Assembly: GCA_016700375.1 (NCBI GenBank)
Contig: CP065016.1
Coordinates: 30,001-62,000 of the forward strand
Direction of reading: 5' to 3'
DNA: 32,000 bases
DNA from: Candidatus Saccharimonadota bacterium
Lineage (GTDB): Bacteria > Patescibacteriota > Saccharimonadia > Saccharimonadales > UBA4665
Shown here: positions 1-32,000 of the stretch, one piece after another
How positions within the stretch are numbered: position 1 is the stretch's first letter
Layout of the letters: each line of letters opens with the position of its first letter
Program-made: the position numbers and the translations under genes
The notes under the pieces: model-generated
The model's database searches: none
What the model saw: only the letters and a program-made list of their open reading frames with translations
What the model was told of the DNA's origin: nothing

Positions 1-428
1 ATGGTATCGAGTGGAACAAGTTTTTCTGTGCGGTGCACGGGCTTGTTATCGACCAGCCATAAAATGATGCCGCCGATAATGAGAGCAAATGCTATGACCA
101 CAGGTATGGATATAGCTGTCGAAATCTTGTCAAACGCCAAACCAATAACGCCAGCCGGTATGGTACCGAGGGCTAGAATCTTCCAGAAGTTGAGTGCTGC
201 ACTTTCACGTCGCAGTAGCCCTACTGACTTCTGCCATAAATCGCGCCGGTAGTACCACACCACCGCAGCAATGGCACCTAGCTGGATAACCACCGTGAAT
301 AGTTCGTGTGTATCTTTGAAGCCTATGAGCTCCTGAGTTAATATCAAATGTCCGGTGCTAGAAATAGGTAAGAATTCTGTTATGCCTTCGATAACGCCCA
401 GCAGTAACGCCTGTAAAAATTCAATCAT
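1..428 (-). CDS. uppP: undecaprenyl-diphosphate phosphatase (UppP/BacA), 5' part; gene continues past the left edge
   Basis: Reverse-strand translation from ATG (428-426) gives MIEFLQALLLGVIEGITEFLPISSTGHLILTQELIGF... This contains the EGxTEFLPISSTGH signature of UppP and stays open to position 1. It is not in the supplied track; the + ORF 1..252 is its antisense shadow. Confidence 0.85.
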   Translation of the reverse strand, partial: MIEFLQALLLGVIEGITEFLPISSTGHLILTQELIGFKDTHELFTVVIQLGAIAAVVWYYRRDLWQKSVGLLRRESAALNFWKILALGTIPAGVIGLAFDKISTAISIPVVIAFALIIGGIILWLVDNKPVHRTEKLVPLDT

Positions 429-533
429 ACTTCCAAGTATAACACCGGCCAGCACTGGGTTTACTAATTATATTCCAGGCCACAATACCCCGGCCGTCAG
501 GCCGTGGGAAGTTTATTCCTAATGCCCGCCTTC

Positions 534-682
534 CTGACCCACACTCACTTCTTACTCCTGTGTCATCCCGACCCCCGTATCAAGTACGGGGTAAACTCCG
601 TGGAGGGATCTCGTTAGGCGTACATCAGACAGGATCTTTCGGTTTCGCTCTAGATGACATTCAACAAGTGAGTGTGTGTCAG
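534..682. mobile_element. 149-bp MITE, non-autonomous relative of the IS4-family element at 25975-27139
   Basis: Left end CTGACCCACACTCACTT (534-550) equals the first 17 nt of the IS terminal repeat. The right end AAGTGAGTGTGTGTCAG (666-682) is its inverted copy with 1 mismatch. A perfect 9-bp direct repeat CCCGCCTTC flanks it (525-533 and 683-691). It has no credible ORF. Confidence 0.8.
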
Positions 683-742
683 CCCGCCTTCAGAGGAGTG
701 ACAAGCCAGATATATAATAACTTTGAGTTTCAGGGGGTTATG

Positions 743-1702
743 TGTTAGAAAACCTCGCGTTGTTTAACTTTTCCAGCTTCCTTCATAGGCCGCTCGTACT
801 GGTAAAAGTACCACATAGTCGCTCGAGCGGCGTCGCCTTGTCAATGCCTTTGTGTGGGCGTACACAGTTGTAGTAATTCACAAACCTGGTAAGGGCTTTG
901 GCTCGCTCCTCACGACTGTTAAATACCTCGGCGTTATGCCAGCTCTCCATTAGTGTTCGGATGGCTCGTTCGGCTTTGCCATTCGTCTGCGGACACTTCA
1001 CTTTGGTGAACTTCTGGGTGATGCCAGCCTCGCCACAGGCTTTCATGAAAGCATGTTCACCGTAACGGCCTTTGTACTCGGTGCCATTGTCGGTTAAGAT
1101 TCGTTCAATACCATAGGGGCATTGAGCCAGTACAGTACTGAGGAAATCCGCGCTACTGAACATGCTCTTGTCGGGGTAGATACCAACGTACAGCTCTCTT
1201 GAGTAGTCATCAATAGCCACAAACAGATATTCATGGCCGTCCAGCTTCGTTTCGCCCGTAAGTAGTGGTAGACGTTTAGTATCCATATGCAACATCTCGC
1301 CTGGATAGTCTTTCTCGTAACGTTTGGCAGTCCGGGCTAGTTTATCTTGGATTGATCGCTCAATTTTGCCCAGCCGCTTTAAGCCGTACTCCAGGCATTG
1401 GTAGCGTTTGTTAGTACTGACGTGCAGGCTGTAGTCATCCCGCCGAGCCCGAGTGAGGATCTTTTGTATAGTGGGGTAGGACACCCCATATTTGGCAATG
1501 AGATCTTTCTTACGTAAGTTGAGGACAAAATAATCCTCTGCCAATGCTTTACGTTGAAACGGCATGAGCCGTGTTCGTTTATGTACTACCATAGTGGTAG
1601 CCTCCTCTCGTTGGGTTAGTTAGTTGGTTGTACTCTAACTTTTACCATGGAGGAGGCTACTTTGGTTGTCTAGAAAGTTAAATAACGCTCGGGGATTTTA
1701 CA
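743..1702 (-). mobile_element. IS481-family insertion sequence, copy A (960 bp)
   Basis: Imperfect terminal inverted repeats begin with TGT: TGTTAGAAAACCTCGCGTTGTTTAAC at 743 and, inverted at 1702, TGTAAAATCCCCGAGCGTTATTTAAC. A 7-bp direct repeat GGTTATG flanks it (736-742 and 1703-1709). It is the reverse complement of copy B wherever compared (both ends, leader, and an identical 269-aa product). Confidence 0.9.
783..1592 (-). CDS. IS481-family DDE transposase (HTH + rve integrase core)
   Basis: 269 aa with the motifs HMDTKRL (D), TDNGTEY (D) and PQTNGKAERAIRTL (E), typical of IS481-type rve transposases. A GAGGAGG SD lies 7 nt upstream. Confidence 0.9.
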   Translation of the reverse strand: MVVHKRTRLMPFQRKALAEDYFVLNLRKKDLIAKYGVSYPTIQKILTRARRDDYSLHVSTNKRYQCLEYGLKRLGKIERSIQDKLARTAKRYEKDYPGEMLHMDTKRLPLLTGETKLDGHEYLFVAIDDYSRELYVGIYPDKSMFSSADFLSTVLAQCPYGIERILTDNGTEYKGRYGEHAFMKACGEAGITQKFTKVKCPQTNGKAERAIRTLMESWHNAEVFNSREERAKALTRFVNYYNCVRPHKGIDKATPLERLCGTFTSTSGL

Positions 1703-1788
1703 GGTTATGTATTGATTGTTAATAATGCTAATGCTAGGATAAGGCAAGGTTAATATTCCTTAATTTTAGATAGCATGGAGGACATGGA

Positions 1789-4722
1789 ATGAGTGATTTT
1801 TTTCAGCAGGCTAGAAATATGCAAGTGGGAGGGGGCGCGACAAGCAGCCACTCAAACGTTTTAGCGTCCACTCCCATGCCATCATCTCTAAAAGAGATAG
1901 TATCTGCTTGGGAGGCGATAAATAAAGAACTTTCAAGTAAAGGGTATACGTCTTTCAGCTTTGACTTGAGCGATACCGGGCTTGCTCGGGCTACGACCGG
2001 TATCCGGCACAACGCACCAGACCAAATTTCCACTCCCTTCGCGCAAAGCGTCATAGAATATCGTGTTGCCGCTCAACGTGCTGCAATCTTTAACGCTCCT
2101 TATCGAACACACACGTACAGCAACGATCCCACTTTCGGTCCAGACCTTGCCGGCAAGGAGGTTCGAAACTATGAAGGCGATATGATACACGAAGCCTTTG
2201 CCGAGAATTCCGACGGCTCCCCGATACTTGAGGATCCGAGCTATAAACTGGATCCCGAATTTCTCGCCAAAGGCATTAATAAACGTTTGACTACCTACGC
2301 GCAATCGCAAATCGACCCTGCTGGTTACCATATTGCCAATGGCCAAGAATTTTTTGAGGGTCAGTGGCAGAATATTACTGATGACGCAAGACGCGAGCAG
2401 TCCATAGCGGAGTTCAAGGCAACCCACGGCGAGTGGGATGAAATAAAGGGCAACTACACTAAATTTCTTGAGAATGGCGGTCGGGACATTTCCAGCGTCA
2501 GCGACACCAGCACAAATCCACTCACACTTGACCAATTTGCCTACGGCCCAGGAGAGAAGAATGTGGAGGCGGCCTTCAATACGACGTCGTATGATCCTAC
2601 GAAACGCCTTCAAGAGGCCGTCGGGGCAAAGGGTGAGGTAACGGATCCAACCAACCCAAACTATGATAGTGATCTCGTGCGCCGTTTCTTAATGGCTCGG
2701 ACACAATTAATCGCCGTGACGACACCAGAAGCAAATAGCATGCTCGCTGACAAAAACGGCACAGAGTCTGATGCGATTAAGAGATTGTTAAATGATGCAC
2801 GAGCCAGTACGTTAAACACGGCCTCAACCCTTGATGGCGGCGGGCATTTTTCTGAGCGAATTATTGCAAGTTTCAGGGATAAGCTAACGGCGTTTGCCGA
2901 TGGCAGCACTGAGTCAGCTAGTCGACAACAGCTTTATTCTAGTAGACGAGACGAGGTTTATGGCGGGTTTGCCACAGGTTCTGCTCAATCTTCCGCTCGA
3001 ATCAATGATTATCCACATGGTATATTCAGTAACCAGTCATTGCGACAAGAGGGGCGATGGTCGGGCCAGATGAGCCAACAGAGCCCTGCAGATGTAATCC
3101 GCGCCCAAGCCATTGCCTCCGGCGACGTAGATACGCTTAATGCTCTTCATAAGGCGTACATGGCAGGAGGTTCGATTGAAGTAGAACGCAATGGCTTTTA
3201 CAGCGGGAGTAGCATACCAACTATCTCAACAATTAAGAATGACTGGCTGGAGGTGAATGCTGAATTACGTCAGAAAGGGTTCACTTCATACACGCTTAAC
3301 CCTTCGAGTGAAGCGATTCAAGAAAAGCCGACTGTTGTTTCCACTCCCTTCGCGCAAAGCGTCATAGAATATCGTGTTGCCGCTCAACGTGCTGCAATCT
3401 TTAACGCTCCTTATCGAACACACACGTACAGCAACGATCCCACTTTCGGTCCAGACCTTGCCGGCAAGGAGGTTCGAAACTATGAAGGCGATATGATACA
3501 CGAAGCCTTTGCCGAGAATTCCGACGGCTCCCCGATACTTGAGGATCCGAGCTATAAACTGGATCCCGAATTTCTCGCCAAAGGCATTAATAAACGTTTG
3601 ACTACCTACGCGCAATCGCAAATCGACCCTGCTGGTTACCATATTGCCAATGGCCAAGAATTTTTTGAGGGTCAGTGGCAGAATATTACTGATGACGCAA
3701 GACGCGAGCAGTCCGTAGCGGAGTTCAAGGCAACCCACGGCGAGTGGGATGAAATAAAGGGCAACTACACTAAATTTCTTGAGAATGGCGGTCGGGACAT
3801 TTCCAGCGTCAGCGACACCAGCACAAATCCACTCACACTTGACCAATTTGCCTACGGCCCAGGAGAGAAGAATGTGGAGGCTCGGGCAGCGTTGGTTAAT
3901 CCAGATAAATTGTTTGTCGCAACGCTAGGCGAAAAAGGCGATATTACTGACTACAAAAACCCAAATATGGATGCCGATCTCCTAAAACGGTATCTGACCG
4001 CAAAAAGTGAAATGCAAGCTATCTATACCGGAGGGAAATTGCAGGGCGGACATTTTCAAACGGTAGATATGCTAGAACAGCAGCCTGAGATAATGCAACG
4101 GAACTATGTGGCAGATTCTCTCCGCAGGCAGTACAGTTTAGATTTGGCGAACCGAGGGGGGAGAATCGGTGAGTTTTCTCAAGAAATGCCGTCTGGAATG
4201 TACAATCGTCGACCTTATATGTTCGACGACAGATTTATGAATCCGTATAACACCGCAGGGAGCCAACCTGAAGGAGGGTCAAGGAGCTACGGCTATTCCC
4301 CGAATGAAGCCCGCGAAATTGAGGCATATCGATCAAGGTTGGCGAGTGAACGAATTACGGGAAGTTTTTATAGGCCATATGATGGGTTGGCAGGACAGTC
4401 TCAAGCAGATGAGTATGCTGCGAGAGCACTTCGGTCAAACGATGCCGGTGTTATAGCAAAACTTCATGAAGAATATATGGCGTCTTCAAACAGTGCCGTC
4501 GTAACTGATGCCACAAACCTCAGCAATAATATGCAATCAAATTCAGCCTTGGCCTACACGTATCCAGCTGCATCTGGCGGTTCAACAACACAAGAAAAAA
4601 TGAACACCCAGCCATCGATATCCGCGACTGGCGCGTCGATGGCATCTGCGTCCCCGGCTGGAACGTCAGAAAATGCGCAAGCAGCTAATCCGATTAGCAT
4701 GGTATCCTTTACCAAACAGTAA
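1789..4722 (+). CDS. 977-aa orphan protein of two tandem ~437-aa modules with an S/A/T-rich C-terminal tail; no signal peptide, TM segment or recognised domain
   Basis: Long uninterrupted ORF with a GGAGGA SD about 9 nt upstream. It shows an internal 1311-bp periodicity. I could not recognise any family motif. Confidence 0.8.
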   Translation: MSDFFQQARNMQVGGGATSSHSNVLASTPMPSSLKEIVSAWEAINKELSSKGYTSFSFDLSDTGLARATTGIRHNAPDQISTPFAQSVIEYRVAAQRAAIFNAPYRTHTYSNDPTFGPDLAGKEVRNYEGDMIHEAFAENSDGSPILEDPSYKLDPEFLAKGINKRLTTYAQSQIDPAGYHIANGQEFFEGQWQNITDDARREQSIAEFKATHGEWDEIKGNYTKFLENGGRDISSVSDTSTNPLTLDQFAYGPGEKNVEAAFNTTSYDPTKRLQEAVGAKGEVTDPTNPNYDSDLVRRFLMARTQLIAVTTPEANSMLADKNGTESDAIKRLLNDARASTLNTASTLDGGGHFSERIIASFRDKLTAFADGSTESASRQQLYSSRRDEVYGGFATGSAQSSARINDYPHGIFSNQSLRQEGRWSGQMSQQSPADVIRAQAIASGDVDTLNALHKAYMAGGSIEVERNGFYSGSSIPTISTIKNDWLEVNAELRQKGFTSYTLNPSSEAIQEKPTVVSTPFAQSVIEYRVAAQRAAIFNAPYRTHTYSNDPTFGPDLAGKEVRNYEGDMIHEAFAENSDGSPILEDPSYKLDPEFLAKGINKRLTTYAQSQIDPAGYHIANGQEFFEGQWQNITDDARREQSVAEFKATHGEWDEIKGNYTKFLENGGRDISSVSDTSTNPLTLDQFAYGPGEKNVEARAALVNPDKLFVATLGEKGDITDYKNPNMDADLLKRYLTAKSEMQAIYTGGKLQGGHFQTVDMLEQQPEIMQRNYVADSLRRQYSLDLANRGGRIGEFSQEMPSGMYNRRPYMFDDRFMNPYNTAGSQPEGGSRSYGYSPNEAREIEAYRSRLASERITGSFYRPYDGLAGQSQADEYAARALRSNDAGVIAKLHEEYMASSNSAVVTDATNLSNNMQSNSALAYTYPAASGGSTTQEKMNTQPSISATGASMASASPAGTSENAQAANPISMVSFTKQ
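2027..2570 (+). repeat. 544-bp intragenic direct repeat, copy 1
   Basis: Matches 3338-3881 at an offset of 1311 bp with a single difference (A2404 versus G3715, giving Ile/Val). Confidence 0.95.
3338..3881 (+). repeat. 544-bp intragenic direct repeat, copy 2
   Basis: See copy 1. Identity stops abruptly at both borders while the protein flanks remain only distantly similar. Confidence 0.95.
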
Positions 4723-4899
4723 ATGGATACTCTGGTCACATCGATACGTGAGCAATCGAGCAAGCTCAACGGTACTAGGTTAGCTTGTGACGGCTGCTTA
4801 TTTGCAACAGATTTTTGTATGGAGTGAGTTAGATTGTATTTCTGAAAAGGTTTTATAAGTACAAGCGCATTGAACCATGGTATGGCGCTTCTGAGTAGT

Positions 4900-6132
4900 T
4901 CAGCTTTGCTCTGTATAGCCAACAATACTGGTAGGCTCTGGCAGCGTATTGCCAGGTAATCCGTTAGCGCTTGCTCCTCCAAAGGCTAGCTTTTGGCCAG
5001 GGAGTATTAGATCTGGGTTAGCAAGGTTGTTCTCTTTTGCCAGAGACATGTAGTCTCCGCCGTACCCATGCTTCTCTGCAATGGCACTGAGTGTATCGCC
5101 TACGACAACAGTGTAGGTTCCGGCGCTTTCGTCCGTGCCCGTACCAACCGATCCTGCGGCTGCGCCGTCAGGGAGTTGTAGTACTTGACCCGGATGAATG
5201 AGGTTACGGTTTTCAACATTGTTTAGACGAACGAGCGTATCTACATCTGTGCCGTAGTACTGAGCAATGTCGCTTAGGGTGTCACCAGGCATAACAATAT
5301 GCATACCTGTACCAGCGGTTGGCTCGGCTCCTCCGGCGGCGTTACCCGCCACTGGGTCATCAGGCGTGGTGATGTCGTTTGGCATGGCAGGATGGTTGAG
5401 CTCGGCATCGGCCAATGCAGCATTTGCTTGGTCGCTTCGATGATCTTCACCGACACTGCTGCCTGGCAGGCCGTCATCAACTCCTTCAGCTCCACCGGCA
5501 TTATTTTCTTGGTCTTCATTACCACCATTGGCTAGCGCATCATTTGCTGCATCGTCCCGATTATCTTCGCCGGTTTGACTGCCGGGCGCAGCAGTGCCAG
5601 CACCTGGAGCTGTACCGGCGTCTGGGTCTTGGTCGGTATCAGTTTGACCCGTGCTGTTTGTGCTGTCCGTATTGGTTTCCACGCCAGCAGTATTTACTGG
5701 CGCTGCCCCGGTTGCGTCATCTGAGGATGCCACAGGGTCGTCGACTACAATTGGGTTTGTTCCTGCAGGGTCAGTTACAACCTGGGCGGGCACGGGAGCA
5801 GCGACGGCAGGCGTTTCGGCCGGTGTTGTTGAGCCGCCAGGCAGCTTAAGGGTTTTGCCGGCGTAAATTCTGTTTGGGTCTGTTATGCCATTTAAATCAG
5901 CCAGAACATCCACTGTGGTTCCATACCGCTTCGCAATAGCACTCAGCGTGTCTCCCGACTGAATGGTGTACGTACCACCAGAACCACCAGAACCACCAGA
6001 ACCACCAGAACCACCAGAACCACCAGTCGGTGTAGGTGCGCTTTGATACGTAGCCGTTGCAGCTGCACCGATCGCATCATGGGACGCTGTGGCCTCTGCT
6101 AACGACACCTGGTTAGATTGCATAGTTGTCAA
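4900..6132 (-). CDS. 3xLysM-domain protein, 5'-truncated by IS481 copy B (probable recent pseudogene)
   Basis: Three LysM repeats are present: [18 protein letters not shown]...[25 protein letters not shown]...GQVLQLP and [18 protein letters not shown]...GQKLAF. They are separated by acidic low-complexity linkers. The track start is a TTG with no SD. The frame stays open upstream to the IS boundary and continues on the far side of the IS (see 7187-7237). Confidence 0.8.
5974..6027 (-). repeat. 9-bp coding microsatellite (ACCACCAGA x5 plus one variant) encoding a (GGS)n linker
   Basis: Five perfect tandem 9-mers at 5974-6018 plus ACCACCAGT at 6019-6027. On the minus strand this translates to [17 protein letters not shown] ahead of LysM domain 1. 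Confidence 0.9.
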
Positions 6133-6226
6133 GTCATTAAGAGCGGTCTGATTGTATGCATTTTGCGTCTGATTCTGAGTAGAATATCCTGAACTGGCAA
6201 TAACTACATTCGGATTTAATATAATG

Positions 6227-7186
6227 TGTAAAATCCCCGAGCGTTATTTAACTTTCTAGACAACCAAAGTAGCCTCCTCCATGGTAAAAGTTAGAGTACA
6301 ACCAACTAACTAACCCAACGAGAGGAGGCTACCACTATGGTAGTACATAAACGAACACGGCTCATGCCGTTTCAACGTAAAGCATTGGCAGAGGATTATT
6401 TTGTCCTCAACTTACGTAAGAAAGATCTCATTGCCAAATATGGGGTGTCCTACCCCACTATACAAAAGATCCTCACTCGGGCTCGGCGGGATGACTACAG
6501 CCTGCACGTCAGTACTAACAAACGCTACCAATGCCTGGAGTACGGCTTAAAGCGGCTGGGCAAAATTGAGCGATCAATCCAAGATAAACTAGCCCGGACT
6601 GCCAAACGTTACGAGAAAGACTATCCAGGCGAGATGTTGCATATGGATACTAAACGTCTACCACTACTTACGGGCGAAACGAAGCTGGACGGCCATGAAT
6701 ATCTGTTTGTGGCTATTGATGACTACTCAAGAGAGCTGTACGTTGGTATCTACCCCGACAAGAGCATGTTCAGTAGCGCGGATTTCCTCAGTACTGTACT
6801 GGCTCAATGCCCCTATGGTATTGAACGAATCTTAACCGACAATGGCACCGAGTACAAAGGCCGTTACGGTGAACATGCTTTCATGAAAGCCTGTGGCGAG
6901 GCTGGCATCACCCAGAAGTTCACCAAAGTGAAGTGTCCGCAGACGAATGGCAAAGCCGAACGAGCCATCCGAACACTAATGGAGAGCTGGCATAACGCCG
7001 AGGTATTTAACAGTCGTGAGGAGCGAGCCAAAGCCCTTACCAGGTTTGTGAATTACTACAACTGTGTACGCCCACACAAAGGCATTGACAAGGCGACGCC
7101 GCTCGAGCGACTATGTGGTACTTTTACCAGTACGAGCGGCCTATGAAGGAAGCTGGAAAAGTTAAACAACGCGAGGTTTTCTAACA
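6227..7186 (+). mobile_element. IS481-family insertion sequence, copy B (960 bp)
   Basis: Same termini as copy A, in inverted orientation relative to it. A 7-bp direct repeat TATAATG flanks it (6220-6226 and 7187-7193). Confidence 0.9.
6337..7146 (+). CDS. IS481-family DDE transposase (identical to 783..1592)
   Basis: The 269-aa product is identical to copy A and has the same SD. Confidence 0.9.
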   Translation: MVVHKRTRLMPFQRKALAEDYFVLNLRKKDLIAKYGVSYPTIQKILTRARRDDYSLHVSTNKRYQCLEYGLKRLGKIERSIQDKLARTAKRYEKDYPGEMLHMDTKRLPLLTGETKLDGHEYLFVAIDDYSRELYVGIYPDKSMFSSADFLSTVLAQCPYGIERILTDNGTEYKGRYGEHAFMKACGEAGITQKFTKVKCPQTNGKAERAIRTLMESWHNAEVFNSREERAKALTRFVNYYNCVRPHKGIDKATPLERLCGTFTSTSGL

Positions 7187-7237
7187 TATAATGCTTCCTG
7201 TTCCTCCACCACCCTGTGTGTCATCTACATCAGCCAT
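7187..7237 (-). pseudogene. orphaned 5' end (first 17 codons) of the LysM protein gene
   Basis: On the minus strand AAAGGAGG-ctctg-ATG (ATG at 7237-7235) encodes MADVDDTQGGGGTGSII and ends exactly at the IS boundary. Removing the IS and one TSD copy joins it in frame to 6219..4900 with no stop codon. In the present state the IS end TGT TAG supplies a stop. Confidence 0.8.
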
Positions 7238-7351
7238 CAGAGCCTCCTTTACTGTTTTTCTGCCCTCAACGAGCCTTTTTCAATTGTTATATATCGAACA
7301 AATGTAAGCATATACGAAATTTTAATATGTTGTCAATTAACGCTCAAAATA

Positions 7352-8761
7352 TTATTTTGCTCGAGCAGCTTTGTCCTGAAGTAAGTCCAGCACCAACGCG
7401 GCGGTCCACGAAAAGTTGTGGGCTCCGAGCGGCTCGCCAGTTACCGGGTCGAAATACTCAGCAAAGCCGCTGCGGCGGACCATTTCAAGCATTGTTTCGG
7501 TGAGCGCATCAGCGTGGTCTTTGTAGCCTGCGCGTCTCAGGCCATCAACGATAAGCCAGTTAGTATTAATCCACGTCGGTCCCTGCCAGTAGAGGTCTGG
7601 GTTAAACTGCGGGCTATCAAGTGGTACAGAGGGCACTGGGAACCCTGGGCCGAAAACATGCTCGTTTTCAAGCTGTTTTACCATGTGTTCCGCCTGCTCT
7701 TTTGTAAGTACGCCGGCGTACAGCGGCATGAGCGCTGCGATGCTCGGTTGTTTTAGTAGGCGGTGGGTAATGAAGTCGCGCGACCAATACATTTTACTGT
7801 AAGGGTCGTAGAGCTCGTGAAGCGCCCGTTCGCTTTTTTCCATACGCTGCTGGAGTTCATCGGGCAATTCATGGTGAAGAGTGCGGGCAATGTCACGAAG
7901 CCGCTCATTTGCGCGTATGAATATGCAGTTGAAGGTAAGGTCTTCTATACTGAACAGCCCGTGGTCGAGAATTTTGAGGCTGTCGTAGGCTTTCCGGCGC
8001 AGACGACGCTGTGCATCGAAGTAGCTGAGTGTTTCAAGAGTGCTTAGCCGCTGTCCGGGAGGTATGTAATGTCGGTCGCGTCTGAAAAAGCCGATGATGC
8101 CTTCCAGCCGTGCCCAGCGAATAAACCGAATCCAAGCTGGCATGAGGTGGTCACGGAGCTCGGTAGTCCACGGTGGCGTGTTATCCAGCCCGCATTCCCA
8201 TGGGTGGAGGAGTAAAGCCAATCCCTCGCCGTGGGGGTCACGCTCGCGGTATAGCCATTCGTGGTAGGAAACAATGTGCGGTAGCATCAGACGGTACCAC
8301 CTGCGCCGCTCTGCCAGTGTCAGCTTTTGACCGACTTGCCAGACAGCTTCTGCGAGCATGGGTGGCTGGGTGATGCCGCTGGTGGCGATACCGTCAGGTG
8401 AATAGGGGCTTATCCAGCTTCGCCAAAACTCTCTATCACGACGATACTCTGGCTCATTACTAAAAATCATGTTTGGCAACATACCGTTGCTCCACTGGCC
8501 TTTTACAAGATTGAGTAGTTCGGTTTGGGCGCGGTCAACATCTATGTGCCTGAGGCCAATTGCTACGAAACAACTATCCCATAGCCACTGGTGCGGGTAG
8601 AGGTTTTCGGCTGGGATGGTGTAATTACCTCTGTCGTTTGCACCCAGGATTTGTTTTGCCTGTTCGTCGAGTGGCAGCGCCGCTCGCTCCTCAACATCAG
8701 CAATTTCCGTTTCACTCAGAACATCTTCAGCACGCATGGTATCCTGCTCGTTTTCGCTCAT
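7352..8761 (-). CDS. GH63 / MGH1-like (alpha/alpha)6-barrel glycoside hydrolase (glucosylglycerate or mannosylglycerate hydrolase-like, or debranching-like)
   Basis: 469 aa with YPHQWLWDSCF, HPWECGLDNTPPW and GPTWINTNWL, motifs I associate with GH63/GH37-type barrels. The substrate is not inferable. Confidence 0.65.
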   Translation of the reverse strand: MSENEQDTMRAEDVLSETEIADVEERAALPLDEQAKQILGANDRGNYTIPAENLYPHQWLWDSCFVAIGLRHIDVDRAQTELLNLVKGQWSNGMLPNMIFSNEPEYRRDREFWRSWISPYSPDGIATSGITQPPMLAEAVWQVGQKLTLAERRRWYRLMLPHIVSYHEWLYRERDPHGEGLALLLHPWECGLDNTPPWTTELRDHLMPAWIRFIRWARLEGIIGFFRRDRHYIPPGQRLSTLETLSYFDAQRRLRRKAYDSLKILDHGLFSIEDLTFNCIFIRANERLRDIARTLHHELPDELQQRMEKSERALHELYDPYSKMYWSRDFITHRLLKQPSIAALMPLYAGVLTKEQAEHMVKQLENEHVFGPGFPVPSVPLDSPQFNPDLYWQGPTWINTNWLIVDGLRRAGYKDHADALTETMLEMVRRSGFAEYFDPVTGEPLGAHNFSWTAALVLDLLQDKAARAK

Positions 8762-8788
8762 GGTTCTAATAATATCAGACTGAAAGTA

Positions 8789-9286
8789 TTATCTGTAGTT
8801 CGTAAAACTCAGAGGGAAGTCGAGGTCTTCGCGGGAGCGAAGCAAGGTCATGACGGCCTGGAGGTCGTCTTTGCTGCTGCTCATGACGCGAACGGCTTCG
8901 CCCTGGATTTGGGTTTTTACCTTGGGGAACGCGTCGCGTATGAGTTTGGTAAGTGTTTTGGCTTTGTCTTGGTCGAGCCCGGCTTTGAACGGTACCTCTT
9001 TGGTTGTTTTAAGGTTGGATTCGACTAACTCGCGCGAGGTGTCGAGCACTTTTTGGCTTTGGCCACGGGCGGCCAGTTTTTTGCGGACTATTTCCAGAAT
9101 GGCTTCAATTTGCCACTCGCCGTTACCGGTGACTTTTAGGCCTTTTTTGTCATCGAGCCAATCCAGCTCGGCTGGCGTGCCTTTAAAGTCATAGCGGCTG
9201 GCCATTTCGCGCAGCGCCTGGTCAAAGACGTTATTCATTTCTGCTTTGTCGGATTCACTCACGATGTCGAAGCTGAAGTTTCCCAT
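8789..9286 (-). CDS. yajQ: YajQ-family nucleotide-binding protein (UPF0234)
   Basis: 165 aa. It begins MGNFSFDIVSESDKAEMNNVFDQALREMASRYDFKG, which is typical YajQ, and the length fits. Confidence 0.85.
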   Translation of the reverse strand: MGNFSFDIVSESDKAEMNNVFDQALREMASRYDFKGTPAELDWLDDKKGLKVTGNGEWQIEAILEIVRKKLAARGQSQKVLDTSRELVESNLKTTKEVPFKAGLDQDKAKTLTKLIRDAFPKVKTQIQGEAVRVMSSSKDDLQAVMTLLRSREDLDFPLSFTNYR

Positions 9287-9293
9287 GAATCGT

Positions 9294-9322
9294 ATTATAC
9301 TTCTTTAAGAGTTAAGAGTTAA
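9294..9322 (-). promoter_or_regulatory. predicted yajQ promoter: TTAACT-N17-TATAAT, with the -10 box 7 nt from the ATG
   Basis: The minus strand reads TTAACT (9322-9317), a 17-nt spacer, TATAAT (9299-9294), acgattc, then ATG (9286). No SD is present. Confidence 0.5.
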
Positions 9323-9408
9323 GAGTTAAGAGTTAAGAGTTAAGAGTTAAGAGTTAAGAGTTAAGAGTTAAGAGTTAAGAGTTAAGAGTTAAGAGTTAAG
9401 TGTTAAGA
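9304..9408. repeat. heptanucleotide tandem array (GTTAAGA)n, about 14-15 units
   Basis: Twelve perfect GTTAAGA units at 9311-9394, then GTTAAGT and GTTAAGA, with a degenerate TTTAAGA unit at 9304. The last unit runs into the hpt SD (AAGAGGAGG). Confidence 0.95.
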
Positions 9409-9417
9409 GGAGGCGGT

Positions 9418-10014
9418 ATGAGCGGATTTGATGATGGCGTAATGGTGGGAGAAACCAAAATGCAGGCGAACGTGTTGTTCAAAGAGGCGCAAATTACCGA
9501 GCGGGTTGCGTCACTGGCTCAGGAAATCGCGGCAGATTACGCTTCGCGCGGTGGACTGCACACGGTGACAGTGCTGAATGGTGCGTTGCACTTTGCTTCG
9601 CAACTGCGATTTGCGATTTCTAAGGCAAACCCAGAACTTGGCTTTGAAATGACCTCAGACACCATCCACCTTGCAAGTTACCATGGCACTGGCTCTAGCG
9701 GCGAAGTGAAGAAAATTAGCGATTTGACTCATCCGGTCACGGGCAAACACGTGCTCATTGTAGAAGACATCGTCGACACCGGGAAAACACTCAGCGTCCT
9801 TGTGGCCGAATTATTGGCGCAAAAGCCCGCCTCGCTTGCGGTGGTGGTGTTGCTGCGAAAGCCATCAAAACTGGCCGTTCCAGAGTCTGACCTGGGCGAA
9901 AAGATGTACGTAGGCTTCGATATTGGCCCAGAGTTTGTGGTGGGCCACTGTTTTGACTACGATGGTCGCTTCCGCGATGTGCCAGACATATACGCTCTTA
10001 GTCCCGCAACATAA
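9418..10014 (+). CDS. hpt: hypoxanthine(-guanine) phosphoribosyltransferase
   Basis: It has the PRPP-binding motif VLIVEDIVDTGKTL and an HPRT-like N-terminus. Start chosen at ATG 9418, just after the GGAGG SD; ATG 9460 is an alternative. Confidence 0.85.
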   Translation: MSGFDDGVMVGETKMQANVLFKEAQITERVASLAQEIAADYASRGGLHTVTVLNGALHFASQLRFAISKANPELGFEMTSDTIHLASYHGTGSSGEVKKISDLTHPVTGKHVLIVEDIVDTGKTLSVLVAELLAQKPASLAVVVLLRKPSKLAVPESDLGEKMYVGFDIGPEFVVGHCFDYDGRFRDVPDIYALSPAT

Positions 10015-10019
10015 ACTAT

Positions 10020-10191
10020 CTGACCCGCGCGCACTTTTGGGGTGTCATCTTGAGCATTGAAATGAATTCAGTGTAAACTCCGTCGAAAGATCTCATCGTA
10101 TTTGCATCTAACGAGATCTCTCCACGGAGTTTACCCCGTACTTGATACGGGGGTCGGGATGACAATGGAATAAAAAGTGCGCGTGGGTCAG
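10020..10191. mobile_element. 172-bp MITE, second member of the family, inverted relative to the one at 534-682
   Basis: Ends are CTGACCCGCGCGCACTTTT (10020-) and AAAAAGTGCGCGTGGGTCAG (-10191). The internal segment CTCCACGGAGTTTACCCCGTACTTGATACGGGGGTCGGGATGAC is the reverse complement of MITE-1 positions 563-606. The flanking 9-mers ATAAACTAT and GTAAACTAT (10011-10019 and 10192-10200) match at 8 of 9 positions. Confidence 0.75.
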
Positions 10192-10261
10192 GTAAACTAT
10201 TGCAAGCACAAGCTTTTTGCTATACTACAAATTACCTAACTAAATATAACTTAGGGGAATA

Positions 10262-11017
10262 ATGAATATGCAAAAAACAACAATATTAATGAAGCGGTTT
10301 TCGTTTGCACTTGCCGCGTTTGGCTTTATGGGTGTATTTGCCCTCGCGGCCACACAGCCAGCTAGTGCTCGTCAGGGTGAGGACGATACAACCGTTGCAC
10401 AAGAGAGTACCGAACAAGAAGATACTGCTGGGCCAGAGGCACAGTCAGGTTTGGCCGATGATAGCAATCGGCGTGAAGAAGTTAAGCTCAGGGTGAATCA
10501 GCTTCGTGAAGATGCAAAAAAAGATTTAGAAAAAAAGCGTGATGGCCGCAAAGAAATGGCAGACGAAAAGCGAAAGCTTGTGTGCAAAAACAAGCAGAAG
10601 GCCATAGAAAACAAGCTCGCCGCCTTCAATCAAGCTGCAGATAAGCATCTTGCCAAACTAGACGATGTATATAAACGCATTCAGGCATATAAAGCCGCCG
10701 AGAATCTTCAACCTGCTAATTACGACGATCTTGTAGCCGCCGCAACCGCAAAGCAAGAAGCAGCAACCGCTGCCGTGGCTGCGCTGAAAGAGCTAGCCGT
10801 AGGGGTGGATTGTAGCGACCCAGAGACGGTTGTCAAACTAAGTGAGGTTAGAGAGGCGGCAAAAGCAACACGCACCGCACTCCATGACTATAGAAAAGCC
10901 CTCAAGGACATAGTCGTCGCGCTAGCCCAGTCAAAGGACGATGCTGAAAATGGTGATGAAACTACCAGCGACTCTGGCATCGATTCTACTTCAGACACAA
11001 CGGAGGGTACAAACTAA
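10262..11017 (+). CDS. secreted alpha-helical/coiled-coil orphan protein (signal peptide, acidic ends, two Cys)
   Basis: The N-terminus MKRFSFALAAFGFMGVFALAATQPASA is signal-peptide-like. The rest is K/E/A-rich with a heptad-like pattern. No family was recognised. Confidence 0.7.
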   Translation: MNMQKTTILMKRFSFALAAFGFMGVFALAATQPASARQGEDDTTVAQESTEQEDTAGPEAQSGLADDSNRREEVKLRVNQLREDAKKDLEKKRDGRKEMADEKRKLVCKNKQKAIENKLAAFNQAADKHLAKLDDVYKRIQAYKAAENLQPANYDDLVAAATAKQEAATAAVAALKELAVGVDCSDPETVVKLSEVREAAKATRTALHDYRKALKDIVVALAQSKDDAENGDETTSDSGIDSTSDTTEGTN

Positions 11018-11277
11018 TGAAATACTCACTTTCTGAACGCGGCGCCGGACATATTGTTGCCGTTTTGCTCGTGGCTGTACTGGCAGTCGTAGGTTTTGCT
11101 GGCTACACCGTAATGAAGTCACAGGATAATAAAGCCAAGACGGTATCTACCCAGCAAAAAGTTGAGGCGGTGCCAGAACTGAAACAGGCCGACACCACCT
11201 TAAGTGACACAAATACTGAGCTTGACGCTAGTCTCGATACATCGGCGCTCGACCAAGATATAGATGCTATGCTGTAG
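11017..11277 (+). CDS. small N-terminally membrane-anchored orphan protein
   Basis: 86 aa with a hydrophobic segment HIVAVLLVAVLAVVGFAGYTV. Its start overlaps the upstream stop (TAATGA), suggesting translational coupling. Confidence 0.6.
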   Translation: MKYSLSERGAGHIVAVLLVAVLAVVGFAGYTVMKSQDNKAKTVSTQQKVEAVPELKQADTTLSDTNTELDASLDTSALDQDIDAML

Positions 11278-11300
11278 TGCAGTTGACACGTTGTTCCTAG

Positions 11301-11329
11301 GAGAACCGCCCTTTGGCGGTTCTTTTTTC
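11301..11329 (+). terminator. rho-independent terminator
   Basis: GAGAACCGCC-cttt-GGCGGTTCT followed by TTTTTT, lying 24 nt after the stop of the 11017..11277 gene. Confidence 0.85.
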
Positions 11330-11342
11330 TTAACTCTAAGCC

Positions 11343-11371
11343 TTAACTCTTAAGTCCGAACTCTGTATACT
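11343..11371 (+). promoter_or_regulatory. predicted pheST promoter: TTAACT-N17-TATACT, with the -10 box 8 nt from the ATG
   Basis: TTAACT (11343-11348), a 17-nt spacer, TATACT (11366-11371), acatacca, then ATG 11380. No SD is present. Confidence 0.5.
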
Positions 11372-11379
11372 ACATACCA

Positions 11380-12426
11380 ATGAGCTACCAGCACGAAGAC
11401 ATTGCTCGCGCCGCCGAACTTTTGCGAACGCGACTCCAAACGCTCGACGACAAGGTCGCAATTATGCGCGCACCGGAGCTCGGCGCGCTGTATGCCCAAA
11501 TCCGGACACTCCCAAATGAAGTGAAATCTTCCTTCGGTCGCGAGCTAAATGAGCTGAAAAGTGAGTTGCAAGCGGCTGTTGACGCAGCAGCCGACTCGGC
11601 CGTAGAATTACCGCCTATAGATGTAACTGCACCCATGGACGTGAATACAGCTAGACCTAGCCTTTTGCCAAACCAGCAGGGTAGCGTCCATCCTCTTATG
11701 CAGGAAATGGAACGCATAGCACATATATTCAACCGCATGGGCTATGTCGTAGAAGAATCTCGTGAACTGGACGACCAGTATCACATGTTCGAGACGCTGA
11801 ACTTTCCCAAAGGCCACCCCGCGCGCGACGATTATGACACCTTCATGACAGTTGAAACAGACAAAGAAGGTGACCCGTTCATCGCGCCTGCTCACACCAG
11901 TACTATGCAAAACCGTGTCCTCAGAAAATATGCCGTCAATCTTGAAAAGGGTGAACCGATTGCAGTACTCGTACCCGACCGTGTGTTCCGCAACGAAGAC
12001 CTCGACGCACGGCACGAGCACACGTTCTACCAGTTTGAGGGCGTTTACGTGAACAAGGGTGTCCACGCCGGTATGCTGATTGCGACGTTACAGACCTTTC
12101 TCGAAGAATATTATGGCAAACAACTTGAAGTTCGAGTGAACCCGTTTTATTTCCCATTCACCGAACCAAGTTTTGAGTTTGCGCTGAGCTGTCCGTTTTG
12201 CGAAAAGGCTGGTTGTCACATTTGCAGTCATTCCGGCTGGATAGAACTTTTGGGTTGCGGCATGATACACCCAAATGTACTGCGTGCGGCCGATGTTGAC
12301 CCTGCTGTGTACACCGGCTTCGCCTGGGGTAGCGGCGTCGAGCGTCTTGTCATGATGAAATACGGCGTGGAAGACATCCGCCACTTCGAAAGCGCCAAAC
12401 TCGATTTCCTGGAGCAATTCAAATGA
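11380..12426 (+). CDS. pheS: phenylalanine--tRNA ligase alpha subunit
   Basis: 348 aa with class II aaRS motifs (HPARD, FRNE, GFAWGSGVERLVM). Confidence 0.95.
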   Translation: MSYQHEDIARAAELLRTRLQTLDDKVAIMRAPELGALYAQIRTLPNEVKSSFGRELNELKSELQAAVDAAADSAVELPPIDVTAPMDVNTARPSLLPNQQGSVHPLMQEMERIAHIFNRMGYVVEESRELDDQYHMFETLNFPKGHPARDDYDTFMTVETDKEGDPFIAPAHTSTMQNRVLRKYAVNLEKGEPIAVLVPDRVFRNEDLDARHEHTFYQFEGVYVNKGVHAGMLIATLQTFLEEYYGKQLEVRVNPFYFPFTEPSFEFALSCPFCEKAGCHICSHSGWIELLGCGMIHPNVLRAADVDPAVYTGFAWGSGVERLVMMKYGVEDIRHFESAKLDFLEQFK

Positions 12427-15038
12427 AAGTAAGTTTAAACACTATTCGCCAATATGTTGACTTTGAACTACCGCCGGTGACAGAGCTGGTTGAGCGGATT
12501 AACCAGCAGCTCGGCGGAGTCGAGGAAGTTATAGACCTCGGTGCAAAATACAAAGGCATTGTAGTTGCCAAGATTGTAACGTGCGAACCGCACCCCGACA
12601 GCGACCATCTCCACATTTGCCAGATTGAAGTGGGCAATAACCCTGAATATGCCAAATTCAAGATTCCAGATTCAAATTTTGTCCAAGTCGTCTGCGGTGC
12701 GCCAAACGTCCACGCCGATATGTTCGTTGCGTGGCTGCCGCCCGGCGCCACCGTGCCGGCGAGCTACGACAAAGACCCGTTCGTGCTGGATGCTCGCACC
12801 ATACGCGGGGTAAAAAGCAATGGCATGCTGGCCAGTCCAGCCGAACTTGCTATTGGCGATAATCACGACGGCATTTTGGAAATCACCGTTGCAGACTTGC
12901 CTCCTGCGTCATCCCCGCGAAGGCGGGGATCCAGTAGCCTAAAAAACACTTCCTGGATTCCCAATCAAGTCGGGAATGACAGCAGTTTAAGACCGGGCAT
13001 TGACTTTGCGGAAGTATTTGGACTCAATGACACAATCATAGACATAGAAAACAAGATGTTTACCCACCGACCAGATTGTTTCGGTCAGTTGGGTGTAGCA
13101 CGTGAAATTGCTGGTATCCACGGCCAGAAGTTTACAAGCCCTGAGTGGTATTTGAGTATCCCAGAATTCGTTGCGGGAGATGGATTGCAACTGACTGTTT
13201 TAAATGAAGCAGAAGAAAAGGTGCCACGTTTCATGGCGGTTGCGGTAAAAAATGTGGAGATTAAGCCAAGCCCGTTTTGGCTCCAGTGCGAATTAGTGCG
13301 ACTTGGCAGCAAGCCCATAAATAATATTGTCGACATTACCAACTACGTCATGCTACACACAGCACAGCCCTTACACGCATATGATTATGACAAGCTCCGT
13401 GGATGCACACTGGGTGCTCGCATGGGCAGGGCGGGTGAAAAGCTTACACTACTCAACGGCAAAAATTACGACGTTACAGAAGATGACATTATTATCGTAG
13501 ACGCCGAAGGCCCAGTCGGTATGGGTGGTGTTATGGGTGGCGGCAATAGCGAAGTTTCGGCTGATACAAAAAATGTTGTGCTCGAATGTGCCACGTTCGA
13601 CATGTACACCATACGCAAAACAAGTATGCGCCACGGACTTTTTACCGATGCCGTCACGCGGTTCAATAAAGGTCAGTCACCACTTCAAAATCCTGCATGT
13701 CTATTTCAGGCACTCAATATGGTTCTGGAACTTGCCGGTGGTAGTCAGGCGGGGGCGGTCGCTGACCTTGTGTCCGGCGATGAACTGGCTGCTCGCATAC
13801 AAGCACATGAGGGCGTATTGCCCCAGAGTATCATGCCACAATTTATTCGTGACCGACTTGGCCTTGGTATAAAAAAATACGATATGGTGCAGCTGCTTGG
13901 AAATGTCGAGTTTCCGCTTTGCGAAGATTGTGGCTGGGACCCCGAGGACGAACAAGACAACAACGAAGAATTACACATCAATGTGCCGTTTTGGCGTACT
14001 GATGTTGAACTTCCGGAAGATATTGTTGAGGAAGTCGGACGGCTCTACGGCTTTGATAAACTGCCGCGGGAGTTGCCGCAGCGAAGCATGAAGCCCGCGC
14101 CGTTAAACGTGCGACTAGAAATGAAGCGAAAAATCCGCCATATTCTCTCTGGGGCCGGTGCAAATGAGGTGCTAACGTATAGTTTTGTACACGAAAAAGT
14201 ACTGAAAGGTGCCGGCCAAGACCCAGCGCAAGCATTTCGTTTAGGGAACGCGCTTAGTCCTGACCTCCAGTACTACCGACTGAGCCTTATTCCTAGTCTG
14301 CTCGACAAAGTACATGTAAATATTAAAGCCGGTCATGATGAATTTGCCCTGTTTGAGTTTGGAAAGGCCCACCGTAAGGGTGACCTTGGCGAAGATGGGC
14401 TTCCTCGCGAGTACGAGCGACTTGCGTTTGTATATGCAGCCAAAAAATATCCGCATGCAGCGTTTTATGCTGCGCGCCAATATGTCGAGATGCTTTCAGA
14501 TAGTTTGGTCTATGTGCCACTGAGTGAATTTGACTCATCTGCGCATGCAATATTTGAGCAGCTTTCAAAACCATTTGAACCAAAACGCGCAGCCGTTGTT
14601 TTTGACGGGGAGCAATTTGTAGGGGTGGTGGGCGAGTTTAGTGCGGCAACGCGGCGAGCTTTCAAGCTCCCAGAGGGTGCAGCCGGTTTCGAGCTATTCC
14701 AGTCGTTCCTTCTCAAGCTCGCTCCAAAACAGTATGTGCCATTGCCTCGTTTTCCGTCTGTAACACAAGACATCTCACTAAGAGTCTCTATCGCAACCCC
14801 GTATGCAGATGTTCTGGCGTCTGCAGAGTCCGCGTTAGACCAGCTTCGCACCGAGGTTCAATTACTCGAACTCACGCCGCTCGGTATATACCAGCCAGAA
14901 GCCGGGCAAACCAAAACGGTAACCTTGCGACTACGAGCCACTAACACACTGCGGACACTCACAGACACGGAGGTTGCGAGCTACATAGACAGCATAGCTG
15001 AAACGGCTGCAAAAGAAGTTGGTGCCGAAAAGGTCTAG
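12423..15038 (+). CDS. pheT: phenylalanine--tRNA ligase beta subunit, carrying an in-frame ~29-aa insertion
   Basis: 871 aa. The ATGA overlaps the pheS stop. It has an N-terminal tRNA-binding OB domain, then B3/4, B5 and an anticodon-binding-like C-terminus. Confidence 0.95.
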   Translation: MKVSLNTIRQYVDFELPPVTELVERINQQLGGVEEVIDLGAKYKGIVVAKIVTCEPHPDSDHLHICQIEVGNNPEYAKFKIPDSNFVQVVCGAPNVHADMFVAWLPPGATVPASYDKDPFVLDARTIRGVKSNGMLASPAELAIGDNHDGILEITVADLPPASSPRRRGSSSLKNTSWIPNQVGNDSSLRPGIDFAEVFGLNDTIIDIENKMFTHRPDCFGQLGVAREIAGIHGQKFTSPEWYLSIPEFVAGDGLQLTVLNEAEEKVPRFMAVAVKNVEIKPSPFWLQCELVRLGSKPINNIVDITNYVMLHTAQPLHAYDYDKLRGCTLGARMGRAGEKLTLLNGKNYDVTEDDIIIVDAEGPVGMGGVMGGGNSEVSADTKNVVLECATFDMYTIRKTSMRHGLFTDAVTRFNKGQSPLQNPACLFQALNMVLELAGGSQAGAVADLVSGDELAARIQAHEGVLPQSIMPQFIRDRLGLGIKKYDMVQLLGNVEFPLCEDCGWDPEDEQDNNEELHINVPFWRTDVELPEDIVEEVGRLYGFDKLPRELPQRSMKPAPLNVRLEMKRKIRHILSGAGANEVLTYSFVHEKVLKGAGQDPAQAFRLGNALSPDLQYYRLSLIPSLLDKVHVNIKAGHDEFALFEFGKAHRKGDLGEDGLPREYERLAFVYAAKKYPHAAFYAARQYVEMLSDSLVYVPLSEFDSSAHAIFEQLSKPFEPKRAAVVFDGEQFVGVVGEFSAATRRAFKLPEGAAGFELFQSFLLKLAPKQYVPLPRFPSVTQDISLRVSIATPYADVLASAESALDQLRTEVQLLELTPLGIYQPEAGQTKTVTLRLRATNTLRTLTDTEVASYIDSIAETAAKEVGAEKV
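12903..12985. repeat. about 80-bp compound palindromic (MITE/RPE-like) element inside the pheT ORF
   Basis: GTCATCCCCGCGAAGGCGGGGATCCAG (12908-12934) and CTGGATTCCCAATCAAGTCGGGAATGAC (12953-12980) are mutual inverted repeats. The left arm is itself a clean hairpin; the right arm has only a short stem. The left arm resembles GTCATTCCCGCGCAGGCGGGAATCC at 29682-29706. It encodes PPASSPRRRGSSSLKNTSWIPNQVGNDSS. Confidence 0.75.
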
Positions 15039-15147
15039 GAACAACTGTAGCGGAATTTACAAATTGTCAATTCTAACGCTTGGCAACTGCCATAAGCGTC
15101 ATGTATGATAATAACTGTCAAATAGCTGGTGGGAGAAATGGGGAGAT

Positions 15148-15663
15148 ATGGATAAACAACGTATCAAAGCGCTCGCCGCCACTGGTGTTGTCGCGGTGCT
15201 TGGCATATGGGGGCTTACTTCCTTAGGCGGAAGTGATACAAATACAAAAATGACCGACTCAGCCTCAACGACCAATAAAAAAACAGCAGACCCGGCTACT
15301 GACCGCGAAAAGCAGCTCGCACAAAAAACTCAAGACGCTCAAGCTAAGGTAGCCAAGGGAGAAAACGTAACAACGAGCTTGGACGAAACGACCGCTGCGT
15401 ACGAATACGTTGCCGGAACTGGTGAGTCGTATACCGCACTTGCGCGCCAGGCGGTAGCGAAGCTAGACGCCAAATTGACTCCTGTAGAACGCGTTGCGGC
15501 AGAAACCAAACTGAGTGAAGAAGCAGGTATGCCATACCTAGAAATCGGACAGCGTGTTTCAATGAAAAAAGAGGCTGTAGGCGCGGCTGTCAAGTGGGCA
15601 AAGAGCCTTACGACCCAAGAAAAGGCTTCATGGCAATACTACGCCGACCTGGTTAGCTGGTAG
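15148..15663 (+). CDS. N-terminally membrane-anchored orphan protein
   Basis: 171 aa with a GGGAGA-type SD and a TM-like segment ALAATGVVAVLGIWGLTSL. No family was recognised. Confidence 0.65.
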   Translation: MDKQRIKALAATGVVAVLGIWGLTSLGGSDTNTKMTDSASTTNKKTADPATDREKQLAQKTQDAQAKVAKGENVTTSLDETTAAYEYVAGTGESYTALARQAVAKLDAKLTPVERVAAETKLSEEAGMPYLEIGQRVSMKKEAVGAAVKWAKSLTTQEKASWQYYADLVSW

Positions 15664-15724
15664 TCTCCCTACTCGGTGGTGTTGTTAAGCAGCAGTCTTG
15701 AGCTGTCTAGAGTATACTAAACGG

Positions 15725-17506
15725 ATGAAGAGTCTGTGGCGGATAGTGCGTTTTACGCGGGAATTGTGGCCATACTACGCCGGGGTTGCACTATTTTCTG
15801 TGCTGGTGGCCGCCACTACCCAGGTACAACCTTTACTTACGAAGATTATCGTGGACGAAATCACGAAGCTAGTTGGCGAACAACATGTCCAGACAACGGT
15901 GATTATTCTGGCCGTTCTTGGTATATTTCTGGCCGACCTTGGGCAAAACTTATTTAGCAATATTGGTGGAGTGATTGGCGACCAGCTGCAGGCTCGGCTG
16001 CGTAAGACGCTCAGCGAGCGGTACTTTGCCCATTTACTCAAACTCCCACAGCGGTACTTCGACACAGAGCTAAGTGGCAAGGTGCTCAACCAGCTTAACC
16101 GCAGTATCGACCAAATCACCACGTTTGCCCAGGCCTTCAGTAACAATTTTCTACAGTTCGTTTTTAGCACAGTATTGTCGCTGGCAATAATTGCCGTCTA
16201 TTCCTGGCCTGTTGCTCTCATGCTCGGGGCGTTGTATCCCATATTCATCTGGCTCACCACACGTACCAGCGGGCGCTGGCGGGAGTACCAGACAGCTATA
16301 AATGGTGAGTCAGATGTCGCCACTGGCCGGTTTGCTGAAGCTATCGGTCAGATAAAGGTTGTCAAGAGTTTCGGCCAAGAAGCTCGCGAGCTCACCCATT
16401 TCAAAACACGCTACCAGCGTATCGTTGACACGACCTGGCCCCAGAGCAAACTCTGGCACGGCCAAGATTTTATACGTCGACTGGTGCTGAATATAATATT
16501 CCTGGCCGTATATGCCTACATTTGCCTTGAGGCGGTTCATGGACGTTATAGTCTTGGGACTATGGTGCTGCTGCTCCAGTACGCGGCGCTGATACGCATG
16601 CCAATATTTAGCATTAGCTTTATCGTGGACCAGTCACAACGAGCGGTAGCAAACACTCGTGATTACTTTGCCGCCATGGATGAAGCCACGGAGTCAGCTG
16701 CTACAGACAAGGGTGTCCAGCTAAAGGTTACGGCTGGCGAGGTGAAATTCACCGATGTTATTTTTGGCTACGAGGTGAAACGTCCGGTTTTGGACGGACT
16801 CAGTTTTACGCTGCAACCTGGCACTAAAACCGCACTCGTGGGCGAAAGCGGTGAGGGTAAAACGACCATCACAAACCTACTGCTGGGGCTGTATGTGCCG
16901 CAAAGCGGCAGTATTGCTATAGACGGTCAGGACATTTCTGGGTCGACACGGGCGAGTTTGCGGGCAGCATCGGCAGTTGTTTTCCAGGAACCGGCGCTGT
17001 TTAGCGGCACCGTGTATGAAAACATTGCCTATGGCAAACCGGGAGCTACAAAGCGTCAAGTAGAAGCTGCCGCCAAGGCGGCCAATGCCCATGAGTTCAT
17101 AACCAAATTTGAGCAACAGTATGAGACCGAAATAGGAGAGCGCGGCCTGAAGCTCAGCGGCGGCCAAAAACAGCGCATCGCTATCGCCAGGGCGCTCCTG
17201 AAGGACGCGCCTATACTTATCCTCGATGAAGCTACCAGTAGTCTCGACGGCAAAAGTGAGCACCTGGTACACCAAGCGCTCGAACGGCTGATGCAGGGGC
17301 GAACGACGCTCATTATCGCTCACCGTCTCAGTACTATCCAGTCGGTTGATACAATCATCACTATGCAGGACGGTCGCGTCAACGAACAGGGAACGCCCGA
17401 AAAACTTGCAAAGAGTGGTGGAATATACGCACAGCTGCTTTCACTGCAAGCGCGCCATACGAAGCAGGATACAAAACGCCTTAAGCAGTATGAAATTCAG
17501 GCATAA
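15725..17506 (+). CDS. ABC transporter, fused permease/ATPase (MsbA/MdlB-type exporter)
   Basis: It has Walker A GESGEGKTT, the signature LSGGQKQR, Walker B ILILDEATS, and an N-terminal 6-TM exporter domain. ATG 15725 is preferred over the track's TTG 15698 because TATACT lies 6 nt upstream of it. Confidence 0.9.
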   Translation: MKSLWRIVRFTRELWPYYAGVALFSVLVAATTQVQPLLTKIIVDEITKLVGEQHVQTTVIILAVLGIFLADLGQNLFSNIGGVIGDQLQARLRKTLSERYFAHLLKLPQRYFDTELSGKVLNQLNRSIDQITTFAQAFSNNFLQFVFSTVLSLAIIAVYSWPVALMLGALYPIFIWLTTRTSGRWREYQTAINGESDVATGRFAEAIGQIKVVKSFGQEARELTHFKTRYQRIVDTTWPQSKLWHGQDFIRRLVLNIIFLAVYAYICLEAVHGRYSLGTMVLLLQYAALIRMPIFSISFIVDQSQRAVANTRDYFAAMDEATESAATDKGVQLKVTAGEVKFTDVIFGYEVKRPVLDGLSFTLQPGTKTALVGESGEGKTTITNLLLGLYVPQSGSIAIDGQDISGSTRASLRAASAVVFQEPALFSGTVYENIAYGKPGATKRQVEAAAKAANAHEFITKFEQQYETEIGERGLKLSGGQKQRIAIARALLKDAPILILDEATSSLDGKSEHLVHQALERLMQGRTTLIIAHRLSTIQSVDTIITMQDGRVNEQGTPEKLAKSGGIYAQLLSLQARHTKQDTKRLKQYEIQA

Positions 17507-17566
17507 GTATGCTTGTTTCGTGGTAAACAATATGTCAAACTAGGAACATTGTAATGGAGGGTTTTT

Positions 17567-18091
17567 ATGTCGACAACGCGACTGCGTGATAGGATTTTTG
17601 CAGGGCTTGGTGCGCTATTATTTTTGGTAACTGCTTCAGCATTTACCATAGGGGTAGTTATCGATATGATGAAAAAAAAGCCTGTAGTATGTGACATACA
17701 GACACCAGAAAAAAGTTCCATACAAGCCGCTCCAGAGGTCTATAAGCCTCAGGGTGTTGTCAAAGATCTTGAGAAGACTGATCTCGTAGAAGGCAAAGGG
17801 GCCATGGCAAAGAAAGGCGACTGCTTGGTTATGAAGTATCAGGGCAACCTTGCATCAGACGGCACAGTGTTTGATGGCAACTACAATAAAGCACAGGCAC
17901 TACAGTTCAGTCTTGGCCAGGGCCAGGTAATAAAAGGTTGGGATGAAGGTTTAGAGGGGATGAAAGTAGGCGGGACTCGCCGACTTGCTATTCCTGCGGC
18001 TATGGGCTATGGGGAAGGTGGACAGGGAGCAATTCCCGCTAATGCTGATTTGGTATTTATTGTAAAGCTTGAACGTATAAAGACAAACTAG
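17567..18091 (+). CDS. FKBP-type peptidyl-prolyl cis-trans isomerase, N-terminally membrane-anchored
   Basis: It contains FDGNY...FSLGQGQVIKGWDEGLEGMKVGGTRRLAIP...ANADLVFIVKL. A GGAGGG SD and an N-terminal hydrophobic helix are present. Confidence 0.9.
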   Translation: MSTTRLRDRIFAGLGALLFLVTASAFTIGVVIDMMKKKPVVCDIQTPEKSSIQAAPEVYKPQGVVKDLEKTDLVEGKGAMAKKGDCLVMKYQGNLASDGTVFDGNYNKAQALQFSLGQGQVIKGWDEGLEGMKVGGTRRLAIPAAMGYGEGGQGAIPANADLVFIVKLERIKTN

Positions 18092-18105
18092 GCTTTGGAG
18101 TGAAA

Positions 18106-18465
18106 ATGCTAGATGATTTTACACCTCAGGGAAACGTAGCAGAGCTTCAAAGTATAGATCGAGTACTCGGTACCGGAGACACTGTGCAGCCCGGTGCAAC
18201 CGTAACGTGCCATTACACTGGTGCAATCGCAAAAAGTGGTGAAGTATTTCAGAGCTCGCACGACTTTGGCCGCGCTATCAGCTTCCCGCTCAGCGGCGTC
18301 ATTGCCGGCTGGACTCAGGGCGTTCCTGGTATGAAAGTAGGTGGCACGCGCCGTTTGCTTATTCCGGCCGCCATGGCCTACGGTAGTAACCCTCCCTATG
18401 GCTCTGGCATACCGGCAAATGCTGACCTTGTGTTTGATATTGAGCTGGTGTCTATAGAAGGGTAA
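18106..18465 (+). CDS. FKBP-type peptidyl-prolyl cis-trans isomerase (cytoplasmic paralogue)
   Basis: It contains VIAGWTQGVPGMKVGGTRRLLIP...ANADLVFDIELV. ATG 18106 follows a GGAG SD; the track begins at GTG 18100. Confidence 0.9.
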   Translation: MLDDFTPQGNVAELQSIDRVLGTGDTVQPGATVTCHYTGAIAKSGEVFQSSHDFGRAISFPLSGVIAGWTQGVPGMKVGGTRRLLIPAAMAYGSNPPYGSGIPANADLVFDIELVSIEG

Positions 18466-18654
18466 ATTCCAAATAACAAACACCAAATCACAAATAAATC
18501 CTAATGTCTAAATTCAAAATTCAAAATGGGCAGCACCACCGCTTAGAGACTGAAGTATTATTTTGGAGTTTTTTTGAACATTCGGAGTTGTTTAGGATTT
18601 AGAAAATTCGAATTTCGAAATTATTTGGAGCTTGTCATTTGGAGCTTGGAATTT
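18464..18654. repeat. long imperfect inverted repeat built from CCAAAT/ATTTGG motifs
   Basis: AAATTCCAA (18464-18472) pairs with TTGGAATTT (18646-18654), and ATCCTAA with TTAGGAT. CCAAATA and CCAAATC on the left face TATTTGG and CATTTGG on the right. There is an internal perfect palindrome GAAATTCGAATTTC and a tandem ATTTGGAGCTTG x2. Confidence 0.7.
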
Positions 18655-18742
18655 CTCTTAGGGCATGTAGACCGTTAGTCATTGTTGAGCCCTTTCTACG
18701 CTTGCGGGCCGGATTGTATACAAAAACACAATATATAGCGTC

Positions 18743-18771
18743 TTGACGAAAGCGTAAGCACCATATATACT
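18743..18771 (+). promoter_or_regulatory. predicted sigma70-type promoter for the glutaredoxin-like/trxB operon
   Basis: TTGACG (18743-18748), a 17-nt spacer, TATACT (18766-18771). It lies about 80 nt upstream of ATG 18854. Confidence 0.5.
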
Positions 18772-18853
18772 TGTATCTACAGTTTTGTGAAGTGTCTCTC
18801 AAACAAAAAACTGCTACAATAAAAAACCGACATAACCAGTGGAGGGTTATTTC

Positions 18854-19102
18854 ATGGTCAAAAATATTACTATTTTTACGACAAAAACGTGCGCCTACTG
18901 CCCGATGGTCAAGAAGTATTTAGCCGCTAAGGGTCTCGCCTATGACGAAGTCAACCTAGACGACGAGCCGCACCGTCAGCAGGAAGCCCTGGCAATTTCG
19001 GGCGCCCTAACTGTGCCAGTCACCGTCGTTACTCGCCAAGATGATTCACAAGAAGTGGTTGTCGGTTTCAATCTGGCCAAACTAGCGCCAGCAATTAGCT
19101 AA
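18854..19102 (+). CDS. glutaredoxin-like / NrdH-like small redox protein (CxxC)
   Basis: MVKNITIFTTKTCAYCPMVKKYL... has a thioredoxin fold with a CAYC active site. A GGAGGG SD lies 7 nt upstream of ATG 18854. Confidence 0.8.
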   Translation: MVKNITIFTTKTCAYCPMVKKYLAAKGLAYDEVNLDDEPHRQQEALAISGALTVPVTVVTRQDDSQEVVVGFNLAKLAPAIS

Positions 19103-19193
19103 GTTTTTTCACAATTTCTTTTATGCACCTTCCCTGCAACCTAGTGGGGGAGGTGTGTTTTTATGTATACTACTAATAGAAAACGGAGGTACT

Positions 19194-20162
19194 ATGGCGG
19201 AACGGACGAAAGAAAACTCACATACAGTCATTATGGTTGGCGCCGGGCCGGCAGCTTTGAGCGCGGCTATATACACCACGCGCGAAGACATAGACACCAT
19301 GCTTATCGAAAAAGGTGTGCCTGGTGGTCTCGCTGCCGTGACCGACTGGGTCGATAACTACCCCGGCTTCCCAGAAGGCTTGGCAGGGCTAGAGCTTGCT
19401 GGCAACCTGCAAAAGCAGGCAGAACGGTTTGGGGCGGTGATAGACTTTGGCGAGGTTACGGCCCTGCACGACGAAGGCGATTGGAAGCGACTCGAAACGA
19501 CATTGGGCGACCTGTACGCTCGGGTAGTGCTGGTGGCAACTGGTAGCGATTATAAAAAGCTCGGCATACCCGGTGAGGCGGAATACTACGCCCGCGGCGT
19601 GCACTACTGCGCCACCTGTGACGGTGCATTTTACCGCGATAAGCGGCTGGTTGTGGTGGGCGGCGGCAACTCTGCCGTGCAAGAGGCAATGTTCCTCACG
19701 CGTTTTGCGACGCACATAGACCTTATGGTTCGCAGCAAGCTACGAGCTAGCGATGTCTTGCAGAAAGAACTTCAGAAATTCGTTGACCAGGGGAAAATCA
19801 CCGTGCACCTTACTACCACCACCGACGAAATCATCGGCGATGCCGAGGGTAAGGTTGTCCAGGTGAAGGGAACAGATACAGAAAGCGGCAACGAGGTTAA
19901 GATAGACACCGACGGTGTGTTCGTGTTCGTCGGCCTGAAGCCAAACAGCGAGTTTATGGCCGGCCAACTCGAAACTGACGAAATTGGTCTCATTAAGACA
20001 GACGAGAACCTTATGAGTAGCATGAAGGGTGTGTTTGTAGCGGGTGACATCCGCAGTGGCGCGACCATGCAAGTCGCCAGTGCCGTCGGTGAAGGCGCCA
20101 CCGCAGCCCTAAAAATCCGCGAATACCTCGAGGGCCACGTAAACATCCAGGAGGAAGTGTAA
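19194..20162 (+). CDS. trxB: thioredoxin-disulfide reductase
   Basis: It has the FAD motif VGAGPAALSAAIY, the redox centre CATCDG and the NADPH motif GGGNSAVQEA. ATG 19194 follows a GGAGG SD. Confidence 0.9.
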   Translation: MAERTKENSHTVIMVGAGPAALSAAIYTTREDIDTMLIEKGVPGGLAAVTDWVDNYPGFPEGLAGLELAGNLQKQAERFGAVIDFGEVTALHDEGDWKRLETTLGDLYARVVLVATGSDYKKLGIPGEAEYYARGVHYCATCDGAFYRDKRLVVVGGGNSAVQEAMFLTRFATHIDLMVRSKLRASDVLQKELQKFVDQGKITVHLTTTTDEIIGDAEGKVVQVKGTDTESGNEVKIDTDGVFVFVGLKPNSEFMAGQLETDEIGLIKTDENLMSSMKGVFVAGDIRSGATMQVASAVGEGATAALKIREYLEGHVNIQEEV

Positions 20163-20374
20163 TGACAGCAGAAAAAGGACCCCAGAGGGGAATCATCTCA
20201 CCGGAATTAGCAGGTCTTGCCCACCGAGAAGCTACGGGCGAGGATGCAAGCCCTCAAACAGGATGCTTAGGAGGTGCTGCCATTCATGGGGCAGGCCAAG
20301 AAGAAACTATCGTTATAGATACAGCCCCCATTGAGTCAGATGACAATCCATGCATCGTACTGGGCATGGATTAA
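20162..20374 (+). CDS. questionable small ORF (70 aa)
   Basis: The only support is a start overlapping the trxB stop (TAATG). There are no motifs and composition is unremarkable. Confidence 0.25.
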   Translation: MTAEKGPQRGIISPELAGLAHREATGEDASPQTGCLGGAAIHGAGQEETIVIDTAPIESDDNPCIVLGMD

Positions 20375-20512
20375 GCTAATAGTCTGGAGAGCTTTCCTGT
20401 ATCTTGCGCTAGAAAATATGGTTTTTAAGCATGACGCGCAGTCTCAAGTATGAATCATCCCTATAATGTAGTCAGAGACAGGGTGCTCATACCAGAAGTA
20501 CTAGTGAGATTT

Positions 20513-21136
20513 TTACTTAGGATTATGAGTAAGAGTCCACCTGCTGACACCTTTGTCGCGTCCATGTATATCATATGGTTGGACGAAGGTTGGAAGTGCC
20601 GCAAGCACCGTAGTCGAGGGGAACTGTGCGGTTATCACCATACGTGCAACCTGTACATCTATGGGCAACTCATGGAGTAGTATTACAAAGCTTGCTATCT
20701 CGCGCACCTTTTTCTGTGTTTGAGCTGTTTTCAGCGAATTGACTCGTTCTATCAGGCTGTTAATAATGTCTTGACCTGAAAAACTGCCTGATCTATGTTG
20801 AGGCACAAGGTCAGTAAACAAATGTTGATCGTCTATTTTGGTCCAGCCGTTTTCAGGGTAGTTCATTTTACTTGTTGACCAAACTTCAAAGATTTCTCTG
20901 AGCTTGTTAATGTGCGTTGTCTTTTCTGGGGTCACTAGGCCAGATACACTACCCCTTTCACACGTCTCCCTATAGAGCGGGAATAAGCCTAGACTGGCGT
21001 GAATCCCGTTCTCGTTGCCGAGACCTAAAAACGGGGATGCGTTTGCAAACACAATTACTCCACCGTCACCGGCGATAGGAAAATCAAGCCTTCTGGCAGG
21101 TGCTTCGTACGTGCCCCTCGGTACTACTGTAGTCAT
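20513..21136 (-). CDS. orphan protein, 207 aa, no recognised domain
   Basis: Clean ORF 44 nt downstream of, and co-oriented with, the FNR-like gene. No motif was recognised. Confidence 0.6.
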   Translation of the reverse strand: MTTVVPRGTYEAPARRLDFPIAGDGGVIVFANASPFLGLGNENGIHASLGLFPLYRETCERGSVSGLVTPEKTTHINKLREIFEVWSTSKMNYPENGWTKIDDQHLFTDLVPQHRSGSFSGQDIINSLIERVNSLKTAQTQKKVREIASFVILLHELPIDVQVARMVITAQFPSTTVLAALPTFVQPYDIHGRDKGVSRWTLTHNPK

Positions 21137-21180
21137 ATAGGTAGGTTACGATAGCAAACCATGTGTTGCAAGCATATGCG

Positions 21181-21855
21181 TTATAGATTGTTGTACCCCT
21201 CGTAATAATCGTAGATGAGGCGTTCGCGAGGGGTGCCGGTGGCTTCTAGCTCGGCGCCGATGCTTTCGACGAAGCTTTGGCTGCCCGAAAGGTATGTGAG
21301 ACTTTGGGGTGTTATTTTTGCTTGGATTTCCGCGGCAGTTAGTTTTGCGGGATAGTGTATGTCAAAACGCTCAAAATCTGGTATTTCACCTGGGATGAGG
21401 TGTTCCAATCTGTCGTCTTCACTTCGTCTAGCCCACAGGAGCGTTATTGAGCGTGAAAGCTCCGACCTTTCACGCTCCAAAAGCATGGAAATGTAGCTGG
21501 CGAGGGCAATGCCTTGGGCGACGAAAACGAGAGGGGTAGTAGCAAGACGCGGAAGGACGGCGTCGCCGTGCGGCTCGTCTATCAGCATGGTGTCATCAGG
21601 CTTTAGTAGGCGCAGGTGGTGTTTATAGGTGCTACATGGTTCTTCGAGCCGGGTGATAAACCGTAGCTCAGACTCAGAGGGGTGAGATGTTAGGGTAAAC
21701 GTGCGGTGCTGTTTGCCGCGCGGGTCGGTGACGCCAAACGGAAAGGTAAACCGGGCATACTGCCCCGCCACATATTCCACAGCCGTTTTAGGCTGAAACC
21801 GAAACTCCCATACATTTGGCACTACCTCACGCTTGCCCAAAAAACTGACTTCCAT
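21181..21855 (-). CDS. ferredoxin-NADP reductase-like flavoprotein (FAD-binding beta-barrel + NAD(P)-binding domain)
   Basis: 224 aa. RTFTLTS fits the RxY(S/T) FAD-binding motif, and LVFVAQGIALASY resembles the GxGxxP-region NAD-binding strand. The size fits the two-domain FNR family. Confidence 0.6.
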   Translation of the reverse strand: MEVSFLGKREVVPNVWEFRFQPKTAVEYVAGQYARFTFPFGVTDPRGKQHRTFTLTSHPSESELRFITRLEEPCSTYKHHLRLLKPDDTMLIDEPHGDAVLPRLATTPLVFVAQGIALASYISMLLERERSELSRSITLLWARRSEDDRLEHLIPGEIPDFERFDIHYPAKLTAAEIQAKITPQSLTYLSGSQSFVESIGAELEATGTPRERLIYDYYEGYNNL

Positions 21856-21884
21856 TTCACCAGTCTACCAGACCCCCTCATACA

Positions 21885-21910
21885 AAATAAATCGTACGGC
21901 CATACAATTT
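21885..21910. promoter_or_regulatory. operator-like box 1 (imperfect palindrome)
   Basis: AAATAAATCGTACGGCCATACAATTT with core TCGTACGGCCATACA. It lies 30-55 nt upstream of the FNR-like start codon. Confidence 0.35.
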
Positions 21911-21980
21911 AAAAATGACATAACACCATGTTGTATGATACATACGCGCATAAGAAAACGTACTATCACTTTATTAATTA

Positions 21981-22006
21981 AAATAAACTGTACGGCCGTA
22001 CAGCTT
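21981..22006. promoter_or_regulatory. operator-like box 2 (perfect 16-bp palindrome CTGTACGGCCGTACAG)
   Basis: AAATAAACTGTACGGCCGTACAGCTT. It matches box 1 at 21 of 26 positions, including the AAATAAA lead-in, and lies 96 bp from it. Confidence 0.35.
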
Positions 22007-22102
22007 AAGATGAGGATGCTTAGCAAGCGAAATGCGGCAGGGTATTAGCGGTTTTCCGCCAGGGTGAATGGGCGGTAAAAAGCAAAGTAAGATTGAAGTA
22101 AT

Positions 22103-22771
22103 TTATGGTTTTCGAAACAAGTCAGGTCGGTCGGTTATAACGCCGTAGAGGTATGGTCGCCAGCGTTTTGCTTGACGAGGGTTGTTTATGGTATAGGGAG
22201 AAAGTCGGAAACCACCGCGCTTCATGGCACGTAAGAAGCCGCTCCAAAGCCAACGCTGATTCATGCTAATGCGCTTTGTATGGAGTTTGCGGGCGCGGTG
22301 AGTTGCCCGCAGGCCCGACCATTTCTCTATGACAACCAGCTCTATGCCAGGCAACTGTTCTCGCACGTCTTGTAAAATGCGGAAGTCATATGAGGCTACG
22401 GCAAACTCTTTGAGTCGCCAGCCACGTTTTAACCTATCGCGAATAATGCGAACAGTTTGTTTGGTCGGCTCACCCGGTTTTATCTCTATCATAATCCTGC
22501 AGCGGTGGGCGACGGTGCGTATGGTGTGGTCTAATGCTGCAAGGTCTCGTTTGTGCCGGAGTAGCTCTGCATAGGTAGTGCGGGCGATGATAACTTCTCT
22601 GCCGTCGGGGTCTACTACGGCTGCGTCATGATGAACGACCGCAACACCGTCGTGGGTAACGCGGACATCTAGCTCAACCGCGTCGACGCCGTATTCTATG
22701 GCCTTTTCAAAGCTCGCGAGGGTGTTTTCGGGGCTCAAACCTCTCGCGCCGCGGTGCCCAATTATTTTCAT
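22103..22771 (-). CDS. glycerophosphodiester phosphodiesterase (GDPD family)
   Basis: MKIIGHRGARGLSPENTLASFEKAIEYGVDAVELDVRVTHDGVAVVHHD is the canonical GDPD N-terminal catalytic region. Confidence 0.85.
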   Translation of the reverse strand: MKIIGHRGARGLSPENTLASFEKAIEYGVDAVELDVRVTHDGVAVVHHDAAVVDPDGREVIIARTTYAELLRHKRDLAALDHTIRTVAHRCRIMIEIKPGEPTKQTVRIIRDRLKRGWRLKEFAVASYDFRILQDVREQLPGIELVVIEKWSGLRATHRARKLHTKRISMNQRWLWSGFLRAMKRGGFRLSPYTINNPRQAKRWRPYLYGVITDRPDLFRKP

Positions 22772-22801
22772 GCTACTATAATACTATCAAACTGTGTCAT
22801 T

Positions 22802-22831
22802 CCGAGCGAAGCCGACGAATCTTCTGGAACA
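22802..22831. repeat. GTCATYCC-type hairpin repeat unit
   Basis: CTGTGTCATTCCGAGCGAAGCCGACGAATC. Its first 13 nt match MITE-1 positions 558-570 (CTGTGTCATCCCG) with 1 mismatch. Confidence 0.5.
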
Positions 22832-22886
22832 CATAGAGAAGAATTTTCATTTTCGCACACGAACGACTATAGCTAAAGGAGGAAAT

Positions 22887-23414
22887 ATGCCAGATTTTAA
22901 CGTTGTACTTACCCCAGGTGATGTGGAAAACGGTGTCATCAACACAGTGGTGGAGATTCCGAAGTGGTCAACCCTAAAGATAGAGTGGAACCGCAAAGTA
23001 GCTGCGTTTCAGCTGGACCGGGTCGAGCCAAGCATTTTCGCGAAGCCCGTCAACTACGGCTTTATTCCGCAGACCCTTGATGAGGACGGCGACGAACTCG
23101 ACACGCTGGTACTCACCAACGAGCCCATCCCAACCGGTGTGTTCCTGGAAGCCACCGTCATCGGTGTGCTGAAATTTGAAGACGATGGTGAAGTGGACGA
23201 CAAAATCATCTGCGTACCAGCCGACGACCGCAACACTGACGATGCAATAACTTCGCTAGACGATTTACATGCTCGTTGGCGCCAGAAAATCGAGCACCAC
23301 TTTATGCACTACAAAGACCTGAAAAAGCCTGGCTCTACTAAGGTAATGGGTTGGGGCGACGCCGAAGAAGCAAAAAAAATAATCAAAGAGTGTATTAACC
23401 GCTATAAAGGATAA
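22887..23414 (+). CDS. ppa: inorganic pyrophosphatase (family I)
   Basis: It contains VVEIPKWS...YGFIPQTLDEDGDELDTLV...DDKII. ATG 22887 follows an AAAGGAGG SD. The longer track ORF (22794) reads through the repeat element. Confidence 0.9.
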   Translation: MPDFNVVLTPGDVENGVINTVVEIPKWSTLKIEWNRKVAAFQLDRVEPSIFAKPVNYGFIPQTLDEDGDELDTLVLTNEPIPTGVFLEATVIGVLKFEDDGEVDDKIICVPADDRNTDDAITSLDDLHARWRQKIEHHFMHYKDLKKPGSTKVMGWGDAEEAKKIIKECINRYKG

Positions 23415-23416
23415 AT

Positions 23417-23599
23417 GTGGGGTGTCCCGAAACTGCTTGTCCGAGTTACCCAACTCGCATGCGGCGCCTAGAGCAATTCATACTAGATATAGCATTTGGC
23501 GCTGTCGAGGTGCAAACAGCGCCAGCAGAAGGGTTGATTGTTCCTGTCGCATCGCCTATACCCGAAACCCGACCAAGTAAAGGATTGTTTGACGAATGA
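23417..23599 (+). CDS. questionable small ORF (60 aa)
   Basis: It fills the ppa-Nudix gap, has a GTG start, and its stop overlaps the Nudix ATG (ATGA). There are no motifs. Confidence 0.25.
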   Translation: MGCPETACPSYPTRMRRLEQFILDIAFGAVEVQTAPAEGLIVPVASPIPETRPSKGLFDE

Positions 23600-24186
23600 A
23601 TAAAATTGTACCCGACAACGCAATCTTAATACCGGAGAACGCTAAACTCGCTTTTAAGGGTGAGATATTCGATGTCTACCAGTGGCCGCAAACTCTTTTT
23701 GACGGCTCGACCGAAACATTTGAAATGCTCCGCCGCCTCGACACCGTTGTGGTCATATGCATTGTTGAGGGGAAGCTGCTCGTGCTAGACGAAGTACAGC
23801 CGCACCGCGGCGCACGGCGCAATTTTCCCGGTGGCCGGGTAGACGTTACCGACAAATCAATTCTAGATGCCGCAAAGCGCGAAGTGCATGAAGAGACGGG
23901 CTACAGTTTTTCGCAGTGGCGAGTACTAAACGTGACGCAGCCAGTCGCAAAAATGGAATGGTTTATACATACGGTTCTTGCGTGGGGCGTAACGGGGAAA
24001 GACGAGCCGCACCGTGACGCCGGTGAGCAAATTACCGAACGCCTTATGGACTTTGACGAAGTGAAGCGTATGGCAGCGGACGGCGAAGACTATCTTATTG
24101 AGGCTGATGACTTATTCAAACACATCGATAGTATTGAAGAGCTAGAGCGCCTACCGGAGTTTTTGGGCCGCACATACAACGCCTAA
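23596..24186 (+). CDS. Nudix hydrolase
   Basis: The Nudix box is GGRVDVTDKSILDAAKREVHEETGY (Gx5Ex7REUxEExGU). Confidence 0.85.
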   Translation: MNKIVPDNAILIPENAKLAFKGEIFDVYQWPQTLFDGSTETFEMLRRLDTVVVICIVEGKLLVLDEVQPHRGARRNFPGGRVDVTDKSILDAAKREVHEETGYSFSQWRVLNVTQPVAKMEWFIHTVLAWGVTGKDEPHRDAGEQITERLMDFDEVKRMAADGEDYLIEADDLFKHIDSIEELERLPEFLGRTYNA

Positions 24187-24189
24187 GTC

Positions 24190-24218
24190 TTGCCACGTAC
24201 CACTTGTTTAACTACAAT
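24190..24218 (+). promoter_or_regulatory. predicted gap promoter
   Basis: TTGCCA (24190-24195), a 17-nt spacer, TACAAT (24213-24218). The gap gene has a strong GGTGGAGG SD. Confidence 0.45.
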
Positions 24219-24260
24219 AGAAGCGTAAGCGAATAACTCTGTAGAAAAGGTGGAGGCTGT

Positions 24261-25280
24261 ATGAAGACAAAAGTGGCAATCAATGGGTTCGGGCGGATTG
24301 GGCGCAATGCTTTTAAGATTGCTCATGCCCGCGAAGACATAGATGTGGTGGCGGTAAATGACCTCACCGATACAAAAACACTCGCTTACCTCCTAAAGCA
24401 CGATACCAACTACGGCACCTACGACCGAGAGGTTACATACGACGACAAAAACATCATAGTCGACGGCCAGCCTATACTTGTTTGCGCCGAAAAGGACCCG
24501 AACTTGCTGCCCTGGAAAGACATGGGTGTTGATGTTGTCATAGAGAGTACGGGGCGTTTTACTGACCTAGAAGGAGCCAGCGGGCACCTCAAAGCTGGCG
24601 CTCGGCGAGTTGTTATTAGTGGTCCAACCAAGAGTAACGGTGTTGACACAGTAGTGCTTGGTGCCAACGATGACGTCCTTCAGGGCTCTACGGAGGTTAT
24701 TAGCAACGCCAGCTGTACCACGAACTCGCTCGGCGCAGTCATGAATGTGCTCGAGACCGAGTTTGGGATTGAAAAATCCATGCTGACAACCGTGCATAGC
24801 TATACCGCCAGCCAAGTCGTGCAGGACGCTCCCGCCAAAGACCTTCGTGAAGGTCGTAACGCGGCCGAGAACATTGTGCCAACTACAACTGGCGCGGCCA
24901 TAGCCGTCACGCTCACGTTGCCAAAGCTCAAAGACAAATTTGACGGCTTGAGCATTCGCGTACCAACCCCAGTTGTTAGCCTGAGTGATGTGACGGCACT
25001 GCTCAAGCGCAGTGTCACAGTAGAGGAAATAAACGAAGCTTTTAAAAAAGCCGCCCAGGAGCCGTTTTATCAAGGTATCCTTGGTGTTAGTGAAGAACCA
25101 CTGGTGAGTTCTGACTATATTGGCAACAGCCATAGTGGTGTTGTAGACTTACTGCTTACCAAAGTTGTAGGTGGCGACTTGGTGAAAGTTATGGTCTGGT
25201 ATGACAACGAGTGGGGTTACAGCAATCGTCTTGTCGAAGTAGTTGCTGACGCTGGTCGTTTATTGCACGCACAAAACTAG
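24261..25280 (+). CDS. gap: type I glyceraldehyde-3-phosphate dehydrogenase
   Basis: It has INGFGRIGRN, the active site SNASCTTN, and WYDNEWGYSNR. Confidence 0.95.
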   Translation: MKTKVAINGFGRIGRNAFKIAHAREDIDVVAVNDLTDTKTLAYLLKHDTNYGTYDREVTYDDKNIIVDGQPILVCAEKDPNLLPWKDMGVDVVIESTGRFTDLEGASGHLKAGARRVVISGPTKSNGVDTVVLGANDDVLQGSTEVISNASCTTNSLGAVMNVLETEFGIEKSMLTTVHSYTASQVVQDAPAKDLREGRNAAENIVPTTTGAAIAVTLTLPKLKDKFDGLSIRVPTPVVSLSDVTALLKRSVTVEEINEAFKKAAQEPFYQGILGVSEEPLVSSDYIGNSHSGVVDLLLTKVVGGDLVKVMVWYDNEWGYSNRLVEVVADAGRLLHAQN

Positions 25281-25291
25281 GAGAGCTGCCT

Positions 25292-25978
25292 ATGGCATGG
25301 CGTCGAAAGAAGTCGAACGAATCGTTATCTTCGCCCTCGAAGACGGGTTCTGAAGAAGACGCAAAAACTGCCAACTTGCAAGCTGCGTTTGCCAAAATTA
25401 AGTACCCGCCCCCAGTTGTTTCTATGGTAGGCGCTGTCGTTCATGCCGACGGTAAGGTTGAAGGTCGGCACCCGATTTCTTCGCCTGCATCACCTCAAAA
25501 CGCTTCGCCTATACCACAAACACCCGTTCCTGCTGCGACCACCGTAGCCAAAACACCCGCTCCAGAAAATCCGCCGAATGAAACAGTGCCCACCCCGCCC
25601 ACCCCAGCACAAGTCAAGGTCGCTCCCGAAGCAGAAAACCCTGTTGCGTTGGCTACTCAGACTGCTAGTGCACCGACATCGAAAACGCATGAAGGACCGC
25701 TAAGTAAAAAAGAGCTTACGGCGCTGGGAGAATTTCTGAAGCAAAAGAAAAAGGCACCAGCCCCGAAGACCGTAGCAACCCCAGTGATTGCGCCAACTAA
25801 TCCTGACCCCGAGGCGGCTATAGCTAGCCATATTGCGCAAAAAAAGAAAGCCGAAGAAGCTGACGCTGCGGCCATAGAGGCTGAAAAGTGGCACGTCTCT
25901 CAGGCCAAAATAAATGAGAAAACGCTTGACTCAAAAGAGCTATACCGCCTCATAGCCCTATGGCTGGCCGCCATCTGA
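25292..25978 (+). CDS. Pro/Ala-rich protein, 3'-truncated by the IS4-family insertion (5' fragment of a ~282-aa membrane protein gene)
   Basis: An AGGAGA SD is present. The stop TGA (25976-25978) lies inside the IS terminal repeat. See 27149-27314 for the displaced 3' part. Confidence 0.75.
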   Translation: MAWRRKKSNESLSSPSKTGSEEDAKTANLQAAFAKIKYPPPVVSMVGAVVHADGKVEGRHPISSPASPQNASPIPQTPVPAATTVAKTPAPENPPNETVPTPPTPAQVKVAPEAENPVALATQTASAPTSKTHEGPLSKKELTALGEFLKQKKKAPAPKTVATPVIAPTNPDPEAAIASHIAQKKKAEEADAAAIEAEKWHVSQAKINEKTLDSKELYRLIALWLAAI

Positions 25979-27139
25979 CCCACACTCACTTTTTTCCTCC
26001 TCCCCGTACATGAGCCACCGGTATCGGTGGTAGCAGCGGCGTACGTAGTAGCCGTTGCATATACTCCCAGGCTTGCTTGAACCAGCTCAGTCGTTTCTTG
26101 GGATGAATCTTCTGCTGTTGTTTTGGTAGTACTTTGACCGCATAGCGCCACAGTAACCACCAACCGAGGAAGACAAACAGCAGCAAGTTACGGATGACTT
26201 GTGGTTTTCTGACTCGTTGCCACTCCAATCGTTGCAACCACTTCACATCCTTGAAGGCTTCTTCAATTTCGAACCTTTCTGCGTAACGGTTCAGGACTTG
26301 TCTTCTGGTGAGGGCCTCTGTTCCCTCGCTCGGTAGGTTGGTCAACAAAAACCAGGGCTCCGGATCCTTCATGTTCGGATTGTAATCCGAACGAATAAGT
26401 CGGAGCTTATGTGTATGGTACGTGATGGGTAATTCCTCATGACTAATGTCATGGATGGGTTCCTTCCACCAGCTGGGATCCCAGGGAAGCTGAACGAGCT
26501 TGTCGCTCTTGGTACGAGCGATGAAGTGCACATCGTACAGGGCAAACAAAGTGAACAGTTTGTCACTAGCAAACCAGCGATCCATGACAAGTACCAGTTG
26601 CAGATCTGGTGCATTAACTTGAAGGAAATGGAACAGTCCCTCCAGCGCCACTAGAAGTGGCGCAATGAGAGCTGCTTCGCTGAGGTTCACCTGACACCAA
26701 ATGGGTATAGCTCGACCCTTGCGATGCGACACCGCCAAGATGGCGATACAAAACGGGCCGAATTGAGAGTGGTCCAGAGAGCAGTACCACCGACCAGTAT
26801 GCGAAGCTAACGCTTCGCTAACCAACAATCGCTGCAAGCGCACTGGCAGTTCCTCGTCAGTAACTAACCGACGAATGCGGTTTTCTCCAGTCCAGCGATT
26901 CAGCCCAAGCTTTCGACCAGCAGCGTTGAGCGAACAGAACTCCTGAAGGGAAAACTGTTCAACTCCGAGGAAGAAGCGACGAGCCTTAGCTTTTGGGATG
27001 TATGTCGCACGCAGCCGCTTTACAGCAGTTGCCATCTTTTGTAGTGTAGTCATTAGAAAACGACCTTTCTGTTTTAGCTTTTGTAACCAAAACTGTAGGG
27101 TCGTTTTTGTTATGTGTCAAAAAAGTGAGTGTGGGTCAG
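25975..27139 (-). mobile_element. IS4-family insertion sequence (1165 bp)
   Basis: Perfect 21-bp terminal inverted repeats CTGACCCACACTCACTTTTTT. A 9-bp direct repeat GGCCGCCAT flanks it (25966-25974 and 27140-27148). Confidence 0.9.
25986..27053 (-). CDS. IS4-family DDE transposase
   Basis: 355 aa with candidate catalytic residues in SLDHS and VMDRWF, plus YAERFEIEEAFKDVK, which fits the Y-2-R-3-E-6-K signature of IS4-family transposases. Confidence 0.85.
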   Translation of the reverse strand: MTTLQKMATAVKRLRATYIPKAKARRFFLGVEQFSLQEFCSLNAAGRKLGLNRWTGENRIRRLVTDEELPVRLQRLLVSEALASHTGRWYCSLDHSQFGPFCIAILAVSHRKGRAIPIWCQVNLSEAALIAPLLVALEGLFHFLQVNAPDLQLVLVMDRWFASDKLFTLFALYDVHFIARTKSDKLVQLPWDPSWWKEPIHDISHEELPITYHTHKLRLIRSDYNPNMKDPEPWFLLTNLPSEGTEALTRRQVLNRYAERFEIEEAFKDVKWLQRLEWQRVRKPQVIRNLLLFVFLGWWLLWRYAVKVLPKQQQKIHPKKRLSWFKQAWEYMQRLLRTPLLPPIPVAHVRGGGKK

Positions 27140-27148
27140 GGCCGCCAT

Positions 27149-27314
27149 ACCAGTCGCTTTTATACTGTATAAGTTAACGCAAGCTTTGGGCGCTGATAAA
27201 GCAACCGGCATAGGACGGTACCTCTATATTGCCCCAATATACCTTATAGCAATGTATAGTCTAGTTGGTTGGATACCGGTTGTGCTACTGTATATGAGAA
27301 CTCGAAAGGATTAA
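27149..27314 (+). pseudogene. displaced 3' fragment of the gene starting at 25292 (two predicted TM helices)
   Basis: Deleting the IS and one TSD copy joins ...LIALWLAAI to PVAFILYKLTQALGADKATGIGRYLYIAPIYLIAMYSLVGWIPVVLLYMRTRKD in the same frame. The track ORF 27129..27314 borrows a GTG inside the IS end. Confidence 0.8.
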
Positions 27315-27323
27315 CAAACAGCT

Positions 27324-27773
27324 ATGAAAATATTCGTTGGCGCAGACCACAACGGGTTTGACCTAAAAGTAACACTGCTAGACTACCTAAAAAGGGGTGG
27401 TTATGAGGTTGTCGATGCTGGCGACACCGAGAAGCACCCCGATGACGATTTCCCCCAGTTTGCAGCTGCCGCCGTCAACGCCATGGCCGCTGACCCGTCC
27501 AGTGATGTTCGAGGGGTTCTTATTACCAGCGGTGGTCAAGGTATGGCTATAGCCGCAAACCGTTTTAAGGGTATTCGTGCATGCGTGGGATGGAACCAAG
27601 ACACCGTGCGTGACGCGCGTAACGACAATGACTGCAACGTGCTATGCCTTCCTGCGCATAGTCTGGACTTTGAACAGGTAGTGGGGATTGTGCAAACCTG
27701 GCTTATTACGCCTTTCTCTGGTGCACCACGCTACAAACGTCGTATAGAAATGCTGGACGAACTGGGTAATTAA
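27324..27773 (+). CDS. RpiB/LacA/LacB-family sugar-phosphate isomerase paralogue lacking the known catalytic residues
   Basis: It has GADHNG and an RpiB-like fold signature AIAANRFKGIRA. However, TSGGQGM replaces CGTGVG (E. coli) and GGSGNGE (M. tuberculosis), and RNDND replaces RQHND. Confidence 0.75.
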   Translation: MKIFVGADHNGFDLKVTLLDYLKRGGYEVVDAGDTEKHPDDDFPQFAAAAVNAMAADPSSDVRGVLITSGGQGMAIAANRFKGIRACVGWNQDTVRDARNDNDCNVLCLPAHSLDFEQVVGIVQTWLITPFSGAPRYKRRIEMLDELGN

Positions 27774-27794
27774 CAGGGTGGAGAAAGATAGAAC

Positions 27795-28286
27795 ATGAAA
27801 ATAGCAATTACCACCGACCATGCAGGGTTTGAAGCACTAAAGGAACTAAAAACATATCTTGAAAGTCTCGGCCACGAATGTATAGATTATGGCCCAACAG
27901 TCTTTGATGCCGAGGACGACTATCCGGAGTTTATGTTCCCAGCCGCCCGCGCCGTGGCTGCTGGTGAGTGCGAACGAGGTGTCATTATGGGTGGCAGTGG
28001 GCAAGGCGAGGCAATGGCAGCAAACCGTATAGCGGGCATCCGGGCGGCACTATTTTACGGCCCGGTTACGGCGAAGGTGGCAGTGGACGCTGGTGGCACC
28101 CTAAGTGACGACCCCTACGAAATAGTAAAACTCTCTCGCCAGCACAACGATGCAAATGTACTGAGTCTATCTGGGCGCTTTCTTACACTTGACGAAATGA
28201 AAACCGCGCTCAAACTATGGCTGGAAACACCATTCAGCGGTGCCCAACGCCACGCTCGCCGTATACGAAAATTAGACGAGGTATAA
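27795..28286 (+). CDS. rpiB: ribose-5-phosphate isomerase B (actinobacterial/Glu-type)
   Basis: It has TTDHAG, GGSGQGEAMAANR (Glu at the M. tuberculosis Glu75 position), SRQHNDANVL and PFSGAQRHARRI. Confidence 0.85.
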   Translation: MKIAITTDHAGFEALKELKTYLESLGHECIDYGPTVFDAEDDYPEFMFPAARAVAAGECERGVIMGGSGQGEAMAANRIAGIRAALFYGPVTAKVAVDAGGTLSDDPYEIVKLSRQHNDANVLSLSGRFLTLDEMKTALKLWLETPFSGAQRHARRIRKLDEV

Positions 28287-28346
28287 ATCCCGGGTGAAAA
28301 TGACTGAGGTCGCTACCGCAAATGAAGTAAAAAATGGAGACGAAAG

Positions 28347-28985
28347 ATGAGTGTCAGCATATGTCCGACCGTAACTACCGACGACCCAGATGTGTACCGT
28401 GCGCACATGGAAGAAATTGCCACCTACGCAACCCGTGTGCATATTGACCTCGGGGACGGTATATTTACGCGGAAGCTTACTGACGTTGAAGATGTCTGGT
28501 GGCCAGGCGGCATGCGAGCGGACTTGCATGTGATGTTCCAGCAGCCGTTTTTACATGTGGCTTCCCTAAAAGCACTAGGGCCGCAGCTGGTGATTGTGCA
28601 TGCCGAGGCCGACGGTGACTTTATGGCATTTGCTCGGGAGATGCATCGGCACGGGATAGAGGCGGGTGTATCATTGCTACGAGAAACACCGGTTCAGGCT
28701 ATTGTTCCAGCACTGGAGCTTATAGACCATGTGCTCATATTTGCCGGAACGCTTGGGCAAAACACTGGCCCGGGGGGAGTCAATCTTGACGTTCTTGCCA
28801 AAGCAGCTCAACTTCGTGCGCTCAAGCCAAGTCTAGAGATTGGCTGGGACGGCGGCGCAAACGACACGAATGCGCGCCAGCTTATGGAAGGCGGGGTCGA
28901 TGTTATAAACTGTGGTGGATACTTACACGGCGAAAATCCACTTGCAGCCTGGCACCGCATACAGCAGATTGTTGGCAACGAATAA
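28347..28985 (+). CDS. ribulose-phosphate 3-epimerase-like TIM-barrel protein (divergent)
   Basis: VHIDLGDGIF (compare HxDxMDGxF), DLHVM, IVHAEA and GWDGG align with Rpe landmarks, but it is divergent overall. Confidence 0.6.
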   Translation: MSVSICPTVTTDDPDVYRAHMEEIATYATRVHIDLGDGIFTRKLTDVEDVWWPGGMRADLHVMFQQPFLHVASLKALGPQLVIVHAEADGDFMAFAREMHRHGIEAGVSLLRETPVQAIVPALELIDHVLIFAGTLGQNTGPGGVNLDVLAKAAQLRALKPSLEIGWDGGANDTNARQLMEGGVDVINCGGYLHGENPLAAWHRIQQIVGNE

Positions 28986-29059
28986 TTACCCCATAAGGTA
29001 AACCACTAGTTCTACTAGTGTGACTCGCAAAGGTTTGACCTTCCCAGTAGTAACCCAGA

Positions 29060-29650
29060 AAATAAGAGCACCCGGAACCGTTTAGGTTTCGGGTGCTCTT
29101 CTTGCGATTGGTTGCCCCGCTGAAAGGAAACCATCTATGTCTACATCGTTAGACTACCATAGCTTATCTCATTCAAAATGGGATTTGAAGTACCATATTG
29201 TCTTCATCCCGAAAGGGAGAAGGAAAGCTCTCTACGGTGAGATACGCCCACGGTTGGGTAGAATATTTCACGAGCTGGCTAACCAAAAAGAATGCAAGAT
29301 TCTGGAAGGCCATCTCATGTCCGATCATGTTCACATGCTCATGGAGATACCACCAAAGTACAAAATCTCTGAAGTGATTGGCTTCATGAAGGGCAAAAGC
29401 GCTATTGCCATTGCCAGAGAGTTCGGCGGTAAGACCAGAAATTTCACGGGTGAACATTTCTGGGCCCGGGGCTATGCTGTTTCAAGCGTTGGATTTGAAG
29501 AGCAGGCCATCAGAAAGTACATCAGAGAGCAGGAGATCGATGACACAGCATCATCGGCTCAAGGAGCCTTCTAACTAATCAAACTAATACTGCGGGGCAA
29601 CGATCGCCTTTTAGGCGACCCCACTCAGCAAGCCACCGGCATGCCGGTGG
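29060..29650 (+). mobile_element. IS200-type element (tnpA only); boundaries approximate
   Basis: A strong 16-bp hairpin (29064-29100) lies upstream of tnpA, as in IS200 left ends. The inverted 10-mers GTTGCCCCGC (29111-29120) and GCGGGGCAAC (29592-29601) bracket the ORF. An 18-bp perfect palindrome CCACCGGCATGCCGGTGG (29632-29649) lies downstream. No TSD is expected for this family. Confidence 0.6.
29137..29574 (+). CDS. tnpA: IS200/IS605-family Y1 (HUH) transposase TnpA
   Basis: 145 aa with the HUH motif SDHVHMLMEIPPKY and a C-terminal catalytic Tyr region IRKYIREQE. The size is typical. Confidence 0.9.
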   Translation: MSTSLDYHSLSHSKWDLKYHIVFIPKGRRKALYGEIRPRLGRIFHELANQKECKILEGHLMSDHVHMLMEIPPKYKISEVIGFMKGKSAIAIAREFGGKTRNFTGEHFWARGYAVSSVGFEEQAIRKYIREQEIDDTASSAQGAF

Positions 29651-29681
29651 TGTCTGACTAACTATCATTCCTGCCCCTCAC

Positions 29682-29706
29682 TGTCATTCCCGCGCAGGCG
29701 GGAATC
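29682..29706. repeat. GTCATYCC-type hairpin repeat (ATTCCC-N8-GGGAAT palindrome)
   Basis: GTCATTCCCGCGCAGGCGGGAATCC, closely similar to the left arm of the pheT element. Confidence 0.7.
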
Positions 29707-30105
29707 CATGCCTTTCTTTTAGTCATGCTGAATAAATTTCAGCATCCATACACCTCCGCTGATGTTTGTGCATTCGCTACACTCCAAAGTTTCACCAAAC
29801 CTTATCTCGCATATGGCAGTTCTCGGACAGCCAAACCGACCAACTTTGTTCAGTCAAAGTTGGATAAACCTGCCGGGGAGAGTGCAAACGACCGGCTTAC
29901 TTGAAATTTCTTTTGACCTGTTTGGCTCCTGCGGAACTCGCTCATTACATTCACTCAGACATCCTCGTCGCGCCAGCAATTTTTAGACAGTCTCAAATCA
30001 GTCGTTATGCATCCCCGGTTTTCCAATTACAACCTCTTACAGCGTCGAAGAAAGCACTCACTGCAGACCAACCTCTGCCCTAGTTGTATCTCTTTGCGAT
30101 AATAT

Positions 30106-30127
30106 ACTGGCGGCCGGTGGCCGCACA
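30106..30127 (-). terminator. candidate nadD terminator hairpin
   Basis: On the minus strand GCGGCC-acc-GGCCGC lies about 34 nt after the nadD stop. The downstream tract is only moderately T-rich. Confidence 0.35.
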
Positions 30128-30157
30128 CCTATCTCTTATCTCGTTGGTGCCCGTGAC

Positions 30158-30748
30158 TCAAGAAGCAAACAGGTGGTTCCGTTTGATGTAGCTAGCGATG
30201 GGTGCCGGGATAAGTGTAGAGGCGTCACTATGTGTAGCTAGTTTTGTTCTTACCTTGGTGGAGGAAATTGGTGCAGCGTAATCCGAAAGCGGCAAAAGAT
30301 GCTGAATATTTGATGCAGTTTTTGGCAGAGGAATGTTATTTCGTGGCACAACCATAACGGGCAGGTTTTTGGCAAGCCAATCGCCGTTCAGCCAGTGGCG
30401 AATGGTCGCATAGCTATCACTCCCGTACACAAACCAAAAGTCTGTCTCGGGGTAATCCCGCAGGAACTCCTGGTAGGTGTCATAGGTTTCAGTGGCAATG
30501 CCTCGCTTCAGCTCTGTGTCGACTATTCGCAGCCGCTTCTCTGCGTTACATACATTTTTTACAACGATTTTGAGCATAGCGAGCTGGTCTGCGGCAGTCA
30601 CGGCGATGTTTTTATCAGTTCGGTTACCGGAAGGCACTAGCCATACTTCGTCCACGTCCGGCACGGCAAGACACCGTGCAATAATTTCCGTATGCGCCAG
30701 CGTTGGGGGGCTAAAACTCCCCCCAAACACGATGACTTTTCTTTTCAT
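30158..30748 (-). CDS. nadD: nicotinate/nicotinamide-nucleotide adenylyltransferase
   Basis: GGSFSPPTLAH is a variant of the (H/T)xGH nucleotidyltransferase motif, and ISSTKVR is the ISSTxxR motif. The length is 196 aa. Confidence 0.8.
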   Translation of the reverse strand: MKRKVIVFGGSFSPPTLAHTEIIARCLAVPDVDEVWLVPSGNRTDKNIAVTAADQLAMLKIVVKNVCNAEKRLRIVDTELKRGIATETYDTYQEFLRDYPETDFWFVYGSDSYATIRHWLNGDWLAKNLPVMVVPRNNIPLPKTASNIQHLLPLSDYAAPISSTKVRTKLATHSDASTLIPAPIASYIKRNHLFAS

Positions 30749-30783
30749 GCTGCATATTATCTCATATTCTTATCTCATAACTC

Positions 30784-30812
30784 TTAACTCTTATCTCTAA
30801 CCAATGTATAAT
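30784..30812 (+). promoter_or_regulatory. predicted tkt promoter: TTAACT-N17-TATAAT, with the -10 box 10 nt from the ATG
   Basis: TTAACT (30784-30789), a 17-nt spacer, TATAAT (30807-30812), cataaccagc, then ATG 30823. No SD is present. The -35 box sits in AACTCTTAACTCTTA. Confidence 0.5.
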
Positions 30813-30822
30813 CATAACCAGC

Positions 30823-31677
30823 ATGGGTAAGCTAACTATTAAACAGCTCGAACAAAAAGCCAATACCATCCGTGAAGACATCATTCGTATGCTGGAGCAC
30901 GCTGGCAGCGGCCACAGTGCGGGGCCACTTGGGCTCGCCGACATTTTTACGGCACTGTATTTCGACGTCATGAAACTCGACCCCAAAAAGCCCGACTGGG
31001 ACGAACGAGACATACTTCTGCTCAGTAATGGCCACTGCGTACCGGTGCAGTATGCGACCATGGCAGAAGCTGGGTACTTCCCGAAACACGAGCTTATGAC
31101 GCTCCGCAAGTTCGGTAGCCGGCTGCAGGGTCACCCCGAGCGGAAGAAATTGCCCGGCCTGGAAAATACCAGCGGTCCTTTGGGCTGCGGACTAAGCCAA
31201 GCGGCTGGTATGGGGCTGGCGTTTCGGCTGAACAAACAGTCGCACCGGCACATTTACGTTGTGATGGGCGACGGCGAGCTCAACGAGGGAAACGTGTGGG
31301 AAGCAGCCATGCTCGCCCCAAAGTACAATCTGACTAATCTCACGGCAATAGTTGACCGGAATAACATACAGATAGATGGCCCGACTGAGTCGGTTATGCC
31401 GCTCGAAGACCTAAAAGGCAAATGGGAAAGTTTTGGCTGGCACGTTATGGAAATAGACGGCAACGACATAGAAGCCGTTATAGACGCCTGCGCCATGGCC
31501 AAGGCTATTACTGAAAAACCGGTCTGTATTTTGGCCTACACCGTGCCTGGCAAAGGTGTTGACTTTATGGAATACGATTTCCACTGGCACGGTGTGCCGC
31601 CCAACCACGAACAGGCCCGTGAAGCCCTCCACGAACTCCGCACCCTAGGCGGCAAGATTCGGAGCGAACATGAGTAA
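30823..31677 (+). CDS. transketolase, N-terminal (TPP-binding) subunit
   Basis: 284 aa with SGHSAGPLGLADIFTALYF and GDGELNEGNVWEA, forming a stand-alone N-terminal module. Confidence 0.9.
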   Translation: MGKLTIKQLEQKANTIREDIIRMLEHAGSGHSAGPLGLADIFTALYFDVMKLDPKKPDWDERDILLLSNGHCVPVQYATMAEAGYFPKHELMTLRKFGSRLQGHPERKKLPGLENTSGPLGCGLSQAAGMGLAFRLNKQSHRHIYVVMGDGELNEGNVWEAAMLAPKYNLTNLTAIVDRNNIQIDGPTESVMPLEDLKGKWESFGWHVMEIDGNDIEAVIDACAMAKAITEKPVCILAYTVPGKGVDFMEYDFHWHGVPPNHEQAREALHELRTLGGKIRSEHE

Positions 31678-31680
31678 AAG

Positions 31681-31747
31681 TATTTGGTATTTGGTATTTG
31701 GTATTTGGCAAATCGCAGCTGGGCTAGATACTAGATACCAAATACCA
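31681..31747. repeat. heptamer array (TATTTGG x4) plus a complementary distal arm, between the two transketolase genes
   Basis: TATTTGG x4 occupies 31681-31708. CTAGATA x2 occupies 31724-31737. TACCAAATACCA (31736-31747) is complementary to TGGTATTTGGTA, which occurs in three registers of the array. Confidence 0.8.
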
Positions 31748-31770
31748 TATACCCAGAATGGGGTGAAATA

Positions 31771-32000
31771 ATGAGTGATTTACATCTGTTGCCTGTGCCA
31801 AATGAAGTGAAACCAGACGCGACGCGTAGTGGTTTTGGGCGTGGGCTGGTGCGTGCGGGCGAGGCGAATGAAAATGTGGTGGCGCTGTGTGCTGACCTGA
31901 CGGGGTCAATCAAGATGGACGGGTTCCAGAAGGCGTTTCCGGAGCGGTTTATAGAAATCGGCATAGCCGAGCAAAACCTTGTGACCGTAGGAGCAGGGCT
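31771..32000 (+). CDS. transketolase, C-terminal (pyrimidine-binding) subunit, 5' part; continues past the right edge
   Basis: From ATG 31771 the translation is MSDLHLLPVPNEVKPDATRSGFGRGLVRAGEANENVVALCADLTGSIKMDGFQKAFPERFIEIGIAEQNLVTVGAG. This matches the transketolase Pyr-domain start (RxxFG...L...D...S...F...P.RF...GIAEQN). It is open to the window end and is not in the track. Confidence 0.9.
   Translation, partial: MSDLHLLPVPNEVKPDATRSGFGRGLVRAGEANENVVALCADLTGSIKMDGFQKAFPERFIEIGIAEQNLVTVGAG

Follow-up and report, generated by a model that had tools for sequence, protein, structure and literature searches.

Two probably independent insertions of an IS481-like element at an orphan gene and a LysM gene of a Candidatus Saccharimonadales bacterium

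The locus lies at the left end of the window, the whole stretch of 32,000 nucleotides of contig CP065016.1 that was analysed, to which all positions refer. It opens with the 5' part of bacA/uppP, encoding undecaprenyl-diphosphate phosphatase (1-428, minus strand; Pfam BacA, E 3.8e-39), and a MITE-like element of ~148 bp (534-681) with the terminal inverted repeats CTGACCCACACTCACTT and AAGTGAGTGTGTGTCAG. These are followed by a first insertion sequence (IS) copy (743-1702, minus), a gene for a two-module protein of 977 aa, hereafter the orphan (1789-4722, plus), the 3' remnant of a LysM gene (4900-6226, minus), a second IS copy (6227-7186, plus), the 5' fragment of the LysM gene (7187-7237, minus) and a gene for an MGH1-like (GH63-type) glucosyl-/mannosylglycerate hydrolase (7352-8761, minus; Pfam PF22422, E 1e-92, with an NCBIfam match). 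The bacA/uppP gene neighbours the orphan gene divergently on the left. The hydrolase gene is the conserved right neighbour, lies on the same strand as the LysM gene and is syntenic in two relatives, L006 and L008. The MITE-like element is missing from the IS-free contigs L002 and L003 and from L012, and a partial inverted copy of it was found at 10084-10192. Four IS types are present in the 32 kb, and no Rfam or tRNA hits were obtained in the window.

The two IS copies, of 960 bp each, are 100% identical and exact reverse complements, as described in the first-pass annotation, which had been made from the sequence alone. Each contains one uninterrupted 810-nt ORF (783-1592 in copy 1, 6337-7146 in copy 2) encoding an rve/DDE transposase of 269 aa, in which Pfam matched both rve and rve_3 domains. 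The best NCBIfam match of the transposase was IS481 (NF033577, E 7.3e-58), with 196.3 bits against a curated cut-off of 224, and the runner-up, IS3, reached just 70 bits. The terminal inverted repeats of the element, TGTAAAATCC... and TGTTAGAAAACC..., begin with TGT and are imperfect (TGTAAAATCCCCGAGCGTTATTTAACTTT / TGTTAGAAAACCTCGCGTTGTTTAACTTT). A sequence search of the element against plasmids gave no match.

Both copies are abutted by matching 7-bp target-site duplications, GGTTATG for copy 1 (736-742 and 1703-1709) and TATAATG for copy 2 (6220-6226 and 7187-7193, within the LysM coding sequence), also in agreement with the earlier description. Two 7-bp words would agree at a fixed position by chance with a probability of ~6e-5. 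Because each copy retains its own matching duplication, the sequence supports two independent insertions and the absence of a net inversion between the copies, as had been proposed. Furthermore, eight metagenome contigs contain the 960-bp element at 100% identity, with additional target sites (GGTTAGG and GGTTAG.) among them, and three sites had 7-base duplications (GGTTATG, TATAATG and GGTTAGG). The presence of identical elements in these contigs and at these additional sites supports its recent activity, a claim that had first been drawn from the identity of the two copies. At the site of copy 1, the identical insertion is also carried by L011, L012 and L014, with copy 1 alone at the site, and the empty site is preserved in L002 and L003, where window position 742 runs straight into 1703.

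The orphan ATG is 86 bp downstream of copy 1, whose transposase is transcribed away from the orphan gene. Copy 1 separates this gene from a promoter-like site at 689-718, although promoter-like matches were no more frequent than in shuffled sequences (9 found, 8.9 expected). The TTTACA terminus of copy 1 may give the orphan a new -35 box (1697-1726). Across samples, at least four junctions fall within ~250 bp upstream of the orphan, formed by the IS481-like element, the MITE-like element, an IS200 at -24 and an unassigned one at -29. A genome rearrangement was considered for L001, which joins window position 29659 to 1766, and was rejected, as the piece joined on proved to be a mobile copy of IS200.

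The two ISs had been described as enclosing two genes. The orphan is indeed inside, but the LysM start codon, ribosome-binding site and first 17 codons are outside. Copy 2 sits within the LysM gene, at codons 15-17, and splits it after codon 17. In-silico removal of 6227-7193 yielded an uninterrupted LysM ORF of 456 aa, starting at ATG 7237 behind an AAGGAGG ribosome-binding site (7243-7249), and its N-terminus, MADVDDTQGGGGTGSIILNPNV..., agrees with that of the intact L008 gene. A promoter-like TTGACA-18-TATGCT was found 5' of the gene (7336-7307). The 5' fragment runs from ATG 7237 over 17 codons (MADVDDTQGGGGTGSII), including the right-hand TATAATG, and its reading frame enters the IS and meets a stop after 18 codons. 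The 3' remnant comprises codons 15/16-456 of the reconstructed protein, and the 410-aa ORF from TTG 6132 is merely its first start-to-stop ORF. A weak internal promoter-like site (6200-6172) or the IS end could drive transcription of the remnant, with TTG 6132 or ATG 6123 as the start codon. The LysM gene is therefore probably a knock-out in this genome, at best giving a poorly translated, N-terminally truncated product.

LysM domains bind peptidoglycan or chitin glycans. The three LysM domains noticed earlier in this gene were recovered with Pfam PF01476 (E 1.9e-45; 152.9 bits, cut-off 20.9) as three stretches on the minus strand, LysM1 at 5839-5970, LysM2 at 5170-5301 and LysM3 at 4981-5115, which are joined by long, acidic, G/A/T/D-rich linkers. 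The intact protein is predicted to be a non-catalytic binder of peptidoglycan or other glycans, its three LysM domains being connected by linkers that are acidic and disordered. Intact, IS-free LysM genes were found in L001 (463 aa), L006 (475 aa) and L008. Their N-terminal region of ~95 aa occurs as two unrelated alleles, whose distribution is discordant with overall relatedness.

The orphan gene, preceded by a GGAGGA ribosome-binding site, does consist of two modules, as had been claimed, but these are not uniform. Its layout is N1 (1789-2026), core 1 (2027-2570), C1 and N2 (2571-3337), core 2 (3338-3881), and C2 with an S/T/A-rich C-terminal tail (3882-4722). The cores are direct repeats of 544 nt that differ at a single position (2404, in core 1), whereas at the protein level the N and C flanks of the modules are just 26-28% identical (z 6.8 and 14), and they share no DNA similarity. 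The best explanation of this pattern would be a lineage-restricted soluble protein of two anciently duplicated modules of ~437 aa, whose central 544 nt were most likely homogenised by gene conversion. A single-module allele, P0001, corresponds exactly to N1-core-C2 and is carried by five metagenome contigs (L001-L005) from three different assembly sources, Logan contigs included; these are short-read assemblies, and the break in L006 falls 8 nt inside the core repeat, so that assembly effects of the repeat are possible there. The N1-core-C2 structure can be explained by recombination between the 544-nt direct repeats, and on parsimony only, a deletion between the cores (two to one) would be favoured over a gain. 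The dN/dS of the orphan against the metagenome alleles was 0.21. No evidence was found of surface exposure of the orphan or of adaptive module variation.

Searches for relatives of the orphan were almost empty. An exhaustive HMMER search of 1.84 billion representatives returned only P0001 and P0002, and a word-indexed search of 5.8 billion proteins, with the protein or with profile A1 as the query, only P0001. The distant homologue P0002 shares the invariant motifs LDPExLAKGINKR and FxATxGxWDxIxGxYxKF. For the 977-aa protein, its first module, P0001 and P0002, nothing significant was found in Pfam, PHROGs, NCBIfam or PADLOC; TIGR04364 was dismissed as the family of the orphan, being a partial match (0.00098) of 18 bits against a cut-off of 320. 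No match was obtained in the PDB by sequence or by profile A1 at E up to 10, in JGI metagenomes and IMG/VR with profile-derived patterns, or in phage genomes with tblastn. AlphaFold2 reached a pLDDT of 34.5 for full-length P0001 (4-row alignment) and 43.5 for the 193-aa core of the window protein (3 rows), and Foldseek against the PDB gave noise only (E 3.8 or higher). Neither the 977-aa protein nor the hydrolase had an exact entry on record. The literature offered nothing on the orphan; it held a general proposal that TM7 LysM proteins may help in attachment, and LysM-bearing VirB1-like hydrolases encoded near type IV secretion system genes. These results uphold the earlier statement that the protein has no recognisable family. 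It is a true ORFan, a real but opaque gene.

To assess localisation, hydropathy was calculated according to Kyte and Doolittle. The 19-residue mean peaked at 0.65 in the orphan and at 0.73 in the reconstructed LysM protein, and in neither was a hydrophobic segment, Sec signal or transmembrane anchor found, consistent with what had been reported for both. Cys is also absent from both proteins. In contrast, the window proteins at 10262-11017, 15148-15663 and 17567-18091 have classic N-terminal Sec signals with hydropathies of 1.85-2.36. Since the two proteins lack the Sec signals that neighbouring proteins have, the "surface" label given to the locus is unsupported. Non-classical export is possible despite the absent signal, but these sequences provide no evidence of Sec-export of either protein or of joint action of the two.

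Comparison with relatives bears on whether the two genes belong together. L006 is a Candidatus Saccharimonadales metagenome-assembled genome with ~95-96% nucleotide identity to the window, in line with the reduced-genome, host-dependent lineage assumed at first. In the IS-free L001, L002, L003 and L006, the resident genes are present at the same locus, and in L006 the LysM gene adjoins the hydrolase gene with no IS between them. Convergent adjacency of orphan and LysM was observed only in relatives at least 95% identical (L001, L004 and L006). In L008, with ~90% identity, the orphan is missing, the LysM gene and an ABC-transporter gene are direct convergent neighbours, and the synteny of hydrolase and LysM is kept on the bacA side. 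In L007, the orphan homologue P0002 adjoins the orthologous ABC ATPase gene, with no LysM gene within 2 kb. Because L008 lacks the orphan and L007 lacks LysM, the pairing is confined to relatives at least 95% identical, the comparison beyond these covering one relative of ~90% identity and one 2-kb contig with the distant homologue. The first-pass annotation had named missing linkage in other genomes as a ground for refutation, and outside the immediate species such linkage was indeed missing.

Together, these data are best explained, with a probability of about 0.8, by two recent, independent insertions of one active IS481-family element of 960 bp into an ordinary, strain-variable chromosomal region of a wastewater Candidatus Saccharimonadales (TM7). 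The orphan and LysM genes are residents older than both insertions, and the ancestral order would be bacA (minus), orphan (plus), LysM (minus) and GH63-like hydrolase (minus). Copy 1 landed 86 bp upstream of the orphan gene, and copy 2 in LysM codons 15-17, cutting the promoter, the ribosome-binding site and the initial 17 codons off from the rest of the gene. As the insertions are independent and one of them splits LysM, the bracketing of two genes is better seen as an accident of insertion than as a unit. The undescribed system that the first-pass annotation had placed between the ISs is not borne out, given the disrupted LysM gene, the IS-free relatives and the lack of linkage in L008 and L007.

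An alternative is a module of two genes, orphan and LysM, that serves at the surface, in attachment or in interaction with the host cell wall, and is being remodelled by the flanking ISs. In its favour, the two genes lie side by side and converge in the window and its close relatives, the LysM family binds peptidoglycan, low-complexity tracts and a lack of Cys are common to both proteins, and a role in host attachment has been proposed for TM7 LysM proteins (bioRxiv 10.1101/2020.04.29.069278). Nevertheless, we consider such a module unlikely: LysM is broken by an IS in this very genome, linkage of the two genes is absent beyond the immediate species, a Sec signal or transmembrane segment is found in neither protein, no catalytic or adhesin domain was detected, and the genes, being convergent, are not co-transcribed.

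It is also doubtful that the locus is a contingency locus, in which IS insertion or excision and recombination between the 544-bp cores act as selected switches (phase or antigenic variation) of two host-interaction genes. The various junctions upstream of the orphan, the coexistence of one- and two-module orphan alleles, the two unrelated N-terminal alleles of LysM and the possible outward -35 box at the IS end would all fit this reading. However, neutral decay and IS build-up in a permissive intergenic region predict the same pattern, the genome is IS-rich, with four IS types in a 32-kb window, and the promoter matches are at the level of shuffled sequences. One could also imagine the orphan and LysM proteins, which both lack a signal and vary between strains, as non-Sec substrates, for example of the Patescibacteria type IV secretion system, that serve episymbiont-host contact from a true contingency locus, with modules toggled through the 544-bp cores, N-terminal alleles of LysM exchanged by recombination, and expression rewired or silenced by the IS481-like element, IS200 and the MITE-like element. 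We put forward this fuller scenario as speculation with a slim chance of being right.

It is very improbable that the 977-aa ORF is not a genuine protein-coding gene. Its lack of homologues of known function, the low pLDDT values of P0001 and the window core and the tolerance of IS elements just upstream might point that way, but an open frame of 2.9 kb is very unlikely by chance at ~49% GC, and the ribosome-binding site, the dN/dS, the conservation of module flanks at the protein rather than the DNA level and the invariant motifs of P0002 all argue against it. Lastly, a composite transposon that delivered both genes, to which the identical inverted copies around 4.5 kb are reminiscent in the manner of Tn5/Tn10, is refuted as the origin of the IS-orphan-LysM-IS block because IS-free relatives hold the same resident genes in place, and further by outer flanks that share no duplication (GGTTATG and TATAATG, each belonging to its own IS), by a LysM gene that extends beyond the block and by samples with copy 1 alone, although future mobilisation of the block is possible.

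The preferred reading, a strain-variable patch hit twice by one IS, disposes of a false lead: no system is delimited by the two inverted ISs, and one gene of the supposed system is probably inactivated by an IS. The active IS481-like element, together with the MITE-like element and IS200, points to ongoing IS dynamics in the reduced genome of a wastewater Saccharimonadales. The probable natural knock-out of a multi-LysM gene argues that this particular LysM protein is dispensable in at least one strain, and bears on the proposed role of TM7 LysM proteins in host attachment. The ORFan, matched by just two clusters in 1.84 billion representatives, has internal repeats that yield one- and two-module alleles. 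The overall value is modest, and none of these three points alone opens a long-standing question.

Compared with known systems, the IS pair resembles Tn5/Tn10-type composites in having two identical inverted copies that flank a few kilobases, but differs in that the copies have separate target duplications and one interrupts a gene reaching outside. The orphan shares with repeat-mediated module-number variation a near-identical direct repeat of 544 bp within one ORF and the presence of one- and two-module alleles in the population, but has only two modules, which are otherwise 26-28% identical. The LysM protein, like catalysis-free multi-LysM proteins (SafA/ExsA-type, aggregation-promoting-factor-type and TM7 COG1388), combines three canonical PF01476 domains with low-complexity linkers and no enzymatic domain. 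Unlike these, it has no signal peptide or membrane anchor, its ~95-aa N-terminal region occurs in two unrelated alleles, its NCBIfam scores are far under the cut-offs and driven by the LysM domain alone, and its gene is disrupted in this genome. The IS element shares with the IS481 family, of which IS481 of Bordetella pertussis is an example, a size of ~1 kb, a single transposase ORF without the frameshift of IS3, rve and rve_3 domains, imperfect TGT-initial inverted repeats, short target duplications, multiple identical copies that indicate current activity, and an end that may act as an outward -35 box. Different from that family, its transposase is short (269 aa, covering profile positions 78-284) and scores below the curated cut-off (196 against 224 bits), and its host is a Saccharimonadales bacterium. 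IS481 targets the 6-bp NCTAGN, whereas the element described here makes 7-bp duplications at targets resembling GGTTA(T/G)G or TATAATG.

A repeat search of the window returned a single perfect inverted pair (738-1708 versus 6221-7191), and end reading together with piece comparison set the IS481-like element at 960 bp, copy 1 (743-1702, minus strand) being the exact reverse complement of copy 2 (6227-7186, plus strand). The terminal inverted repeats are imperfect (TGTAAAATCC... and TGTTAGAAAACC...), and each copy contains a single ORF of 269 aa, in which the domains rve and rve_3 are recognised. The top NCBIfam model for this transposase is IS481 (E 7e-58, 196 bits against a curated cut-off of 224), with IS3 far below at 70 bits, and the element is a new IS481 family member or a close outlier. 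Direct 7-bp duplications abut copy 1 (GGTTATG, 736-742 and 1703-1709) and copy 2 (TATAATG, 6220-6226 and 7187-7193); these separate matching duplications show two independent insertions without net inversion since, in agreement with the first-pass annotation. The element is currently active, and 100% identical copies occur in eight metagenome contigs, one of them from a record named activated-sludge metagenome. Further target sites in metagenome contigs (GGTTAGG and GGTTAG.; L009, L010 and L013) resemble those of the window and, in part, the element's own TGTTAG end, a likeness that suggests a target preference.

The two copies had been described as an identical inverted pair enclosing two genes. 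The identity and orientation hold, but the enclosure does not, as copy 2 sits within the LysM gene (minus strand). Removal of 6227-7193 (the IS and one duplication copy) fuses 7237-7194 with 6226-4900 into an uninterrupted frame of 456 aa that begins MADVDDTQGGGGTGSIILNPNV..., with AAGGAGG 5 nt upstream and a promoter-like TTGACA-18-TATGCT on the same strand (7336-7307; graded good, as a consensus match only). The relative L008 has an intact LysM gene with the same N-terminus as this reconstruction. In the window, the 5' fragment runs for 17 codons plus one before a stop within the IS, and the 410-aa ORF at 4900-6132, which is simply the remnant's first frame from a TTG to a stop, has no Shine-Dalgarno sequence. 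From these features of the sequence, we infer that the window gene has probably been knocked out, or else gives no more than an N-terminally truncated product at low expression. Its three LysM domains (5839-5970, 5170-5301 and 4981-5115), noticed earlier, were confirmed by PF01476 (E 1.9e-45). Residues 1-95 (7237-7187 plus 6226-5980) occur in two allelic forms that are unrelated to each other: the window and L008 have type A (MADVDD..., N/Q/T-rich), and the closer relatives L001 (3730-4014) and L006 (2700-2985) have type B (MASLISD..., S/T/P/G-rich). This distribution is discordant with overall identity, making recombination at the gene's 5' end likely.

The orphan ORF (1789-4722, plus strand; 977 aa) is a real gene on the evidence of a dN/dS of 0.21 against a metagenome allele (from only 19 differences), an open frame of 2.9 kb preceded by a ribosome-binding site, and module flanks conserved only at protein level. 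Its layout is N1-core-C1-N2-core-C2-tail. The two 544-nt cores (2027-2570 and 3338-3881) differ by one base (position 2404), while protein identity is 26% between N1 and N2 (z 6.8) and 28% between C1 and C2 (z 14), with no detectable DNA similarity in either pair. Near-identical cores between divergent flanks indicate an old duplication whose centre was recently homogenised, we infer by gene conversion. The sole match in 5.8 billion clustered proteins, P0001 (541 aa), is exactly N1-core-C2; it was found on five contigs (assemblies of NCBI, ENA and Logan), in all of which the core is unbroken. Deletion between the direct core repeats would be the simplest history of this single-module allele, because the reverse would need import of the divergent C1-N2 segment, which has no other match in databases. 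The contig of L006, a Saccharimonadales MAG, begins 8 nt into the 544-bp core (window 2035/3346), so that genome may also have the two-module form, although the contig cannot show which. When 1.84 billion representatives were searched exhaustively with HMMER, P0002 (442 aa, E 7e-8) was added as a distant relative; it is 41% identical in the core and shares motifs such as LDPExLAKGINKR and FxATxGxWDxIxGxYxKF with the orphan. No match was found in profile, PDB and defence-system searches or among phage genomes; AlphaFold2 models were unusable (pLDDT 34.5 for P0001 and 43.5 for the 193-aa core), and Foldseek returned noise only. With nothing usable from profile and structure searches, the earlier description of the protein as an orphan stands: it has no recognisable family and is a true modular ORFan.

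Copy 1 was inserted 86 bp ahead of the orphan ATG, in the intergenic region common to the divergent bacA/uppP (1-428, minus strand; Pfam BacA, E 4e-39). It stands between the orphan and a promoter-like site at 689-718, and its TTTACA terminus with flanking AATAAT forms another at 1697-1726; these are consensus matches only, in a number equal to shuffle expectation. The stretch is strikingly polymorphic between samples. Among the metagenome contigs, L002 and L003 have an empty IS site and no MITE-like element (window 534-681), L012 has copy 1 without the MITE, and L011 carries the two together. In L001 an IS200 copy (Y1_Tnp) stops 24 nt short of the ATG, and L004 and L005 have a different junction 29 nt before it. 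In L004 and L005, both Logan contigs, positions 1-27 (AGAGGAGACTCTTATGTGAAGCTGGGG, no match in the window) replace the usual upstream region and join window 1760. The L001 copy (117-797) is 99.4% identical to the IS200-like element at window 28978-29659 (145-aa Y1 transposase, Pfam E 5e-38), so that this short upstream stretch has also received a mobile element of another type. The MITE-like element, ~148 bp long and bounded by 17-bp terminal inverted repeats (CTGACCCACACTCACTT), is missing in relatives otherwise near-identical (L002, L003 and L012); further MITE-like copies are a partial inverted one at 10084-10192 and one in L008 (3230-3384). Both arms of the central hairpin have changed together in the L008 copy, hinting that the element may be structured as DNA or RNA.

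Both in the window and in relatives at least 95% identical (L001, L004 and L006), the orphan and LysM genes are neighbours that point towards each other and so are not transcribed together. In L008, whose housekeeping genes are ~90% identical to the window's and stand in the same order (PheS-...-YajQ-GH-LysM; GH is the MGH1-like hydrolase gene, window 7352-8761, minus strand), a convergent ABC-transporter gene follows 114 bp after LysM and the orphan is absent. In L007, the gene of P0002 and the orthologue of that ABC gene (61% identity) converge, and no LysM gene is present in the available 2 kb; the ABC gene of the window shares only 42% identity with L008's and 41% with L007's over aligned segments. 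At these two loci outside the immediate species the orphan and LysM genes are thus unlinked, an outcome that the first-pass annotation had itself named as refuting its reading. The first-pass annotation was mostly right in its sequence facts, but its reading of a bracketed orphan system is unsupported: the locus is a patch rich in ISs and variable between strains, where the LysM gene has been disrupted naturally and a modular ORFan is present.

The 'surface' label is likewise unsupported: neither protein has a hydrophobic segment, whereas three other window proteins carry typical signal peptides or anchors. A LysM domain is no proof of extracellular location; Sec export is not needed for the action of SafA or of Kbp/YgaU, a BON-LysM protein, and both families are among the sub-threshold NCBIfam matches. 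A host-contact contingency locus, exported other than by Sec and tuned by recombination and IS, is very improbable, with hypervariability as the sole positive evidence.

The patch is chromosomal and resident. The closest genome match is the Candidatus Saccharimonadales MAG (L006; ~95-96% nucleotide identity), composition is flat over the locus, the remaining window genes are housekeeping (PheS/T, GAPDH, RpiB, Rpe, PPase, thioredoxin-reductase-like), and tRNA and Rfam scans of the window gave no match. An IS4-family-like transposase gene (25986-27053, minus strand, 355 aa) brings the mobile-element types in these 32 kb to four, in a genome that is reduced. A perfect TTAAGAG heptamer array of ~15 units (9291-9423) lies between yajQ/DUF520 and a phosphoribosyltransferase gene, with degenerate inverted echoes at 30768-30812 and 11337-11373, and another heptamer, GTATTTG, stands next to an inverted arm at 31680-31752. 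Two pairs of tandem paralogues are present: FKBP-type PPIases of 174 aa (anchored N-terminally) and 121 aa at 17567-18465, and RpiB/LacAB-type isomerases at 27324-28286.

Compared with the IS481 family, the element agrees in anatomy but scores under the profile cut-off. The LysM protein falls into the large class of multi-LysM proteins that lack a catalytic domain; TM7 LysM proteins have already been proposed to aid host attachment (bioRxiv 10.1101/2020.04.29.069278), and VirB1-like hydrolases close to the type IV secretion system of Patescibacteria also carry LysM (PMC12102498). Beyond its geometry the IS pair has no likeness to a composite of the Tn5/Tn10 type: a composite transposon is ruled out because each copy has its own duplication, the LysM gene is split, and relatives have the cargo genes without the ISs.

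Follow-up and report, generated by a model that had tools for sequence, protein, structure and literature searches.

How a palindromic repeat comes to lie in frame within an essential gene, and what kind of element it is, are the questions raised by pheT in the window analyzed here, a 32-kb (32,000-nt) stretch of Saccharibacteria DNA. Rickettsia palindromic elements (RPEs) were reportedly described by Ogata et al. in 2000 and 2002 as palindromic repeats lying in frame in essential genes, whose products tolerate them as a surface peptide. The classic in-frame family, RPE-1, exceeds the pheT element in length, at about 100 to 150 bp. A preliminary description of the window had proposed that its pheT carries an analogous element.

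The pheT Insert Is a Head-to-Head Pair of Tagged Hairpins

The element occupies positions 12907 to 12981 of the plus strand, where two CGTC/TGTC-tagged hairpins form a head-to-head (HH) dimer. Including the tags it measures 75 nt, or 25 codons, encoding SSPRRRGSSSLKNTSWIPNQVGND. Both arms quoted in the preliminary description were recovered exactly, GTCATCCCCGCGAAGGCGGGGATCCAG at 12908 to 12934 and CTGGATTCCCAATCAAGTCGGGAATGAC at 12953 to 12980, and its translation, PPASSPRRRGSSSLKNTSWIPNQVGNDSS, was right, with the reading frame kept. The left arm (12907 to 12934, plus strand) comprises a CGTCAT tag, the stem ATCCCCGC/GCGGGGAT, a GAAG loop and a CCAG tail, and is indeed the clean hairpin that had been claimed, with 12911–18 forming a perfect 8-bp pairing with 12923–30. 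An A-rich 18-nt spacer, TAGCCTAAAAAACACTTC (12935 to 12952, plus strand), leads to the right arm (12953 to 12981, minus strand; minus-strand reading TGTCATTCCCGACTTGATTGGGAATCCAG), a decayed, imperfect hairpin with one mismatch and a loop of 3 to 5 nt. The tags point outward, CGTCAT lying at 12907 to 12912 and the minus-strand TGTCAT ending at 12981. The two arms had been called inverted copies of each other; this holds for the outer GTCAT/ATGAC and the inner GGATCCAG/CTGGATTCC segments, which are complementary, but not for the hairpin cores, which differ. Specifically, the right-arm core is of the CCCAATCAAGTCGGG type. In published terminology, the pheT pair is thus a heterodimer.

When 12907–12981 was compared with shuffled sequences, its folding gave z = −3.5 as RNA and z = −4.6 (plus strand) and −5.4 (minus strand) as DNA, and none of 200 shuffles folded as well. 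On the sense strand, the frame in use is the sole one that runs through the element free of stop codons. A search of the whole window at Rfam gathering scores returned no match. A strand test by hand on the decayed stems counted three G·T wobbles and two A·C mismatches and was uninformative.

The Insert Lies in an Interdomain Linker and Is Predicted to Be Disordered

The host gene (12423 to 15038, plus strand) encodes an intact 871-residue ORF in which 5/5 PheT domains were detected, and the insert corresponds to residues about 162 to 186. The Pfam domain tRNA_bind (residues 46 to 154) precedes it and B3_4 (267 to 439) follows it, which places it between the OB-fold and B3_4, in the linker after the N-terminal tRNA-binding domain, as had been proposed. 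The comparison with E. coli PheT also held: against 3PCO_B, query residues up to 160 align with residues up to 142, and query residues from 192 on with residues from 144 on, so that about 31 residues replace one. In an AlphaFold2 model with a mean pLDDT of 85.8, values below 50 were found solely at residues 164 to 186 and 550 to 557, and the residues flanking the insert are near 90. The modeling, which had been suggested as a check for a disordered surface loop, thus supports the view that the insert would be such a loop, disordered at residues 164 to 186 and tolerated.

Comparison with the related locus L001, which carries the same insert, revealed that 2/2 substitutions within the element are nonsynonymous, whereas 13/13 substitutions in the 420 nt upstream of it are synonymous. 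Each of the two lineages has acquired one stem-weakening change. The pheT block is best read as persisting as a slowly decaying, tolerated passenger rather than as a functional peptide. It can persist because its 75 nt keep the frame, because the frame used has no stop codon and because the linker tolerates a disordered loop rich in Ser, Arg and Gly. Inserts of this kind add to protein length, give rise to spurious "conserved" peptides and can lead protein alignment and annotation astray in the Candidate Phyla Radiation (CPR).

The PheT Linker Has Been Occupied Repeatedly among Saccharibacteria

Alignment of PheT from relatives, another check that had been proposed, found the block absent from P0001, P0003 and P0008. 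P0001, the nearest PheT (92% identical), has a linker of base length, as do P0003 and P0008; the evidence for an empty site is at the protein level for P0001 and at the DNA level as well for P0003 (L004). Linker elements of this kind occur in 8 of about 120 Saccharibacteria PheTs, most of which have no insert at all, and in the PheT tree the carriers are scattered, with neighboring sisters that have none.

The inserts fall into two classes that begin a few nucleotides apart and in different codon phases. Class A encodes SxPRRRGS...WIPxQxGND and has a length of 1 mod 3; class B encodes RHPELxSGS...MLKQVQHD and has a length of 2 mod 3. L129 has a hybrid insert that combines both classes, and the insert of L131 has lost its right arm. 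Spacer sequence varies among the insert-bearing lineages, and stem pairs vary compensatorily, for example CCCCGC/GCGGGG versus CCTCGC/GCGAGG. Two reading phases and different stems at one linker imply several events. The two phases, the different stems and the one hybrid show that the Saccharibacteria linker has been independently occupied at least twice.

None of the seven pheT copies has a target-site duplication. About three to four elements outside pheT were found in approximately 113 kb of DNA from related Saccharibacteria; given this rarity, the argument that the element is mobile draws on its patchy presence and on the family it belongs to rather than on the number of copies. Taken with the predicted disorder and a design shared by many phyla (see below), the empty relatives support the core of the original reading, namely that an essential gene harbors an in-frame palindromic repeat of a mobile-type family, which the protein tolerates as a surface loop.

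A Mosaic pheT Whose Breakpoint Adjoins the Element

A P0002-type tract from 12483 to 12984 (plus strand) is 97% identical to L001, against a background identity of ∼91%. From 12985 on, identity to L001 falls to about 50 to 80%, and the protein downstream is ∼100% P0001-like. The drop in identity and the P0001-like protein beyond it locate a recombination breakpoint where the element ends on its 3′ side, on the basis of one DNA comparison plus protein comparisons. These alignments show the window's pheT to be a mosaic whose breakpoint coincides with the 3′ end of the insert. The sequence immediately 3′ of the element was found in the window alone, and the 5′ half of pheT is hypervariable among genomes that are 90 to 96% identical elsewhere. 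No transposition event was observed, and in the window's genome the insert may have arrived through allelic recombination rather than transposition.

Repeated occupation of the linker, together with a breakpoint at the element's edge, raises the possibility that alleles of an essential gene are shuffled at intragenic copies, which would mark or promote the process. A stronger version, which we regard as unlikely, is that, in Saccharibacteria, the OB-fold/B3-4 linker and the pheS-pheT gap are where Ssn-type hairpin elements repeatedly land and crossovers occur, with the repeat acting as a recombination junction at which pheT segments are swapped. A GIY-YIG nuclease would then possibly nick single-stranded DNA at the intragenic repeat, and strains would exchange segments of an essential synthetase, yielding a mosaic pheT with a hypervariable 5′ half.

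The Insert Belongs to a Published Family of Repeats

The left arm (12907 to 12934) matches the published pattern of the Ssn-related motif (SRM), as does an intergenic copy in the window. The latter is a single CGTC-1/SRM hairpin at 29682 to 29709 (plus strand; TGTCATTCCCGCGCAGGCGGGAATCCAT) with a TGTCAT tag at 29682 and a perfect dRS3 core, ATTCCC-N8-GGGAAT; the likeness of the left arm to this repeat (29683 to 29706), which the preliminary description had noted, was confirmed. The left arm equals the NTS consensus CGTCATTCCCGCGMAVGCGGGAATCYRG (PMC11893778) save for one compensatory stem pair (T>C/A>G), and because of this pair the strict NTS/dRS3 pattern matches the intergenic copy alone (29686).

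CGTC-1 repetitive extragenic palindromes (REPs) were equated by Di Nocera, De Gregorio and Rocco (2013) with Neisseria dRS3 and with RPE-6 of Rickettsia conorii, and RPE-4 with CGTC-4 (PMC3733652). CGTC-1 repeats have an 8-bp stem, a 4-nt loop and a CCA tail, and form HH dimers, including heterodimers, with spacers of 20 to 100 nt (PMC3733652). The pheT element has the tag, an 8-bp stem beginning with AT, the 4-nt loop, the CCA tail and the HH dimer, and it shares with CGTC-1 the occasional occurrence of in-frame copies in tRNA synthetases. It differs in lying in an apparently repeat-poor genome, in a linker repeatedly occupied by different subfamilies, and in having a right arm with a TCAAG-type core. 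The CGTC-1 dimers of R. conorii encode SFPRKRES...LDSRFRGND, and Additional file 3 of the same paper lists in-frame SFPRKRES, VIPAKAGI and DSRFRGND peptides in TruB, GlyRS-beta, IleRS, Uvr and DnaE2 (PMC3733652). Set beside these R. conorii CGTC-1/RPE-6 peptides, in a comparison at the peptide level, the window encodes SSPRRRGS and L007 encodes SFPRRRES.

The proposed analogy to RPEs therefore stands as a likeness, but "analogous" is too weak a word: given that CGTC-1 has been equated with RPE-6 and that the in-frame peptides are similar (PMC3733652), the relationship is probably more than analogy. In both cases a palindromic repeat lies in frame and gives a surface peptide, and the R. conorii arms are read in the same or a neighboring frame; here, however, the host is a member of the CPR, a free-standing lineage and not Rickettsia, and the copy number appears far lower. 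Since in-frame CGTC-1 peptides were catalogued in 2013, this kind of insertion had already been described, though not for Saccharibacteria/CPR or pheT: the family was reported from five phyla, mainly Alphaproteobacteria, with CPR/Saccharibacteria and pheT unlisted (PMC3733652). Thus, the phenomenon is known, and the host lineage and the recurrently occupied pheT site are new. The host range of in-frame palindromic repeats, of which Rickettsia is the best-known host and some Proteobacteria have been catalogued, is thereby extended to the CPR, whose tiny, gene-dense genomes offer few neutral spots for such elements.

Related Doublets Are Found in Many Phyla and at GIY-YIG Genes

In a genome collection, the pattern GTCATYCYCGCG-N45-75-GRGAATGAC was found at no fewer than 120 loci. 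Among the matches listed are Proteobacteria, Planctomycetota, Bacteroidota, Cyanobacteria, Nitrospirota, Acidobacteriota, Chloroflexota, Armatimonadota and CPR, and across the phyla of these matches the arms are conserved and the spacers variable. In a random sample of doublets, ∼5% lay in frame within housekeeping genes; ORF analysis of the 120 loci listed identified LeuRS, ValRS, TruB, Tgt, Mur ligase and UvrA as in-frame hosts in the sample. A search for ssn between the paired doublets of L108 and L023 found ordinary genes only. The doublet of IMG/VR contig L008 lies in an open frame of 60% GC without a Pfam match. A viral origin was considered on account of this contig and set aside, such a frame being probably not informative.

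Small GIY-YIG genes are accompanied by similar hairpins. In L053, L086 and L095, inverted GTCAT hairpins stand on both sides of homologs of the L130 gene described below, and in L093 a doublet lies 37 nt from such a homolog. At its left end the L053 unit has CCCGCGAAAGCGGG and at its right end CCCAATCGAGTTGGG. The pheT insert has this asymmetric pair as well, and its right-arm core is of the type found at the right end of the unit. In the Saccharibacteria locus L130, a 103-residue single-domain GIY-YIG gene lies upstream of pheT; the hairpins around it are diverged and show no significant folding. No GIY-YIG gene was found in the window. Because GIY-YIG genes are flanked by a matching hairpin pair, the insert looks like a gene-less miniature of such a unit, and the putative Ssn-type genes are the likely partner of the pheT hairpins.

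Experiments with SsnA of Neisseria and a few homologs, published in Nat Commun in 2025, demonstrated binding and cleavage of NTS in single-stranded form, and the arrangement NTS-ssnA-NTS was remarked to resemble an insertion sequence (PMC11893778). The left arm fits the SRM of that system, and the GIY-YIG genes of L053, L086, L095 and L130 are likewise bracketed. In N. meningitidis, NTS are seldom located within genes (2%); in-frame copies and the CPR are undiscussed in that work (PMC11893778). The 21-mer ATTCCCGCGCAGGCGGGAATC is also the master sequence of Neisseria REPINs, which Bertels and Rainey ascribed to a Group-2 RAYT; the identity of the mobilizing enzyme is thus disputed in the literature. 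A single family appears to underlie the Rickettsia-like case, Neisseria dRS3/NTS and the small GIY-YIG (Ssn) units.

We consider it quite probable that the pheT block is a non-autonomous, gene-less CGTC-tagged REP (dRS3/NTS/SRM) that was once moved by a GIY-YIG (Ssn-type) unit and was gained or exchanged through pheT recombination. The element would derive from a hairpin-gene-hairpin unit encoding a small GIY-YIG ssDNA nuclease of the Ssn type; such a unit, the two ends of which match the arms of the insert, would once have moved it; and recombination between pheT alleles would have brought or exchanged the insert in the window's genome, the repeat being either the crossover itself or a marker of it. 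The resemblance of the insert to the ends of a unit without its gene bears on what moves CGTC-type REPs, for which no linked transposase was found (PMC3733652).

Alternative Origins of the Insert

It is plausible, if somewhat doubtful, that no transposition took place in this lineage and that the insert is an old allele feature, spread among Saccharibacteria solely by homologous recombination with the repeat carried along or serving as a homology patch. The breakpoint at 12985 in a mosaic pheT, a 5′ half that is hypervariable between otherwise similar genomes, the apparently low copy number and the raised diversity reported for genes adjoining dRS3 (PMC11893778) all favor this account. For the latest step, it can be reconciled with the explanation preferred above. 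It leaves the origin of the insert unexplained, however, and the two phases, the different stems and the hybrid need several independent insertions or replacements. Co-option of the element would place the hairpins under selection, for example if their mRNA or DNA structure made translation pause between domains or if they offered a nuclease site through which recombination or uptake is controlled. Strong folding on both strands would fit such a role, as would the modulation of transformation by NTS in Neisseria (PMC11893778) and the compensatory stem differences between lineages, but different master copies explain the latter equally well. Moreover, each member of the one close pair carries a stem-weakening change, the right arm is gone from L131, most Saccharibacteria PheTs are insert-free and an Rfam match is absent, making co-option improbable. 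We give almost no credence to a metagenome-assembly artefact, such as a chimeric join at the repeat. The breakpoint does fall at a repeat and the source is probably a metagenome-assembled genome; yet the same insert is present in intact pheT from several independent sequencing runs (L001 to L003), P0002 is found on seven contigs, and related inserts occur in at least seven further assemblies. The P0001-type allele is element-free, so that an assembler would have no k-mers in common for a join, and the sequence directly following the element is peculiar to the window.

The remaining candidate for moving the block is a transposase. The element ends are inverted (GTCAT...ATGAC), as in a MITE, but there is neither a target-site duplication nor a matching DDE transposase; GTCAT...ATGAC ends are missing from the window's rve and DDE transposases. 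Copying as a REPIN by a RAYT is suggested by the doublet architecture, which is exactly REPIN-like, an inverted REP pair able to form one long hairpin, and by the Neisseria REPIN master sequence, which has the same dRS3 core; in addition, a Y1_Tnp gene, the candidate enzyme at 29137 to 29574, lies 108 nt upstream of the 29683 hairpin. This TnpA, however, is canonical IS200/IS605 (NF033573, 140 bits, above the cutoff of that model) and reaches only 35.7 bits against the RAYT model (cutoff 80). Its IS200/IS605 element, at 28990 to 29660 (plus strand), ends at ∼29660 in alignment with two relatives, so that the hairpins at 29682 to 29748 lie at least 23 nt beyond its right end and are not part of it. 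A CGTC-1 hairpin was found downstream in 0/80 loci with TnpA 66 to 88% identical, a Y1 homolog within 8 kb in 1/120 doublet loci among the matches listed, and the pheT doublet has no linked RAYT, in line with the absence of a transposase linked to CGTC REPs (PMC3733652). The adjoining IS200 TnpA was therefore rejected as mobilizer on its NCBIfam class, the IS boundary and the 0/80 relatives with a hairpin, and copying by a RAYT is very improbable. The hairpins themselves are more frequent in the window than expected: four carry the GTCAT tag, against 0.41 expected from shuffles (0/200 shuffles reach four), two being the pheT pair and the others lying at 29683 and 29722. The last of these (29721 to 29748, plus strand; AGTCATGCTGAATAAATTTCAGCATCCA) has a different stem, of the type seen in the pheT inserts of L130 (peptide MLKQVQHD).

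An in-frame hairpin doublet in pheT

The window belongs to the genome of a member of the Saccharibacteria (TM7), a lineage of the Candidate Phyla Radiation (CPR), and the 871-aa protein encoded at 12423-15038 matches best to PheT proteins named from Candidatus Saccharimonadales/Saccharibacteria. The pheS gene (11380-12426) overlaps the start of pheT through an ATGA at 12423-12426. Pfam placed tRNA_bind at PheT residues 46-154 and B3_4 at residues 267-439. Against Escherichia coli PheT (3PCO_B), residues to 160 align up to chain residue 142 and residues from 192 align from chain residue 144 on, such that ∼31 residues stand for one in the E. coli protein. The element in this region, tags included, spans 12907-12981 (75 nt, 25 codons) and consists of CGTCAT, an 8-bp stem with loop GAAG, ATCCAG, an 18-nt spacer, CTGGAT, an imperfect hairpin, and ATGACA. 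Compared with shuffled sequence, it folds with z scores of −3.5 as RNA and −4.6 and −5.4 as the two DNA strands, and its sense strand is stop-free in the used frame only. These data confirmed the in-frame palindromic block reported in the preliminary description, whose two quoted sequences both occur exactly in the window. The window has four hairpins with a GTCAT tag and a stem of at least 7 bp, against an expectation of 0.41 from shuffling, and none of 200 shuffled sequences reached that number. Two of the four are the pheT pair, and the others form a tandem at 29683 and 29722.

An AlphaFold2 model of PheT, built from an input of 51 sequences, had a mean pLDDT of 85.8, with values below 50 only at residues 164-186, in the insert, and 550-557. 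The insert was modeled without secondary structure between flanks with pLDDT ∼90. From this model we infer that it probably forms a disordered surface loop, as had been proposed.

The insert belongs to the CGTC-1/SRM repeat family

The Neisseria Transformation Sequence (NTS), CGTCATTCCCGCGMAVGCGGGAATCYRG, contains the dRS3 core, and a degenerate Ssn-related motif (SRM) has also been defined (Nat Commun 2025, PMC11893778). The published SRM pattern matches window positions 12907-12934 and 29682-29709, and the left arm of the pheT insert differs from NTS solely by a compensatory T>C/A>G stem pair. A bioRxiv paper assigns the same 21-mer, as the REPIN of Neisseria, to a Group-2 RAYT. Di Nocera et al. 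2013 (PMC3733652) split REPs into GTAG- and CGTC-tagged superfamilies and equated CGTC-1 with dRS3 and Rickettsia conorii RPE-6, and CGTC-4 with RPE-4. In that study, CGTC elements were mostly head-to-head dimers with no linked transposase, and intragenic in-frame copies encoded SFPRKRES, VIPAKAGI, and ...LDSRFRGND in hosts that included TruB, GlyRS-beta, IleRS, UvrA/B/C, DnaE, and DnaE2. The CGTC-1 peptides resemble SFPRRRES, encoded at locus L007, and SSPRRRGS of the window.

The likeness to Rickettsia palindromic elements (RPEs) was therefore apt as to the palindromic, in-frame type; given that CGTC-1 is equated with RPE-6 and encodes matching peptides, what had been offered as an analogy very likely reflects shared family membership, and in-frame insertion of this type has been described before. 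The idea of a mobile palindromic element in an essential gene was likewise supported, as an instance of a kind already known (PMC3733652). The element is a CGTC-1/SRM REP dimer lying in frame in a housekeeping gene; its kind is known and its host lineage is new. CPR and pheT fall outside the coverage of PMC11893778 and PMC3733652, and our search found no literature on palindromic in-frame elements in CPR.

Inserts at the same linker in related PheT proteins

The linker has its base length in most of the best 120 PheT homologues, all of which are of the Saccharibacteria type. The block is absent from the closest homologue, P0001 (92% identical), and from P0003 and P0008, and is present in P0002 (78% identical), a distribution that marks it as an insertion. 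Related blocks occupy the same position in P0013, P0019, and P0034, and blocks in P0018, P0054, and P0109 encode RHPELxSGS...MLKQVQHD or a hybrid of both types. In the DNA examined for carrier proteins, a GTCAT...ATGAC doublet underlies every block. Class A inserts have CCCGCG-type left stems and a length of 1 mod 3, and their tag G falls on codon position three; class B inserts have CCTGAA/GCTGAA stems and a length of 2 mod 3, and their tag G falls on codon position two. Start points lie a few nucleotides apart among the pheT copies. One copy (L129) joins a class B left arm to a class A-like right arm, and another (L131) has lost its right arm. In a neighbor-joining PheT tree computed with the linker left out, carriers are scattered and adjoin sisters without the insert, thus requiring several independent gains, replacements, or losses. 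On these comparisons, the PheT linker is best read as a recurrently hit site.

Further variation was seen at this site. The left arm of the P0013 insert (L005, 10480-10520) has a second perfect palindrome, TTCGCTGTACAGCGAA, nested at the expected loop position, and the block then runs into a low-complexity tail rich in Gly/Asp/Glu. Locus L007, where pheT itself also has an in-frame doublet, carries a further CGTC-tagged hairpin, CGTCATTCCCGGCCCGACCGGGAATCCC, at 3105-3128, 29 nt past the pheT stop codon. Long linkers without a recognizable hairpin peptide also occur here, in P0095 (tandem KRHFRERFSED x2), P0022, P0006, P0041 and P0058 (SMSEDYE[VA]RKP), and P0055 (SMNEDYEIKKP), and may represent decayed elements or repeats of another kind.

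A mosaic pheT with a breakpoint at the insert

Residues 41-160 of the window PheT are 100% identical to P0002; past the insert, the protein is ∼100% identical to P0001 and 26-85% identical to P0002. At the DNA level, 12483-12984 shows 15 differences from locus L001 (97% identity; background ∼91%), and every 60 nt from 12985 onward contain 12-33 differences. This change places a breakpoint where the element ends on its 3′ side. Between genomes that are 90-96% identical elsewhere, the 5′ half of pheT diverges strongly. These comparisons suggest exchange of pheT alleles by allelic recombination. An assembly artefact is unlikely, since the insert occurs on contigs of several runs and the post-element sequence is unique to the window. 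Hypervariable segments (18-52% identity) between genomes otherwise 90-96% identical also lie at residues ∼241-280 and ∼441-520 (window ∼13140-13260 and 13740-13980); mosaicism appears to extend over the whole 5′ half of pheT and not just the insert region.

Compared with L001, the window has two substitutions within the element, both nonsynonymous and each weakening a stem in one lineage, whereas the preceding 420 nt contain 13, all of them synonymous (our Fisher test on these small counts, p ∼0.01). This fits a tolerated, slowly decaying passenger.

The pheS-pheT interval also varies among these genomes, with no cargo genes in the window and four to eight in L001, L004, and L005. In relatives, this variable island lies at L001 2290-4515, L004 2359-3991, L005 6851-10001, and L130 1-2072, and its genes include NYN, NUDIX, DUF5674, 23S_rRNA_IVP, HIT, GDSL lipase, and GIY-YIG.

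Breadth of the doublet and candidate mobilizers

The pattern GTCATYCYCGCG-N45-75-GRGAATGAC matched at least 120 loci in a collection of species-representative genomes. Among the matches listed, doublets come from many phyla, isolates (Sphingomonas, Devosia, Massilia, Dyella, and Pedobacter) and CPR included, have conserved arms and variable spacers, and are mostly intergenic. At least six of those listed are in frame in recognizable housekeeping genes, encoding LeuRS (L027), ValRS (L031), TruB (L041), Tgt (L024, Parcubacteria), a Mur ligase (L017), and UvrA (L036). The Saccharibacteria genomes sampled are repeat-poor: ∼113 kb of DNA, from loci chosen for their pheT insert, held three to four tagged hairpins outside pheT. 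The case for mobility is based on family and patchy distribution, not copy number.

A Y1 transposase gene (29137-29574) ends 108 nt before the hairpin at 29683 and was considered as a partner. Its product is an ordinary IS200/IS605 TnpA, the insertion sequence ends at ∼29660 by alignment with relatives, no such hairpin lies downstream in any of 80 loci with a 66-88% identical TnpA, and a Y1 homologue is near only 1 of 120 doublet loci among the matches listed. Thus, the adjacency is not systematic. The complete IS200/IS605-type element spans 28990-29660 (bounds from alignment with metagenome relatives), with one hairpin upstream of tnpA and a CCACCGGCATGCCGGTGG hairpin near its right end. The two GTCAT-tagged hairpins are 23 nt away and are not linked to the element in 80 relatives.

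A small GIY-YIG protein, SsnA, binds and cuts NTS as single-stranded DNA; its homologues are widespread and often motif-flanked (NTS-ssnA-NTS, insertion sequence-like), and NTS is rare inside genes (PMC11893778). At the Saccharibacteria locus L130, the gene for a GIY-YIG protein of 103 aa and a single domain precedes pheT by a few hundred bases; its flanking hairpins are diverged and fold poorly. Homologues that share 40-52% identity with this protein are encoded in L053, L095, and L086 between inverted GTCAT hairpins, and in L093 a doublet lies 37 nt from a homologue. The ends of the L053 unit (left, CCCGCGAAAGCGGG; right, CCCAATCGAGTTGGG) correspond to the two unlike arms of the pheT insert, which thus looks like the two ends of a GIY-YIG unit minus its gene. 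The window contains no GIY-YIG gene. The family is very large, with members named from CPR and cyanobacteria, and the placing of putative Ssn-type proteins in the Ssn subfamily is by architecture. This match between the arms and the ends of GIY-YIG units is worth recording alongside the recurrent linker hits and the recombination breakpoint at the element.

Tandem hairpin arrays occur at L095 1948-2178 (period ∼54 nt), L033 1314-1819 (three doublets ∼210 nt apart), and L053 1578-1800, those of L095 and L053 adjoining GIY-YIG genes; they resemble the NIME-like clustered arrangement of Neisseria.

Other features of the window

For a small genome, this window carries many insertion sequences. A perfect 971-nt inverted repeat (738-1708 and 6221-7191), whose arms encode identical 269-aa rve-type integrases (783-1592, minus strand; 6337-7146, plus strand), encloses 4.5 kb with a LysM protein and a 977-aa ORF (1789-4722; no Pfam match, function unassigned), and looks like a composite transposon. 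Inside the 977-aa ORF is a perfect 300-nt direct repeat (2027-2326 and 3338-3637). A 355-aa ORF (25986-27053, minus strand) has a weak DDE_Tnp_1 transposase match, and 27324-28286 holds two tandem LacAB_rpiB (ribose-5-phosphate isomerase B) paralogues, then ribulose-phosphate 3-epimerase.
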